This document shows, piece by piece, positions 1-64,000 of a stretch of DNA of 64,000 nucleotides. Every line of letters begins with the position of its first letter. Positions within the stretch are counted from its first letter, which is position 1. Below the pieces are notes generated by a model. The model saw only the letters and a program-made list of their open reading frames with translations. It did not search any database and had not been told where the DNA came from. The position numbers were made by a program, and so were the translations under genes. This stretch comes from an uncultured Alphaproteobacteria bacterium (GTDB lineage Bacteria; Pseudomonadota; Alphaproteobacteria; RF32; CAG-239): positions 73,286-137,285 of the forward strand of contig CALXPO010000025.1 in NCBI GenBank assembly GCA_944390315.1. Direction: 5' to 3'.

Positions 1-834
1 GAGTATATCTTCAAAGCCCGTTGTGCGTTCTATCATTGCCATTTGACCGTTACCCATAATATGAGCCAAGCGGTCGGAAGTGTAGAGATAAACGTCGTTT
101 TGACGACTGAGATTGAGACCGATGGCAGCTTTGTTAAAAGCATCCAAGTATTCAAAACCGTTGAGAGTAGGGGTGCCTCTGATACCGCCGAGCAACCATT
201 TGATATCGGGAATTTTTTGTTCGGTTATTTTTAAGATGTCTTCAATCAGAGTCTCTTTGCCGCAAAATTGCCGACTTTTTGTCGTGGCACTTAAAAACAT
301 ATCATAGGGCAGGTTTTCTTTTTCGAAAGTTCTACCGGTTTCGATGGCGGCATCGACCATATTTGGCATATGTCCGACAGGCTTACCGTCTTGTTTGAAT
401 TGTTCAAGCAGTTTCTTTTCGGCAGTAGAGATGACGGTTACGTCAACGACGTCCAGTTTGCTTTTTATGGCATTAATATTATGATCGCATCCTTTGACAA
501 TCGGGTCGCAATTCCATTGCATAACCCGCATATCGGGAAAAATTTGGCGAATAGTTGCAATGGTTTCTGCAGAGATTGTATCGGCATGTCCCAAGAGCAT
601 GGCATCGGGGTGAACCGTACGGCAAAAATTTATCAAATGTTTGTTTAAGCGGTGTCTTCCCAAAGCGTTCATGTGTCCAAAACCAAACATACGGCACAAA
701 TCACGGTCGGGATAGTTGATGACCTCATATCCGTTTTTAATCAGTCCGTAGCTTATTTTGACGGGAAATCCGCACTGAAAACAGCCTTTTAAGCGCAGAG
801 AATTAAAATTGGCAACGTGTAATATTCTTTTCAT
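1..834 (-). CDS. Glycosyltransferase (GT1/GT4-like), N-terminal 278 codons. The C-terminus runs off the window edge.
   Basis: Not in the ORF track. I translated the minus strand by hand and found an uninterrupted frame from ATG at 834-832 down to base 1. It begins MKRILHVANFNSLRLKGCF...NGYEV, an N-terminus of the kind seen in GT4 enzymes. The start overlaps the stop of the upstream ORF (ATGA), which points to an operon. Confidence 0.45.
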   Translation of the reverse strand, partial: MKRILHVANFNSLRLKGCFQCGFPVKISYGLIKNGYEVINYPDRDLCRMFGFGHMNALGRHRLNKHLINFCRTVHPDAMLLGHADTISAETIATIRQIFPDMRVMQWNCDPIVKGCDHNINAIKSKLDVVDVTVISTAEKKLLEQFKQDGKPVGHMPNMVDAAIETGRTFEKENLPYDMFLSATTKSRQFCGKETLIEDILKITEQKIPDIKWLLGGIRGTPTLNGFEYLDAFNKAAIGLNLSRQNDVYLYTSDRLAHIMGNGQMAMIERTTGFEDIL

Positions 835-1520
835 TGTTTTTTGTTCCATAATTTGAGTCTGATGTTAATATTTGCAATGATTTTGAGCAAAGGATGTAAA
901 AAATTTGGGGCTCCGCCGGCAGCACTAAAACGAACTGAAACCAGCGGAAGACCTAATTCAATTGCTATTCCCATGCGATGATGTCCTTGATTGATGGTAT
1001 CTTTTATACCCATCATTCTGAGCAGCATAATATCCAAAGGATATTTATCATCATATCCTTTTTTCATTGAGTTATAGAGTTCGTTATACATACGATCGCG
1101 TTCTTCTTGCGGCCGATAAAATTTGGGGTTGGTCAAAGCATAAGCGTTTTCTTTATTGCGGATATTACGCTCAATTTTCAGCTTGCGAATTTCTTTTGGA
1201 TTGATGTGATAAATGTTTGATGATTCAAATTTCTTACGCAGGCGCAGAGGCTTGATAAACATACTGATAAAATCAAATTGTTTAAATCTGCTGAAAAAGG
1301 CAAAACGTACGCGAATATAGCTTTTATTGTTTTTGAGAGCTTTTTTTATGATTTCTCGTCCGCACAAAAGTTTATCTTTTTCTCCGGTTTTAAAATCACC
1401 GATTAAGACAACCACTTTATCTTTAAGTTTGGGAATATTTATTATATCGGCATCTTCCAGTATTCCAATGTCGGCAGGGCTGACGGGATATAATTCTGAC
1501 GATAGACACAGTTTATTCAT
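831..1520 (-). CDS. Hypothetical protein, probably a polysaccharide/LPS biosynthesis accessory, co-transcribed with the glycosyltransferase at 1-834
   Basis: 229-aa ORF whose stop overlaps the start of the downstream glycosyltransferase by 4 nt. Very AT-rich. I recognise no motif. Confidence 0.5.
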   Translation of the reverse strand: MNKLCLSSELYPVSPADIGILEDADIINIPKLKDKVVVLIGDFKTGEKDKLLCGREIIKKALKNNKSYIRVRFAFFSRFKQFDFISMFIKPLRLRKKFESSNIYHINPKEIRKLKIERNIRNKENAYALTNPKFYRPQEERDRMYNELYNSMKKGYDDKYPLDIMLLRMMGIKDTINQGHHRMGIAIELGLPLVSVRFSAAGGAPNFLHPLLKIIANINIRLKLWNKKQ

Positions 1521-1696
1521 TTAGTTCTCCTTTAAGTCAGAAATTATATAATTCAGAATATCAATAATCAATTATTTTGTGTTTGTTGTTCTAGTGTTTT
1601 TATCTAAGAAATAGCTTGTTGGGTATTGTGATGATATATTTTTTATGCTAAAATATATTTGAATATAAGATATAATTATGGGGAAGGAGAAAAGCG

Positions 1697-2167
1697 ATGA
1701 CAGAGGAAGATAAAAAAATCGTAGGTGAGAAATTTCTTCTTGAATTGCAACAAGCACCGACCAAAGGTCTATTGTTTGCGGTTGTGGAGAAGTATGTCGG
1801 CAGCTTATATCCCCAAAACGATATCCTGAAAGTTTTTGCCAGAGTATCTGATTTTGATGCCGTGGTTACCTATCAGGCTAAGCTCGCAATTGTCAGATTG
1901 GAATATAATGTTCATACTATAAAAGAAATTCATCAACGCTTAATCGGTTTGAAAAATTTTGGTGAAGATAACTATAAATATAAAGAAAAAATTATTCGTA
2001 AACTCAATCTGTTGATAAACAATCATCCTTCTGTCGATGATATGGTTTATATGGCTATGTCTGTTTTTATTGAACATGGTTTCGGCAGTGTCAAAGATTT
2101 TAAACAAGAATACCAAAAATGGATGACGGGTATGCCAAATCTTGATAAAGTTTCTGTCGTCGGATGA
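1697..2167 (+). CDS. Hypothetical protein
   Basis: 156-aa ORF with GGAGA upstream of the ATG, followed by a hairpin terminator. No recognisable motif. Confidence 0.45.
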   Translation: MTEEDKKIVGEKFLLELQQAPTKGLLFAVVEKYVGSLYPQNDILKVFARVSDFDAVVTYQAKLAIVRLEYNVHTIKEIHQRLIGLKNFGEDNYKYKEKIIRKLNLLINNHPSVDDMVYMAMSVFIEHGFGSVKDFKQEYQKWMTGMPNLDKVSVVG

Positions 2168-2199
2168 TTAACCAAATTTAAATTGCCGCAATTTATAAT

Positions 2200-2229
2200 A
2201 ACTCCCGAATAGTAGCGGGAGTTATTTTA
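2200..2229 (+). terminator. Rho-independent terminator
   Basis: actcccg-aatagtag-cgggagt followed by tatttt. Confidence 0.6.
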
Positions 2230-3582
2230 GTGATGATTAAAACAATCGGTATTATGACCGGAAATTCGCTGGATGCGGTTGATGCGGTTTTAACCTCTTT
2301 TGATGAAAAATCAATTAGGGATGAAGGGGCTTTTTCTTTAGCTTATCCGCCAGAGTTAAAAGAAAAATTTTTAGCTTTGAAAAATATGTTTTGCCGTCAA
2401 AACAATCATTTCGAAATTTTTCAAAGTGATTTTTTTAGAAAAACGGTTGATGAATATACCTGCTTGGTTGCCAAAACGGTAAATCTGCTTTTGGAAAAAT
2501 ATTTCGTTAACAAAAACGATATTGCCGCCATTGGATTTCACGGACAAACTTGTGACCATTTTCCACCGTCGATTGCCCAAGGAGGCGAGCCCTATACGCT
2601 ACAGGTCGGTGACGCACAAAAATTGGCGGATTTAACCGATATACCCGTAATTTATGATTTTCGCTCCGATGATATTATGAACGGCGGAGAAGGCGCACCG
2701 CTTGCACCGCTGCATAATTCGCATTTGGCTCAAGTGATGAAAAAACAGGGATTTGACAATGTCGCTTTTTGCAACGGCGGCAATACCGGAAATATTGCCG
2801 TTGTGAATAATAATCAAGTTGTCGGATGGGATATCGGCCCGTTTAATCATTTACCGGATTTGTTAATGCGCAAATATAAAAATTTGCCATATGATAAAAA
2901 TGGGGAATTTGGCAAAAAAGGAAAAGTTAATCTCGAATTGTTGCGGAAAATGTTTAATCATATTGCCGTTTGTGCCGACGGAGAAAATTTTTACCTCAAA
3001 ATGCCGCCTAAGTCTTCCGATCCTCATTGGTATCAGGAAATTTTTGACAGTACACTCAGTTTCGAGGATAATCTCAGAACGGCGGAATATCTCAGTGCTT
3101 ATGCTTTTGTGTATAATTTGCAGTATTTATCATCTGAAATTGAGTTGCCTTGTTTGTATCTTCTTTTTGGCGGCGGATGGAAAAATGTAGTGATTTTGGA
3201 GGATTTCAAAAAATTGCTTAAAAACAATCCGTTAATACTACCGGAACATATGCGGATTTTTGATGCCATATATCAACGTTTGCCAAAGGATATTGTCGTA
3301 GAGTTTAGTGATAAGTTCGGTTTTTCGGGCGAATATATGGAAGCACGAATTTTTGCCGATATGGCTTATGCAAAGATTTGCAATCAGCCGTTTTCTATGC
3401 CTGAAATCAGCGGCTGCCGTCAACCTACCGTCGATGGCGTGTTCGTCTTGCCCAAAAGCCCCAAAAACTACCTTTTGCAGGAATTGTTAGAACAGTACAA
3501 TAATCCTGCGCAACCTGAAAACAGATCGCTATTGTGGAGCAGAGCTTCTAAAGGTTGGCAACATTTCAGCGACGGCATTTAG
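2230..3582 (+). CDS. anmK: Anhydro-N-acetylmuramic acid kinase
   Basis: N-terminal GIMTGNSLDAVDAVL matches the AnmK GxMSGTSLDGxD signature, and FCNGGNTGNIAV matches the NxGGxxN motif. GTG/ATG start at 2230/2233. At 450 aa it is longer than the usual ~370 aa. Confidence 0.75.
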   Translation: MMIKTIGIMTGNSLDAVDAVLTSFDEKSIRDEGAFSLAYPPELKEKFLALKNMFCRQNNHFEIFQSDFFRKTVDEYTCLVAKTVNLLLEKYFVNKNDIAAIGFHGQTCDHFPPSIAQGGEPYTLQVGDAQKLADLTDIPVIYDFRSDDIMNGGEGAPLAPLHNSHLAQVMKKQGFDNVAFCNGGNTGNIAVVNNNQVVGWDIGPFNHLPDLLMRKYKNLPYDKNGEFGKKGKVNLELLRKMFNHIAVCADGENFYLKMPPKSSDPHWYQEIFDSTLSFEDNLRTAEYLSAYAFVYNLQYLSSEIELPCLYLLFGGGWKNVVILEDFKKLLKNNPLILPEHMRIFDAIYQRLPKDIVVEFSDKFGFSGEYMEARIFADMAYAKICNQPFSMPEISGCRQPTVDGVFVLPKSPKNYLLQELLEQYNNPAQPENRSLLWSRASKGWQHFSDGI

Positions 3583-5185
3583 CGAGCATATCCAATTCCG
3601 ATTTATAATAAGACGACGATACGCGGCTCATTCCAAGCAATGTGTGAAAAATGTTGTCATGAGAAAAATAATCAGATTTCATTTGGCGAATGCAGTCTAT
3701 GTCTATATTATTATCTCGAATGTAATCGGGAGAAAACCACAACAGGGTCGGAATGTGTTTTTGTTCATCCGGAGCTGTGTTATAGGGGGCAGAGTGTAAA
3801 TATATACCGTCTTTGCCCAAAGATTCTCCATGATCGGAAGTAAACAGCATCGCAATATTATATTTATCCTGTAAGGATTTGAGTTTTTTGATTGTTTCTG
3901 CAAGCATGTGAGATGTATAATAAATCGTATTATCATAGACGTTAATTAGTTCTTGTTCGCTGCATTTTTGCAAAAATTCTGTTTGGCAGATGGGTTTATA
4001 TATTTCAAATTCTTTAGGGTAGCGTAGGGCATAAAGCGGTCCGTGGCTGCCTCTTTGGTGCAAGACGACCAAAGTCGGCATATCTGTTGAAGTAATCTTG
4101 TTTGCAAAATTAGTTAGTAAAATTTCGTCCGGACATTCTTTAACCGTACAGAAACGTTCTTGCTCAATACGATTACAATTGTCCTTGCAATCGGTATTGT
4201 TTTCTCGCCAAAGGAGCTTATAACCGGCTTTATCTATAATATCGAGAACATTTTCTGTATATTTTTCACTTTCAGGCTTAAAATGTCTACGGTCATCGGG
4301 TGAAAAAATACATGGCATGGAAATGGCCGTTGCCGTGCCGCAAGAATAGAAATTGTCAAAATAAATAAATTCATCGGCATATTTTTCCAAGGGCTTATTT
4401 GTCGGACGATTGTATCCTGATAATGAAAAACTGGCATCACGAGCAGATTCCCCGATGATGACGACAATTAAATTAGGTTTTGAATTTTCTTTTTGTGGCA
4501 ACATTTTGGCATCTTGTGAAATTTGTTTAAGTTCAATGCCGATATATTGCATTTTTATTTTAGTGACAGAGATGATTGCTCCGATGTAGTTGACAGGGAT
4601 AAGTGCATTTTTTAATGGCTTGTGTTGTCTCAAAACCTTTGGATTATGATATATGGCACAACCGATTATAAAAGATGTTATCAGAGCAGCGATAATACTT
4701 GTTATGAGTTTGATTTTCAATTCTTGTCTGAACGGGGCAAAAACAATATTTGTCTTTAGTATTAAATATGATGGAATAACGGCCAAACATATCAGATAAC
4801 CCAACATTTTTAGGCTAAGTAAGTCTGCTACTTCGTAAACATCTGTTTGTAGGACGTTTAGTAACATAATTTTGTCAATTACCACGCCATAGGCATTCAT
4901 AAAATAAAACGCAGCCGTATTTGCAAAGCAAAAGAATATAGCTAAACCTTTTACCAAGCGACGACAAAATAATATGGAGAGAATAACATACAAAGCACAG
5001 AATATACATAAAGCAACAAACAATCCTCCCCACAGAGAATCATTATGTTCACAAGCGGCCGTTGTAAAAGGAATGTTAAATGCCAGCATTGTAAATAAGC
5101 AATAAAGCAAATTAAAAAGTGATGATGAAATTTGCCAAAAGTATTTCTTGCTTTGTGGTAATATCATATTTTTTCTTTCATTCAA
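3566..5185 (-). CDS. Phosphoethanolamine transferase, EptA/sulfatase family
   Basis: About 180 aa of N-terminal TM helices, then NLIVVIIGESARDASFSLSGYNRPTN and TSDHGESLG, which are typical of lipid A / core phosphoethanolamine transferases. Confidence 0.8.
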   Translation of the reverse strand: MNERKNMILPQSKKYFWQISSSLFNLLYCLFTMLAFNIPFTTAACEHNDSLWGGLFVALCIFCALYVILSILFCRRLVKGLAIFFCFANTAAFYFMNAYGVVIDKIMLLNVLQTDVYEVADLLSLKMLGYLICLAVIPSYLILKTNIVFAPFRQELKIKLITSIIAALITSFIIGCAIYHNPKVLRQHKPLKNALIPVNYIGAIISVTKIKMQYIGIELKQISQDAKMLPQKENSKPNLIVVIIGESARDASFSLSGYNRPTNKPLEKYADEFIYFDNFYSCGTATAISMPCIFSPDDRRHFKPESEKYTENVLDIIDKAGYKLLWRENNTDCKDNCNRIEQERFCTVKECPDEILLTNFANKITSTDMPTLVVLHQRGSHGPLYALRYPKEFEIYKPICQTEFLQKCSEQELINVYDNTIYYTSHMLAETIKKLKSLQDKYNIAMLFTSDHGESLGKDGIYLHSAPYNTAPDEQKHIPTLLWFSPDYIRDNNIDIDCIRQMKSDYFSHDNIFHTLLGMSRVSSSYYKSELDMLAKCRR

Positions 5186-5188
5186 AAA

Positions 5189-5908
5189 TTAAAACAATTC
5201 GCCTTGAGGATTATGTGATAATTCTGTTATAGCTTCTTTAACGATGGCAATAGATACAGCTCTTTTGTAGGCAAGGGATATGTTGTCAATTTTATCCACC
5301 AACTTTTGCGCATAAGCAAAAGATCGCTGCATATTTTTTAACATATAATTGACGATTTCAAGAGAGACGGTAATCTGCCTGTCCATAAAAAGTTTAATAA
5401 TTAAGGCAGAAAGCAGCTCATCATCCGGCTCTTTTATTTCAATAGACGGAATGATGTTTAATCTTGAACGCAAGTCGGGGAGTTTTATATTCATTCTTGC
5501 CGGTGCATGGCGTGCGGTAAATAAAATATATCCGCCTTCGTTGCGGTACATGTTATAGAGATGAAACATAGCCTCTTCGTCTATTTTTTCATTGAGGTCT
5601 TCTATCACCAAACAATGATGTTTGCTAAACAACAGAGGCGGCATGTCTAACGTAATTTGCGAAGCAAAAATTCGTGGAATTTGGTATGGATAATGTTCTT
5701 TAATGGATACATTATCAGAAAAAATGTGAGCCAGATGTGTTTTGCCGCAATTTTCGGGTCCATAGATGCACAAGGCAAAAAAAGGCCATTGCGGCCATTG
5801 ATTAACCGCAGTAAAAGCCTCTTTATTGCAAGAAGATACGATAAAATCTTCTTTGCCCATATACGAGTAATGCGGAAAATCCAAAGACAATTGTAATTTA
5901 CCTGTCAT
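5189..5908 (-). CDS. hdaA: DnaA-homolog regulatory inactivator Hda
   Basis: QLSLDF...GPENCGKTHLAHIF: Walker A in a DnaA-like AAA+ fold, with the length (~230 aa) expected of Hda. Confidence 0.75.
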   Translation of the reverse strand: MTGKLQLSLDFPHYSYMGKEDFIVSSCNKEAFTAVNQWPQWPFFALCIYGPENCGKTHLAHIFSDNVSIKEHYPYQIPRIFASQITLDMPPLLFSKHHCLVIEDLNEKIDEEAMFHLYNMYRNEGGYILFTARHAPARMNIKLPDLRSRLNIIPSIEIKEPDDELLSALIIKLFMDRQITVSLEIVNYMLKNMQRSFAYAQKLVDKIDNISLAYKRAVSIAIVKEAITELSHNPQGELF

Positions 5909-5914
5909 CTGTTT

Positions 5915-8539
5915 TTATCCTTTGTTTAGCACATCAAATATTTTTTTTGTCAAATCCCCTAAGCTGAAAGGCTTAGCCATAAATTCGAAATTGCTGTCGG
6001 CAGAAATCTCGTTTCGGGCAATTTCTTCAGAATATCCTGAGGCTAAAATAATTTTTATATCGGGAATGAGCTGTTTTACTTTATTGGCTAATTCTATTCC
6101 ATTCATCCCGGGCATAACCATATCTGTTACCAGCAGTTGGAAATTTTGTTCTTTTTCGAGCTGTTCTAGCGCATTTTCGGCCGAATTGCAACCAATAACC
6201 TCATAACCTTTTTTCTTTAAGGCTCGAACGGCAAAACTACGAACGGAATCTTCATCTTCTACAAATAAAATACGAATGTTCGAATGATGATTTTCTTGAT
6301 CAAAACCACGGTCAATGGCTGATACGTTTAATCCAAAAATAAATTTTTGATTTACTGGCATAGAAGCACGTGGCTGCTCTTTGACTGTCATGACCGGTGA
6401 ACCATCGGCAGATGTGACTTCAGGATGTTTTACAACTTCATTTTGACCGATTTTCTGAGGGTTATCGGCAAAACGCGGCAGATAAATAAAAAATGTTGTG
6501 CCTTTGCCGACGGTACTGTTTACTCGAATAAAACCTCCGGTTTGTTGTACAATACCATAAACCATTGCCAATCCCAAGCCCGTACCGGAACCGACAATAT
6601 TTTGTTTGGTGGAGAAAAAGGGTTCAAATATTCGATTTAGATTTTCTTGAGGAATGCCGCATCCCGTATCAGAAACCTCTATAACAACAAAATCTCCCGG
6701 CGCAATTGTTTCTTCACCAAAAGGCTGAGGTTGTTGTATTCGTTCTGTTCTCGTCACAATTGTTAAAGTGCCGTTACCGTTCATCGCATCTTTGGCATTG
6801 ACTGCCAGATTAATAATAACTTGAGAAAACTGTACAGGATCAACCTTTATATAGCCTAAGTCGTTACCATGATGAAACTTTAATACTATTCTTTCTCCCA
6901 AAACTCGTTTGAGCATTTGGCTCAAGTCCATAAAGTTTTCGGTTACATCTATAAATTTGGGTTGCAGAGGCTGTTTTCGTGAAAAAGCCAACAATTGTCG
7001 TACCAACTGAGCCGCGCGATTGGCATTGTTCTTTATTTGAATGAGGTCGGCAAAAGATGGATCACCGACATTGTGACGTTGAATAAGCAAATCGCAAAAA
7101 CCTATAATGGCTGTTAGAAGATTGTTAAAATCATGAGCAACACCTCCGGCTAATTGTCCCATGGCTTGCATCTTTTGTGCTTGTGCAAACTTATTTTCCA
7201 GTTCTTTTTGTTCCGTTGCATCAATCATAAAAATAACAAAACCGTCTATATCACTTGGACCATACAGACTTTGCATGGGGGTAACATAAGAAATGGCAAT
7301 TTTTTTTGTTTGATTTAGATTTATTTCCATGCTTGCATTCTTTTTTCTGCCGCTTTGTATATTATTGAACTCTATTGACAGATTGTGCCAGTCCGATTTG
7401 CCCATAAGAGTAGACAGATTGGCGTGAACTAAGTCTTGGCTATTGTTAAGAAGAAGTTTTTGCGCTTGATGATTATATTCCTTAATTGTGCCGTCCGTTT
7501 TAACAAATACGATACCGATGGGCGCTTTATCAAACAACCAACTGATTTTATCTAGTGTATCGGTAAGTTGATGATGCAATTTTTCATCATTAGGCAAATC
7601 CGAAATTGTTGTACCGCGTATTTTTATGATATTTTTTTCGCGAAATGTATCTTGCCGAATAAAGACTTCGCAATCCTGTGAATATTTATTGATAAAATGA
7701 ACCGTATGACTCCATTCGTCACAGGGCGGTATGGGGGAATTTTTGCTTAACAATTGTTTTAGATTGCTTCCGATGATTTTTTCACGGTCATATCCTAACA
7801 TTTTAGCAAAAGCATGATTACAATACTGAATTGTCAGTTCGTTGTCGCAGATATATAGTCCAATCGGCAAATAGTCGGTAAAATCATGTAATCCGCGTCG
7901 CTCTTCTTTAAAAATTTGTTCCAAGTTATGTTCGTTTGTAATATCTTTGAAACTCCAATATACAAATGTATCTTTGCGTATTTTTTTTAGAGCCAGAGTA
8001 TGTTCAAACAAATCTGTTTTTTTTAACGAAATGGGGCGAAGCGTTATTTCGTACCAATTTTGATTTTCGGCATTATCTCCGCTTTTGAGTGATAAGATTA
8101 CTTTTTCGTTGTTTAGATTGGCAAATGCATTTTTTAATCTTTGAAAGGCAAGGGGATTGTTGCGATTATACGGAGATAAGTTATTTTGCAAAAAACTTAA
8201 AATCCCGCCCCGATTAAACATTTCTTTAGCCATATCATTTTCAATGATAACTTGACCTTTGGCGTTATCAATACGTTTGGCCTGAGTGCTTTTATTAATG
8301 ATTTCGTTGGCAAAACCGCCATAATTTATAGCTTTTTCACCGGCTTTTAGAGTTAACAGCGACAGTACGATACAAAAGATGGTAACTGCCGCCGTTAAGC
8401 CTAAAAACAATATCATATACTTTGGAAATAAGATTGTCGAAATTAACAAGAGTGTCAGCACTACCAAAGAATATGCCAATCCTATCAGCCTTTTTTGTAA
8501 AAGTCTGTCCGGACGAGATATTTTGGTATGTGCTAACAT
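5915..8539 (-). CDS. cckA: Hybrid sensor histidine kinase / response regulator with a CckA-like architecture
   Basis: N-terminal TM helices, PAS-like repeats, HisKA H-box VAHDFNNLLTAIIGFCDLL, an HATPase_c domain, and a C-terminal receiver (ILFVEDEDSVR...LLVTDMVMPGMNG). The gene symbol is inferred from domain order and the hdaA/mipZ neighbourhood. Confidence 0.55.
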   Translation of the reverse strand: MLAHTKISRPDRLLQKRLIGLAYSLVVLTLLLISTILFPKYMILFLGLTAAVTIFCIVLSLLTLKAGEKAINYGGFANEIINKSTQAKRIDNAKGQVIIENDMAKEMFNRGGILSFLQNNLSPYNRNNPLAFQRLKNAFANLNNEKVILSLKSGDNAENQNWYEITLRPISLKKTDLFEHTLALKKIRKDTFVYWSFKDITNEHNLEQIFKEERRGLHDFTDYLPIGLYICDNELTIQYCNHAFAKMLGYDREKIIGSNLKQLLSKNSPIPPCDEWSHTVHFINKYSQDCEVFIRQDTFREKNIIKIRGTTISDLPNDEKLHHQLTDTLDKISWLFDKAPIGIVFVKTDGTIKEYNHQAQKLLLNNSQDLVHANLSTLMGKSDWHNLSIEFNNIQSGRKKNASMEINLNQTKKIAISYVTPMQSLYGPSDIDGFVIFMIDATEQKELENKFAQAQKMQAMGQLAGGVAHDFNNLLTAIIGFCDLLIQRHNVGDPSFADLIQIKNNANRAAQLVRQLLAFSRKQPLQPKFIDVTENFMDLSQMLKRVLGERIVLKFHHGNDLGYIKVDPVQFSQVIINLAVNAKDAMNGNGTLTIVTRTERIQQPQPFGEETIAPGDFVVIEVSDTGCGIPQENLNRIFEPFFSTKQNIVGSGTGLGLAMVYGIVQQTGGFIRVNSTVGKGTTFFIYLPRFADNPQKIGQNEVVKHPEVTSADGSPVMTVKEQPRASMPVNQKFIFGLNVSAIDRGFDQENHHSNIRILFVEDEDSVRSFAVRALKKKGYEVIGCNSAENALEQLEKEQNFQLLVTDMVMPGMNGIELANKVKQLIPDIKIILASGYSEEIARNEISADSNFEFMAKPFSLGDLTKKIFDVLNKG

Positions 8540-8556
8540 CTGTTTTGAAGTATCTC

Positions 8557-10173
8557 CTATGTTGTTACATCGGCTTTTGTTTTGCCGGTGCGTTTTTCAA
8601 TCTCGGCTAATTCCGCTGCGATTTTAAGCAATTCATCGACCATTTGTCTTGGATCGGAATCGAGATTGTCTCGGCTGAATTTTTCAATATAAACACGTAA
8701 TGTCGCACCGCTTGATGATGTTCCTGATAAACGATAGACAATACGAGAGCCGTCAGCAAACAAAATTCTTAAGCCATTTGATGTCGAAGAGTGATCAACG
8801 GGATCATTATATACAAATTTTTCGGCTTTTACGACTTCATATGAACCCAATTTTTGTCCGTTAAGCGGCGGAAGTTTAGCTTCCAAATCGCTCATTAACT
8901 TATTGGCAACATCGGTCGGAATTCCGTCAAAATCAAAACGCAGATAGTAGCTACGACCATATTTTTTCCAATGTTCACGTGTGATTTGCTCAACACTTTT
9001 GCCTGTTGCGGCAATAATGCTCAGCCAGAACAAAACGGCCCAGATGCCGTCTTTCTCACGGATATGGCTGGAACCTGTACCAAAACTTTCTTCACCGCAG
9101 AATGTAATACGGTTTGAATCCATCAAGTTAACAAAATATTTCCAACCGGTCGGAACTTCGTAATATCCGATTTTTTTCTCTTGAGCTACCCGTGCAACGG
9201 CAGTTGAAGTAGCCATGGATTTGGCAACGCCGAAAATACCGTCTTTGTAGGCAGGAATAAGGTTGTAGTTATCGGTTAAAATAGCCAAGCTGTCGCTTGG
9301 GGTAACAAAAAACTTTTTGCCCAAAATCATATTACGGTCGCCGTCACCGTCATTGGCCGCGCCAAAATCAGGTGCATCGTCAGAATACATTATGTTAACC
9401 AATTCTTTGGCATAAACTAAATTCGGGTCTGGGTGCAATCCGCCGAAATCGGGTTTGGGCGTTGCATTTAAGACCGAGCCTTTGGCCGCGCCTAAAATTT
9501 CCTCAAATATGCGAATGGCATATGGACCGGTTACGGCATTCATTGCATCAAAACGCATGGTGAAGCCTTTGGCAAAAAGTTTTTTGAGAGCGTCAAAATC
9601 AAAGATTTTTTGCATTAATTCAACATAGTCATTTACGGTATCTATGACTTCAATCTCCATATCGCCCAATTTTTGGCTTCCCAAGTGGCTCAAATCAATA
9701 TTTGGAGCATCAAAAATTTTGAATTCGCGAATATTTTTGCTGTTGGCATAAATTTGTTCGCTGACTTGTCCGGAGCATTGACCGCCGGTTTCGGTTGCAA
9801 ATTTTATACCAAAATCTCCGTTTTCGCCACCGGGATTGTGCGAAGCGGAAAGAACAAAGCCTCCGTCGGTATGACGTTTAAGAATTATATTTGATGAAGC
9901 CGGCGTTGATAAGAAGCCATTTTGACCTACAATAAGTTTTTTAACACCGTTGGCTGCTGCCATTTTAATTAACTTTTGGACAGCTATATCATTATAAAAA
10001 CGACCATCTCCGCCGACAACAAAAGTTTTGCCTTCGGGGTGAATGGTGTTAAAAATGCTTTGCAGAAAATTCTCAAAATAGTGTTCTTGCATAACCACTT
10101 TGGATTTTTTTCTCAATCCGGCAGTCCCCATTTTTTGATCATCATAGGGAGTTGTTGGAATAACTTGTATCAT
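8557..10173 (-). CDS. pgm: Phosphoglucomutase (alpha-D-glucose phosphate-specific)
   Basis: MGTAGLRKK near the N-terminus and the catalytic serine loop SASHNPGG. Length 538 aa. Confidence 0.9.
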   Translation of the reverse strand: MIQVIPTTPYDDQKMGTAGLRKKSKVVMQEHYFENFLQSIFNTIHPEGKTFVVGGDGRFYNDIAVQKLIKMAAANGVKKLIVGQNGFLSTPASSNIILKRHTDGGFVLSASHNPGGENGDFGIKFATETGGQCSGQVSEQIYANSKNIREFKIFDAPNIDLSHLGSQKLGDMEIEVIDTVNDYVELMQKIFDFDALKKLFAKGFTMRFDAMNAVTGPYAIRIFEEILGAAKGSVLNATPKPDFGGLHPDPNLVYAKELVNIMYSDDAPDFGAANDGDGDRNMILGKKFFVTPSDSLAILTDNYNLIPAYKDGIFGVAKSMATSTAVARVAQEKKIGYYEVPTGWKYFVNLMDSNRITFCGEESFGTGSSHIREKDGIWAVLFWLSIIAATGKSVEQITREHWKKYGRSYYLRFDFDGIPTDVANKLMSDLEAKLPPLNGQKLGSYEVVKAEKFVYNDPVDHSSTSNGLRILFADGSRIVYRLSGTSSSGATLRVYIEKFSRDNLDSDPRQMVDELLKIAAELAEIEKRTGKTKADVTT

Positions 10174-10272
10174 AATCTCTCCTTAAAAATACGTGTTGAT
10201 ATGATGAGGGATAATTTAGCACCCTTTATTAGGAACTCAAGAAAAAGCTCGGTTTTACTAACTGGATTTTTA

Positions 10273-19323: not shown

Positions 19324-19896
19324 ATGACCAAAATTGCAATATGGTGCCGACATAAAAATGATAATATTATCGGAATCGGTGCTGCTATACCTTGGCATGT
19401 CAAATCTGATTTTCAACGTTTTCGACGCATTACCGAAGGACAAACTTTGGTAGCAGGACAGAAAACTTATGAAAGTTTTCCTAATCGCACTTTGCCGAAT
19501 CGAAAAATTTTTGTGTTAACGCTTGATGAAAATTACGAAGTATCCGATTCTCAGAATCACAGCGTCGTTAATGATATCAATTTTTTCAAAGATTTTGAGG
19601 ATGATTTGTATATTGTCGGAGGAGCGACCGTCTATAAATTATTTATGACCGGAAGCAATAAACTTATTCCCGATATTGTCGTTGATTGTATTTATCAAAA
19701 GGATATAAATCCTAATCTAAAGGGTGAACCTGTTGATATAACGGATTGTATCGACGTGCTTAATAAAAAATATATTCAGGTGTCCCTTGATTACGAACAA
19801 GATGATATCACTACTCGAATTTTAATCAGAAAAGGTGAGTTCGTGGAACAATCTGTTTTGAAAAAAATCGTAAAAGCCATAGAAGAAGGAATGTAA
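19324..19896 (+). CDS. folA: Dihydrofolate reductase
   Basis: [34 protein letters not shown]...[10 protein letters not shown] is a DHFR signature. Its stop lies 1 nt before the thyA start. Confidence 0.85.
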
Positions 19897-19897
19897 A

Positions 19898-20683
19898 ATG
19901 CAACAGTATCTTGATTTGCTCAAAGATGTTTTAGAAAACGGTGTTGATAAAATGGACCGTACCGGTACCGGTACACGCTCAGTATTCGGTCGGCAAATGC
20001 GTTTTGATTTGCAAAAGGGATTTCCTTTAATGACAACAAAAAAAATGCACTTAAAAAGCATTATCTATGAGTTGTTATGGTTTATCAAAGGCGATACAAA
20101 TGTGAAATATCTTCAAGATCACGGCGTACGTATTTGGAATGAGTGGGCTGACGAAAACGGTGATTTGGGGCCTATTTATGGTTCTCAATGGCGCAACTGG
20201 AATAACGAAGGTATTGATCAATTGGCCGAAGTTATTGATAAACTTAAACACAATCCAAATGACAGAAGAATGATTGTATCGGCTTGGAATGTCAGCAAAA
20301 TCAAAGAAATGCACCTGCCTCCATGCCATATGATGTTCCAGTTCTATGTGGCAAACAACAAACTTTCTTGCATGCTCTATCAACGCAGTTGCGATATGTT
20401 TTTAGGCGTTCCTTTCAATATCGCATCTTACGCACTTTTAACCATGATGATTGCTCAAGTTTGCGATTTGGAACTCGGTGAGTTTGTTCATACCCTTGGC
20501 GATACTCATATTTATCATAATCATTTTGATCAGGTAAAAGAACAACTTTCACGCAAGCCTTTGCCTTTACCGAAAATGAAACTCAATCCCGCTGTTAAAA
20601 ATATTAACGATTTCAGATATGAGGATTTTGAATTAATTGATTATAAATGTTATGACGCTATTAAAGCTAAAGTTTCTGTTTAG
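19898..20683 (+). CDS. thyA: Thymidylate synthase
   Basis: [27 protein letters not shown]...LPPCH. 261 aa. Confidence 0.9.
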
Positions 20684-20696
20684 AAAGAGGTATTAA

Positions 20697-21101
20697 ATGA
20701 CTGAAATAAAATCTTTTTTCAATGAATATAGAAAATTCGTAAAAAGCGTGACGGCAGAAGTCAGCCAAAATGATGAAGTTTTTTTTGAACGTGCTCACGC
20801 TATCTCTAAATGGATGAATGGGAATTTTTCAAGAATGGATAATGCTGTCGCCGGTTTAACCGGTGAAGCAGGTGAGGTCGGCGATTTATGGAAAAAACTT
20901 AAATTCCACGGAAAAGAATTATCCGAAGAAAATAAGCAAAAAATGATAGACGAATTGAGTGATGTGTGTTGGTACACCATGCAGGCCGCTATTGCTCTCG
21001 GAGTTGATTTAGATGATGTTATTAAACATAACGAAGCAAAACTTCGTGCGCGTCATCCGCATGGCTTTTCCTCAGAATATATGAAATACAAAAAAGATTA
21101 G
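20697..21101 (+). CDS. MazG-like nucleoside-triphosphate pyrophosphohydrolase (all-alpha NTP-PPase)
   Basis: LTGEAGEVGDLWKK...ELSDVCWY is a MazG/dCTPase-type EExxE/D motif. It follows thyA after 13 nt. Confidence 0.6.
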   Translation: MTEIKSFFNEYRKFVKSVTAEVSQNDEVFFERAHAISKWMNGNFSRMDNAVAGLTGEAGEVGDLWKKLKFHGKELSEENKQKMIDELSDVCWYTMQAAIALGVDLDDVIKHNEAKLRARHPHGFSSEYMKYKKD

Positions 21102-21369
21102 CTTCTTTATCGGCAAGCCGTAAACTGTTCGAAATTACCGACAGTTGCCTTACGAAAAACACAGAATTTGCTTGTCGTTATACGCAAAGAAAAAACAAGA
21201 AAGAATATAAACAATAAAGTTTGCTATCAATTCATACACACGGTTTACCGGAATATTCATTGCAAAGGCCCCACGATTTACGCGGGGCCTGCAATGTTTC
21301 TAATCTTAAGAGTTTTGAAATAAAAGCACTCTGTTGTAAAGATTATTTATCCGTTCTGGATAAATAAAA

Positions 21370-22011
21370 TTACATTTGTTGCAATGTGATTGTAACTCTA
21401 CGATTTTGAGCACGTCCTGATTCTGTGGCATTTGAAGCAATAGGATACTGAGAACCGTATCCGTAAACACTAATCCGTGCCGGTGAAATATTTCTTAAAA
21501 TGAGATAATCAGATACTGCCTGAGCTCTTTTTAACGACAATTGATTGTTATAAGTTTCAGAACCGATATTATCCGTATAACCCGATATAATAACTCTTGT
21601 TTGATCGTATTCGGATAAAACTTTGGCAACAGAATCTAATGTATGGTTAAATCCTGTCTTAAATACGGCAGAATCGAAATCAAAAGTAATATTGCTCGGC
21701 ATAATTAATTGAATTTGTCCGTTTTCAAGTTCCATTACTTGAACACCGGTGCCTACTAATTCTTGTCTGAGCTTGCGAGCTTGCAAATCCATATATCCGC
21801 CGGTAGCCGCTCCGCCGACGGCGCCGACACCTGCACCTATCAAAGCTCCTTTCTCGCCACCAACCAATGCTCCTACGCCGGCACCGACGGCTGCGCCGAT
21901 ACCTGTTCCCCATGCTGTTTTGGAAACTTTACTTTCTCCGGTATATGGATCGATAGCGCAAGCCGATAGCATACTTGTCGCAATCAATATATTTAATAGT
22001 GTTTTTTGCAT
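21370..22011 (-). CDS. OmpA-family lipoprotein with a glycine-zipper region (YiaD-like)
   Basis: Lipobox LSAC, a Gly/Ala-rich zipper (GIGAAVGAGVGALVGG), and a C-terminal OmpA-like domain (YTDNIGSETYNNQLSLKRAQAV). Confidence 0.7.
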   Translation of the reverse strand: MQKTLLNILIATSMLSACAIDPYTGESKVSKTAWGTGIGAAVGAGVGALVGGEKGALIGAGVGAVGGAATGGYMDLQARKLRQELVGTGVQVMELENGQIQLIMPSNITFDFDSAVFKTGFNHTLDSVAKVLSEYDQTRVIISGYTDNIGSETYNNQLSLKRAQAVSDYLILRNISPARISVYGYGSQYPIASNATESGRAQNRRVTITLQQM

Positions 22012-22332
22012 TTTTTTCTCCCATAAAATAAAACTTATTTAAGAATAAATATCTTTTTTGAAAAAGGCAAGGCTTTCTATAGCTATTCTTGGTAAGTCAT
22101 ATTCGGCAATATTAAATTTATAAGCCATGAAGCAACTTCCGAACTTCTTATCAGTTCTGATGAGGTACATTAAATGATTGTACGGCACTTTAATTAAGAC
22201 ATTTTATTTCGTCAGATACGGAATTTATATTGGTTATTTATGTTCATCAGCAAAAATTCTATGGCGTTTAACCGCAAAAAACCCTCTCAACTTCAGAGTC
22301 AAGAGGGTTAGTTAGGCTTTTGCTTATATTAA

Positions 22333-23583
22333 TTAAAAATTATAATTTACTGAAAAAGCAAATATGTTTACTCTGTTTGAATAATCAGCCTTTAAGGCTC
22401 CGCGTGAAGCATCTCCCAGGTGATCGCCGCGCAAATCAACTTTGCTTTTATCTGCATGAATATAGGTATATCCAAGGTTAAAGGTTAATTTTTCATTGTA
22501 CTGATATTGCAAACCTGCAGAATACCAGATACGGTTGGCATCAGGAATACGCGGTGTACGGTATTCGTCGCCGACTGCACTTTTATCCAAGGCAAGTCCC
22601 AGTCTAAGTTTCCATTGATCATCAATTTTATAGCTGGCGCCGACGGCATAGAAATCAGCATCTTTCCAATTTTCTTCGGTAAAACTCAAATTAGGTGTTT
22701 TTTCGCCAACAATATTTAAATTCTTAAATTTTGACCAGTAAACACGGCTATATTCCGCCATAATCGCCCAACGATCATTTAGTTCATGGTAGGCGCCGAT
22801 ATTGAAGCTGGCCGGAGTAGTCAGACGAGCTGAAATATCTTGATTGAGCGGGCTCATTAAACCGTCAAACGAGACATCGCCTTGTAATTTATGGCGAATT
22901 TGACTGCGATAGCTGATACCGATACGTGTTTGGGGGGTAAATTCATATAAGGCACCTAATTGATATCCTATATCTAAGGTGTCGCCTTTTAAGCTGGCAT
23001 TATCTTCAAGGGCTATTCCCGGTGCAATGGTTTGTCTGACGCCATTGCGTAAAATAGCTTTAATATATTGAATTTGAGCACCGGCACCAATAGATAGTTT
23101 ATCAGTTGCTTTGTATGCAACCATTGGAGTAACGGTTACCGCTGTTACTTTAGAAACCGTTCCGTGTAAACGTCCGGCCCATTGACTATCATATTTGGTA
23201 ATCATACCATAAGGAACATTCAATGAAATACCAGTTGTAATTTTGTCGTTAATCTGATGAGATAGATAAAAATGGGGAGACATAGCCGCATGCACGATAT
23301 TATCAACATATCCGCTTGTCTCGCCATATTCGTTAATTGCATTTTTGGCAGTAGAGCGGGGTGAAATCCATGTTCCGCCAAGATAGATTTTTGTGCCTTC
23401 ATGTTTGGTTAAAATTGCCGGATTGTAGAAGGAGTAAGAGATGTCTTCAGCTCCTGCCGTTGCTCCGGCAAAAGCGTTTCCTTGAGCTGAAGCTGATTGT
23501 TCTTTTAGGAAAAAGCCGGATGCGTTAGCATTCGACCAAGCAAAAACCGCAATCAAAGCGGTTGTAGTCAGTAGTTTTTTCAT
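22333..23583 (-). CDS. fadL: FadL/OmpP1/TodX-family outer-membrane channel (long-chain fatty acid / hydrophobic compound transporter)
   Basis: Signal peptide, then SGFFLKEQSASAQGNAFAGATAG, the hallmark N-terminus of the FadL family, and a C-terminal aromatic residue (…NYNF). Confidence 0.75.
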   Translation of the reverse strand: MKKLLTTTALIAVFAWSNANASGFFLKEQSASAQGNAFAGATAGAEDISYSFYNPAILTKHEGTKIYLGGTWISPRSTAKNAINEYGETSGYVDNIVHAAMSPHFYLSHQINDKITTGISLNVPYGMITKYDSQWAGRLHGTVSKVTAVTVTPMVAYKATDKLSIGAGAQIQYIKAILRNGVRQTIAPGIALEDNASLKGDTLDIGYQLGALYEFTPQTRIGISYRSQIRHKLQGDVSFDGLMSPLNQDISARLTTPASFNIGAYHELNDRWAIMAEYSRVYWSKFKNLNIVGEKTPNLSFTEENWKDADFYAVGASYKIDDQWKLRLGLALDKSAVGDEYRTPRIPDANRIWYSAGLQYQYNEKLTFNLGYTYIHADKSKVDLRGDHLGDASRGALKADYSNRVNIFAFSVNYNF

Positions 23584-23907
23584 TTTATAAAGTATCTAGT
23601 TATTGTTTAGCCATGCAACATTTTGCCAAAAATACCGGAACTGTTTTTTATATTATTTATTATGTAGAACCGGCAAAAAGCAATTGCTAAAATATGATAA
23701 AATGTTACGGTGGAAATCTAAACAGATTATGCTTAAAAATCAAGATGATAATTTTATCCCCTGAATATTTTTATAAAAAATTAGCATTATCAATATGTTA
23801 TATAAAAAAATACATTTTCTATATATTAATTTTTTTTTTATTCTTTACAAAATTTAAATTGAAAGAGTAAATTAGAGCATATTTATTGAACTACGGAGAC
23901 TATCGTT

Positions 23908-26070
23908 TTGCAAAATTTTGTAAGATTTTGTTTGAGAATCTTGTTTAAGGTTTTTAAAGTAAGATGCACAATTGCTTTTGATGAAAATCATATTCCCAGC
24001 AAGGGCGTCTATGTTTCAAATCACGTTTCTTATCTTGACCCAATACTGCTATTTGCTTTTTTACCGGGAAACCCCGTATTTGCACTAAACGGGCATCTGT
24101 ATCGCAGTAAACTTATCCGTTTCATCATGAGAGAAGCTGATATTATGCCGTTTAATCCCATTGAACCGAGCGATATCAAAGAACTTATTGCTAAAGTCGA
24201 CAGCGGGCGTTTGTGTGTCATCTTTGCCGAAGGTAGAGTTACCGAAAGCGGCGGATTAATGAAAATTTATGAAGCTCCCGGATTGGTAGCCGATAAATCA
24301 GGGGCTCCCCTTATCCCGGTATGGATTGAAGGACCTCAATATGGTTATTTTTCAAAAACAAAAGGTAAATTACCTCACAGACCTTTGCCAAAAGTAAAAG
24401 TTATCATCGGTAAACCGCGTAAATTTAAGCTCAAAGACGAATTGCGCCGACAACGCGACCATATCAGCAACGAAGTCTATATGATTTTGCGCGAAATGAG
24501 TTTTAACGTACGTTACAATCCAGATATTTCCTTATTTGCCCAGCTTATGAAGACGGCAAAAGTCCATGCCAAAAAAGGTTTGTTTCGCAGACCAAAATTT
24601 GTTGAAGATGTTCAAAGAAAACCTCAATCTTACCGTGATATTATCATAAAGTCTTTTGTCCTCGGTAAATATTTTAAGCGCCGTACCGAGCCAGAAGAAC
24701 ATGTGGGCTTGTTCTTACCTAATTCTATTGCTGCTTTATGTAGCTTTTTTGGACTGACGGCATATGGTCGTGTTCCCGTTATGCTCAACTTTTCGGTTGG
24801 TGCCCAAAATATGGTTTCTATGTGCAAAACGGCTCAGGTTAGATATGTTATTACTTCTTTGACATTTATCCGTACGGCAAAAATGGAAGAACATATTAAA
24901 ATGATTGAAAATGCCGGCGTAACCATTATCTATCTCGAAAAGTTAGCAAAAGAAATAGGTTTGTGGGAAAAAATCAATGCTTATTTAAGATACAAAATAA
25001 AACGTGTCCCTTATAAAAAAGGTGGTAACAGAAAAGCCGTTATTTTGTTTACCTCCGGCTCTGAAGGAACTCCGAAAGCGGTTGTTTTAAGTCATGCTAA
25101 CATTATTTCTAATATTAAGCAAATGTCTGCAATAGAAACTATTAACGTGACCGATACCGTGTTTAATGCCTTGCCGATGTTTCATAGTTTTGGTTTGGTG
25201 GTCGGTACTTTGTTCCCGCTGTTTGAAGGAGCTAAATTGTTTTTATATCCATCACCGCTTCATTATCGTGTCGTTGCCGAAATCGTTTATGAAATCGGAG
25301 CCTCAATTATGTTCGGTACCGATACTTTCTTCCGTGGTTATGGTCGAATTGCACATCCTTTCGATTTTCATAATATTCGTTTTATGTTTGGAGGAGCCGA
25401 AGCTATAAAACCAGACACCAGAAATATTTGGATGGAACGTTTAGGAATTCGAGTATTAGAAGCATACGGTGCCACCGAATGTTCTCCTGTCGTCAGCGCA
25501 AATAATCGCATTTTTAATCGATTTGGCTCAATAGGAAAATTGCTTCCCGCAATAGAATATAAAATCGAACCCGTCCCCGGAATCGAAAAAGGCGGTGAGT
25601 TAGTTGTCAGAGGTCCTAATATTATGATGGGATATATCATGCCGGATAATCCGGGTGTCTTAGTTCCCCTCAAAGATGGGTGGTATCATACCGGAGATGT
25701 GGTCGAAATTGATGAAATCGGTTTCGTTTATATTCGCGACCGTATTAAACGCTTTGCAAAAATCGGTGGAGAAATGGTGTCACTCAATGCCGTGCTGGAA
25801 ATGATATGCAAAGCCTATGCCGATCATGGGGAATTTCAATATGGTGTTGTGGCCGTTCCGCATGAAAGTAAGGGCGAACAAATTGTCTTGGTAACCAATA
25901 ATAAAAATGTTACTCAGGAAGGTTTGCATCATTACATTAAAGCTAACTCCATGTCAGAACTTTATTTACCGAGATTGATTATGTATATGGAAAAACTACC
26001 TGTGTTTGCTACGGGTAAAGCAGATAATGTTACTTTGAAAAAATTGGTACTTGAAGAACTGGCAAAATAA
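23908..26070 (+). CDS. aas: Bifunctional 2-acylglycerophosphoethanolamine acyltransferase / acyl-ACP synthetase
   Basis: N-terminal PlsC-type acyltransferase HxxxxD motif (SNHVSYLDP), then AMP-binding motif ILFTSGSEGTPKAVVLSHANI. 720 aa, essentially the same as E. coli Aas (719 aa). Confidence 0.8.
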   Translation: MQNFVRFCLRILFKVFKVRCTIAFDENHIPSKGVYVSNHVSYLDPILLFAFLPGNPVFALNGHLYRSKLIRFIMREADIMPFNPIEPSDIKELIAKVDSGRLCVIFAEGRVTESGGLMKIYEAPGLVADKSGAPLIPVWIEGPQYGYFSKTKGKLPHRPLPKVKVIIGKPRKFKLKDELRRQRDHISNEVYMILREMSFNVRYNPDISLFAQLMKTAKVHAKKGLFRRPKFVEDVQRKPQSYRDIIIKSFVLGKYFKRRTEPEEHVGLFLPNSIAALCSFFGLTAYGRVPVMLNFSVGAQNMVSMCKTAQVRYVITSLTFIRTAKMEEHIKMIENAGVTIIYLEKLAKEIGLWEKINAYLRYKIKRVPYKKGGNRKAVILFTSGSEGTPKAVVLSHANIISNIKQMSAIETINVTDTVFNALPMFHSFGLVVGTLFPLFEGAKLFLYPSPLHYRVVAEIVYEIGASIMFGTDTFFRGYGRIAHPFDFHNIRFMFGGAEAIKPDTRNIWMERLGIRVLEAYGATECSPVVSANNRIFNRFGSIGKLLPAIEYKIEPVPGIEKGGELVVRGPNIMMGYIMPDNPGVLVPLKDGWYHTGDVVEIDEIGFVYIRDRIKRFAKIGGEMVSLNAVLEMICKAYADHGEFQYGVVAVPHESKGEQIVLVTNNKNVTQEGLHHYIKANSMSELYLPRLIMYMEKLPVFATGKADNVTLKKLVLEELAK

Positions 26071-26179
26071 TATTTGACCATTAATATAAATTATGGTTCA
26101 ACGAGCTATTAAACCCCCGATAATCGGAGGTTTAATGCTGTAACAAGAAAACTATCGGCTAGGTTAGTGGGTTTCTTTT

Positions 26180-26316
26180 TAGTTGCCATACAGAAAACTA
26201 CAGGTTTACTCGGAGTTGAATACCAAAAAACCGTTTCACACCAAAGAGTATGTTCAAAGCATAAGGTTTGTAGCTGATTTAAAATTGCCTGTTTATCAGA
26301 AAATATCTGTTTTACC
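26180..26316. repeat. Intergenic repeat element copy (divergent)
   Basis: tagttgccatacagaaaactacaggtttactcggagttgaataccaa...aaaccg...gtttgtagctgatttaaaattgcc shares the family core. Confidence 0.55.
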
Positions 26317-26449
26317 GGTTTATCGGCGGTTATCTATTTTATAAATTTTCATTTTACACTTTAACGACATTTTCAGATTAAAAAGGAAACGACTAAGGGT
26401 CAAGTCTTGTTATAAAAGAAAAACCCTAGAAAAACCTAGGGTTTGTAAC

Positions 26450-26526
26450 TGGCGCGCTCCGGGCGATTCGAACGCCCGACCCACAGCTTAGAAGGCTGTT
26501 GCTCTATCCTGCTGAGCTAGGAGCGC
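26450..26526 (-). tRNA. tRNA-Arg (anticodon TCT)
   Basis: The reverse complement GCGCTCC-TA-GCTC-AGCAGGAT-AGAGC-A-ACAGC-CTTCTAA-GCTGT-GGGTC-GGGCG-TTCGAAT-CGCCC-GGAGCGC-G-CCA folds as a cloverleaf. The hairpin aaaccctag-aaaaa-cctagggttt lies directly 3' at 26421-26446. Confidence 0.85.
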
Positions 26527-26656
26527 ATGTCTATTCAAAATTCAGTATGTAAATGGCACATTTTTAAGTTAATGTCAATAATATTTTAAATTTTTCAGGT
26601 TGAAAACTCAAAAAATTTAGATATAAAAAAATACAAATTAAGATAATTTATGGGAG

Positions 26657-26932
26657 TTGACTTATATGAATATTTTAGCAGAAATTATAGGATATATTGC
26701 AGGTATTTGCATTGCGACCTGTTTTTTGCCGCAAACTTTGCAAACAATCAAAACAAAAAATGTTAAAGATCTTTCTTTGATAAGTTATATTATATATTGC
26801 ACAGGAATGATATGTTGGATTATTTACGGAATTTATTTGAATTCTCTGCAAATGATAATTTTTAATTTGATTTCATTATATTTTGCCGCAACAATCCTCT
26901 TTATGATTATCAAATACCGGAAAAATCATTAA
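26657..26932 (+). CDS. SemiSWEET / PQ-loop family small sugar transporter
   Basis: 91 aa with three predicted TM helices and the PQ motif (CFLPQTLQTIKTKNV). Confidence 0.55.
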   Translation: MTYMNILAEIIGYIAGICIATCFLPQTLQTIKTKNVKDLSLISYIIYCTGMICWIIYGIYLNSLQMIIFNLISLYFAATILFMIIKYRKNH

Positions 26933-27258
26933 CGACAATTTTGTTGCAGAAATTGGTTATATTTATTGATTTGGCTATTGTATTGTTGAATAAAATTATT
27001 CATCTCAACCTGCGCATACCAGGCATCACTGTCAGAATAGGCATTTTTAATTCTTAATTGATATTCATTGATTTTATGATTGATATCGACATTAGGTTTT
27101 AGTTTGTTAGCTTGTTCTTGAATTTGCGGCAGACAATAAAATTCACCTTCTTTAAGTATTGGAAGCGGTTCTTCGGGTATGGCCTTTAAATTATATACAA
27201 ATACGCCGACGCTTAAAACAAGCGCTGTCAGCCATATGATTTTTTCGGATTTGGTCAT
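26929..27258 (-). CDS. Hypothetical membrane-anchored protein
   Basis: 109 aa with an N-terminal TM helix. Its 3' end overlaps the SemiSWEET stop. Confidence 0.35.
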   Translation of the reverse strand: MTKSEKIIWLTALVLSVGVFVYNLKAIPEEPLPILKEGEFYCLPQIQEQANKLKPNVDINHKINEYQLRIKNAYSDSDAWYAQVEMNNFIQQYNSQINKYNQFLQQNCR

Positions 27259-27260
27259 AT

Positions 27261-28424
27261 TTATCCTCTATTTGTATTAAGTACTTTACCGATAACGGCA
27301 AGCAGATAAGCTGCACCGATACCCATAATGATAACCGCGCCGTTTTGAGATCCGAGTAAGTCAGAAGCAACTCCCATAATCAGAGGAAATACGGCTCCAC
27401 CGAAGATACCCATAATCATCAATCCCGAAATTTCATTTTTCTTTTCGGGACGATGTAAAATTGCCTGAGAAAACATAATCGGGAAAAGGTTGGCATTGTT
27501 AAAGCCGATGATGGCAATACAAGTGTAAAGTGTTACCGAGGTATTGAAAACAATAAGACCAATCAATCCGGCCGCAAGCAGGCTGACACTGATGGCAAAG
27601 AAATTTCTGGTCGGAAATTTTGCCAGAATAAAAGTACCGCTTAAGCATCCCAACGTACGGAATAAGAAATATACACTGGTTGCATATCCGGCTTCGGTCA
27701 AAGAAATGTTGAGTTTGTCCATAATGATGCGCGGTGCCGATACATTGGTTCCGACATCAATGCCGACGTGGCAAACAATCGCAATAAAACACAGTAAAAC
27801 AGTTGTGTCGCCGAGTAGGGCAAAACATTCTTTAAAAGTAGATACTTTACCCGTAATTTCTTCTTCTTTGATATCTTCAAACCATAAAGCCGCAGCAGCA
27901 ACAACGGCTTCAATTAAGAATATGGCAAATAGCAATCGCCAGTTTTGGAAGTGTAGAGCGCCCCAAGCAGCAATAATCGGAGCAACGAATGAAGCTATGG
28001 CTTTTACAAACTGTCCGAATGTCAGAGCCGAAGAAAGTCTTTTGTCGCTGACGATATTGGATAAAAGCGGATTTAAGGAAACCTGCATAATTGCATTACT
28101 GATACCCAGTAATGAAAAAGAAATAAGTATAAGCGGGAGATTATAGTCGGCCAAAGGAATGGCAAGAGCTACAACGGTTAAAACCAAACTGAGAATAACC
28201 GTTTTTCGGCGACCGATTTTATTCATCAACATTCCGGTCGGAACAGAACAGACCAAAAACCAGAAAAAGACCATTGAGGTAAATAAATTGGCAACGGAGT
28301 TGGAAAGTTCAAAATCGTCTTTAACATAGTTGGTGGCAATTCCGACCAAGTCAACAAATCCCATTGCAAAAAAGGCAAGCATAATCGGGATAAGTTTCAA
28401 TAAAACATGAGATTTCTTTTCCAT
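27261..28424 (-). CDS. MFS sugar transporter (FucP/GluP-like)
   Basis: 387 aa with 12 predicted TM segments and an N-terminus typical of glucose/galactose MFS permeases. Its stop lies 3 nt after the start of the preceding ORF. Confidence 0.75.
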   Translation of the reverse strand: MEKKSHVLLKLIPIMLAFFAMGFVDLVGIATNYVKDDFELSNSVANLFTSMVFFWFLVCSVPTGMLMNKIGRRKTVILSLVLTVVALAIPLADYNLPLILISFSLLGISNAIMQVSLNPLLSNIVSDKRLSSALTFGQFVKAIASFVAPIIAAWGALHFQNWRLLFAIFLIEAVVAAAALWFEDIKEEEITGKVSTFKECFALLGDTTVLLCFIAIVCHVGIDVGTNVSAPRIIMDKLNISLTEAGYATSVYFLFRTLGCLSGTFILAKFPTRNFFAISVSLLAAGLIGLIVFNTSVTLYTCIAIIGFNNANLFPIMFSQAILHRPEKKNEISGLMIMGIFGGAVFPLIMGVASDLLGSQNGAVIIMGIGAAYLLAVIGKVLNTNRG

Positions 28425-28428
28425 TGGA

Positions 28429-29307
28429 TTATCCTTTCATTTCAGGGGTATATTGAGGCCAAGCGCCTTCTTTGGTGCAAACATAAGCCGAAATTTTGAC
28501 TGCGTCTTTATGAGCTTCAACCATTGTTTTTCCGGTGAGTATGTCATAGACAAATGCTCCCGAGAAAGCATCTCCGGCACCAACAGTATCGGCAACTTTG
28601 ACTTTTGGCGTATCAAGATAAGAGTATTCGGTCGGTGAATAAATGATACTGTATTTTTCACCTGCCGTAAAAATAAGATATTTCAGTTGATATTGTTTTA
28701 TTAATTGTTCGCAAATTTGTTTATCTGTACCGCTCAAGTCAAATATATCTCTAATGATTTTCATTTCATCATCATTAATTTTAAAGACATTGGCCAGATG
28801 TAAAAATTGCCGGATAAGTTCCGGCGAATAGTAATGACTGCGTAAATTGATATCAAAAAATTTGATGGCATCGGCAGGTGCTTCTTGCAGTAGATTGATG
28901 ATAGTTTGGCGGCTATTTTCATTTCTTGAAGCAAGAGTACCGAAACAAACGGCATCGGCTTGTTGAACCAATTTTTTGGCATCTTCATGAAGAGGAATGA
29001 AATCCCAAGCGACACCTTCGACAATATCATAAGTCGGAATTCCATTTTGGAGATGAACCAGCACTTTTCCGGTGGGGTGATTAACGCGCGTAATCAGGTG
29101 GTTGATATTATTTTTTTCAAGTTCATAAAGAATCTCATCTCCGTCGGCATCATTACCAACGGCACTAACGGCATATCCGATAGCTCCCATTTGACAGGCA
29201 TGGTAAACAAAATTAATCGGTGCGCCGCCGGCTTTTTTACCCGTAGGTAACATATCCCATAAGATTTCTCCGATTCCAACGACGATTGGTTTTTTAGTTT
29301 TGCTCAT
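28429..29307 (-). CDS. PfkB-family carbohydrate kinase (fructokinase-like)
   Basis: IVVGIGEILWDMLPTGKKAGGAPINF and the C-terminal DTVGAGDAFSGAF PfkB signature. Start MSKTKK at 29307 (track ORF extends to 29379). Confidence 0.8.
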   Translation of the reverse strand: MSKTKKPIVVGIGEILWDMLPTGKKAGGAPINFVYHACQMGAIGYAVSAVGNDADGDEILYELEKNNINHLITRVNHPTGKVLVHLQNGIPTYDIVEGVAWDFIPLHEDAKKLVQQADAVCFGTLASRNENSRQTIINLLQEAPADAIKFFDINLRSHYYSPELIRQFLHLANVFKINDDEMKIIRDIFDLSGTDKQICEQLIKQYQLKYLIFTAGEKYSIIYSPTEYSYLDTPKVKVADTVGAGDAFSGAFVYDILTGKTMVEAHKDAVKISAYVCTKEGAWPQYTPEMKG

Positions 29308-29456
29308 GATACTATCCTCTACATAAAAATACATTAATATCTCTTTATAGATAATAACATACAATCTAAAAGTAATCAATTAAATAGCAACGACAAGGTA
29401 AAAGGCGAGAAAAAGTAAATGAAAATAGTCCATAACATTTTTTTTGCCTTGAATAG

Positions 29457-30452
<996 letters not shown>

Positions 30453-30648
30453 ATTTGGTATGGCGAGTCGCATACTTGCCGAATAAACAAACGGCTTACG
30501 ACTATTCTATAAGTAGGTAAAATTTCAAATTTTGCCTACTTTTGTGTCTAAAAAGCAAAAAAATATCAGAATCCCCAAAAAATAACTTGTCAAAAAAAAG
30601 TTTTTTGTCTATCTTAAAAAGTACGTTAACTTATTAAAAAATTATTTT

Positions 30649-30930
30649 ATGGACAATTTAAAAGATCAACTCAAGGTCGCAAGTGAAAGTGAACTGGTAG
30701 CCCTTGTCAACAACGTGACTGAACAACTCAGAAGTGGTCGCTATCGTAAAGTGGAAGTTCAGCGTGATGTTATCACGGTTCTCTCTCAACGTAAGCCCCG
30801 AGTTTGTGCCGCTACTCGCAGTGCATACCAATCGTTTATATACAACGTATGCGGAGTGGCTGCAAAAAATCAGGATGTATTGAAAAGAGCCAAGAACTTC
30901 GCTCGAGCCAATGGTCTTGACTGGAAATAG
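30649..30930 (+). CDS. Hypothetical protein (orphan)
   Basis: 93-aa ORF in an AT-rich stretch, 38 nt upstream of the next orphan ORF. Confidence 0.4.
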   Translation: MDNLKDQLKVASESELVALVNNVTEQLRSGRYRKVEVQRDVITVLSQRKPRVCAATRSAYQSFIYNVCGVAAKNQDVLKRAKNFARANGLDWK

Positions 30931-30968
30931 AAAAATGTCTAATCACCCGATGGGTACTAAAATCAAAA

Positions 30969-31712
30969 TTGATGGCTAGAAAATTTACTCAAGAAGAGAA
31001 AGAAATTCTCCGTATGGAATGGCGTCGACGCAACCCAGAAGAAGCAGCAAGACGCGAAGCCAAAAAAAATGCAGCCGAACAAGAAAGGTTGCGCAAGGAA
31101 AACGAAGAAATAGAACAAGAAAACTATTGCTTTTCCGCGCTCCCCAGAGATGAAAAGGCTGTAGAAGCGTATCGCAAAAAAATCAGCGGGTTATTGGAAC
31201 ATATTACCTTGAAAAGAGAGCAATATGTTCAGGATCGAAATTTGGAAGCCTCAAGGCTCTCAAACGATGTCCGAAAAGATTTCATAGCTTACGTCAGTCG
31301 TAACTATGACGGACATAACCAAGCTATCGCCGGCGTTATCTGCGCTTTATTGGTCGAGGGTCTACGATATCCTGACAAAGAGTTGAATTCCTTTTCTTTC
31401 AACTTTTTGAAGGATAGGGAGATTGAAAATCCGAACTGGATATTGTGGATATCAATCTGGAGTATGGAATTTGTGCCGTTGGATGCGGTACGTTTAATGC
31501 TCAAGATGGAAAACGGCAGTTTTCAGGCTATTGATACTTTCAGAGATTTAATGAGAATCGTAGCTCCAAAGGTATTATGGCATCTCGAACAAGAGTACAA
31601 AAGGCTGGAATGGTCAAAGAAAATTGATGATCCGGTTATCCGTGAAAGAGAAATAGCGAGAAAAACAAAAAGAATCTCCTATTTCAAAGCGCTGATTAAA
31701 GCGTACGAATAA
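30969..31712 (+). CDS. Hypothetical protein with a highly charged coiled-coil N-terminus (orphan)
   Basis: 247 aa beginning KFTQEEKEILRMEWRRRNPEEAARREAKKNAAEQERLRKENEEIEQE, with a Trp-rich hydrophobic patch (WILWISIWSMEF). Followed by a strong terminator. Confidence 0.45.
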   Translation: MMARKFTQEEKEILRMEWRRRNPEEAARREAKKNAAEQERLRKENEEIEQENYCFSALPRDEKAVEAYRKKISGLLEHITLKREQYVQDRNLEASRLSNDVRKDFIAYVSRNYDGHNQAIAGVICALLVEGLRYPDKELNSFSFNFLKDREIENPNWILWISIWSMEFVPLDAVRLMLKMENGSFQAIDTFRDLMRIVAPKVLWHLEQEYKRLEWSKKIDDPVIREREIARKTKRISYFKALIKAYE

Positions 31713-31721
31713 AAAGCCTAA

Positions 31722-31765
31722 AATGAAAAAAACGCCTTCTTTATGAAGACGTTTTTTTCATTTTA
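31722..31765 (+). terminator. Rho-independent terminator
   Basis: gaaaaaaacgccttc-tttatgaag-acgtttttttc followed by attttaaaag. Confidence 0.6.
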
Positions 31766-31922
31766 AAAGATTGTTGCGATATGAATTTTTTTTGAAACTC
31801 CGATACAGATATTAACTCACAATTTTTTGTGTTTAATATATAAAAAATAACTTGTCTAACACTTAAAAATCGTTCACAATAAGCAAAATTTAAAAAATTT
31901 GGTAGAATGATTGATATGAAGA

Positions 31923-33011
31923 ATGCAAAAATATAAAAGATACAGCCGCGGCGGGAAAGAAAAAGATAATAATTCCGTCCGTAATTATGCGGCTATAGAT
32001 TTGGGAACAAATTCCTGCCGTTTGGTGATTGCTTCTCCGACCCAAACATCTTTTCATATCATAGAAACATTTTCCCGTATAACCCGTTTGGGAGAGGGAA
32101 TTATAAAAGACAATAAACTGAGTCGAGAAGCAAGCCGCAGAACAATCAGGGCTTTAAAAATTTGTTCCGAAATCATAAGCGAATACGCCCCCATATACCG
32201 TGCACGTTTTGTGGCAACGGCTGCCTGTCGTCGTGCGAAAAACTGTAAGGATTTTGTGACAGAAGTTAAAAAACAAACAGGTTTGAATTTGGAGATAATT
32301 TCCTCTCAGGAAGAATCCCGTTTAGCGGTTATCGGTTGTATGCCGCTTTTAAAACGTAATATCAAAAGAGCCTTAGTCTTTGATATCGGCGGCGGTTCAA
32401 CCGAAATATCTCTGGCCAGAATGACGGTAAGCGGGAAAGCCTTTATTGAAGGATATGTTTCTTTGCCTTACGGCGTCGTTACGGTTTCAGAGGCTTTTCC
32501 CAATACGGATATGACCAATTTGGCCTATAACACAATCATAGAACGTACTGACAGTATATTAGCCGCATTTGAGGAAAAATATAAAATCAGCGAAGCTATT
32601 GAAAAAGGTGAAATACAGGTGATAGGAACTTCCGGAACGGTAACGGTTTTGGGAGCTATCCAACTCAATCTGAAACGCTATAATCGCTCGGCCGTTGACG
32701 GTATAATTATGTCGGCAAACGATGTAAAACATGCCATTACCAAAATTCGCCGTATGGGCGACGAAGGTCGAAAAAAACATCCTTGCATCGGTCCGTTGAA
32801 AGCAGATTTGACAATTGCCGGTTGCGCAATTATTGAAGCTATCTCGTCGTTTTGGCCGATAAAAGAAATTACCGTGGCCGATAGAGGCATCAGAGAAGGA
32901 ATTTTGCTTGATATGATGCATAATCATAAAAAATTTCGTCATCATTTGTTCAAACATTCAAAATATAAGAGAGTTAATAAAGATGGAAAAGCAAGCTCTG
33001 GCAGCCATTGA
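31923..33011 (+). CDS. Ppx/GppA-family phosphatase (exopolyphosphatase / pppGpp phosphohydrolase), paralog 1
   Basis: AAIDLGTNSCRLVIA (ASKHA phosphate-1 motif) and VFDIGGGSTEISL. 362 aa with no C-terminal HD-like extension. Confidence 0.7.
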   Translation: MQKYKRYSRGGKEKDNNSVRNYAAIDLGTNSCRLVIASPTQTSFHIIETFSRITRLGEGIIKDNKLSREASRRTIRALKICSEIISEYAPIYRARFVATAACRRAKNCKDFVTEVKKQTGLNLEIISSQEESRLAVIGCMPLLKRNIKRALVFDIGGGSTEISLARMTVSGKAFIEGYVSLPYGVVTVSEAFPNTDMTNLAYNTIIERTDSILAAFEEKYKISEAIEKGEIQVIGTSGTVTVLGAIQLNLKRYNRSAVDGIIMSANDVKHAITKIRRMGDEGRKKHPCIGPLKADLTIAGCAIIEAISSFWPIKEITVADRGIREGILLDMMHNHKKFRHHLFKHSKYKRVNKDGKASSGSH

Positions 33012-33918
33012 TTTAGGGACCAATTCCTGTCGTTTATTAATAACCGATTTGGACGGTAACAAACTGTATAAAGATGCCGTTTCTACACGCATGGGCGAAA
33101 ATATGAGTTTAGCAAATTGTTTTACTCAAGAAGCCATAAAAAGAGGAATAGATTGCTTTTGTGCTTTTCGTAAAAAAATGGATGAATACAATATTGTTCG
33201 ATATCGTGCTATTGCCACGGCAGCTTGCCGCATGGCTAAAAACGGAAAAGATTTTGTTGCCTTAGTCAAAGAAAAATCCGGGATTAATCTTGAAGTCATA
33301 GATGGTTATCAAGAGGCGGTTTTGAATTTGAAAGGCGCAATGTTGAACCTTAAGCAAGAAGCGGCTGATTATGTACTGGTTTATGATTTGGGCGGCGGTT
33401 CAACCGAAATAACGCTTGCCACAAATGAGCAAAACCCGCAAATAATCCATACAATTTCCATTCCCTGGGGTGCACGCAACTCAAGTGAAAAGTTTGGATT
33501 GAAGGAATATAATGCTTCGGCGGCAGAGAAACTGTATAAAGAAATTGCCGGTCATGTTCATCAGTTTATAAAAGATTCCGGCTGGGAAAAATATAAAAAT
33601 CAAACTCGTGTTGTTGCAACTTCAAGTACACCGTTAAGATTGGCACACATTGCTTTTGGTTGGAAAACCTATGATCGTACCCGTGCCGACGGCTTAAAGA
33701 TTAAAACCGTAGATTATGATAAAGCAATTGCCAAAGTTAAACAAATGTCTTGTGGCGAAATGGCCAAAGATGAATGCGTCGGTGCTCACCGTGCCGATAT
33801 TTTTCAGGCTGCCGGTGTCATCTTTTCATGCATATACAAGGAACTCGGCGTAAAAGAAATCATCGCTTCGTTTAAGAGCGCGGTTGACGGTATTATCGGA
33901 GAGTTGAAAAATGAGTAA
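32983..33918 (+). CDS. Ppx/GppA-family phosphatase, paralog 2
   Basis: AAIDLGTNSCRLLITD and VYDLGGGSTEITLA. 311 aa. Overlaps paralog 1 by 29 nt and rlmE by 8 nt. Confidence 0.7.
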   Translation: MEKQALAAIDLGTNSCRLLITDLDGNKLYKDAVSTRMGENMSLANCFTQEAIKRGIDCFCAFRKKMDEYNIVRYRAIATAACRMAKNGKDFVALVKEKSGINLEVIDGYQEAVLNLKGAMLNLKQEAADYVLVYDLGGGSTEITLATNEQNPQIIHTISIPWGARNSSEKFGLKEYNASAAEKLYKEIAGHVHQFIKDSGWEKYKNQTRVVATSSTPLRLAHIAFGWKTYDRTRADGLKIKTVDYDKAIAKVKQMSCGEMAKDECVGAHRADIFQAAGVIFSCIYKELGVKEIIASFKSAVDGIIGELKNE

Positions 33919-34609
33919 AACAGCATCGGCAAAAGCGGTAAGCGGTAAAAGAAGTCTGACGGTCAGAGTTAAAACCGCCAAATACCGCTCTAAGTCTTCT
34001 AATAAATGGTTGGAGCGACAACTTAACGATCCGTATGTTGCCGAAGCCAAACGTTTGGGTTATCGTTCACGGGCGGCGTTTAAACTGATTCAACTTGATG
34101 AAAAATACAAATTTTTAGGTAAAGGAAAAACTATTGTCGACTTAGGTTGTGCTCCGGGGGGGTGGACACAAATTGCAGTTTTACGCAACAAAGGCAGTGG
34201 TCAGGTTATCGGATTAGATATTTTACCAACCGAACCGATTGCCGGAGCCACGTTGATTCAGCAAGATTTTACGACCGAAGACGCTGCCGACAAACTTAAA
34301 CAACTCTTAAACGGTAAAGCCGATATTGTTATGAGCGATATGGCTGCCAACACCATCGGACACCAGCAAACCGACCATTTAAGAACGATTGCTTTGGTGG
34401 AATTGGCCTACGAATTTGCCAAAGATGTTTTGGCTGAAGGCGGTATATTTATAGCCAAAGTTTTTAAGGGCGGAGCAGAAGCCGGATTTTTAGCCGAAGT
34501 TAAGAAAAATTTTGCCAAAGTATCTCACTGCAAACCCGATGCCAGTCGCAAGGCTTCTCCCGAAGAATATTTGGTTGCCGTCGGATTTCGCGGCAACTCG
34601 CAAGAGTAG
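33911..34609 (+). CDS. rlmE: 23S rRNA (uridine2552-2'-O)-methyltransferase RlmE (FtsJ/RrmJ)
   Basis: YRSRAAFKLIQLDEKYKFLGKGKTIVDLGCAPGGWTQ...DMAANTIG. Confidence 0.85.
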   Translation: MSKTASAKAVSGKRSLTVRVKTAKYRSKSSNKWLERQLNDPYVAEAKRLGYRSRAAFKLIQLDEKYKFLGKGKTIVDLGCAPGGWTQIAVLRNKGSGQVIGLDILPTEPIAGATLIQQDFTTEDAADKLKQLLNGKADIVMSDMAANTIGHQQTDHLRTIALVELAYEFAKDVLAEGGIFIAKVFKGGAEAGFLAEVKKNFAKVSHCKPDASRKASPEEYLVAVGFRGNSQE

Positions 34610-34619
34610 GGGCATTGTA

Positions 34620-35831
34620 ATGAAAATATCCGCTCGCTATAAAGCAATTTTAGATTTAATGACCATAATTTTTGCCGACAAAGAGCCGGCAGATAATATC
34701 ATTAACAATTATTTTCGCGAAAGACGCTTTATCGGTTCGGGTGATCGTCGCTTTATCAGTGAAAAAATTTGGGATATTATTCGCCACCGCCGAAGGTTGA
34801 CTTTTGCGGCGCAAAGTGAAGATTGCCGCAAATTATTGGCCGTTTACGTGAAAGATGAAAATTCGGAAGAAATATTTGACGGCAGTGAGTACGGTTTGCC
34901 TCTGCTCAGTTTTGAAGAAAAAGAAGAATTACAAAACTTAAATGATAAACCTTATCCGCCGGCGGTTGAATCTGAGTGTCCCGATTGGTTGTTTGATAAA
35001 ATTCAAAATGTTGATTTATGTAAAAGTCTGAACACTACGGCTACTGCCGATTTTAGAGTCAATAGAGGTAATCGGGAAACCGCTGCCGAACATTTGAAGC
35101 AAGAGGGATTTGATGTCGATTTTACACCTTATTCCCCAATCGGACTTCGCGCCAAAACGCGTATCAATTTAAATAATTGTGTTGCTTATCAAGACGGGAT
35201 TATCGAAGTTCAGGACGAAGCCTCGCAAATAGCGGCCCTGTTGTGTGATGTTTCTGCTCAGGATAAAGTTATAGATTATTGCTGCGGCGCCGGCGGCAAA
35301 TCTTTGGCCATAGCTTCGCTTTTACACGGCAAAGGAATGATTGAGGCGCATGATATCAATCGTAAACGTTTGGAACAACTCAAACCGAGAATGCAACGAT
35401 TACAAATAACTAACATTAAAACCATAGAATGGGTTAACGAACAAGCTCAATACACACGTTTTATTATTGATGCCCCTTGTTCGGGAACAGGAACATGGCG
35501 CCGAGCTCCCGATGCAAAATACCGTTTAAGTGAGCTCAAACTTGATGAGTTAGTTCATACCCAAACTGAAATTTTGGATATTGCTTATCGACATACCGCC
35601 ATCGGGGGAAGAATAATTTATATTACCTGCTCAATTCTTGATGATGAAAATGGTCATCAAATTGAACATTTTTTGAAAAAATATCCTGACATGCAGCTGT
35701 TGGACATGCCCAAGCTATGGCAAAGTAAAATCAATCAGCCCTGGCCGTGCGGTCATCTGCCTTGGTTGCAACTCAATCCGATAATCAGCAATACGGACGG
35801 TTTTTTTGTGGCTGTTATGAAAAAGTGTTAA
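34620..35831 (+). CDS. RsmB/NOP-family class I SAM-dependent RNA m5C methyltransferase
   Basis: VIDYCCGAGGKS (SAM-binding) and IIDAPCSGTGTWRRAPDAKYR (catalytic Cys motif). Start MKISARYKA at 34620 (track ORF begins at 34512 inside rlmE). Confidence 0.75.
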   Translation: MKISARYKAILDLMTIIFADKEPADNIINNYFRERRFIGSGDRRFISEKIWDIIRHRRRLTFAAQSEDCRKLLAVYVKDENSEEIFDGSEYGLPLLSFEEKEELQNLNDKPYPPAVESECPDWLFDKIQNVDLCKSLNTTATADFRVNRGNRETAAEHLKQEGFDVDFTPYSPIGLRAKTRINLNNCVAYQDGIIEVQDEASQIAALLCDVSAQDKVIDYCCGAGGKSLAIASLLHGKGMIEAHDINRKRLEQLKPRMQRLQITNIKTIEWVNEQAQYTRFIIDAPCSGTGTWRRAPDAKYRLSELKLDELVHTQTEILDIAYRHTAIGGRIIYITCSILDDENGHQIEHFLKKYPDMQLLDMPKLWQSKINQPWPCGHLPWLQLNPIISNTDGFFVAVMKKC

Positions 35832-35950
35832 TTCTTTTCGTTTTACTAAAAAAAGTGAAAATTTTTAACAGAAAATGCACAATGTATTAAAAAAAGACTT
35901 GATTATTTTTGCAAAACAGGGTATGTCTGCACTGTCTTTATGAGGTTAGC

Positions 35951-36036
35951 GCGCCTGTGGCGAAATTGGTAAACGCGTAACGTTGAGGTCGTTATGAGCT
36001 AAGCTCTTGGAAGTTCAAGTCTTCTCAGGCGCACCA
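35951..36036 (+). tRNA. tRNA-Leu (anticodon GAG), type II with a long variable arm
   Basis: GCGCCTG-TG-GCG-AAATTGGTAAA-CGC-G-TAACG-TTGAGGT-CGTTA-TGAGCTAAGCTCTT-GGAAG-TTCAAGT-CTTCT-CAGGCGC-A-CCA. Confidence 0.8.
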
Positions 36037-36078
36037 ATCATAAAAATATCTTATCAATTCATAAAGAGGAGGTTGTTG

Positions 36079-37515
36079 ATGAAAAGAAAAAACAAAAAAC
36101 ACCATGCCTTCTCAAAAAAGAAACTCCCCGTATTTTCTTCATCTCAAACTCTGGAATCCAAAGATAACTACTTGGGTCTGGGACCAAAGTTTGTTAACTC
36201 AATCGTTATTGGGTTAAATGAAGGAGATGATATCCACGTTAAGAAAATCATTGAAGGGCTTGATGAATATGATTTGGCTCGGTTGATTGAGGTTTTGGAT
36301 ATCCATCACCGGATGAAATTAGTCAAACTTTTGGGTGATAAAATCGATCCTGCCGTTTTTCCGGAATTAAACGAGGTTGTTCAAGAGCAAGTCTTAGATA
36401 CTTTGGACGAAAATCAAATCGTCAAAATTGTCAATGAACTCGATTCTGATGACGCCGTCGAACTTTTGGAAAATATGAATGATGATGAACAAGAACAAAT
36501 CATCAATCAGTTGGATCCAAAACTTAAATATCAAGTCAAAACTTCTTTGAACTATCCGGAAGATTCCGCCGGTCGTATTATGTCGCGGGATTTTGTGAGT
36601 ATTCCGGATAATTGGACAGTTAAAGAGGCTCGACAATATCTGCTCAATAATGATGAACTGCCCGATGAATTTTATACTATTTTCTTGGTCGACGAAAAAA
36701 CTCTTAAACCTACCGGAGAAATTGCTCTGGATAAACTCTTGCGGGCAAAACCAAACGAAAAATTGAGCAATATTATGGATGGAGAAATCGTTCCTGTCGA
36801 CGTGTATACCGACCAAGAGGAAGTTGCTCATATGTTTCGTGAATATGGCTGGATGTCGGCAATGGTCGTCGATAATAAAGGTCGTCTTATCGGCGTGATT
36901 AATATTGATGATGTTGTCGAAATTGTTCATGAAGAAACTAACGAAGATATTATGCTTTTGAGCGGTGCCGAAAGCAATGATGTCTATCGTTCGGTTTTCA
37001 GCATATTTAAGTCGCGTTCCATATGGTTGATTACCAACTTGTTTGCAACAATTGCGGCTGCCTCCGTTGTCGGCGAATTTCAAGACATTATTGCACAATT
37101 ATCAATATTGGCAGTCTTAATGCCGATTGTGGCCTCAATGGGAGGAACAACGGGACAACAAACTTTAGCCGTCGTCGTACGCTCGCTCGCGACCAAAGAA
37201 CTTAATCCCAGAAATGCTTTGCGAATGATAGGAAAGGAATTTTTGGTCGGATTATGCAACGGCTTGCTGTTTGCCGTCATGATTGGCGTGGCTGTTCATA
37301 TCTGGTTTCCTGAACAAAAAATGATAAGTTATATCATAGGCTTGGCTATGCTGTGTAATTTGACGGTAGCCAGTCTCGCCGGCATTTTGATACCTTTGAC
37401 GTTAAACCGCTTAAAAATCGATCCGGCTATTGCTTCCGGCGTGTTCCTGATAGCTTGTACAGATTCTGGGGGATATTTTATATTTCTGGGGTTAGCCAAG
37501 CTGTTGCTTTTCTAA
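36079..37515 (+). CDS. mgtE: Magnesium transporter MgtE
   Basis: MgtE N-domain, tandem CBS-like region, and a C-terminal five-TM pore. Strong RBS aaagaggagg before the ATG at 36079. The track ORF's N-terminus overlaps tRNA-Leu and was trimmed. Confidence 0.8.
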   Translation: MKRKNKKHHAFSKKKLPVFSSSQTLESKDNYLGLGPKFVNSIVIGLNEGDDIHVKKIIEGLDEYDLARLIEVLDIHHRMKLVKLLGDKIDPAVFPELNEVVQEQVLDTLDENQIVKIVNELDSDDAVELLENMNDDEQEQIINQLDPKLKYQVKTSLNYPEDSAGRIMSRDFVSIPDNWTVKEARQYLLNNDELPDEFYTIFLVDEKTLKPTGEIALDKLLRAKPNEKLSNIMDGEIVPVDVYTDQEEVAHMFREYGWMSAMVVDNKGRLIGVINIDDVVEIVHEETNEDIMLLSGAESNDVYRSVFSIFKSRSIWLITNLFATIAAASVVGEFQDIIAQLSILAVLMPIVASMGGTTGQQTLAVVVRSLATKELNPRNALRMIGKEFLVGLCNGLLFAVMIGVAVHIWFPEQKMISYIIGLAMLCNLTVASLAGILIPLTLNRLKIDPAIASGVFLIACTDSGGYFIFLGLAKLLLF

Positions 37516-37559
37516 AATCTTTGCATAGTTTACATATTAGACTTTTTTTAAGTCGGTAA

Positions 37560-38081
37560 ATGTGTTTTAATATGGCTAAATTGAATATAATCAAAGGGGA
37601 GATAAATTTGATAATCGGAATTCTTGTAGCAGTCGGCGTTTTAATATGTGATCAGCTGACAAAATATGCTATTATGAACTATGTCTTAGACAATCAATTG
37701 ATACTTGAAATAAGCTCTTTTTTTAATTTGGTTTATGCATGGAATACGGGTGTTAGCTTTTCCATGTTTAATGATTCCGGTACAATCGGTACAATTTTGT
37801 TGTGTCTTGTGGCCTCAGCCATCGTCATTGCTCTGCTGTGGTGGATGTATAAAGAAAAAAATCTCATCGACCGTATTGGTTTGGGCTTGATTGTCGGCGG
37901 AGCTTTGGGCAATATTGTTGACCGCATTCGCTATGGAGCCGTTTTTGACTTCTTGGATTTTCATCTCGGCATCCATCATTGGCCCGCTTTCAATCTTGCG
38001 GACAGTTGCATTTGTATCGGTGCCGCAATTATAATTATTCACAGTTTAGTCTATCCCGAAAAAAAAAGAAATAAGGAGTAA
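37560..38081 (+). CDS. lspA: Lipoprotein signal peptidase (signal peptidase II)
   Basis: NTGVSFSMF, DRIRYGAVFDFLDF and WPAFNLADSCI conserved blocks. Confidence 0.85.
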   Translation: MCFNMAKLNIIKGEINLIIGILVAVGVLICDQLTKYAIMNYVLDNQLILEISSFFNLVYAWNTGVSFSMFNDSGTIGTILLCLVASAIVIALLWWMYKEKNLIDRIGLGLIVGGALGNIVDRIRYGAVFDFLDFHLGIHHWPAFNLADSCICIGAAIIIIHSLVYPEKKRNKE

Positions 38082-38086
38082 GATAA

Positions 38087-38272
38087 ATGAAAAAATTGTT
38101 GTCTTTATTGTTGCTTACGGCAATGTTGACGGCCTGCAACGCGACTAAAGAAGATTTGGGACTGGCCAAAAAAGTACCCGATGCATCTAAAGTTTCGGAA
38201 CAAAAACAATTGTTGCTTCCGCCTAACTATGATTTGCGTCCGGTTGTCCCCATGCAGAAAGCCGATAACTAA
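38087..38272 (+). CDS. Small lipoprotein
   Basis: MKKLLSLLLLTAMLTAC lipobox. 61 aa. Confidence 0.45.
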   Translation: MKKLLSLLLLTAMLTACNATKEDLGLAKKVPDASKVSEQKQLLLPPNYDLRPVVPMQKADN

Positions 38273-38289
38273 ACTAATGGTATAAAAGA

Positions 38290-39633
38290 ATGGAAAAAAA
38301 ATTTAAGGTTTTATGCATATCTGTTCTTTGTTTATTGTTTGCACATTCCGTGCAAGCCAAACTGTTTGATATCAGTGAATATCAACTTTCAAACGGAGCA
38401 ACATTGCTGGTTATTCCCAATCACAAAGCTCCTATCGCCAAACATATGGTTTGGTACAAAATAGGTGCCGTAGACGAAACCGTAGGTAAAGGCGGCAGTG
38501 CCCATTTGTTGGAACATTTAATGTTTCGCGGAACAAAAAAAGTAACAGGAACAGAATTTAATCGTCTAATGCAAATAAATGGCGCCGATAGTAATGCTTT
38601 TACTTCATTTGACTATACGGCGTATCATCAGAATCTTGATATCAGCCGCTTAGAGTTGGCAATGGCTTTGGAAGCCGACCGTATGCAAAATCTTAATTTT
38701 TCAGACGCCGATTTTGTAACCGAACGCGATATTGTCTACCAAGAAAGAAAACAAGTGGTTGAAAACAAGCCTTTGGCTGTTTTCTCTGAAACCATGAAAA
38801 AAATATTATGGCAAAATCATCCCTATGCCAAACCCATTACCGGAACCGAAGAAGAAATTCTTTCTTTGACCAAAGATGACATTATGCAGCTTTATCAGCA
38901 CTATTATGCTCCGGAAAATGCTGTTATTGTCATATCCGGTGATATTGAACCTCAAATTGCATTTGAACTGGCTGAAAAATATTATGGCAAAGTTCCGGCG
39001 CGTACCAGCGCAAAACCCAAATCTTTTCCCACTATAAACGCAAACACAAACGCAAAATTGCGCATGTCTTTACCAAGAGTAGAAATACCGAGACTTATTC
39101 GGACCTATGTTACAGATTCCTATAATACCAATCCCGATAATATTTATGCATTATCAATTCTATCAGCTTATTTGGGGGAGGGTGAAACTTCCGAATTATA
39201 CAAAGAGTTAATTCAGAATCGCAATTTGGCTCTGAGTGTTTCAACTTCTTATGATTATGCTTCCCGCAGCTATGGTACTTTTGACATTGCCGCCGTTCCT
39301 GCTAAAGACGTTTCGATGAAAAAACTTACAGAAAAGCTGGATAAAGTTATCAGAGATGCCGTTTTTACCATAAATGATGAAAAAATTGAACGCGTAAAAA
39401 ACAAAATGTTGGCCGGATTAATCTATCTAAAAGATAATCCCTTTGACGCTGCAAATATTGTCGGTGCACTCTATACAATAGGTATGAGCAAAGAAGATAT
39501 CGAAAATTATGCTGACAGTATTCGCCGGACTACGACTGAACAAGTGCGCCATGCCGCTGAAGAATTGTTGTATAAATCTCCAGTGACAGAAGGTATCGTT
39601 TATCCGATTGATTGGGAGAACAAAGATGAGTAA
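38290..39633 (+). CDS. M16-family zinc peptidase (pitrilysin-like), active subunit
   Basis: Signal peptide, then the inverted zinc motif HLLEHLMFRGT (HxxEH). Confidence 0.85.
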   Translation: MEKKFKVLCISVLCLLFAHSVQAKLFDISEYQLSNGATLLVIPNHKAPIAKHMVWYKIGAVDETVGKGGSAHLLEHLMFRGTKKVTGTEFNRLMQINGADSNAFTSFDYTAYHQNLDISRLELAMALEADRMQNLNFSDADFVTERDIVYQERKQVVENKPLAVFSETMKKILWQNHPYAKPITGTEEEILSLTKDDIMQLYQHYYAPENAVIVISGDIEPQIAFELAEKYYGKVPARTSAKPKSFPTINANTNAKLRMSLPRVEIPRLIRTYVTDSYNTNPDNIYALSILSAYLGEGETSELYKELIQNRNLALSVSTSYDYASRSYGTFDIAAVPAKDVSMKKLTEKLDKVIRDAVFTINDEKIERVKNKMLAGLIYLKDNPFDAANIVGALYTIGMSKEDIENYADSIRRTTTEQVRHAAEELLYKSPVTEGIVYPIDWENKDE

Positions 39634-40999
39634 AAAGGTTCTTCTTGGGTTATTTGTGCTTTTGTTATTAATCGTTTGCGGATGGTACTGGGAAAATCAT
39701 TCGTTTGATGCCGACAGAATTATTAAAAATTCGCAACTCGGCAATCGCACATTTTCTACTCCGGTCGAAGAGGTTGTATCTCCGCAACATCGGATTAAAG
39801 CCTATCTGTTAGAAGATAAGTCAAATCCCATTATCAGCATCAGTTTTATTTTTGCAAACGCCGGAGCAAGGGCAGAACAAAAAGGCCAATACGGAATGGC
39901 AAAAATTGCGGCCGATTTAATGGTTGAAGGTGCCGGTGAATGGGATTCGCAACAATTTAAGGAAATGCTTGAAAATTATGCTATATCTATTAGCTTTAGC
40001 GCCGATAACGATGATATGAGCGGACAATTGTTAACAACTAAAGAATATGCACCAATTGCCTTCGACATGCTCCAAAAAACACTCTTAAGTCCGCGAGTGG
40101 AACGTCGCTATGTTAACCGCACAAAAGAGCAAGTTCTGGCTGCCATAAAACACCAACAAGAAAATCCTCAGCAACAACTAAGCCTGATGGCTAACGAAGA
40201 TTTGTTTGCACCGCACCCCTATGGGCGTAATCCGCTTGGAAATCCTGATGATATTAAGAATTTTTCACCTTTACAAATCAGGACTTTTATCCATAATAAT
40301 TTAGGTCAAAGTAATTTGATTGTCGGTATTGCCGGTGACATGAATGCGGCAGAAGCCGGAAAAATGCTTGATGATATATTTGGACAATTACCGATACAAG
40401 GTGCTACGGATAATATTTCCGAAGCCCAGTTGCGTTTAGACGGCAAAAAATCTTTTTACCACGCTGATATTGCACAAAATATTGCTTTTATTGCCGCTCA
40501 GGGTACAAAAAGAAAAGCGGAAGATTTTTATCCGCTCTATATTGCTAATTATATCCTTGGTGGTTCGGGATTAACATCTCGGTTAAATCAAACAGCGCGT
40601 GAAAAAGAAGGACTTACTTACGGCATATATACCGGTTTATCAATATCTGACAAAGCAGAAATGATTATCGGCAGCTTTTCGACCACAGCACAAAACTTTG
40701 ATTTGGTAGTTGATATTTTTACAAAAGAATGGAAAAACATGGGCATTAACGGTGTCAGCGCCCAAGAATTAGATGAGGCAAAAAACTATCTTATATCATC
40801 ATATAATTTAAGATTTGCCGATATTATTAATATTTCAGATATGCTTGCCTATATGCAAAAAGAAAATTTGGGTATAGATTTTCTGCAAAAGCGCAATCAA
40901 TATATTTCCGAGGTAACGCTCAAACAGGTAAATCAAGCAGCAGCACATTATTTTACTTTAGAAAATTTAAAAATATATGGTCTCGGAAATTTTAATTAA
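39626..40999 (+). CDS. M16-family peptidase, non-catalytic partner subunit
   Basis: Shares the M16 fold with the preceding gene but has no HxxEH motif. The starts overlap by 8 nt (ATG at 39626 after ggagaa). Confidence 0.75.
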   Translation: MSKKVLLGLFVLLLLIVCGWYWENHSFDADRIIKNSQLGNRTFSTPVEEVVSPQHRIKAYLLEDKSNPIISISFIFANAGARAEQKGQYGMAKIAADLMVEGAGEWDSQQFKEMLENYAISISFSADNDDMSGQLLTTKEYAPIAFDMLQKTLLSPRVERRYVNRTKEQVLAAIKHQQENPQQQLSLMANEDLFAPHPYGRNPLGNPDDIKNFSPLQIRTFIHNNLGQSNLIVGIAGDMNAAEAGKMLDDIFGQLPIQGATDNISEAQLRLDGKKSFYHADIAQNIAFIAAQGTKRKAEDFYPLYIANYILGGSGLTSRLNQTAREKEGLTYGIYTGLSISDKAEMIIGSFSTTAQNFDLVVDIFTKEWKNMGINGVSAQELDEAKNYLISSYNLRFADIINISDMLAYMQKENLGIDFLQKRNQYISEVTLKQVNQAAAHYFTLENLKIYGLGNFN

Positions 41000-41018
41000 G
41001 ACTTGGAGGTTTTTATAA

Positions 41019-42659
41019 ATGGAAAAAAATGTAGCAAAGACAAAAGCGTGGAAAAAATTAGCTTCTCATTATCGTTCAATCAAAGATGTTGAGATGCGAG
41101 ATTTATTTGCTTCTGATCCCAAACGTGGTGAAAAATATAATATATCTCTAGAAACGCTTTATCTTGATTATTCCAAAAATCGTTTTAATGATCAAACGAT
41201 GCAATATCTCCTCGATTTAGCGAAAGATGCAGATTTACATAATAAAATAGAAGCTATGTTCACCGGAGAAAAAATCAATACCACAGAAAACAGAGCTGTT
41301 TTGCATACGGCTTTACGCAATCGTCAGAGTACTCCGGTCTATGTGGACGGCAAAGATGTCATGCCTCAAATAAACGCAGTTCTGGCAAAAATGAAAAAAT
41401 TTACCGATGCCGTTCGATATGGAGATTTTCTCGGTTATACCGGCAAAAAATTAACAAATATCGTAAATATCGGTATCGGCGGTTCCAATTTGGGACCGGT
41501 TATGGCAACCGCCGCTCTCAAAGAATATTGGGCTAAAGATATTAAATGCTATTTTATATCTAATATTGACGGTTCTGCTTGTGAAGATGTTTTAAGCCAA
41601 ATTGATCCCGAAACGACCTTGTTTGTTGTCGTTTCCAAAACATTTACGACAATAGAAACCCTAACCAATGCCAAAACCTGCCGAAAATGGTTGGTCGATG
41701 CTTTGGGAGAATATGCCGTATCAAAACATTTTGTAGCCGTTTCGACCAATGCAAAAGAAGTATCAAAATTTGGTATTAATGTTGATAATATGTTTGAATT
41801 TTGGGATTTTGTCGGCGGAAGATATTCCATGTGGTCAGCTGTTGGGCTCTCCATAGCTTTGGCTGTCGGAATGGAAAATTTTGAAAAAATGCTCGACGGG
41901 GCCTATGAAATGGATAACCATTTTCGTAATACTCCCTTTTCCGTCAATATTCCGGTTATATTAGGCTTATTAAGTGTGTGGTATAATAATTTCTTTGGTT
42001 TTCATTGCCATGGTGTTATTCCCTATGACCAAGATTTACGCTATTTGCCAAGTTATCTCCAACAGTTATTTATGGAAAGCAACGGAAAATCAGTCAATAA
42101 CAGCAATAAATTTGTAAAATACGATACCGGTGAAATCTTGTTTGGCGGCGCAGGAACAGACGCCCAACATTCATTTTTTCAACTTTTGCATCAAGGTACA
42201 CAAATTGTTCCGCTTGACTTGATTGTTCCGGCAATTTCGCACAATGAAATGGGAGAACATCATGAAATTTTAGTTGCTAACGCCCTGGCACAAGGCGAAG
42301 CCATGATGAAAGGAAAAACTGTCGGGGAAGCAGCAGAAGAACTGGCAAAAGCAGGAAAAAGCGCAGAAGAGGTCAGTATGTTAAAGCGTTATAAGACATT
42401 TCGCGGCAACAGACCGACCAATACCATTATCCTTAAAAAAGTCGACCCTTATACTTTGGGTATGTTAGTAGCAATGTACGAACATAAAGCATTTGTAGAA
42501 GGAGTAATTTGGCGGATAAATTCTTTTGATCAAATGGGCGTTGAGCTTGGCAAAAAGTTGGCCTTAAACATCTTGCCTGAGTTACGCGGAGAGCAGACCA
42601 AAGAACATGATAGCTCTACCAGTCATCTAATTGATTTGATTAGAAAAATTCGCAAATAG
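41019..42659 (+). CDS. pgi: Glucose-6-phosphate isomerase
   Basis: 546 aa with PGI signatures (…GGRYSMWSAVGLSIA… and …FDQMGVELGK…). Confidence 0.9.
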   Translation: MEKNVAKTKAWKKLASHYRSIKDVEMRDLFASDPKRGEKYNISLETLYLDYSKNRFNDQTMQYLLDLAKDADLHNKIEAMFTGEKINTTENRAVLHTALRNRQSTPVYVDGKDVMPQINAVLAKMKKFTDAVRYGDFLGYTGKKLTNIVNIGIGGSNLGPVMATAALKEYWAKDIKCYFISNIDGSACEDVLSQIDPETTLFVVVSKTFTTIETLTNAKTCRKWLVDALGEYAVSKHFVAVSTNAKEVSKFGINVDNMFEFWDFVGGRYSMWSAVGLSIALAVGMENFEKMLDGAYEMDNHFRNTPFSVNIPVILGLLSVWYNNFFGFHCHGVIPYDQDLRYLPSYLQQLFMESNGKSVNNSNKFVKYDTGEILFGGAGTDAQHSFFQLLHQGTQIVPLDLIVPAISHNEMGEHHEILVANALAQGEAMMKGKTVGEAAEELAKAGKSAEEVSMLKRYKTFRGNRPTNTIILKKVDPYTLGMLVAMYEHKAFVEGVIWRINSFDQMGVELGKKLALNILPELRGEQTKEHDSSTSHLIDLIRKIRK

Positions 42660-42671
42660 AAAGGAAAATAT

Positions 42672-44510
42672 ATGTCTATTCGTATTTTACCCGATACTTT
42701 AGTCAATCAAATTGCTGCCGGCGAAGTTATCGAACGACCGGCCTCGGTTGTTAAAGAATTGGTTGAAAATGCAATAGATGCAGGGGCTTCATCAATAGAT
42801 ATTTCCTTGATTGACGGCGGAAAGTCGTTGATAGCGGTTTCAGATGATGGAAAAGGAATGAATAAGGAAGATTTGGAGATGGCGGTTGAAAGACACGCTA
42901 CCTCCAAACTGCCGGATAATGATTTGTTCCATATCCATTTCTTAGGATTTCGCGGTGAGGCTTTGCCTTCAATTGCTTCGGTGGCCAAACTTAGTATTGT
43001 CTCGCGTTCAAAAGATGAGGAAAACGGTTGGAAAATCGAAGTTAACGGCGGCAAAAAATCAGAAGTTATTCCTGCGGCAACCAAACTCGGTACTCGAATT
43101 GAAGTCAGAGATTTGTTTTATGCAACACCGGCAAGACTGAAATTTTTAAAAACCGCATCGGGAGAAACAGCAGCTTGTGTCGATATTGTTAATCGCATAG
43201 CTCTTGCTAATCCTGAAATTTCCTTTTATCTCAGCGAGGACGGCAAAAAAAAGATAAATCTGAATGCTTGTCAAGGCGAATTGTTTGATGCGCGTCTTAA
43301 GAGATTGAGTGATGTCATGGGACGTGAATTCGGTGAAAATTCGGTGCTTATTAATGCTAAACGCGAACATACTCAAATCAGCGGTTATGTCAGCTTACCG
43401 ACACTAAACAAAGCAAATTCTTTATCTCAATATCTTTTTGTTAATAATCGTCCCGTTCGCGATAAACTTCTGCTTGGGGCCATTAAAGGGGCATACCAAG
43501 GAGTATTGGAAATCGGACGTTATCCGTTATGCGCTTTATTTATTGATGTCAATCCGGATTATGTAGATGTTAATGTTCATCCCACCAAAGCCGAAGTCAG
43601 ATTTTTTGACGGCAACGAGGTGAGGGGATTATTAGTCAGCTCCATTCGCAATGCATTAATGGTTGGCAGCAAGCAAACCGCGGCTCCGATAAATTTAGAG
43701 AATTTCTTAGAGGACAGCCTGCGAAAAACAGAAAATAATTTTATTAAATACAACACAGAAGAACAACAAGCTGAAGTATTAAAAGAACATCAGCAAGGAA
43801 TGAGTTTTTCAAATTATACACCGTTTTATTCGCCAAAATACTTTCCTAAGACTGCAACACTTCCCGATTTGGAACGAAAATTTTCGGTGAAAGCCGAAGA
43901 ACAAACAACAAATTATGTTGCCGAAAATGACGGTATCCTAGGACAGGCAAAAGCTCAGTTTCATAATACTTATATCATTTCCCAAACGGAAGACAGTATC
44001 ATCTTAATAGACCAACATGCTGCACACGAACGCATAGTTATGGAAAAAATGAAGAAAAATCTTAATGACGGCAGAAAACCAACTACTCAATTATTACTTC
44101 TTCCCGAAATTGTGGAGTTGGATTTATCGGAAAAGCAACATTTGCTTGAAAATGAACAAAATTTAGCGCAATTAGGACTGGTGGTGGAAGAATTTGGACC
44201 GGCAGCAGTTATTGTCAGAGAAATTCCGGCACTTATTGCCGATTGCGATATTCAAGCACTAATAAAAGATTTGGCGTCACAAATAGCCGAATGGGGAACC
44301 GACTTTGCCTTAAACGAAAAATTGAACCATATTTGTGCCACCATAGCCTGCCATGGCTCTGTTCGTGCCGGACGCAGCCTCAACTTGGCAGAAATGAATC
44401 ATTTGTTGCGAGAAATGGAACAAACTCCAAATTCGGGACAATGTAACCATGGTCGTCCGACATATATTGAATTGAAATTAAAAGATATTGATAAATTATT
44501 TCACAGATAA
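42672..44510 (+). CDS. mutL: DNA mismatch repair protein MutL
   Basis: IRILPDTLVNQIAAGEVIERPASVVKELVENAIDAGA (GHKL ATPase N-terminus). 612 aa. Confidence 0.9.
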   Translation: MSIRILPDTLVNQIAAGEVIERPASVVKELVENAIDAGASSIDISLIDGGKSLIAVSDDGKGMNKEDLEMAVERHATSKLPDNDLFHIHFLGFRGEALPSIASVAKLSIVSRSKDEENGWKIEVNGGKKSEVIPAATKLGTRIEVRDLFYATPARLKFLKTASGETAACVDIVNRIALANPEISFYLSEDGKKKINLNACQGELFDARLKRLSDVMGREFGENSVLINAKREHTQISGYVSLPTLNKANSLSQYLFVNNRPVRDKLLLGAIKGAYQGVLEIGRYPLCALFIDVNPDYVDVNVHPTKAEVRFFDGNEVRGLLVSSIRNALMVGSKQTAAPINLENFLEDSLRKTENNFIKYNTEEQQAEVLKEHQQGMSFSNYTPFYSPKYFPKTATLPDLERKFSVKAEEQTTNYVAENDGILGQAKAQFHNTYIISQTEDSIILIDQHAAHERIVMEKMKKNLNDGRKPTTQLLLLPEIVELDLSEKQHLLENEQNLAQLGLVVEEFGPAAVIVREIPALIADCDIQALIKDLASQIAEWGTDFALNEKLNHICATIACHGSVRAGRSLNLAEMNHLLREMEQTPNSGQCNHGRPTYIELKLKDIDKLFHR

Positions 44511-44577
44511 CTTAAAAAATAATGCTTTTTTTACTTGACTTTTAAGCGCTGATTTTGTAAAAACGTCCACAGCAGAT

Positions 44578-44655
44578 GGCGGATGTAGCTCAGCTGGTTA
44601 GAGCGCTGGTTTGTGGTACCAGATGTCGTCAGTTCGAATCTGATTATCCGCCCCA
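44578..44655 (+). tRNA. tRNA-His (anticodon GTG) with an encoded G-1
   Basis: G-GCGGATG-TA-GCTC-AGCTGGTT-AGAGC-G-CTGGT-TTGTGGT-ACCAG-ATGTC-GTCAG-TTCGAAT-CTGAT-TATCCGC-C-CCA. The extra 5' G pairs with the discriminator C. Confidence 0.85.
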
Positions 44656-44660
44656 GCTCC

Positions 44661-44690
44661 AAACTCGGAATGCAAATTCCGAGTTTTTTG
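44661..44690 (+). terminator. Rho-independent terminator after tRNA-His
   Basis: aaactcggaat-gcaa-attccgagttt followed by tttg. Confidence 0.6.
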
Positions 44691-44694
44691 TTAA

Positions 44695-44835
44695 TTGCCT
44701 TATAGAAAACCCCGAGTTCACTTAGAGCTGAATGCCAAGGTGTCAGAACAACACCTCTCAATGCCGTTGAACGTGGTCAAACCGCAAATCTTGTAGCTGA
44801 TTTTAAACCCACAGTTTCCTGAGAGATATTTATTG
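44695..44835. repeat. Intergenic repeat element (reference copy)
   Basis: ttgccttatagaaaaccccgagtt...ctgaatgccaaggtgtcagaacaacacc...gaacgtggtcaaaccgcaaatcttgtagctgattttaaaccca...gagagatatttattg. Confidence 0.7.
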
Positions 44836-44896
44836 ATTGTTTTTTTATTTTTTATAACTACAATATAAAAATAGATTTTTAATAAGAGAGGTAGTT

Positions 44897-45379
44897 ATGA
44901 CAGTCAGAAATATACTTCTTACGCTTGCCAAAAGAAAAAAATTTGATAAAGAACTCTTTATTGAAAAATTGGTAAAAATAAATGGCTTAAACGAAAAGCA
45001 ATGGAAAGACAATTGCTTTGCGCTGATAGAGCAAATCACGCGTATTCTGCGGGGAAGAAATATAGCCATAGGTCGTTACATTACCAAATACGAAAAAATG
45101 CTGAATGAGCAAAAAGATTTATGCGACAGCAATTTAAAATCATTTTATAAAAAAGAAATTAATCGATTGAAAAAAGAAAAACAAAAAGAAAATTTGTCTA
45201 TCAGCATAAAAGATGCTATCGACATGTTGTCCATGGAAGGATATCAGATAAAAAAAGAAGGAACGGCCCCCAGTAATGACATGATGCTAAATGTTCTGAA
45301 ATATCATTTTACAATGATGGATAACGATGCAAAAAAGAAATTTTTGCAAAAAATAAATGAATATTTTTTGCACGGCTGA
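44897..45379 (+). CDS. Hypothetical protein (orphan, lysine-rich)
   Basis: 160-aa ORF in an AT-rich islet between tRNA-His plus a repeat copy and recO. Confidence 0.4.
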   Translation: MTVRNILLTLAKRKKFDKELFIEKLVKINGLNEKQWKDNCFALIEQITRILRGRNIAIGRYITKYEKMLNEQKDLCDSNLKSFYKKEINRLKKEKQKENLSISIKDAIDMLSMEGYQIKKEGTAPSNDMMLNVLKYHFTMMDNDAKKKFLQKINEYFLHG

Positions 45380-45469
45380 TATCAAAATGATATAGATTTT
45401 AAGCTAAGATAAAAAACTCTTGTCGGGGTGAATAACAGCCTGCCTAGGCTTTAGGAATAATAATATAAA

Positions 45470-46186
45470 ATGCAATTTAGTGATGAAGGATATATAATTG
45501 ACACCAGACGTTACGGCGAGAATTCGCTTATTGTACATATTATAAGCAAAAACAATGGACTGATAAGCGGATTTGTAAAATCCGGCGGTAGCAAAAAGAA
45601 CATCTCGACTTGCCAAATCGGCAACAAAATAGCCTTTAATGCCTATGCCCGCATTGAAGAAAATATGTTAAATTTAAGAGTAGAATTAGTATCGCCGATT
45701 TCTGTCAGTTTTATGGTTTCCGCTCCCAAATTGGCAACCTTATCAGCTCTGTGTTCGCTTTGTATAGTCTGTTTGCCCGAAAAAGAAAATTTAGAAAGAT
45801 TTTACTATTATGTTGAGAGTTTTTTTGAGCTTATCAATGAAGATAACTGGCTGACACATTATTGCTTCTTTGAATTTCACCTGCTTGAACATCTTGGCAT
45901 TGGCTTAGATTTAAGCGAGTGCGCCGCTTGTGGAAGCAAAGAAAATTTGGCTTATGTATCTCCCAAAAGCGGACGAGCGGTATGTTTAGAATCGGGAAAA
46001 GAGTATGCCGACAGACTTTATCAATATCCTCACTTCATTGTGGATAAAAATTATTATCCGAATAACTCAGAAATGGCGGAATTGCTGAAGATGACCGGAT
46101 TTTTCCTCAATAAAAATTTTTTTAGAATACATGGCTTGAAATTCCCGCAAAACCGTGCTACTTTGCTGGAAAATCTAGGTTTATAA
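45470..46186 (+). CDS. recO: DNA repair protein RecO
   Basis: N-terminal OB-fold block ([34 protein letters not shown]) and a C-terminal Cys cluster ([14 protein letters not shown]). Confidence 0.75.
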
Positions 46187-46194
46187 GAGAAAAA

Positions 46195-48426
46195 ATGCAA
46201 GAAAATTCAGAAAAAATTAAAAATGTGCAGTTGGCGGAAGAACTGAGCAAACGCTATCTTTCTTATGCCATGTCTACTATCGTGTCACGCTCATTGCCTG
46301 ATGTTCGTGATGGTCTAAAACCGGTACACAGACGGTTGCTCTATGCTATGCGCCAACTTCATCTTGATCCAAAATCAGGATTTAAAAAATGCGCACGCGT
46401 CGTCGGTGATGTTATCGGTAAATATCACCCGCACGGCGATAGCGCCGTTTATGGTGCCATGGTGCGTTTGGCTCAAGATTTTTCAGTGCGTTATCCTTTG
46501 GTTGACGGGCAGGGCAACTTTGGCAATATAGATGGCGACGGAGCCGCCGCCATGCGCTATACCGAGGCAAGATTAACCGAATTTGCCATCGCAATGATGG
46601 AAGGCTTGAATGATAATGCCGTTGATTTTATGGAAACATATGACGGCGAAGAAAATGAGCCGGTTGTAATGCCGTCCATGGTCCCAAATTTGCTCTGTAA
46701 CGGTTCGGCCGGTATTGCCGTCGGTATGGCTACAAATATTCCGCCGCATAATCTGAGCGAAGTCAGCGATGCACTTTTGTATCTTATTGAAAATCCGGAT
46801 TGCGATATTGAGCCTTTAGTCAGAAGAATAAAAGGTCCCGATTTTCCGACCGGCGGTTTTATTGTTGATAAATTTGAAAGTATTTTAGATACTTATCGTC
46901 AAGGGAAGGGTGTCTTTCGTATTCGCGCCAAATGGGAAAAAGAAGATTTGGGACACGGGCAATATCAAATTGTGGTTACCGAAATTCCCTATATGGTGCA
47001 AAAAGCCAAATTGGTTGAGAAAATAGCATCACTGCTTTTAGATAAAAAAATACCTTTACTCAATGATATAAGAGATGAATCTTCCCACGATATCCGTATT
47101 GTCTTAGAACCTAAAAGCCGTTTGGTCGATGCCAACCTGTTAATGGAACATTTGTTCAAACAAACAGAATTGGAAAGCCGTTTTAATATGAATATGAACG
47201 TGCTGGATTCTGACGGTGTACCTCGGGTTATGTCCATCAAAGAAGTTTTAAGAGAATTCTTAAATCATCGTCATACCGTTTTGATAAGACGTTCAAATTA
47301 TCGATTGGAAAAAATTAATTACCGTCTGGAAATCTTAAACGGTTATTTGATTGCTTATCTCAACTTAGACAGAATTATTCAAATTATCCGGGAAGAAGAA
47401 GACCCCAAACAAGTGATGATGAAAGAATTTTCACTTACGGATAATCAGGCAGAAGCTATTTTGAATATGAAATTGCGTTCCTTGCGTAAATTGGAAGAAA
47501 GTCAAATCCGCGAAGAACATGATGAATTATCGGAAGAGAAAGCTCAGTTGGAAGATTTATTATCCAACGAAGATAAGCGTTGGGCGGCAATTGCGGCAGA
47601 AATCAAACAAATGAAAGAAAAATTCGGCAAAAAGACGGCTCTCGGTCGTCGTCGTACCGAATTTGCCGAGGCTCCCGCAGAAATCGAAGTCCCGCTTGAG
47701 GCGTTGATTGAAAAAGAACCTATAACAATTATATTGTCGCAAAAAGGCTGGATAAGAAGCCTAAAAGGGCATGTTAATTTGAACGACGATTTTAAGTTCA
47801 AAGATGACGATGCTTTGCAAATTGCTTTACATGCACAAACAACTGACAAATTGGTTATTATGGACAGTTCGGGTAAGTTTTTCAATATTTCAGCCAATGA
47901 AATACCGAGCGGAAGAGGATTTGGACAACCGCTGCGTTTAATGGTGGATATAGCCAACAATGATGATGTTGTTACAATGTTTGTCTTTGAACCGAAGGCA
48001 TCATATTTGGTTGCATCAAAACGCGGTTACGGCTTTATTGTAGATGAAAATCATATTATTGCCCAAACACGCAACGGACGCAAGATTATGAATGTGGCTG
48101 ACGGGGATAGGGCAATGATGTGTGTCAAAGTCAGCGGAGATATGGTTGCAATTGTCGGTGATAACCGTAAATTGTTAGTATTCAAAACCGAAGAGATTCC
48201 GACTTTGGCACGCGGACGCGGTGTCGGTTTGCAAAAATATAAAGACGCGACTTTGTCAGATATTCAATTTTTCAATGAAAATGAAGGATTTAGCTTCAGT
48301 CGTTCGGGAGGAATCAGCACCGAAAAAGATTTGTTGACTTGGTTAGGGCATCGAGCTCAGGTCGGAAAGCAAGTTCCTTTCGGTTTTCCGAAGAATAATA
48401 AATTTTTCAATCAAAACAATGAATAA
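46195..48426 (+). CDS. parC: DNA topoisomerase IV subunit A
   Basis: [19 protein letters not shown]...[20 protein letters not shown] (catalytic Tyr region). 743 aa with no GyrA-box, which favours ParC over GyrA. Confidence 0.85.
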
Positions 48427-48481
48427 AAGTTTCTGATTGTATCAAAATAGGGGAAATGCTTAAGTATTTCCTCTTTTTTTA

Positions 48482-48575
48482 TAGTTGCCTTAGCATTTAA
48501 CGCCGGCAATCACGGTCAAAACGCATGGTTTTTAGCTGATTTAGAACCCACAGTTGACTGGGAATGTCTACCGGC
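48482..48575. repeat. Intergenic repeat element, partial (3' module only)
   Basis: tagttgcctta...cacggtcaaaacgcatggtttttagctgatttagaacccacagtt... Confidence 0.55.
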
Positions 48576-49277
48576 AGCCCGACAAGAAAATTGAGATTTT
48601 TTGTTTTCGTCCTTATTATAGTGCAATTTACAAAACTTATTCATAATAAAAATACGAATAAGTTTTGGGTAGGGAATTGGAAGCATCATGCTTGTGGTCA
48701 AAAATTTCGGACAATCTTTATTACTATAGACGACAAGGAGAAATATAATGGAATTTCTCAATCAAATTTTGCAGAGCCGGCAAAAAATCATAATAATAAT
48801 CAACAGATTATGCTAACAATTTAACAGACGAGGCGGTGAGTTTTGTCTGTCTTATACACTATATATATTTGTCGTATAATCTATATTATGTATAGTTTGA
48901 TATTCGGAGATAATAAATTGAAATTAAAATATATTATTCAAATTTCTAACGCCAATTTCACTTATTTTTAACAACAAATTCAAAAAATATGCTCATATTA
49001 TCAAAATCTCGACCTCTATCTCATCTGCGCACCACAAATCTGCACCTGTCGAACACATTTCATAACTTTTTAATAACACAACATATTCAATAAATAACTT
49101 GTCGATAACTTCAATCTCATCGCAATATCTTACACCTTTGCAATTCGGCTTGAGATAAATTGTCTTATAAAACATTTTTATTAAGTTGAAATGCAATATA
49201 TCCACTTGAATAATTTGATTATTAAAATGAATTCAAATTATCCTCGACACAGTCTTAAATCTTTCTGTAAATTGCCG

Positions 49278-50864
49278 TTAAACTGCCGCGGCAATCAATG
49301 TTTGGGTATATTTTTGTTGCGGACGTTCAAAAATCTGTTCACAGTCGCCAAACTCGACCTTTTTTCCGTCTTTTAAAACCAAAATGCAATCAGACATGGC
49401 CCGAATGGCATTCATATCATGTGAGATAAAAATATAGCTGAGGTTTCTTCTTTGTTGAATTTCTTGCAATAATTTGATTATTTGGGCTTGAATGGTGACA
49501 TCCAAAGCCGATGTCGGTTCATCTAAAATCAGTAATTTAGGTTCCAAAATCAAAGCTCGGGCAATGGCTATTCTTTGCCTCTGTCCACCGGAAAATTCGT
49601 GTGGATATTTTTGCAAATCGTCTTCTTTCAGACCGGTTTCTTCAATTGTTTTCAAAACCTTGGTATAACGTTCCGCTGAGCTTAAATGCGGATAATGGAT
49701 TTTTAATCCTTCACTGACAATCTCTTCAATATTCATGCGAGGATTCAATGAATTATAGGGATCTTGAAAAACAATCTGAATATCTTTACAAAGACTTTTT
49801 CGTTGCTTGTTCGAGAGTTCCGATAAGTTTTGATTTTCAAAAAATATCTTGCCGTTATATGGAATTAATCCGATTATGGACGAACCTAATGTTGTCTTTC
49901 CCGAACCTGATTCTCCGACTATACCTATTGTTTCGCCTTGATTGAGTTTGAATGAAACATTATTTACGGCTTTTAATTCTTCGGTTACCCTTCCCCATAA
50001 ATTCTTTTTGAGCGGAAAAGTGACATTAACGTTTTTTAACTCAAGCAACATTTTTCCAAAATTATGCTTATTTTTTCTTAGCATATGGGCATTAATTAAT
50101 TCTTTGGTATAAGGATGCCGTGGGGTTTCAAAAACCTGTTGCAGGCTTCCCTGCTCTACGATTTTTCCCTGTTTCATAACTAAAACATCATCTGCAACTT
50201 TACGAATAACATTTAGGTCATGACTAATAAAAATAATAGACATATCCAATTTTTTCTTTATATCTATCAACAACTTAATTATCTGTTCTTGAACTGTTAC
50301 ATCAAGTGCCGTCGTCGGTTCGTCCGCAATCAAAATATCCGGTTGGTTGGCAATGGCCATTGCAATCATAACTCTTTGTCTTTGTCCGCCGGAAAGTTCA
50401 AATGGATAAGATTTCATGCGTTTTGCCGCATTTTGAATTCCGGTCATCTTTAATAATTTTAATGTTTCTTCTCTGGCTGCTGCTTCGCTGAAACCGCGGT
50501 GAAGCTGCAAAACTTCCATAACTTGCTTTTCAATGGTATGAAGAGGATTTAGAGAAGACATAGGTTCTTGAAAAATATAAGAAATCTTATTTCCTCGAAT
50601 GTGCCTGAATTGCTCATCCGATATTTTGGTTAAATCCTGTCCCGCAAATATAATCGAACTTTTTTCCCCTAAAACAGCTTTAGGATATGGTAATAGCCCC
50701 AACAAAGACATGGCCGTTACCGATTTTCCCGAACCGGATTCCCCGACTATGCCAAGAACTTTTCCTTTTTCAAGAGAAAACGAAAGATTATCAGCGGCAA
50801 GATTTGTACTGCCGTCATCATTTCTGAAAGCGATAGATAAATTCTTGACTGTTAACAAACTCAT
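49278..50864 (-). CDS. ABC transporter ATP-binding protein with two fused ATPase domains (YejF/OppDF-like)
   Basis: Two Walker A motifs (GESGSGKS twice), two LSGGQRQR signatures, and C-terminal oligopeptide-type extensions. Confidence 0.85.
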   Translation of the reverse strand: MSLLTVKNLSIAFRNDDGSTNLAADNLSFSLEKGKVLGIVGESGSGKSVTAMSLLGLLPYPKAVLGEKSSIIFAGQDLTKISDEQFRHIRGNKISYIFQEPMSSLNPLHTIEKQVMEVLQLHRGFSEAAAREETLKLLKMTGIQNAAKRMKSYPFELSGGQRQRVMIAMAIANQPDILIADEPTTALDVTVQEQIIKLLIDIKKKLDMSIIFISHDLNVIRKVADDVLVMKQGKIVEQGSLQQVFETPRHPYTKELINAHMLRKNKHNFGKMLLELKNVNVTFPLKKNLWGRVTEELKAVNNVSFKLNQGETIGIVGESGSGKTTLGSSIIGLIPYNGKIFFENQNLSELSNKQRKSLCKDIQIVFQDPYNSLNPRMNIEEIVSEGLKIHYPHLSSAERYTKVLKTIEETGLKEDDLQKYPHEFSGGQRQRIAIARALILEPKLLILDEPTSALDVTIQAQIIKLLQEIQQRRNLSYIFISHDMNAIRAMSDCILVLKDGKKVEFGDCEQIFERPQQKYTQTLIAAAV

Positions 50865-51919
50865 CTCTTATTCTTTCTTGTATCAAATGCGTCACGAACG
50901 CCCTCGCCTATAAATATAAGCAATGTCAATAGTGTTGATAAAACAATAAATATTGAAATACCAATCCAGGGAGCTTGTAAATTGTCTTTGCCCTGACGTA
51001 CCAAATCTCCTAACGACGGATATTCGTGTGATAGTCCTAAACCTAAAAAATCAAGTGCCGTAAGCGAAACTATTGCCTCTGACAACAAAAAAGGAATAAA
51101 AGTTATTGTTGACACCAAAGCATTAGGTAAAATATGACGCCATATAATTTGCCAATTGCTGACACCCATGACGCGTGCAGCTTTGACAAATTCAAAATTA
51201 CGCGTACGCATAAATTCTGCCCGCACCATTCCCGTAAGCGATGTCCATGAAAAAAACAACAAAATGACCAACAAACTCCAAAAGGTTGGTAAAAATATAC
51301 TTGATACGATAATTAAAATAAACAATTGAGGCAAAGATTCCCATATCTCAATAAATCTTTGCATAATGATATCCAACTTTCCGCCGAAATACCCTTGAAC
51401 GGCTCCTGCCAAAATTCCGATAACCGAAGAAACAAATGTTAGAATAAATGCAAAAACAATCGACAAGCGCAATCCATACAAAAGTCTGGCAACAATATCC
51501 CTGCCCTCGTCATCCGTTCCCAGCCAATGTCGAGCCGAAGGAGCAGCCGGCGTCGGCGCATCCATTTCCATATCCACAGTGTTAAAAGAAAAAGGTATTA
51601 TCGGCATTATCAACCAACCATGCTGTGCTATATTATTGCGAATATAAGGATCCGTATAGTCTGCGGGTGTCGGAAAATCACCTCCAAAATCGGCATCTGT
51701 ATATTCTTTTAGCAAAGGAAAGAAAAAATCTCCTTTATAATTTACCAGCAAAGGCTTATCGTTTGCCAAGACTTCTGCAAACAAACTCAATATGAAAGTG
51801 ATAATCAATAAATACAAAGCCCAAACAGCCCGTTTGTTACGGCAAAACCTGTAATACATTCGGGTAATATTGGTTTTCTTTTGTTTATCCGGTATATTAT
51901 TGAGCAACGGCAGCACCAT
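50861..51919 (-). CDS. ABC transporter permease, OppC/YejE-like
   Basis: Long N-terminal periplasmic loop, six TM helices, and an EAA-like loop (…AARVMGVSNWQIIWRHILPN…). Its stop overlaps the ATPase start by 4 nt. Confidence 0.8.
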   Translation of the reverse strand: MVLPLLNNIPDKQKKTNITRMYYRFCRNKRAVWALYLLIITFILSLFAEVLANDKPLLVNYKGDFFFPLLKEYTDADFGGDFPTPADYTDPYIRNNIAQHGWLIMPIIPFSFNTVDMEMDAPTPAAPSARHWLGTDDEGRDIVARLLYGLRLSIVFAFILTFVSSVIGILAGAVQGYFGGKLDIIMQRFIEIWESLPQLFILIIVSSIFLPTFWSLLVILLFFSWTSLTGMVRAEFMRTRNFEFVKAARVMGVSNWQIIWRHILPNALVSTITFIPFLLSEAIVSLTALDFLGLGLSHEYPSLGDLVRQGKDNLQAPWIGISIFIVLSTLLTLLIFIGEGVRDAFDTRKNKR

Positions 51920-53939
51920 TTACCTGTGACAGAGGAATAACTTCAGCTTCGCTTCCAACTTGAATTTCGTTGGTCATAATTTTTTGCTCGCTGATGTTTG
52001 TATTTTCAAGCGGCAACAATCCTGATGCAGACGGCAATTCCGCCGTTTCAACCAAATCCGCTTTTCCCAAAGGAACTAAAAGTGATTTTTCGGGTGCTCT
52101 GTAATTCAGTTTATGCCACTCTTTGTACCAACGATTAAATTCCTGCAACGATTTTTGCGCAATGGTATTTGTAAAAGCAACGCTTGCCAAACTTTCTGTT
52201 ACGGATTTTTTGATGCTTTTAGAGAGTTTTGTGTGAGCAAATTCTTCACATTTTGGTCCGTTGTTTAATTGATTATTCAGAATATCTTCAACTGCGCATA
52301 TAGACTTGTTTATAACAAATTTTTTGCTACCTGCCGTTTTGACCGCCAAAGCTGTTAATTGTCCGTTTATAAAGCGTTCTGCATAATCATCGTTGTTGGA
52401 ACCAATCATATCGTCCATACCTGCCAAACCTTCGATAATAACACTGATATTTTGAGAATTCGGCAATTGACCAAGACGTTCCATCATTTTTTCTAATTGT
52501 CCGAATAAGCACATTGTTTGTTTCATATAGGCGTTTCTTTTTTCTAAGAAAGACTTATTTTCTACCCACGGTTGATTATATTTCACCAACCATTCATCCA
52601 TGCCTTTCAAACGGCACATGTCATCATAGACATACATATCCGAAGGCAAATCCAGATATATAAAATAGGCTTGGTTTCCTTTATCTTTTTCTATATCATC
52701 GAGCATTAAGTCTAAGGCCTTATAAGAATTGATGACATAAAGTTTTTTGTAAGTTGTCCCTAAAATCGGCGTTTTGGCCGGATTATAAAACGTTTTGGCA
52801 GATCCGTATAGATTTTCCATAATATCTTCATTATTAAACCAACCGGTACTTTCAAGCCATTGTATGGCCAAAATCTTAATTTTATCTCCCGTTGAGAATT
52901 GAAGTGAATCAATATTCACAGGAAAATTAACTTTTGTCACGCAACGATTGACGGCATCTTGGTTATTCTTTTTGCATAAGTTAATTCCGTGAGATTGATA
53001 AGCACTTATTTTGTAGCCTTTTTCTTTCAGACCATCGTATACAATATTATCTTTGAGGTAGGCCTCAAAATCTTCTCGATTTTTAAATTGCCAATATCCG
53101 TTTTTCAACACTTGATTTTGTAAAAAAGATATATCCTCACCTGCGGTGTAATTAAGATTGCGAGCCGCATTAATAAACTGATTTGTGCTTGTGATATAAG
53201 CATTCGGATAAAGTTTGAAACCGTTTTTAGCATAAAAAGCCAACATAATTTTCATGAGTTGTTCTTTATAGATTTCCGAAGCATCTTTTTTATCCAACGT
53301 TGCCAGATAGCTATATGAAGGAGCATTTGCAATCATAACCGTAATCAGTTTTTGGGAATCATCACCGACAGGAGCCGAAACCATATCCGGATTAATAACG
53401 AACTCACTACGATCTTGGTTTTGATTAACCAGAACGGCACCAAAGCAAAAGACAACCGTCAGCACTAACAGAGCTTTGATACGCTTGGGTGTAAGAGCCA
53501 AAATTGCAAAGACAATCACTCCGGCCACAACAGCGCTGAATACTTCGGTACTTTCTATATTAAAGTTGGCAAATTGACAAATAAAAGCATAAGTAACAAA
53601 ACCTGTAACAAGTGCGGTTAAAATGTATAGTATAATACTTAAAAAGGAAAGGCAGAAATACAAAAGGGTAATTGTAAGAGCCATACCTATCAAGAAATAA
53701 AGCACTTCGGGACGCAGATGGCTTGTTCCGCTAAAAATATTGAATGGACCCGAGGAAGCAAATAAAATAAAATCCATACCAAGCAATGATATGGTTATCA
53801 AACAACAAGAAAAGAAGTTAAACAAATAATTCCATGTTGATGAATTAAACAAGTTTTTTTTGCTTTTTCTGGGGGCCGGTCTAAAGCCAAGATTGGGTTG
53901 AATATCTTCGGGACGACCATCGATGACTACATCTTCCAT
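51897..53939 (-). CDS. Large polytopic membrane protein of unknown function with a big extracytoplasmic domain
   Basis: The track ORF runs to 54149 but would overlap rpsD by 83 nt. The first in-frame Met clear of rpsD is MEDVVIDG at 53939, which gives about 680 aa. Four to five N-terminal TM helices precede a soluble domain of about 480 aa. The 3' end overlaps the permease start. Confidence 0.5.
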   Translation of the reverse strand: MEDVVIDGRPEDIQPNLGFRPAPRKSKKNLFNSSTWNYLFNFFSCCLITISLLGMDFILFASSGPFNIFSGTSHLRPEVLYFLIGMALTITLLYFCLSFLSIILYILTALVTGFVTYAFICQFANFNIESTEVFSAVVAGVIVFAILALTPKRIKALLVLTVVFCFGAVLVNQNQDRSEFVINPDMVSAPVGDDSQKLITVMIANAPSYSYLATLDKKDASEIYKEQLMKIMLAFYAKNGFKLYPNAYITSTNQFINAARNLNYTAGEDISFLQNQVLKNGYWQFKNREDFEAYLKDNIVYDGLKEKGYKISAYQSHGINLCKKNNQDAVNRCVTKVNFPVNIDSLQFSTGDKIKILAIQWLESTGWFNNEDIMENLYGSAKTFYNPAKTPILGTTYKKLYVINSYKALDLMLDDIEKDKGNQAYFIYLDLPSDMYVYDDMCRLKGMDEWLVKYNQPWVENKSFLEKRNAYMKQTMCLFGQLEKMMERLGQLPNSQNISVIIEGLAGMDDMIGSNNDDYAERFINGQLTALAVKTAGSKKFVINKSICAVEDILNNQLNNGPKCEEFAHTKLSKSIKKSVTESLASVAFTNTIAQKSLQEFNRWYKEWHKLNYRAPEKSLLVPLGKADLVETAELPSASGLLPLENTNISEQKIMTNEIQVGSEAEVIPLSQVNGAAVAQ

Positions 53940-54013
53940 AATTTTGTTCCATAATTGTGTGGTTGAATAAAAAATATAGGTTATATAAGCATATTTATAA
54001 TAATTTTTAAAGC

Positions 54014-54050
54014 AAAAATCCCCAAGATTACACAATCTTGGGGATTTTTG
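54014..54050. terminator. Rho-independent terminator of rpsD (bidirectional shape)
   Basis: aaaaatccccaagatt-acaca-atcttggggattttt is a perfect 16-bp stem immediately 3' of rpsD. Confidence 0.7.
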
Positions 54051-54066
54051 TTGTTTTTCTTTATGA

Positions 54067-54678
54067 TTATCTGGAGTAGAACTCGATAACCAAGCTGGGT
54101 TCCATAACGGAAGCATAAGGAACATCGTCAAACTTAGGTACAAAAGCATATTTTACGCTAAATTTAGAATCAGCTTCCAGATAAGAAGGAACTTCATGCA
54201 AATTAGATTCCAAAGCAGCTAAGACCATAGGCATTTGCTGAGCTTTATCTTTAACGGAGATAACATCACCGGCTTTAACCATATAGGACGGGATATTAAC
54301 TCTTTTACCATTTACCAAGATATGACCATGGTTTACGAATTGACGAGCTGCGAAAATTGTCGGAACAAATTTTGCTTTGTAGACCAAGTTGTCCAAACGA
54401 GATTCCAAAATACCAATCAAGTTTTCGGCAGCATCACCACGTCTTCTGGTGGCTTCAGCATAATATTTACGGAATTGTTTTTCAGAAACGTTACCGTAAT
54501 ATGTTTTTAATCTTTGTTTAGCTTGTAATTGTTCACCATAGTCGGTTAATTTCTTTTTACGAGCACCGTGTTGACCCGGACCATATTCGCGTTTAAGCAG
54601 AGGGCTTTTCGGGTCTCCCCACAAATTGGCATGCAAACTACGGTTTGTCTTTTTCTTAGCTTTTACAATACTTTTCAT
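54067..54678 (-). CDS. rpsD: 30S ribosomal protein S4
   Basis: [30 protein letters not shown]...NLVYKAKF...[19 protein letters not shown]. 203 aa. Confidence 0.9.
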
Positions 54679-54857
54679 TCAAGTTTTCCTTTTTGATTTA
54701 TTTTAACGTTATTGTCCCGGTAGTCTTTATATTGAATATAAAGCGGGGTATAATTACCCACATTTCCAGAAGTGTCTGAAATCTAATCTAATTTGAAAAA
54801 AAAATCAAGCATTTTCTTGTTGAAAAATACGAATTATTTTAATTATGCCTTAACCCT

Positions 54858-55610
54858 TTATCGGGACAATTGTTTCAATTGTTGTGCTTTGTCTTTTGGC
54901 AAGACTATACCGCATGACACAACAAATTTTAATCCATCTTCAACAGACATATCAAGCATTATAACATCTTCTTTGGGCACAAAAATCAAAAATCCCGAAG
55001 TAGGATTGGGAGTGGTCGGAATAAATATATTGAGCATATCTTGATTGATTTTGCTTTTAACTTCTCCTTCGGTATTGCCGCTTACAAAGCCCAAAATCCA
55101 AATTCCCTTGCGTGGATATTCCAACAGAACAACTTGTCGGAAGGATTGATTCTTGTTAGAAAACAGCGTTTCAAAAACCTGCTTCAGTAAAGAATATATA
55201 CTTGAAATAACCGGCATTCTTTTGACAATCCAGTCGCCTAAACGTACAAAAAAACTCCCGACAAAACCAGCCGCAAACATTCCGATGAGTATCAACGCTA
55301 CAAGAAGCAATAAAACACCAAGCCCCGGAATGGTAAACGGAATATTATTATAATATTCTTTAATTTGCGGCGGCAACAGCTTTTCTACTCCGTTATCTAT
55401 CCACATAATAATCTGATATGCCATATAAAATGTAATGGATACCGGAGCCGTTACGAGTATTCCCGTAAAAAAATATGCTCTTACCTTCGCTCCGAGTTGC
55501 ATAAAAACTCGTTGCTCTTTTTCTCGTATCTTTTTGATGTGCTCTGCTCTTCTTTTGGTCTTTTCCTGATTTTTGATAAATGACATGTTACCCTTCTTTC
55601 GCATCTTCAA
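54858..55610 (-). CDS. DUF502-family membrane protein
   Basis: Two TM helices, then the conserved ...NPTSGFLIFVP... block. The start is uncertain between 55610 and 55586; the later start clears the recJ stop. Confidence 0.55.
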   Translation of the reverse strand: MKMRKKGNMSFIKNQEKTKRRAEHIKKIREKEQRVFMQLGAKVRAYFFTGILVTAPVSITFYMAYQIIMWIDNGVEKLLPPQIKEYYNNIPFTIPGLGVLLLLVALILIGMFAAGFVGSFFVRLGDWIVKRMPVISSIYSLLKQVFETLFSNKNQSFRQVVLLEYPRKGIWILGFVSGNTEGEVKSKINQDMLNIFIPTTPNPTSGFLIFVPKEDVIMLDMSVEDGLKFVVSCGIVLPKDKAQQLKQLSR

Positions 55611-57354
55611 TAATAAATTGTATTTGTGTCTTTCCCATCCAACTGTCTTTTCTTATTGTTCCGACAACATTAAGAGACGTGCCGCGGTTGTTTAACAAAG
55701 CCTTTCCCAATTCAGTATCAGCCGACCTAAAAGCCATGGCTTTTAAACTTCCCCCTTCAAGAGTCGTTAAAATACAGCGTACGTGTCCACTTCCTACAAC
55801 GGCAGGTTTAATAATTTTGACAGACGGAATCATAAATTTCGGTTCGGGATTTGCAGAACCAAACGGCTCTAACAAACTGAGCTTGTCGCTTAATTCGATA
55901 GAAATGGCCTTTAATGAAATAATGCCGTCTATTTCTATAACCGGATTGATTTTTTCTTTGCCAAGGAATTTTTCGGCATATTCTCCGGCAAATTTTCGAA
56001 ATTCTTCAAGTTTTTCTTTTTGAAGAGAAAAACCCGCAGCCATATGATGCCCCCCTCCTTTAGTCAATATTCCTTTTTCCTTCGCAGCCATAATCAATGC
56101 TCCGATATTTAACCCTGCGACTGAGCGCGCCGAACCTTTTACCTCATCTTCTTCTATCGACATAACAAATGCCGGCAAATTATAGCGCTCTTTTAGTTTT
56201 CCCGCCACAATTCCTATCACGCCTTGATGCCAATCGTTGCCATATACATAAGCAATCGGATATGACTGTGGCGTGCCTTCTAAAATTTCAATGGCTCGCA
56301 AAAGAACATATGCTTCTATTTCTTTGCGTTGCGCATTAAAATTATCTAATTTTTCTGCTAAAAGAGCAGCGGTCGTCTCATCTGCGGCACACAACAAGCG
56401 GCTTCCCGTAGATGCTTCTCCTACTCTACCTCCGGCATTAATACGCGGACCTAATATATAACCCAAGTGATACGCTGTCGGTGCTGAGGATAAAGATGCT
56501 TTATCTGTCAATGCCGTAATACCTTTGTTTTGCCTTAATGACATAATCTTTAATCCCTGGCGCACATAGGCTCGATTTAACCCTAACAAAGGAACAACAT
56601 CACATACGGTCCCTAATGCCACTAAATCCAACCATGACAATAGTTTGGGTTCCGGTCTGTGATTGTAATATCCTCGCTTTCTCAATTCACGGTTAACACA
56701 AACAATGGTCATAAAAACAACACCGACGGCGGCCATGTATTTGAGATAAGGATAATTATCATCTTCATCTAACCTTTTGGGATTGATAACCGCGTAAACC
56801 TTAGGTAAAATAGTTTCCGCTTCATGGTGGTCAATGACGACAACATCCAAACCTTGGTTTTGAGCATATTCCAGTGCATCAAACGCAGTTGTTCCGCAAT
56901 CGGCGGTAATAAGCAATTTGGCATCATGAGTTAAAAAATCATCAACCATTTGCCGATTGGGACCGTAGCCTTCTTCTCGTTCCGGAATATGCAGCAAAAT
57001 ATTGCAATCAAGAGATTGAAAAAATAATTTTAATAAGGAAGATGACGTGGCACCATCGACATCATAATCACCGATAACGGCAATCTGTTCTTTTTTTTCA
57101 ATGGCATCGGCAATTCTTGACGCGCCTTTTTCCATATCCTTTAGGCATGCGGGATCCGGCATCAAATTCTGAATTTTGGGATACAAAAAATTATCTACCT
57201 CATTTATGTCTATTCCTCTGGAAACAAGAATAGCTGCGATATTTATCGGCAAATTATATTTGGCGGCTATCCTTTCTGCTTCGTTTTCATTATAAGAAAC
57301 AAATTTCCATATATTGCCGCCGATAGATAAGTCTTGTTCTAATGCCGTATTCAA
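55588..57354 (-). CDS. recJ: Single-stranded-DNA-specific exonuclease RecJ
   Basis: DHH motifs (VIGDYDVDGATSS; VVIDHH) and a DHHA1 region. 588 aa. Confidence 0.9.
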   Translation of the reverse strand: MNTALEQDLSIGGNIWKFVSYNENEAERIAAKYNLPINIAAILVSRGIDINEVDNFLYPKIQNLMPDPACLKDMEKGASRIADAIEKKEQIAVIGDYDVDGATSSSLLKLFFQSLDCNILLHIPEREEGYGPNRQMVDDFLTHDAKLLITADCGTTAFDALEYAQNQGLDVVVIDHHEAETILPKVYAVINPKRLDEDDNYPYLKYMAAVGVVFMTIVCVNRELRKRGYYNHRPEPKLLSWLDLVALGTVCDVVPLLGLNRAYVRQGLKIMSLRQNKGITALTDKASLSSAPTAYHLGYILGPRINAGGRVGEASTGSRLLCAADETTAALLAEKLDNFNAQRKEIEAYVLLRAIEILEGTPQSYPIAYVYGNDWHQGVIGIVAGKLKERYNLPAFVMSIEEDEVKGSARSVAGLNIGALIMAAKEKGILTKGGGHHMAAGFSLQKEKLEEFRKFAGEYAEKFLGKEKINPVIEIDGIISLKAISIELSDKLSLLEPFGSANPEPKFMIPSVKIIKPAVVGSGHVRCILTTLEGGSLKAMAFRSADTELGKALLNNRGTSLNVVGTIRKDSWMGKTQIQFIIEDAKEG

Positions 57355-57519
57355 TGTCTACTCCATATTTATAATTCTAATAGCATCATTTGTAAAACAT
57401 ACCTTAAGATTAAACAAGTACAAAAATACTAAAAAAATACACTTTTAAAAAATCAGTTTGTATTTTATAAAATATTGTTATAGAATTTTAACGTAGCTTT
57501 GAAAATTATGGAGGGAGAT

Positions 57520-58038
57520 ATGTCAAAAATAGTAAAACTTTTTATGATTCTTTTATTACTGACTGCTTGCTATAAAAAAGATAACAGTGAAACTTTAGTT
57601 ATTACGGATAGTGACGGTAATGAAATTGTCTATAAAATAGAATTGGCACAAACTAAAGATGAGTTAACGACCGGTATGATGAACCGTACCGAACTTGATG
57701 CCGATGCCGGCATGCTCTTTGACTTATCTCCGTATACAAATGTTCCCACGGCAATGTGGATGAAAGATACACCTTTAGCCTTAGATATGCTGTTTATTGA
57801 CCAGGACGGAACGGTTTATTGGATATATGAAAATGCAGAACCAAATTCCGAAAAATTGATTGTTGCCCCCTATGCTGCCAATGCCGTCTTAGAAATCAAT
57901 GCCGGTGACGTTAAAGCAAAAGATATCAAAATCGGTGATACCGTAAAGTACAAATTGTTTGACAAAGATAAACCGGTTCAAAATACTGATGAAAGTAAGA
58001 CGCAAAATCAAAATTCGGATAATGCTGATAAAAAATAA
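57520..58038 (+). CDS. DUF192-domain lipoprotein
   Basis: RBS ggagggag before the ATG at 57520. Lipobox LLLLTAC. DUF192-like core (LDMLFIDQDGTVYWI). Confidence 0.55.
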   Translation: MSKIVKLFMILLLLTACYKKDNSETLVITDSDGNEIVYKIELAQTKDELTTGMMNRTELDADAGMLFDLSPYTNVPTAMWMKDTPLALDMLFIDQDGTVYWIYENAEPNSEKLIVAPYAANAVLEINAGDVKAKDIKIGDTVKYKLFDKDKPVQNTDESKTQNQNSDNADKK

Positions 58039-58083
58039 AATAATTTATCGTAATCATTACCAAAGGCGGAAATTTATTCCGCC

Positions 58084-58352
58084 TTTTTTGATTAGTGCCT
58101 TACAGAAAACCCCGAGTTTACTCGGGGCTGAATGCCAAGGTGCTGGAACAACACCGCTCCATGCCAACGAGCGTGGTCAAACCGTAAGGTTTGTAGCTGT
58201 TATAGAACCCCGGGTTTACTCGGGGATATCTACGTGTCACCTTGCGGAATACTTTAATTTTACTCGACAGGCATTTTATGCCGACAAGCATGGTTCAAAC
58301 GTAAGATTTTTAGCCTATTTGAAACCACCCGTGTACTGAAAGATATTTATAA
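58084..58352. repeat. Intergenic repeat element, two tandem units
   Basis: Unit 1: tagtgccttacagaaaaccccgagtttactcggggctgaatgccaaggtgctggaacaacacc...gagcgtggtcaaaccgtaaggtttgtagctgttatagaa. Unit 2: ccccgggtttactcgggg...atggttcaaacgtaagatttttagcctatttgaaacca...gaaagatatttat. Each unit contains an 8-bp hairpin ccccgagt-ttac-actcgggg. Confidence 0.7.
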
Positions 58353-58382
58353 TTGAAACATATAAAAGTCAGTAAAATCTAA

Positions 58383-58796
58383 TTATTTATGGGCAAAGGT
58401 AAAATAGCGGTGCAGCAGATAAGTTAAAATTGTAATTCCTATGGTATAAAATCCTTGTGCAAGCAATTCATTTATTTTATATATATCAACCATGATAAAC
58501 ATTGCAAAATAGTTTAAGACCATCGTTGTTAAATAAACTCCCCACCCTTTACTATATTCTTTATACCAAATTCCGTTTGAGCGAAAAACATAGTAACGCA
58601 TTGTAAAAATAGACACGTTGACAGAAATAACATAGCCAATCCAAATGGCATTTTTATACGACAATTGTAACACAATTAGTAAGAAAGCAAAAACGCCATA
58701 GCCAAAAACGGTATTAAACCCGCCAACTAATAAAAATCTGAGCTTTTCAGGCAAAATAAACCAAATTTTTTCAATTTTCAGATACAAGTTTATCAT
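58383..58796 (-). CDS. GtrA-family small membrane protein (candidate polyprenyl-phosphate-sugar flippase)
   Basis: 137 aa with four TM helices. LRFLLVGGFNTVFGYGVFAFL is a GtrA-like N-terminus. Confidence 0.65.
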   Translation of the reverse strand: MINLYLKIEKIWFILPEKLRFLLVGGFNTVFGYGVFAFLLIVLQLSYKNAIWIGYVISVNVSIFTMRYYVFRSNGIWYKEYSKGWGVYLTTMVLNYFAMFIMVDIYKINELLAQGFYTIGITILTYLLHRYFTFAHK

Positions 58797-60429
58797 TTTC
58801 AGGCTCTATGTAGTAGATTTTGTACACTTTATTTTCAAATATCAGTTGGTAATCCGATTTTGGTTCAAAATCCGGAGAATTGATTTTATGTACGACAAAA
58901 TAATTACCGGCTTGGGGGCTTTTTTGAATGACTTTATAAGAATATTCATCCTCATCAACATGAAGATTTTTCAATGGGACTTCCGCTATCACCGAAATAT
59001 CGAGATTAGGAAAATTATATTTTAAGGCAGAAGCCCAACCGGTAACTTTCCACCATTTTCTCGGGGTGGGCTCATTAGAATACAGATATACGCTTACGGG
59101 ATTTTTTTGGGCTCGTGAAGCAATATATTCAGCAATTTGTCTTCTGTATATACCCTCTTCCCGATGATAAACGTGGTAATTGACGTACCCCGAATACAAA
59201 ACCGTCGGTATAAATAAAATAGCTAAAATCATCTTGTTTTGAACAAATGTAAAAATATAGGCTACGGCAAAAACAACCGTCAGATAGAGGTAATATGATT
59301 TATAATAATCCGGAATTACCACTATTTTCAAAACAAAGACAACCACCAGGCTCAAAATCGTTATTCCTAGCAAAGTTCCTTCTGTCAAAAAATATATCTT
59401 ATCGTATCGGCGTTGAAATATTTTGAACAACAATATCATCAAAGCACATGCATTTAATATTAACGCGAGCTTATTTATGCTTACGATTATCGACACATCG
59501 GCTCTATGGGTATCTAAATAAGGCGTCCCCAGAGTATTGTCCTGAAGGAGTAAGAAACAATTCATGAAAATGAATAAGCTCCAAAATAACAAATATTCAA
59601 TCGGCATTTTTGAAATTGTTTTGAAAGGAGAAAAAAACGAAGAAATATTTATCTGTCCCGAAAAAATGCGATATATGATAAAAAATCCCAACAATCCGGC
59701 ATAAAATAAAGTTACCGTTTCTTTCATATAAATAGCGATGTTGGCACAAATCAAAAACCATAACAAATTTCCAAATCGCCCTGTTTGATTAAATTTATTA
59801 AGTGAAATCAAGCTCAATATGACAAAAATCATGATAAGCTGTTCCGAAAAAATAGGATTATTAATGACAAACACCGCCGGTATAAAGTTAACTATTGCAA
59901 GAACAATCAAACGTCTTGTTATCGGTATAAACTCAAAAAATCGGTATAACAAATACAGCAAAAACAGTTGCTTCAAAATAATCCAACAATAGATAATTAT
60001 AAAATTATGGCTAACGGCATAAATGAAATTATTATCCATTCCGGCAAGCGGCGTAAAACGAATCGGATCAATAATGGATAATATACCGTATTTCATTGCG
60101 ACTTGAACATCAACCGCCATTAAATCAAAATTATTGAGTGTCGATGCTTCTTGAGATAAAGTGGCAAAACAGTATAGTCCTATAGATAGAAGTAACAAAC
60201 CAAAAGAAAACCATTTGGCTGCAGGGGCAGATGAAAAATCATATTTTTCTTCAGGTAAAAAAGAAACTTTTTCATATTTAAAAAAGAATTTGACTAATAA
60301 CCAGTTAAGAAAAAGAATTACTGAAACGACTAATGCATAATTTCCAAGATTGTTCCACGTCAGAAAAAACTCAAAATGATTATATATTGCAGATATAATA
60401 TCATCGTTAAATAACGGAAAGTTTCTCAT
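58771..60429 (-). CDS. Polytopic membrane glycosyltransferase-like protein, paralog A (candidate GT-C / ArnT-PMT-GtrC-like)
   Basis: 552 aa with about 11-13 TM helices and a C-terminal soluble domain of about 110 aa. Paralogous to the adjacent 529-aa protein (shared blocks IRFTPLAGMDNNFIYAVSHNFII versus MRFNPIAGIDHNIVYGISHNYIA). I cannot confirm the family from motifs alone. Confidence 0.5.
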   Translation of the reverse strand: MRNFPLFNDDIISAIYNHFEFFLTWNNLGNYALVVSVILFLNWLLVKFFFKYEKVSFLPEEKYDFSSAPAAKWFSFGLLLLSIGLYCFATLSQEASTLNNFDLMAVDVQVAMKYGILSIIDPIRFTPLAGMDNNFIYAVSHNFIIIYCWIILKQLFLLYLLYRFFEFIPITRRLIVLAIVNFIPAVFVINNPIFSEQLIMIFVILSLISLNKFNQTGRFGNLLWFLICANIAIYMKETVTLFYAGLLGFFIIYRIFSGQINISSFFSPFKTISKMPIEYLLFWSLFIFMNCFLLLQDNTLGTPYLDTHRADVSIIVSINKLALILNACALMILLFKIFQRRYDKIYFLTEGTLLGITILSLVVVFVLKIVVIPDYYKSYYLYLTVVFAVAYIFTFVQNKMILAILFIPTVLYSGYVNYHVYHREEGIYRRQIAEYIASRAQKNPVSVYLYSNEPTPRKWWKVTGWASALKYNFPNLDISVIAEVPLKNLHVDEDEYSYKVIQKSPQAGNYFVVHKINSPDFEPKSDYQLIFENKVYKIYYIEPENDKLVSEN

Positions 60430-60442
60430 GTCCAGCTCTCTT

Positions 60443-64000: not shown

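What the first reader, a model, noticed from the sequence alone, without database searches (positions are those of the whole stretch)
30649..31712. Self-contained orphan gene pair (93 aa + 247 aa) with its own AT-rich promoter region and strong terminator
Two co-directional ORFs separated by 38 nt lie between trxB and the Ppx/GppA genes. A roughly 200-bp AT-rich region precedes them, containing a candidate promoter (ttgtcaaaaaaaag....tatctt). A 10-bp-stem terminator follows. The second protein has an extremely charged coiled-coil N-terminus (about 60 residues of E/K/R) followed by a Trp-rich hydrophobic segment. Neither protein matches a family I recognise. A small gene followed by a larger one in an isolated cassette is the layout of toxin-antitoxin, immunity/effector or phage-derived modules. 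This could be a lineage-specific system.
Basis: inference. Interest (0 to 1): 0.5.

Follow-up and report, generated by a model that had tools for sequence, protein, structure and literature searches.

The report
Clade-specific orphan two-gene operon
This is a real two-gene operon with its own promoter and terminator that encodes two helical proteins of unknown function, and it is an old, vertically inherited feature of uncultured gut Alphaproteobacteria rather than a toxin-antitoxin, immunity or phage-derived cassette.

Summary
ORF1 (30649-30930, 93 aa) and ORF2 (30972-31712, 246 aa) form a self-contained unit between a TrxB-type reductase gene and two Ppx/GppA genes. The unit has a sigma-70-type promoter (30587-30615) and a strong terminator (31719-31765).

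The toxin-antitoxin, immunity or phage reading is not supported:
- The pair is adjacent in at least 14 related gut alphaproteobacterial species.
- ORF1 and ORF2 co-evolve (r = 0.95).
- The pair's GC follows host GC (r = 0.81).
- It sits in a deeply conserved chromosomal block: MacB-ABC-MFP (divergent) | [ORF1] ORF2 | g3 | g4 | BrkB-SDR-gatCAB.
- Its promoter core TTTTTGTCTA is invariant across 13 species.
- A terminator follows ORF2 in all eight loci inspected.

The window's species is a derived case. The promoter-ORF1-ORF2-terminator unit lies in a new position, with no g3, g4 or MacAB within 64 kb.

Most likely it encodes a non-enzymatic, cytoplasmic helical-repeat complex made of a basic small subunit and a solenoid subunit. 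The molecular function is unknown. Interest is modest.

The parts
30511..30541 (+). Terminator-like hairpin that closes the upstream TrxB-type gene. It separates that gene from the ORF1 promoter.
   Evidence: 14-pair stem followed by a T-rich tail.
30587..30615 (+). Operon promoter. The -35 TTGTCA is at 30587-30592, the spacer is 17 nt, and the -10 TATCTT is at 30610-30615. It contains the clade-invariant block TTTTTGTCTA (30602-30611).
   Evidence: The -35 TTG and ten contiguous columns are invariant in 13 species. The motif is specific to this position (15 of 16 occurrences in 272 kb).
30616..30648 (+). A/T-only 5' leader without a Shine-Dalgarno sequence. The transcription start is inferred to lie a few nt after 30615.
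   Evidence: Orthologous leaders are also SD-less and AT-rich, although about half of the window's genes have an SD.
30649..30930 (+). ORF1: 93 aa, pI 9.9, a five-helix HEAT-like bundle with about nine conserved Arg/Lys residues (GRYRKVxVQR...QRKPRV...TR...KNQ).
   Evidence: (pLDDT 93, pTM 0.85).
30972..31712 (+). ORF2: 246 aa (an alternative TTG start lies at 30969). It has a charged N-terminal helical hairpin (residues 8-52), a short disordered linker, and an alpha-solenoid domain (62-246). Invariant motifs are GLRYPD and VPLDAVRLM, and there is one beta-hairpin (178-187).
   Evidence: (pLDDT 88, pTM 0.70).
31719..31765 (+). Intrinsic terminator of A-run / hairpin / U-run type. It could work in both directions.
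   Evidence: dG -21.4 kcal/mol, z = -7.9. An equivalent hairpin plus T-run follows ORF2 in all seven related loci inspected; four of these were folded.

Best explanation
What is shown: the region is a vertically inherited, clade-specific, bicistronic operon of uncultured gut Alphaproteobacteria. Its layout is conserved promoter, SD-less leader, ORF1, ORF2, terminator.

Ancestrally the operon lay divergent to a MacB/ABC/MFP exporter operon. It was followed by two further orphan genes (g3 of about 330 aa, g4 of about 200 aa) and then BrkB-SDR-gatCAB. In the window's species the ORF1-ORF2 unit, with its own promoter and terminator, sits in a new position between trxB and ppx, without g3 or g4 nearby.

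What is inferred: the two products are cytoplasmic, non-enzymatic alpha-helical-repeat proteins that act together as a complex. ORF1 is a small, strongly basic five-helix module. It probably docks on, or works with, the N-terminal part of ORF2, and its conserved Arg/Lys surface binds a polyanionic partner (a nucleic acid, or an acidic protein segment). ORF2 supplies a solenoid scaffold whose invariant GLRYPD loop and VPLDAVRLM helix form the main interaction surface.

The module therefore behaves like a lineage-specific housekeeping or regulatory scaffold, not like a conflict system. Its actual cellular role is unknown.
For: Real genes:
- dN/dS is 0.08-0.26.
- The AF2 models are confident.

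Operon:
- The ORF1-ORF2 gap is 13-89 nt in 13 loci.
- The promoter is conserved and specific to this position.
- A terminator follows ORF2 in the window and in all seven related loci inspected, and g3 has its own promoter-like region.

Vertical inheritance:
- The synteny table shows MacB-ABC-MFP divergently upstream in 17 of 25 related loci, covering all deep subfamilies.
- BrkB lies downstream in 8 loci; SDR-gatCAB follows in the 7 whose contig reaches that far.
- The pair's GC tracks the flanking GC (r = 0.81, p = 4e-4).
- The context is fixed across independent samples of one species.

The two proteins act together:
- Pairwise identities of ORF1 and ORF2 correlate (Pearson r = 0.95 over 91 pairs).
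- ORF1 is present only where ORF2 has the 'W..NPEEAARR'-type N-terminus. ORF1-less loci have a different N-terminus.
- In the ORF1-less subfamily, a different small upstream ORF (L018) is found fused to the N-terminus of ORF2 in P0063.

Non-enzymatic scaffold:
- There is no family hit in any member.
- There is no TM segment, and no N-terminal signal peptide is apparent in either sequence.
- ORF1 has a pI of 9.9 and many invariant Arg/Lys residues.
Against: - No direct evidence of a physical ORF1-ORF2 complex.
- No ligand or partner has been identified.
- An all-alpha fold with generic solenoid hits does not exclude an unrecognised enzymatic or DNA-binding activity. R133, D136, D172 and R175 of ORF2 are invariant or nearly so and could form an active site.
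- Codon usage of the pair in the window is atypical (CAI-like 0.61 and 0.63 against 0.73 +/- 0.015; length-matched null at most 2e-4). This could mean low expression or a more complicated history.
- Universality within the clade was not measured on complete genomes.
Confidence: 0.55

Rival explanations
1. Envelope-linked accessory or regulatory module. ORF2, with g3 and in most species ORF1 and g4, would be a cytoplasmic adaptor or regulator functionally tied to the divergently transcribed MacB-ABC-MFP tripartite exporter and the neighbouring envelope genes (large lipoproteins, OMP, BrkB/YihY).
For: - The MacB-ABC-MFP operon is the most persistent neighbour. It is divergently adjacent in 14 of about 21 distinct species-level loci. 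These include the most distant double-domain relative (L035/L036) and the ORF1-less subfamily.
- Other ancestral neighbours are envelope proteins.
- A divergent arrangement with a shared intergenic region is typical of local regulators (general knowledge).
Against: - Adjacency is lost in 7 species, including the window, with the pair retained. The window has no MacAB within 64 kb.
- The downstream BrkB-SDR-gatCAB synteny is similarly conserved in the close subfamily, so the adjacency may be plain ancestral synteny.
- No DNA-binding domain is detectable in ORF1 or ORF2.
- The pair does not look like a TetR-type regulator by either sequence or fold.
Confidence: 0.15
2. Nucleic-acid-binding housekeeping factor. 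ORF1 would be a small basic RNA- or DNA-binding protein, for example ribosome-, RNAP- or nucleoid-associated. ORF2 would be its partner or chaperone, possibly autoregulating through the conserved T5-GTCTATATT promoter element.
For: - ORF1 has a pI of 9.9 and about nine conserved Arg/Lys residues in 93 aa.
- The promoter core is extraordinarily conserved even at about 30% protein identity.
- The SD-less leader is conserved.
- The promoter is near-consensus in most species.
Against: - There is no structural match to known nucleic-acid-binding folds.
- The promoter element is also present in L018, which lacks ORF1, so ORF1 is not needed for its conservation.
- The element is not palindromic.
- ORF1 is absent from a whole subfamily that keeps ORF2 and g3.
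Confidence: 0.15
3. One reading: a type II toxin-antitoxin, immunity/effector or other conflict cassette, with the small ORF1 neutralising the larger ORF2.
For: - The layout is small gene then larger gene, with its own promoter and terminator.
- Both are orphan proteins.
- Codon usage in the window is atypical.
- Two of 18 ORF1 family members give sub-threshold hits to ParD_antitoxin (E = 0.04) and to colicin/pyocin immunity (E = 0.08).
Against: - No PADLOC, Pfam or NCBIfam toxin, antitoxin or immunity family hit is significant or consistent.
- ORF2 is an alpha-solenoid with no toxin-like fold.
- The genes do not overlap.
- ORF1 is basic rather than an acidic DNA-binding antitoxin, and there is no palindromic operator.
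- There is one copy per locus, deep vertical inheritance with conserved synteny and host-matched GC, and a fixed position within species.
- A whole subfamily keeps ORF2 without ORF1. That would be lethal if ORF1 were the only antidote.
Confidence: 0.05
4. Remnant of a phage, ICE or other mobile element that inserted between trxB and ppx.
For: - In this species the unit lies outside the ancestral neighbourhood.
- Its GC is slightly higher and its codon usage atypical.
Against: - There are no hits in 50,697 phage records or 72,556 plasmids, nor in IMG/VR.
- BFVD gives a best E of 0.33, and PHROGs has nothing significant.
- No integrase, transposase or repeats flank the pair. There are no tandem repeats and no tRNA adjacent to it.
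- The same unit is chromosomal and syntenic in relatives.
Confidence: 0.03

Closest known systems
HEAT/ARM-like alpha-helical repeat (alpha-solenoid) scaffold proteins, e.g. Noc3 (8i9v_CT), designed helical repeat DHR14 (5h7c_C), PP2A A subunit (3c5w_A)
   Different: Sequence identity is at most 18%. No HEAT, ARM or TPR Pfam model is hit. The hits are spread over many unrelated solenoids, so this is resemblance at fold-class level and not homology. ORF2 also has a charged N-terminal helical hairpin and a beta-hairpin that are not part of a canonical repeat.
Type II toxin-antitoxin operons
   Same: Two co-directional genes, small then larger, transcribed from their own promoter and ended by a terminator.
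   Different: The pair lacks a toxin or antitoxin fold or family, an operator palindrome, gene overlap, mobility and patchiness. The 'toxin' gene persists without the 'antitoxin' gene in a whole subfamily.
Local regulators divergently transcribed from efflux-pump operons (e.g. TetR-family regulators next to pump genes)
   Same: The ancestral position is divergent from a MacB-ABC-MFP exporter operon with a shared intergenic region. ORF2 is an all-alpha protein of about 250 aa.

Membership tests
Type II toxin-antitoxin module | The toxin belongs to a recognised toxin fold or family (RelE/ParE, MazF, VapC/PIN, HipA, Doc/Fic, HicA, Zeta, GNAT, etc.). | tested here: not met
Type II toxin-antitoxin module | The antitoxin has a DNA-binding domain (RHH, HTH, AbrB, Phd/YefM). 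| tested here: not met
   ORF1 is a five-helix HEAT-like bundle. Only 2 of 18 members give a sub-threshold ParD hit (E = 0.04).
Type II toxin-antitoxin module | Patchy, often multi-copy, horizontally mobile distribution. | tested here: not met
   There is a single copy per locus, with conserved synteny across the clade, GC tracking the host and a fixed position within species. There are no plasmid or phage copies.
Type II toxin-antitoxin module | The toxin arrests growth and the cognate antitoxin rescues it. | not testable with these tools
   This needs expression assays.
Anti-phage defence system (PADLOC catalogue) | A match to a model of a known or candidate defence protein. | tested here: not met
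   No PADLOC hit at E up to 1 for ORF1, ORF2, g3 or g4.
Phage-derived gene (PHROGs / phage genomes / BFVD) | Sequence or structural similarity to viral proteins, or a location on viral contigs. | tested here: not met
   The best PHROGs E-value is 0.027. tblastn against phages finds nothing. The best BFVD E-value is 0.33. IMG/VR gives nothing.
HEAT/ARM repeat superfamily | Tandem helical-hairpin repeats forming a solenoid. | tested here: inconclusive
TetR-type local regulator of an efflux operon | An N-terminal HTH (TetR_N) plus a C-terminal helical ligand-binding domain. | tested here: not met

The most novel reading that the evidence does not exclude
ORF1 and ORF2, together with g3 and g4 in most relatives, would be subunits of a previously unrecognised, clade-restricted cytoplasmic machine of uncultured gut Alphaproteobacteria. 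It would be built from four protein families with no detectable homologues elsewhere, controlled by an unusually conserved promoter element, and functionally coupled to the neighbouring MacAB-type exporter or to envelope biogenesis.
Probability: 0.15. Interest if true: 0.55.

Novelty: new variant of a known kind. Interest (0 to 1): 0.3.

Why it matters
The gut alphaproteobacterial lineage that carries this operon is uncultured, and its biology is known only from MAGs.

The pair, with its partners g3 and g4, defines a small set of protein families found only in this clade: 60 clusters at 50% identity among 1.84 billion representatives. These families are under purifying selection, are held in a conserved chromosomal block, and are driven by a promoter whose core is invariant across genera.

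That marks them as lineage-defining genes worth characterising, and as a useful promoter and terminator set for this clade.

The result also removes a false lead. The 'small gene plus larger gene' layout here does not indicate a toxin-antitoxin or defence cassette.

Tried and rejected
**Searches that found no meaningful similarity**
- Pfam, PHROGs, NCBIfam and PADLOC scans of ORF1, ORF2, g3 and g4 gave nothing significant. Pfam scans of every member of the three alignments gave no recurring hit.
- PDB sequence-profile searches with the ORF1, ORF2 and g3 alignments gave nothing with E below 0.04.
- tblastn against phages and plasmids found no match. The IMG/VR scan found none.
- Rfam on the region gave only sub-threshold hits to the terminator hairpin.
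- The public sources give these proteins no name. A literature search on the lineage gave nothing on function.

**Ideas tested and dropped**
- Membrane anchor for the Trp-rich segment: maximum KD is 1.23 and the segment is buried in the model.
- P0063 as an ORF1-ORF2 fusion: its N-terminal extension is a different small protein, related to the L018 upstream ORF.
- Paralogy among ORF1, ORF2 and g3: hhalign probabilities are at most about 1%.
- PhoB-box reading of the TTGTC direct repeat in the promoter: the spacing is 18 bp rather than 11, and the first copy is not conserved (read; the Pho-box consensus is from memory).
- 'g3 without the pair' contigs: these are explained by assemblies breaking in a length-variable repeat spacer.

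- AFDB50 was not available.
- The first genome scan, with a single sequence, found nothing. The alignment-based scan worked.
- The g3 alignment A5 was too divergent for the metagenome scan. The closer alignment A6 worked.

Full report
**1. The observation**

The window holds two co-directional ORFs. ORF1 is 30649-30930 (93 aa) and ORF2 is 30969-31712 (247 aa from a TTG start). The ATG at 30972 gives the 246-aa product that gene callers report (P0001).

Upstream is a TrxB-type pyridine-nucleotide disulphide reductase. Downstream are two tandem Ppx/GppA genes, then FtsJ/RlmE and RsmB. An alphaproteobacterial two-piece tmRNA elsewhere in the window (RF01849, 211 bits) shows that the host is an alphaproteobacterium.

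The upstream gene has its own terminator-like hairpin at 30511-30541. A sigma-70-type promoter follows: TTGTCA, 17 nt, TATCTT at 30587-30615.

After ORF2, the plus-strand RNA folds into a 20-pair hairpin with one mismatch at 31719-31765 (dG -21.4 kcal/mol, z = -7.9), followed by a U-run.

The 196-bp upstream region is 27.6% GC, which is ordinary for intergenic DNA in this genome (30.4 +/- 5.9%). ORF2's first 60 residues are 50% charged. The Trp-rich segment is not a membrane helix (maximum KD 1.23). So the description is correct, apart from the terminator being longer than stated and the hydrophobic segment being a buried helix.

**2. Both ORFs are real genes in narrow orphan families**

ORF2 has 21 homologues and ORF1 has 9-23 among 5.8 billion clustered proteins. 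None has a name or a Pfam domain.

An exhaustive profile search of 1.84 billion representatives finds only 60 clusters for ORF2. The alignments show sharp motifs:
- ORF2: GLRYPD, and VPLDAVRLM preceded by conserved Trp residues.
- ORF1: GRYRKVxVQR, QRKPRV, TR and KNQ.

dN/dS between unsaturated orthologue pairs is 0.08-0.26 for both genes.

No library gives a significant or recurrent hit to any member. This covers Pfam, PHROGs, NCBIfam, PADLOC and PDB sequence profiles.

**3. Structure**

AlphaFold2 with the family alignments gives confident models:
- ORF1: pLDDT 93, pTM 0.85, five helices.
- ORF2: pLDDT 88, pTM 0.70. It has a helical hairpin at 8-52, a short disordered linker, then a helical domain at 62-246 with a single beta-hairpin at 178-187, right after the invariant VPLDAVRLM helix.

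ORF1 is strongly basic (pI 9.9; 17 K+R against 9 D+E), and most of its conserved positions are Arg or Lys.

The two proteins therefore look like non-enzymatic helical-repeat modules. That is a resemblance at fold-class level, not family membership.

**4. Where the family lives, and how**

An alignment-based scan of one genome per GTDB species returned 18 loci. All but one (L009, labelled Bacteroidaceae and probably mis-binned) are gut or rumen MAGs labelled Alphaproteobacteria, 'uncultured Azospirillum sp.', Rhodospirillales or Proteobacteria.

ORF1 lies 13-89 nt upstream of ORF2 in the window and in at least 13 of these species. Further contexts came from exact-protein look-ups and a metagenome scan.

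A tblastn synteny table reveals an ancestral block:

(large repeat lipoproteins, OMP) - MacB/ABC/MFP on the minus strand | [ORF1] ORF2 | g3 (about 330 aa) | g4 (about 200 aa) | BrkB (minus) - SDR - gatCAB

- The MacAB-type operon is divergently adjacent in 17 of the 25 related loci tabulated, which is 14 of about 21 distinct species-level loci.
- These include the ORF1-less subfamily (L014-L018, L031) and the most distant relatives, in which the ORF2 core is tandemly duplicated (P0086 in L035/L036).
- BrkB is downstream in 8 loci; SDR-gatCAB follows in the 7 whose contig reaches that far.
- g3 follows ORF2 in nearly every locus that is long enough.
- g3 and g4 are also orphans and are unrelated to ORF1 or ORF2.

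Other evidence for long residence and co-inheritance:
- The pair's GC follows the GC of the surrounding DNA across 14 loci (r = 0.81, p = 4e-4).
- ORF1 and ORF2 divergences are tightly coupled (r = 0.95 over 91 pairs).
- Within a species the context is the same in independent samples. This holds for the window species in 10 contigs, for P0002 in 16 and for P0008 in 18.

None of this fits a mobile or patchy element. There are also no copies in phage or plasmid records or in IMG/VR.

**5. The window's species is the derived case**

None of the ancestral neighbours, and no g3 or g4, occur anywhere in the 64-kb window. Only the unit promoter-ORF1-ORF2-terminator is present, between trxB and ppx.

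The pair's codon usage in the window differs from that of 29 other window genes. The CAI-like score is 0.61 and 0.63 against 0.73 +/- 0.015, and the length-matched null is at most 2e-4.

However, the pair is slightly GC-richer than its surroundings in most species, and it is not an outlier in L019 or L022. I read this as a family property or low expression rather than recent transfer. This point is not settled.

**6. Cis elements**

Across 13 species, down to about 30% protein identity, the -35 TTG and ten contiguous positions (TTTTTGTCTA, running into the -10 TATAtT) are invariant.

- TTTTGTCTATAWT occurs exactly once in each of 20 loci, always just upstream of ORF1.
- A looser form occurs 16 times in 272 kb of non-redundant loci. 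Fifteen of these are at this position, including upstream of a non-homologous small ORF that replaces ORF1 in L018.
- In the window the only match within one mismatch is at 30602.

The leader is purely A/T and lacks a Shine-Dalgarno sequence in all species, although about half of the window's genes have one.

A hairpin plus T-run follows ORF2 in the window and in all seven related loci inspected, and g3 has its own TTGACA-type promoter-like region. So 'self-contained cassette' is right as a statement about transcription, and it holds wherever I looked in the clade.

**7. Mechanism**

Shown:
- A bicistronic, co-inherited, co-evolving gene pair under purifying selection.
- Products that are cytoplasmic and helical, with no enzymatic signature.

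Inferred:
- The two proteins form a complex.
- ORF1 is associated with the N-terminal part of ORF2.

The inference rests on three observations:
- ORF1 is present only where ORF2 has the 'W..NPEEAARR' N-terminus, and is absent where that region is replaced.
- In the ORF1-less branch, a different small upstream protein is found fused to the ORF2 N-terminus (P0063).
- The divergences of the two proteins correlate.

ORF1's conserved basic face suggests a polyanionic partner. ORF2's invariant GLRYPD loop and VPLDAVRLM helix probably form the key interface.

Two more specific readings remain open at about 0.15 each. One is a link to the MacAB-type exporter or the envelope, and the other is a nucleic-acid-binding or autoregulatory role. 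The second is weakened because the promoter element persists without ORF1.

**8. Comparison with known systems and verdict**

The pair fails every testable defining feature of type II TA modules, of catalogued defence systems and of phage-derived genes (see the membership table).

A whole subfamily keeps ORF2 without ORF1. That is hard to reconcile with ORF1 being the antidote to a toxin.

The nearest known kind is the broad class of HEAT/ARM-like helical-repeat scaffolds, at fold-class level only.

I rate it as a new variant of a known kind: orphan helical-repeat proteins in a lineage-specific operon. Interest is modest at 0.3. The finding is real and cleanly delimited and has an unusually conserved promoter, but it offers no evidence of an unusual mechanism.

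Noticed in passing
window 48427-49277 (core 48876-48891): An 850-bp non-coding region lies between convergent genes at the maximum of cumulative GC skew. It contains a unique dif-like core, ATAATCTATATTATGT (0.05 expected by chance). The full E. coli dif 22-mer is not matched within 3 mismatches. This is a candidate replication terminus with a XerC/D site.
   Followed up: partly
window 48841-48855: Within that same non-coding region, gTTTTGTCTgTCTTA resembles the ORF1 promoter core TTTTTGTCTATCTTA, with 2 mismatches (read). Its significance is unknown.
   Followed up: no
window 30580-30591, 31845-31856, 49092-49103: The 12-mer AAATAACTTGTC occurs three times exactly, all in intergenic DNA (a fourth, one-mismatch match at 8175-8186 lies on the minus strand). 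At up to one mismatch, 0.78 matches are expected against 4 found. Two exact copies provide the -35 regions of the ORF1 and ppx1 promoters, and the third lies in the candidate terminus region.
   Followed up: partly
window 18872-19224 (-): An alphaproteobacterial two-piece (permuted) tmRNA with tag peptide ANDNELAPVALAA. It confirms the phylum-level identity of the host.
   Followed up: yes
window 31923-33011 and 32983-33918: Two tandem Ppx/GppA-family paralogues overlap by 29 nt directly downstream of the pair.
   Followed up: no
window 30583 (strain variants L025, L028): The SNP T30583C removes the in-frame stop TAA at 30583-30585. Gene callers then extend ORF1 to 128-132 aa (P0022) across the conserved promoter, which is almost certainly an annotation artefact. 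Other strain SNPs are A30616G (just after the -10), V10A in ORF1, a synonymous change in ORF2, and Q47R at an invariant ORF1 position in a low-coverage contig.
   Followed up: yes
L058 4100-6000; L039 1510-2288; L047, L049, L051, L052, L063: In a common human-gut relative, the spacer between the ORF2 terminator and the g3 promoter is a pyrimidine-rich repeat region. Its length varies between samples from about 550 to 1,900 bp, and L058 includes a 163-bp unit present twice. Short assemblies break inside it.
   Followed up: partly
L022 742-7484; L001, L004, L006, L007, L012: Large paralogous proteins of 727 and 1,090 aa lie upstream of the cluster in several relatives. They have lipoprotein-type signal sequences and internal repeats of about 180 aa, and are accompanied by a 272-aa OMP-like protein. 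None has a Pfam hit on record.
   Followed up: no
L009 (CAVIWQ010000015.1): This contig is labelled 'Bacteroidaceae bacterium' but carries the same promoter-ORF1-ORF2-g3 arrangement as the alphaproteobacterial MAGs. It is probably mis-binned.
   Followed up: no
L019 8763-8912, L022 8766-8938, L033 4704-4928, L006 6748-6950, L031 8760-8886: The g3 leaders share a conserved motif, GAACAnTGATTATTAAT, about 20-30 nt before the start codon. It resembles the (G)AACAG...TTAATTAA pattern in the ORF1 leaders and could be a shared post-transcriptional or regulatory signal. The N-terminus of g3 (LP..R.AA..LLE.G....EI) looks like a sigma-region-4 or LuxR-type HTH by eye, but no HMM supports this.
   Followed up: no

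Follow-up and report, generated by a model that had tools for sequence, protein, structure and literature searches.

Three adjacent genes on the minus strand of the window, the 64,000-nt stretch of uncultured Alphaproteobacteria DNA analysed here, may make up one operon for a non-canonical Yej-type ABC module, a reading to which we assign a probability of about 0.4. They encode X, an inner-membrane protein of an unnamed family, the OppC-type permease YejE and the fused double ATPase YejF (Table 1). The X-yejE-yejF unit is conserved well beyond chance synteny, and because the trio is kept in all related loci the three products probably work together in an undescribed way. PepT-family ABC importers (Opp, Dpp, Yej, Sap) are five-component systems whose permeases are normally OppB/OppC heterodimers; Yej governs how peptide antibiotics are taken up and how far host antimicrobial peptides are resisted, and in Alphaproteobacteria also the recycling of the cell wall.

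Table 1. Features of the X-yejE-yejF unit (positions within the window)
Feature	Position	Strand	Remark
yejF-like fused double ATPase gene	49278..50864	-	528 aa
yejE-like OppC-type permease gene	50861..51919	-	352 aa
Gene X, inner-membrane protein of unnamed family	51897..53939	-	680 aa
X residues 34-172, five TM helices	53424..53840	-	helices from structure model
X residues 180-612, periplasmic alpha/beta domain	52104..53402	-	sulfatase/LtaS/EptA/PbgA fold
X residues 616-680, disordered acidic periplasmic tail	51900..52094	-	pLDDT <50
Hairpin, 19 bp, G+C-containing, T-runs on both strands	54011..54052		likely rpsD terminator

The layout described in the earlier note, a large gene for about 680 aa upstream of the two transporter genes with overlaps of 4 and about 23 nt, was reproduced on re-measurement. 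The yejF and yejE genes share 4 nt (50861-50864) and yejE and X share 23 nt (51897-51919), the latter turning into a 37-nt gap should translation of YejE begin at the second Met (51859). The large ORF containing X extends from 51897 to 54149, and the ATG at 53939 was taken as the biologically sensible start, since a longer frame would cross both the rpsD stop (54067) and the terminator-like hairpin, and since at least 90% of 30 X homologues have this Met as their first residue too. The hairpin sits between the rpsD stop and the X start and is likely the rpsD terminator, so that the X-yejEF unit would have its own promoter or be reached by read-through. An Rfam search of positions 48000-55000 found no RNA element.

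Comparison of synteny with relatives showed clearly that the order X-yejE-yejF, with all genes on the same strand, is kept in 86 of 86 related loci, a count that takes in loci with the X stop on the contig, yejF being seen wherever the contig extends that far. All but one of these loci carry the label of a gut or rumen Alphaproteobacteria (or proteobacteria) MAG. The distance from the X stop to the start of the YejE match ranges from -26 to +116 nt (median 35), and the identity of X across loci from 68% down to 23%, while the flanks change: the downstream genes vary, and rpsD is missing upstream in approximately 20 loci. Tight packing of the three genes and conservation of the unit bear out the earlier suggestion of a single operon. 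More distant relatives of X are not adjacent to yejEF; outside the yejEF clade they adjoin rpsD or lie between TPR-methyltransferase and glutaredoxin genes, which argues that the ancestral role of X was independent of the transporter. As the rpsD-X adjacency is also widely conserved without an obvious functional link, part of the synteny may be inertia.

Judged by their sequences, YejF and YejE are undamaged orthologues of their E. coli namesakes. YejF contains two PF00005 stretches (Pfam), two LSGGQ signatures (LSGGQRQR in both cases), the ILIADEPT and LLILDEPT motifs and two oligo_HPY tails. The double ATPase proposed earlier is thus present, only not with two identical Walker A motifs: the first reads GESGSGKS and the second GESGSGKT. 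Its best NCBIfam model is NF011713 YejF (686 bits, under the cutoff of 834), and its identity to E. coli YejF is 49% (526 aa compared), each half matching best its E. coli counterpart. The two halves are 47% identical to each other here and 43% in E. coli, a difference that carries no weight for or against the convergence that might accompany a homodimeric permease. YejE is of the OppC type, with PF00528 and PF12911 (Pfam) and an EAA-type loop, FVKAARVMGVSNWQIIWRHILPN. Its best NCBIfam model is PRK15021 'microcin C ABC transporter permease' (NF011596) with 430 bits against a cutoff of 439, the next-best family reaching 216 bits, and its identity to E. coli YejE is 52%. Conservation of its periplasmic segments is only moderately lower at E. 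coli residues 81-120, too little to decide on a changed docking surface; loops still fairly like those of E. coli fit the docking of a conventional binding protein. Across the loci both proteins are 43-56% identical to their E. coli counterparts, with Walker A/B, signature and EAA motifs intact, and they are full length and free of stops in all adequately long loci except one (L053), where the YejE match is truncated and a 288-nt gap precedes yejF.

The usual companions of this pair were not detected nearby. We found no YejA or YejB homologue in the 64-kb window by tblastn, and neither SBP_bac_5 nor a second BPD_transp_1 in a Pfam sweep of the window's other large ORFs, in keeping with the initial observation that yejEF lacks a neighbouring binding protein and second permease. 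E. coli YejB gave tblastn matches only within yejE itself in the window and 88 related loci, and no YejA or YejB was present within 6-10 kb in any related locus (approximately 1.1 Mb of flanks). The known systems YejABEF (microcin C/oligopeptide, PepT family) and YejBEF-YepA, an alphaproteobacterial muropeptide importer, resemble the present one in orthologous YejE and YejF, overlapping genes, a fused double ATPase and an OppC-type permease with an EAA loop. The differences are that yejA and yejB are absent from the operon, the window and the flanks of the 86 loci, that a sulfatase-fold membrane protein stands where they normally are, and that YejE and YejF score just below the NCBIfam equivalog/subfamily cutoffs.

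In the structure model, X has five TM helices (residues 34-62, 77-96, 101-123, 131-149 and 152-172), a folded periplasmic domain of residues ~180-612 and a disordered tail (616-680), which agrees with the 4-5 N-terminal helices and large extracytoplasmic domain recognised earlier. A basic N-terminus and a PKRIK loop fit the positive-inside rule, suggesting an orientation with the N-terminus in and the C-terminus out. The periplasmic turn between TM3 and TM4 carries a conserved QFANF motif (F123 invariant and Q122 at 93% in 84 sequences). The cytoplasmic loops are predicted to comprise 2-4 residues only and would therefore offer nothing like the coupling helix by which a permease engages its ATPase, which speaks against the previously suggested role of X as the second permease. 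The tail motif LLPLEN...EAEV..LS, compared across loci, is restricted to the closer subclade and is not family-wide. Profile searches with X returned no Pfam match at E up to 0.1, no NCBIfam match and no PDB-sequence match; weak matches to diacylglycerol kinase and CUTL were regarded as noise. Fold comparison placed the alkaline-phosphatase/sulfatase core alpha/beta fold in the periplasmic domain. On the model, X is a degenerate member of the alkaline-phosphatase/sulfatase superfamily with the LtaS/EptA/PbgA(YejM/LapC) architecture. With its rigid sulfatase-fold domain X does not resemble a binding protein of the Venus-flytrap kind, which counts against the non-canonical module.

That X has an EptA-like sulfatase fold whose catalytic residues are replaced had been proposed from the loose parallel between the block KLITVMIANAPSYSYLATL in X and LIVVIIGESARDASFSLSGY in the EptA-like ORF at 3566-5185, both of which are present; the fold comparison and the alignments of the lost motifs confirm it. 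In these alignments the ~550-aa relatives of X carry ILDEH, IPHxPY and HGDHGS, the 1100-1500-aa relatives carry LADH, PHYPY and GDKG, and X itself reads PNAPSY, LPSDMY and GLSGMDD at the same motifs. Such a series suggests that X descends from active enzymes and that the motifs were lost stepwise. Relatives of 900-1500 aa owe their additional length to a low-complexity acidic or Ala/Glu/Lys-rich tail. Among 10 scanned distant relatives linked by phmmer, 3 matched PF00884 at the 25-bit cutoff (P0174 with 35.4 bits, P0161 and P0173 with 25.7), 6 matched more weakly and 1 gave no match; X falls short of the gathering score. X is without the metal-binding carboxylate, the Ser/Thr nucleophile, the His motifs and the Asp-His pair, whereas its own distant relatives keep them. 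With catalytic residues mapped by sequence alignment and secondary structure and not by superposed coordinates, no conserved carboxylate, Ser/Thr or His was observed at the catalytic positions across 84 unique X orthologues. At position 205 the residue varies (N in 57, D in 7, S in 6, K in 5, E and G in 3 each), positions 253/254 hold N or D followed by P, A or Q (T at 254 in only 5), position 433 is S or A where the PHxP motif has His, and positions 509/510 are not conserved and never His. Invariant in the same set are N257, N263, D430, P432, Y438 and D439, together with six periplasmic Cys residues (C322, C333, C442, C477, C548 and C564).

A characterised protein of comparable architecture is PbgA (YejM/LapC), in which five TM helices are followed by a periplasmic alkaline-phosphatase-superfamily domain with a degenerate metal site, and which binds LPS (PMC12444477). 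X shares this layout. PbgA/YejM/LapC is, however, an enterobacterial LPS-binding inner-membrane regulator of LpxC turnover whose partner is LapB/FtsH and not an ABC transporter, and E. coli yejM lies outside the yejABEF operon, whereas X adjoins yejEF and has in addition the six invariant periplasmic Cys and an acidic tail. Comparison of the X family with E. coli LapC gave an hhalign probability of 13.8% over 117 columns and no DUF3413 or Sulfatase Pfam match; tblastn with LapC found nothing in the window or related loci. Given this weak score and the nil hhalign result with the window's EptA-like ORF, X was not filed as a member of the YejM/EptA family. The sequences most closely related to X are uncharacterised proteins that make up a set of their own; where the source is named, it is an Alphaproteobacteria MAG. 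Compared with the membrane-anchored phospho-headgroup transferases (LtaS/LtaP/EptA/EptC/MCR-1/BcsG/GacH), X has neither their Thr nucleophile nor their Glu/Asp/His metal site, and it is without the EptA_B_N domain and any Pfam Sulfatase match; the EptA-like ORF of the window keeps GESAR...CGTAT...SDHGE and matches PF00884 with 196 bits.

Other explanations of the locus were weighed against this evidence. That X is a fused binding-protein/permease polypeptide of an ordinary transporter draws only on its place upstream of yejE, the usual site of yejA/yejB; with hhalign probabilities of 0.9% against YejA and 2.7% against YejB, a sulfatase/alkaline-phosphatase fold instead of that of a periplasmic binding protein, and a TM domain of the LtaS/EptA/PbgA five-helix layout with its minimal cytoplasmic loops, we reject such a fusion as having a negligible chance of being correct, and the earlier view that X is neither binding protein nor permease holds. 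Natural X-YejE or X-YejF fusions were likewise not seen among 197 collected relatives. The decay of a yejABEF remnant in a reduced genome, which the earlier note had offered as an alternative, would agree with the local absence of yejA and yejB and with the single disrupted locus. Yet neither YejE nor YejF is damaged, both share about 50% identity with their E. coli counterparts, and a relic would not stay so well preserved at such depth of divergence, so we regard decay as very improbable.

X may instead have kept enzymatic activity at a non-canonical site, perhaps as a metal-dependent hydrolase acting via D430, D439 and N257, whose periplasmic action on an envelope or host substrate would release a product for import by YejEF. 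To our knowledge, all characterised members of the superfamily need the metal ligands and nucleophile that X has lost; a conserved Ser, Thr or Cys nucleophile is absent, and positions 205 and 509/510 are not conserved. On the other hand, the most conserved polar residues of X cluster at positions homologous to the old active-site motifs, and Mg-dependent phosphatase activity despite lost ligands is reported for YejM in work cited by PMC12444477. We consider this improbable, if less so than decay. Far more credible, and still short of even odds, is that the genes are co-transcribed with separate functions, X serving as an envelope sensor or regulator (an analogue of PbgA/LapC, or a lipid/LPS binder) and YejE-YejF as part of an ordinary peptide/muropeptide importer whose YejB-type permease and binding protein(s) are encoded elsewhere. 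This is at odds with the unbroken adjacency, the overlapping or nearly touching genes, the deep divergence of X and the turnover of other neighbours; it also has to accommodate the lack of YejA and YejB in the related flanks, and the permease genes of a PepT-family transporter are not usually separated from each other. It gains from the X relatives that occur without yejEF, from the conserved periplasmic segments of YejE, from the architecture and metal-ligand loss shared with LPS-binding PbgA (PMC12444477), and from the alphaproteobacterial Yej systems that use an unlinked binding protein, as with YepA of Agrobacterium YejBEF (PMC9790009).

For the non-canonical module that we prefer, we envisage a physical or functional partnership in which X takes part in transport. 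X would bind a ligand without catalysing a reaction, much as PbgA binds LPS, with a remodelled pocket of the invariant polar residues (N257, N263, D430, P432, Y438 and D439) in place of the old active site. As the membrane-tethered periplasmic partner of a YejE-YejF core, it could replace an operon-encoded YejA and recognise or present an envelope- or host-derived ligand, or else gate the transporter. YejE would then pair with itself or with a subunit whose gene lies elsewhere. Judged from YejABEF and YejBEF-YepA, the cargo would most plausibly be a peptide or muropeptide-type molecule. AnmK is encoded in the window, whose only MFS gene is TsgA-like and not AmpG, an observation noted as a lead towards muropeptide recycling only. 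The stricter version, in which X is a true transporter subunit standing in for both the binding protein and the second permease gene in a complex of X, (YejE)2 and YejF, we consider unlikely.

The X family, with at least 375 sequence clusters and no name in Pfam or NCBIfam, offers a clean series for the birth of a pseudoenzyme, from active through partly degenerate to fully degenerate members. If correct, a complex of X + (YejE)2 + YejF would make a type I (binding-protein-dependent) ABC importer of novel architecture and would put a pseudoenzyme of the alkaline-phosphatase superfamily in a novel role, throughout a lineage of Alphaproteobacteria from the mammalian and avian gut. The module would represent either an undescribed way to feed or control such a transporter, or an undescribed link between envelope-lipid sensing and peptide/muropeptide uptake. 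As its carriers are common yet uncultured gut and rumen bacteria, any function of the module would be new biology for the group.

The gene for the unnamed 680-aa membrane protein (here X) lies on the minus strand in the order rpsD, terminator-like hairpin, X, yejE, yejF. Its mechanical ORF reaches 54149, the extra stretch overlapping rpsD and the hairpin. Since nearly all homologues begin at the residue equivalent to the Met at 53939, we delimited the gene at this codon, in agreement with the start and length assumed in an earlier note. X and yejE overlap by 23 nt, or alternatively are 37 nt apart if YejE begins at its second Met, and yejE and yejF overlap by 4 nt. The parC and yejF genes are convergent, with ~850 nt between their ends. 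The only ORFs in this stretch are short (81-86 aa), and it gave no match in Rfam; in the related locus L003, small unannotated genes (75-81 aa) occupy the matching position.

Features of the window discussed in the text
Feature	Position	Strand	Remark
AnmK-like anhydro-MurNAc kinase	2230-3582	+
EptA-type phosphoethanolamine transferase	3566-5185	-	PF00884 196 bits, EptA_B_N 123 bits
ORF	16322-17989	-	no Pfam or NCBIfam match
SspB	18395-18850
tmRNA, permuted (two-piece type)	18872-19197	-	tag peptide ANDNELAPVALAA
ORF	30969-31712	+	no Pfam or NCBIfam match
ORF	44897-45379	+	no Pfam match
parC-yejF gap	48427-49277
YejF-like double ATPase	49278-50864	-
YejE-like permease	50861-51919	-
X	51897-53939	-	680 aa
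X, tail region	51900-52094	-
Hairpin, 19-bp	54011-54052		between rpsD and X
rpsD	54067-54678	-	upstream of X
Envelope-glycosylation cluster	58383-62848	-
GtrA-like protein	58383-58796	-
Unnamed protein, ~530-550 aa	58771-60429	-	no Pfam or NCBIfam match; visibly rich in hydrophobic stretches
Unnamed protein, ~530-550 aa	60443-62032	-	no Pfam or NCBIfam match
GT2 glycosyltransferase	62036-62848	-

Pfam analysis revealed two ABC_tran domains in YejF, and BPD_transp_1 with OppC_N in YejE. In NCBIfam, the YejF model scored best for the ATPase (686 bits) and 'microcin C ABC transporter permease' for the permease (430 bits), each slightly under its curated cutoff. Full-length identity to the E. coli proteins is 49% for YejF and 52% for YejE, and it stays at 43-56% across related loci, where X identity drops to 23%. 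Judged from these sequences, YejE and YejF are orthologues of the corresponding Yej transporter subunits and would work like them. The second Walker A of YejF reads GESGSGKT, not GESGSGKS as the earlier note had it, which was its sole factual slip.

Two defining features of YejABEF, YejB and YejA, are absent locally. In the 64-kb window, tblastn with E. coli YejA gave no match and with YejB nothing beyond a weak paralogous match within yejE, Pfam detected neither SBP_bac_5 nor a further BPD_transp_1 among the other large ORFs, and neither protein was seen within 6-10 kb in any of 88 related loci. The remaining content of the window is housekeeping and envelope genes, among them AnmK, a true EptA, MipZ, D-Ala-D-Ala carboxypeptidase, FadL, Aas, MgtE, LspA, MutL, RecO, ParC, RecJ and GT2/GtrA. 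The two unnamed proteins of the glycosylation cluster could be GT-C/ArnT-like transferases. The permuted tmRNA gene adjoins the SspB gene, which fits an alphaproteobacterial origin. The three ORFs without a Pfam match are 160-555 aa long; NCBIfam was scanned with two of them only.

Protein-identity look-ups, together with a single scan of the GTDB species representatives, yielded the 88 related loci. Record titles describe 79 of the 80 GTDB loci as MAGs from gut or rumen (Alphaproteobacteria, proteobacteria, 'Azospirillum sp.', Rhodospirillales, 'Candidatus Scatocola', 'uncultured Acetobacter sp.', CAG:495); human, mouse, chicken, ruminants and horse are among the hosts. The exception, L022 (CAVIWQ010000057.1), deposited as 'Bacteroidaceae bacterium', carries rpsD-X-yejE-yejF with a 43%-identical X match and an 88%-identical RpsD, and is probably a mis-binned alphaproteobacterial contig. 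For linkage we counted the 86 loci with the X stop codon on the contig. In this synteny comparison, which the earlier note had suggested, the order X-yejE-yejF was kept in 86/86: a YejE orthologue follows X on the same strand, its match beginning -26 to +116 nt from the X stop (median 35), and YejF comes next wherever the contig extends that far. Apparent X-yejE gaps in some loci reflect a longer acidic tail of X. At L053 (7890-8790), the only such case among the 86, the match to YejE is shortened (185 bits vs. ~350 elsewhere) and yejF begins 288 nt further on, possibly through a frameshift, pseudogene or assembly error.

Genes 3′ of yejF vary by locus (abhydrolase/parC, autotransporter, prophage). 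In one strain, L004, a prophage-like block (15187-22070; Lambda_Bor, Hydrolase_2, Collar, P2_C) is inserted right after yejF, whereas its sister contig L003 has parC-recO there, so this downstream region is a rearrangement point. Such conservation of the neighbourhood speaks strongly for X-yejE-yejF being a functional unit, with the caution that rpsD-X adjacency, kept in most loci and missing in ~20, is also long-lived without obvious functional reason. In the loci examined, yejEF does not accompany X relatives from beyond the gut clade: one lies after rpsD with yejEF absent, a motif-bearing one adjoins unrelated redox genes, and P0148 (L091) and P0137 (L093) are flanked by a glutaredoxin gene on one side and a divergent TPR-methyltransferase gene on the other. 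The X-yejEF association therefore arose once, in the gut-clade ancestor, in a lineage whose X has no catalytic motifs left.

X itself had no match in Pfam, NCBIfam or PDB sequences. Its closer family comprises 30 clusters at 90% identity, 100% down to 30% identical to X; only one carries a source name (Alphaproteobacteria MAG), and one, P0019, is named 'YIP1 family protein'. An exhaustive phmmer search gave 375 representative clusters at E <= 1e-3, and among 10 distant relatives looked up, those clusters that are named bear the labels 'hypothetical protein', 'acyltransferase' or 'arylsulfatase A-like enzyme'. The AlphaFold2 model, built from the 30-sequence alignment, was good (pLDDT 79, pTM 0.78). 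It predicts that the N-terminus is basic and disordered and that residues 34-172 form five TM helices with very short connecting loops, followed by an alpha/beta domain at about 180-612 and an acidic, disordered C-terminal tail. This layout places X, by predicted architecture, with LtaS, EptA and PbgA, the membrane-anchored group within the alkaline-phosphatase superfamily. Orthologue tails (L001-L089) carry short subclade-specific motifs, 'LPPLEEK..I....VAPEAKVESLS' in the closer clade and 'VLEAPVA.G..LSPEELKKQY...NIEVKVIE' in another; none is common to all. Relatives of 1100-1500 aa (P0146, P0148, P0137; L091 2183-6646, L093 6001-9576) come from metagenome contigs, and several proteins of this length bear Alphaproteobacteria MAG names. 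Their periplasmic tails are very long and of low complexity, either acidic or built of repeats rich in Ala/Glu/Lys (for example 'AEAKALAEKQA'); they resemble periplasm-spanning linkers and finish with a conserved 'ETYIFIER...RFKK' block.

In the most distant relatives (~550 aa) the canonical motifs are present: ILDEH closing strand 1, IPHxPY and HGDHGS, with Ser/Thr at the nucleophile helix. One of these relatives clearly exceeds the Pfam Sulfatase threshold (35 bits). Intermediate relatives (1100-1500 aa) read LADH / PHYPY / GDKG, and X and its close relatives PNAPSY / LPSDMY / GLSGMDD, with Asn253-Gln254 at the expected nucleophile site. Across 84 unique orthologues the catalytic positions conserve no carboxylate, no hydroxyl/thiol and no histidine; the earlier note had thus read the EptA-like block with replaced catalytic residues correctly. 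Positions that never or hardly ever vary are N257, N263, D430, P432, Y438, D439, several Trp/Gly and six Cys. The cysteines would fit a periplasmic disulfide-bonded domain, and the polar set suggests a remodelled binding pocket, because it occupies positions homologous to the old active-site motifs. PbgA/YejM is homologous to LtaS and EptA, has non-conserved metal ligands and binds LPS (PMC12444477). X is likewise LtaS/EptA-type with lost metal ligands and works like PbgA in architecture and degeneracy; LPS binding is PbgA's feature, and X is no sequence-level member of the YejM, EptA or LtaS families. The window's EptA has intact catalytic GESAR / CGTAT / SDHGE, so the genome has both active and degenerate sulfatase-fold membrane proteins; its gene converges on that of AnmK (~17 nt overlap).

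We favour, at a probability of roughly 0.4, a YejE-YejF core with X as periplasmic ligand-binding partner. This model is based on the intact ATPase and permease, the non-catalytic-looking sulfatase-fold X and the operon layout kept across the clade. Standing in for a binding protein encoded in the operon, X would recognise a ligand, present it, or gate the transporter; YejE would pair with itself or with a partner from another locus. The second-permease role also proposed for X was not borne out: its modelled cytoplasmic loops of 2-4 residues offer the ATPase no coupling helix. A binding-protein/permease fusion, which would have made this an ordinary transporter, is excluded, hhalign giving <3% probability against YejA and YejB each.

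It is quite possible, if somewhat less probable, that X serves as an envelope sensor like PbgA and shares only its transcript with the transporter, YejB and binding protein(s) being encoded elsewhere. That X, with its degenerate catalytic positions, retains an enzymatic role is unlikely. The suggestion that yejEF is a decay intermediate is highly improbable, L053 being the only locus in which YejE and YejF are not both intact.

YejABEF imports peptides, microcin C and phazolicin. For the favoured core with X as ligand-binding partner, peptide or muropeptide cargo would, by analogy with this importer and with YejBEF-YepA, be the most economical guess; AnmK in the window shows only that anhydro-MurNAc salvage exists. 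YejBEF-YepA takes muropeptides (PMC9790009, PMC10128002). Overall, the system pairs an ABC core of the Yej type with a conserved, non-canonical partner, a protein from a degenerate and unnamed branch of the alkaline-phosphatase superfamily.

Follow-up and report, generated by a model that had tools for sequence, protein, structure and literature searches.

A gene-less repeat of about 145 bp behind intrinsic terminators of uncultured gut Alphaproteobacteria, probably a palindrome-associated transposable element

The transposase of IS608 binds subterminal hairpins on one strand. Its left cut falls 3' of TTAC, at a distance of 19 nt on the 5' side of the left hairpin, and its right cut falls at TCAA, no more than 10 nt beyond the 3' end of the right hairpin. 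A guide tetranucleotide immediately precedes each hairpin and follows the pairing C-3:G1 and T-4:A2, with A-2 left unpaired (PMC3201880; PMC5934647). An IS605-type element with the target TTTAT has been documented together with gene-less derivatives, the palindrome-associated transposable elements or PATEs (PMC10055086). The bcr elements of Bacillus cereus, 100-400 bp in length, are linked to a TTTAT motif as well (PMC6542083). REPs are similar to the ends of IS200/IS605 elements and are acted on by Y1 enzymes of a related kind (PMC3333891), and GTAG and CGTC are the two tags by which most REPs are defined (PMC3733652).

Here we describe a repeat family from a stretch of 64,000 nt, called the window, of an uncultured alphaproteobacterium. 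The host clade consists of uncultured gut Alphaproteobacteria, where the organism of the window has 37% GC and its relatives have about 50% GC. The window also contains a permuted alpha-type tmRNA, and in MutL it shares 78% identity with the gut MAG "Azospirillum sp. 51_20". ENA assemblies contain the same metagenome-assembled lineage, among them those of the samples ERZ24773426, ERZ28614561 and ERZ16268111. The repeat family seems to be undescribed and probably belongs to the PATE class of IS200/IS605 derivatives.

Copies in the window and anatomy of the unit

A sequence-only reading of this DNA had listed six intergenic repeat copies. A profile built from these copies recovered all of them, and the sole addition beyond noise was a short fragment. 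In total, the window holds eight units at five loci and one fragment (nhmmer, E 1e-15 to 1e-44). A degenerate core pattern of 29 nt matched four times in the window, with 0.00 matches expected from 100 shuffles. Every copy lies between real genes, as had been stated. An open reading frame at 57959-58339 that spans the tandem pair at 58 kb was rejected as a gene and is spurious.

The best-preserved copy of the window, U6, extends over 58093..58233 on the plus strand (profile match 58092-58233, E 2e-40) and is 96% identical to the family consensus. It consists of an 18-nt leader, TAGTGCCTTACAGAAAA, hairpin 1 at 58110-58127 (CCCCGAG-TTTA-CTCGGGG), the body hairpins GGTG..CACC, CCATGC..GCGTGG and CAAACC-GTAA-GGTTTG, hairpin 2 at 58208-58225 (CCCCGGG-TTTA-CTCGGGG) and the tail ATATCTAC, all on the plus strand. 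The unit starts 3 nt past the T-run of the intrinsic terminator of a DUF192 gene (58062..58089, plus strand; a 10-bp stem and TTTTTT), where TTTTTTGAT is followed by TAGTGCC. Head-to-tail with U6 lies U7 (58234..58350, plus strand; profile match 58201-58352, E 1e-31), a diverged copy with about 72% identity to the consensus. It ends in ATATTTAT and carries an internal deletion of about 25 nt that removed the GGTG..CACC hairpin. The pair had been described as two tandem units; it is arranged head-to-tail, with the internal deletion in the second one. The hairpin that they seemed to share is only apparent, because a unit has the same hairpin near both of its ends.

A single full-length copy, U4, was found at 44692..44833 on the plus strand (profile match 44691-44837, E 7e-42; 82% identity to the consensus). 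On one side it begins 2 nt past the T-run of the intrinsic terminator downstream of tRNA-His (44661..44689, plus strand), and on the other side stands an orphan ORF. On the minus strand U1 (13992..14128; profile match 14129-13988, E 1e-37; 84% identity) comes after the terminator of the gene 14159-14512, whose T-run is at 14132-14140. The strongly degenerate U2 (13873..13991, minus strand) follows it head-to-tail, and the junction reads ...GATATTTAT and then TAGTTGCC... U3 (26180..26310, plus strand; profile match 26179-26311, E 2e-31), which has an internal deletion of 11 nt, shows 76% identity to the consensus. It is preceded by TTTTT and located downstream of an acyltransferase/AMP-binding gene, 140 nt from tRNA-Arg.

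U5 (48482..48571, plus strand; profile match 48479-48574, E 9e-22) starts 2 nt past the T-run of the parC terminator. This copy had been taken for a 3' half, but the 5' leader of a second subfamily (AGTTGCCTTAGCATT...) is preserved in it, and about 50 nt are missing internally. Its leader TAGTTGCCTTAGCATT is the one seen at the loci L097 and L104, which together with the 48.5 kb copy of the window make up subfamily B. An isolated 5' fragment of 47 nt at 21143..21189 on the plus strand, consisting of AGTTGCCTTACGAAAAA and a decayed hairpin, is the only locus that does not adjoin a T-run.

The consensus was derived from an alignment of 12 units from the species of the window and is matched by three almost undiverged copies from other loci. 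Behind (T-run)AT it reads TAGTTGCCTTACAGAAAA, CCCCGAG-TTTA-CTCGGGG, CTGAATGCCAAGGTGTTGGAACAACACCGCTCCACGCCAACGAGCGTGGTCAAACCGTAAGGTTTGTAGCTGTTATAGAA, CCCCCAG-TTTA-CTGGGGG and ATATCTAT. The unit of about 145 bp thus opens with a leader of 18 nt and a G+C hairpin of 7 bp, continues with a body of about 88 nt that contains three smaller hairpins, and closes with a second hairpin and an 8-nt tail ending in CTAT. The two outer hairpins are near-identical and directly repeated, and their loops have the same polarity (GTTTAC). In the consensus their stems are perfect 7-bp helices and the asymmetry is confined to the 4-nt loop. Since both are palindromic, a helix between the 5' arm of hairpin 1 and the 3' arm of hairpin 2 is also possible. 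Terminal inverted repeats are absent: the tips TAGTTGCCTTACAG... and ...GATATCTAT are not inverted copies of each other, and the outer ends are asymmetric, with 18 nt on the left and 8 nt of unrelated sequence on the right. In diverged members the 18-nt spacing, GAAAA before hairpin 1 and the T(T/G)AT flank are all kept, and the leader is otherwise variable. In subfamily B the left hairpin has another sequence and stands behind ATTT, and the TTAT flank is unchanged.

The best-conserved stretch of the family is the body (GCTGAAT; GGTCAAACCG.AAGGTTTG.AGCTG) and not the terminal hairpins. The predicted fold of the unit is stable (z -3.6 to -4.4). Across 15 diverse members, 83% of the helix cells were paired, compared with about 40% when the partners were slid. 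Cells with double changes numbered 19 against 11.1 in shuffles, and three of 500 shuffles reached 19; this signal is suggestive only. The compensatory changes in this 15-sequence set were concentrated in the central hairpin and hairpin 2. Among nine copies from the species of the window, covariation was no better than in shuffles. The stem mismatches of the copies amounted to 27 G.T and 23 A.C and gave no strand signal, as expected for neutral decay after insertion. Read on the opposite strand, hairpin 1 with the TTTTCT behind it has the look of a terminator.

Such features could also belong to a functional structured RNA, either an sRNA, a 3'-UTR module or a guide-RNA scaffold, that is kept by the host in many copies, spreads by duplication and gene conversion and has its function in the position behind terminators. 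The stable fold, the helices preserved with some compensatory changes in genomes of 37-54% GC, a body more conserved than the tips and the terminator-like opposite strand would all suit an RNA. However, there is no conserved promoter on either strand, individual copies decay with balanced mismatches, and little transcription is expected behind a terminator. In addition, presence and absence at the same locus vary between close relatives, and dozens of near-identical copies stand in unrelated contexts, one of them inside a gene. Rfam 15 gave nothing at the gathering score in the window, and permissive searches gave chance-level matches only (E up to 10 with two copies, up to 0.01 with the arrays of L027 and L097). 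We therefore hold this explanation to be very improbable. The earlier proposal of an sRNA gene finds no support: an Rfam match and a conserved promoter are absent, and the equal mismatch classes give no hint of selection on single copies. An sRNA read from the opposite strand, where TTTTCT comes behind hairpin 1, was rejected on the missing promoter and the missing strand asymmetry of the stems.

Target sites at terminators and tandem arrays

Twelve independent insertions were read at the DNA level. The 5' junction lay within 10 nt of a stem-loop with a T-run in 10 of the 12, and the leader was on the side of the T-run in every one, which means that the element is co-oriented with the upstream gene. 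Six of the 12 junctions read exactly TTTTTAT, followed by T. In the window, only 7% of the TTAT sites come after a run of at least five T, and with this background our binomial estimate for six of 12 is a probability of about 1e-4. The start right after the T-run of the upstream gene's terminator, in the orientation of that gene, is the strongest regularity of the copies and had been missed in the sequence-only reading. Among the neighbours that had been named there, tRNA genes are near at two loci only. A role of the repeats as terminators had also been considered; the terminators precede the element, which does not supply them. An IS200/IS605-derived element would be expected to have its top strand on the lagging-strand template. 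Local GC skew was mixed and revealed no clear preference of this kind, and relative to a sister species a part of the window is inverted.

Nearly all copies have T(T/G)AT as their left flank. On the right, the boundary was set by the conservation of 50 ORF contexts, which ends exactly at CTAT (...ATATCTAT, then T or G), and the same boundary was found at L103, L104 and L097. In tandem arrays the next unit abuts the tail of the preceding one (...ATATCTAT or its variant ending in C, then AGTT..., and ...TTTAT, then TAGTT...). A 4-5-bp target duplication (TTAT...CTAT), which an IS200/IS605-derived element would not make, may be present, as the right tip CTAT resembles the target; the empty site known for one locus has diverged flanks.

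This bears on a miniature element that moves by another route, namely with a DDE transposase that duplicates TTAT or TTTAT, or by bcr1-like site-specific recombination at TTTAT. Size, lack of coding capacity and copy number agree with such an element, and so do the T-rich tetranucleotides on both sides (TTAT...CTAT), the TTTAT of the empty site and the link of the bcr elements to TTTAT (PMC6542083). We consider it unlikely for three reasons. Terminal inverted repeats are lacking, with outer segments of 18 nt and 8 nt that are unrelated. The right tip does not covary with the left flank as a duplication would: in a small sample it was CTAT or CTAC whether the left flank was TTAT, TGAT or GTAT, so that the site-dependent target duplication of a classical MITE was not seen. 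Finally, the orientation relative to the T-run was strict in 12 of 12 cases.

Presence and absence of copies

Related taxa had been proposed as a check on presence or absence. Sister taxa with MutL identities of 92%, 87% and 78% contained no copy in the 2.7-22 kb around the same genes, and one of them provided an empty site. In this taxon (L032, 87% MutL identity) the order of mutL, tRNA-His and the orphan ORF is kept and U4 is absent. The site contains TTTAT and reads ...CTTTTGTTTAT directly joined to TCAGACTTGTTTT..., and at the same place the window has a 142-bp unit and then TGATTGTTTT. Just past the end of the window, other samples of the same species showed two more tandem arrays, of two and of 2.6 units. 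The array size differs between samples, one of which is shorter by exactly one 136-bp unit. The repeats had further been suspected to be rearrangement hotspots. An inversion relative to a sister species does break at two element sites, but simple recombination between copies does not explain it, because the copies are in direct orientation and the sister has no element.

One open frame of the unit was translated and searched against 5.8 billion predicted proteins from ENA, NCBI and Logan assemblies. This retrieved 68 short spurious ORFs with 56 distinct upstream contexts, so the family has further copies elsewhere, which the sequence-only reading had made a test of its interpretation. The leader was included in 61 of the 68, and most contained an almost invariant part of the element (...LLVALQKTPSLLGAECQGVGTTPLHANERGQTVRFVAVIEPPVYWGISI). 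The other five frames added 20 matches, including a DUF262 gene interrupted by the element. The proteins ending in any of the six element frames were all short or fused spurious ORFs, with no transposase-like or parent-element protein among them. Near-identical young copies were found at unrelated loci (twice at L086 and at L093), again 3' of terminators, and variant copies in contigs of 47-51% GC. Identity to the consensus formed an age series of 100, 96, 96, 90, 84, 82, 76, 74 and 72%. The relations among copies are star-like, most being nearer to the consensus than to each other, with a few near-ties.

Diverged copies are carried by seven GenBank records named "UNVERIFIED: Bacteriophage sp." (human faeces, 48-54% GC). 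Two of these were scanned and encode SHMT, LpxA/I/B, TrkH, MurJ and DnaB; because of these housekeeping genes we regard the two as pieces of bacterial chromosomes. A 46-nt solo, made of leader, one hairpin and tail, stands after a terminator in one IMG/VR phage contig with structural genes, and MT835680 contains a second. In scans of phage collections with patterns of the left end, the body and the right end, this phage solo and one chance coding match were the only results, and PLSDB plasmids gave no real match. DNA scans of reference genomes and of JGI metagenomes with GGTYMAANCGNNNNNNTTNTAGCYKATTT returned chance matches only, and the family consensus does not fit this pattern. Both scans are uninformative, because the pattern was taken from older window copies (..TAGCTGATTT) and is unlike the consensus (..TAGCTGTTAT).

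Two further observations on phages were set aside. A prophage attachment site was rejected, as the prophage-like block after parC in one strain diverges about 325 nt beyond the element and the phage with the solo is unrelated to that block. A candidate empty site among related phages is suggestive only, since the upstream genes differ and the comparison is not strictly orthologous.

The solos raise the possibility of a REP/BIME-like system, where an 18-bp hairpin with short flanks would be the basic unit, the 145-bp form a mosaic of two such hairpins and a linker, and a domesticated RAYT (TnpA-REP), not an IS-encoded TnpA, the enzyme that spreads and processes it. Apart from the solo hairpins in the phage contig and in MT835680, the intergenic position 3' of genes, the tandem arrays and the likeness of REPs to IS200/IS605 ends with related Y1 enzymes (PMC3333891) would be in line with this. 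However, the usual form is a 145-bp unit that is asymmetric, with tips that differ between left and right and a body that is strongly conserved, its hairpins are direct and not alternating, and neither GTAG nor CGTC is found at the foot of the stem. Both solos join the left leader to the right tail, as a deletion between the hairpins would give, and no RAYT gene was seen in the loci fetched. A REP/BIME-like origin thus has a low probability.

Taken together, the family is multi-copy and insertion-polymorphic, occurs in several genomes and one phage contig and has a fixed orientation at terminators. The earlier view of a MITE/REP-like mobile family, and not of a chance similarity, is borne out by the further copies, the new loci, the other organisms, the absence from sister taxa and the empty site. 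With high confidence, we regard the repeat as a non-autonomous mobile element of some kind.

Proposed mechanism and related systems

Our preferred explanation is that the family of about 145 bp is gene-less, non-autonomous and mobilised in trans by an IS200/IS605-type single-strand mechanism. We give this statement as a whole a probability of about 0.55. We infer the transposase type and the single-strand mechanism: a DDE-type MITE does not fit and an IS200/IS605 element does, because the ends are asymmetric, the hairpins direct, the left-flank motif fixed and the orientation strict. A Y1 (HUH) transposase of the IS200/IS605 type, encoded elsewhere, would act on single-stranded DNA ('peel and paste') and would bind the two hairpins. 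The bases just 5' of the hairpins, AAAA at hairpin 1 and AGAA at hairpin 2, would serve as guides that pair with the cleavage tetranucleotides TTAT (left flank) and CTAT (right tip). New copies are inserted in a single orientation, on the 3' side of TTTAT or a closely similar sequence.

In most cases this target is the end of a terminator's T-run plus AT, which would account for units abutting the 3' ends of genes and the tails of each other. The T-run with AT would itself form the TTTAT site, where an insertion probably does little harm. The tail of a unit, with its hairpin and T-rich end in TAT, may offer a similar site and so lead to tandem arrays. Once inserted, copies would decay neutrally. 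Recombination between the two hairpins would produce the 46-nt solo hairpins, and unequal exchange would alter the number of units in arrays.

The guide rule was compared with both ends. The pairing of guide position 4 with position -1 was deduced by us from the published guide and cleavage sequences of IS608. At the left end of subfamily A, the guide AAAA predicts TTAT, and the conserved left flank has just this sequence. At its right end the guide AGAA (AGCA in one diverged copy) predicts CTAT, which is the right tip, and this boundary had been fixed independently of the rule from the 50 flanks. At the left end of subfamily B the guide is ATTT and the flank TTAT, which the simple rule does not predict. 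At L104, ACAG replaces ATAG further 5' and faces the A that would be unpaired. As judged from the sequence of this single case, the difference favours an IS608-type rule over a plain extended helix. No Y1 transposase (PF01797) and no TnpB was encoded among the called genes in about 125 kb of the window's species, by our tally, or in the other loci fetched.

A pure transposase-substrate model does not explain that the body is the most conserved part. The conserved body leaves room for a sequence-specific role, for example as the scaffold of a guide RNA, and such a role has been reported for some PATEs. The body of about 90 nt and the right end could form a compact omega-RNA-like scaffold that serves a TnpB/IscB-type nuclease and aids the retention of the element. 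Read-through from the co-oriented upstream gene would then yield an RNA whose 3' end is the flanking DNA at the right tip, and a nuclease of this type, encoded elsewhere, would cut the matching empty TTTAT site. The gene-less element would secure its own retention in this manner, and its place just past a leaky terminator would set the RNA dose. We regard this role of the body as unlikely.

The consensus, the boundaries and the target give a sequence signature for a high-copy family in common uncultured Alphaproteobacteria of the human gut. The element accounts for dozens of spurious "hypothetical proteins" in public catalogues and explains likely assembly breaks or collapsed arrays at its sites, and its copies are markers of strain-level variation. 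If the IS200/IS605 reading is true, single-strand transposon ends choose TTTAT at the tails of terminators, a safe harbour where insertions spare the genes. These genomes would then be expected to encode a partner transposase still to be discovered, and perhaps an RNA-guided nuclease as well.

Bacterial class C group II introns likewise have their insertion sites immediately behind intrinsic terminators. Like these introns, the element inserts in one orientation directly 3' of terminator stem-loops; unlike them, it is 145 bp long, has no intron domains and no Rfam group II intron match, and comes with no reverse transcriptase. Next closest after the PATEs are the REP/BIME elements and the bcr1-type repeats. 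With REP/BIME and RAYT the element shares G+C-rich intergenic hairpins 3' of genes and mosaic and tandem arrangements, and the enzymes of that system are relatives of the IS200/IS605 TnpA. However, a REP unit is a palindrome of 20-40 nt, whereas the element measures 145 bp, with ends that differ and a long linker that is conserved, its hairpins are direct and without a GTAG/CGTC tag, and its solos look like deletion products. The bcr1-type repeats of the Bacillus cereus group are alike in size (about 150 bp), in copy number (from tens to over 100), in a predicted stable fold and in a mobility tied to the TTTAT motif (PMC6542083). They differ in host and sequence, which are unrelated, and their mechanism is unsettled; the likeness covers size, copy number, fold and target motif.

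The spacings of IS608, 19 nt and 10 nt, are close to the 18 nt and 8 nt of the element, and the bases before the hairpins match the end tetranucleotides by the pairing rule, with the left end of subfamily B as the exception. The hairpins of IS608 are imperfect palindromes, in which a bulge or mismatch serves to distinguish the strands, whereas the stems of the element are perfect. Compared with the PATEs of Geobacillus stearothermophilus (ISGst) and Haloquadratum walsbyi, the element differs in that no cognate tnpA/tnpB was found in the fetched loci, one subfamily goes to the same target with another left hairpin, the internal body is best conserved, and the insertions are strongly tied to intrinsic terminators with frequent head-to-tail arrays. 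In conclusion, the element is an ordinary kind of selfish element, marked by its tight coupling to terminators, its head-to-tail arrays, hosts of very different base composition and one phage contig. It shares with the PATEs the short, non-coding, multi-copy form without terminal inverted repeats, the subterminal hairpins that agree in sequence and direction between the two ends, and the insertion, always in the same orientation, 3' of a fixed motif of 4-5 nt, which for ISGst2 is the same TTTAT or TTAT (PMC10055086).

Inverted block and mutL-like stretch

The window was compared with the corresponding loci of a sister species (L021 and L022; 92% MutL identity). Between 44840 and 58084, the block running from an orphan ORF to the DUF192 gene is inverted relative to the sister species and includes recO, parC, the opp genes, rpsD, DUF502 and recJ. 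The order in L021, starting from tRNA-His, is an autotransporter gene, DUF192(-), recJ(+), DUF502(+) and rpsD(+). Element sites are found at both breakpoints of the inversion, but the copies there point the same way and the sister species has no element. Both the GC skew and the gene orientation switch at about 48.5 kb in the window.

The 3' end of mutL (44464-44504) has a 41-nt counterpart at 48910-48950, with 76% identity between the two. In L094, a second strain of this species, the match to the window (99.7% identity up to 48899) ends exactly at this mutL-like stretch and gives way to a prophage-like block (Hydrolase_2, Collar). The stretch at 48.9 kb may be the remnant of an attachment site.

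Genes adjoining the elements and a further gene pair

The tandem element pair adjoins an AT-rich gtr-like cluster for surface-glycan modification (58383-62848; 32% GC at 60-64 kb), made up of a GtrA-like gene, two genes for large membrane proteins and a family-2 glycosyltransferase gene. The two membrane proteins are adjacent paralogues of about 530-550 amino acids, and neither gave a Pfam hit. Elsewhere in the window, two adjacent genes of the Ppx/GppA family at 31923-33918 are apparently tandem paralogues; a 46-nt segment is common to both (32376-32421 and 33379-33424, 83% identity).

About 1.7-5 kb past the right end of the window, the same-species locus L027 carries a DUF2779 gene with a faint Cas4-like hit and an AAA_15/AAA_21/AAA_23 ATPase gene (L027 975-4339), which adjoin two element arrays and could constitute a defence module. 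This pair is separated from the first array by a stretch of about 200 nt with a promoter-like TTGACC and a terminator at its end, which yielded neither an ORF nor an Rfam match.

Two orphan ORFs directly adjoin elements. The first, of 57 amino acids (L027 5179-5352, also past the window's end), is bracketed by two arrays of the same orientation, and the second, of 160 amino acids, is found at 44897-45379 in the window. No Pfam hit was obtained for either. The 160-residue ORF was ruled out as cargo of the element, because a relative with 87% MutL identity has it without the element.

Young copies and records deposited as phage

At L086, a short ORF (10001-10075) lies between a Fic gene and lemA, upstream of a young element copy, and is followed by a terminator of its own. 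It encodes a hydrophobic peptide (MLGVLFSNSCSFAILIKKTLDDSV...), and gene callers join it to the element. The young copy at L093 contains a 25-nt internal tandem duplication (10060-10110; CCAAGGTGTTGGAACAACACCGCTC twice), and similar small duplications of the body were observed in several spurious ORFs of the element, where NERGQ is repeated. Slippage therefore seems to be frequent in the element.

Diverged copies are carried by seven GenBank records from human faeces (MT839539, MT838190, MT835680, MT835812, MT836093, MT837319 and MT835966), deposited as 'UNVERIFIED: Bacteriophage sp.'. The two that were scanned (about 50% GC) encode SHMT, LpxA, LpxI, LpxB, TrkH, MurJ and DnaB; these two at least are therefore fragments of bacterial chromosomes and not phages.
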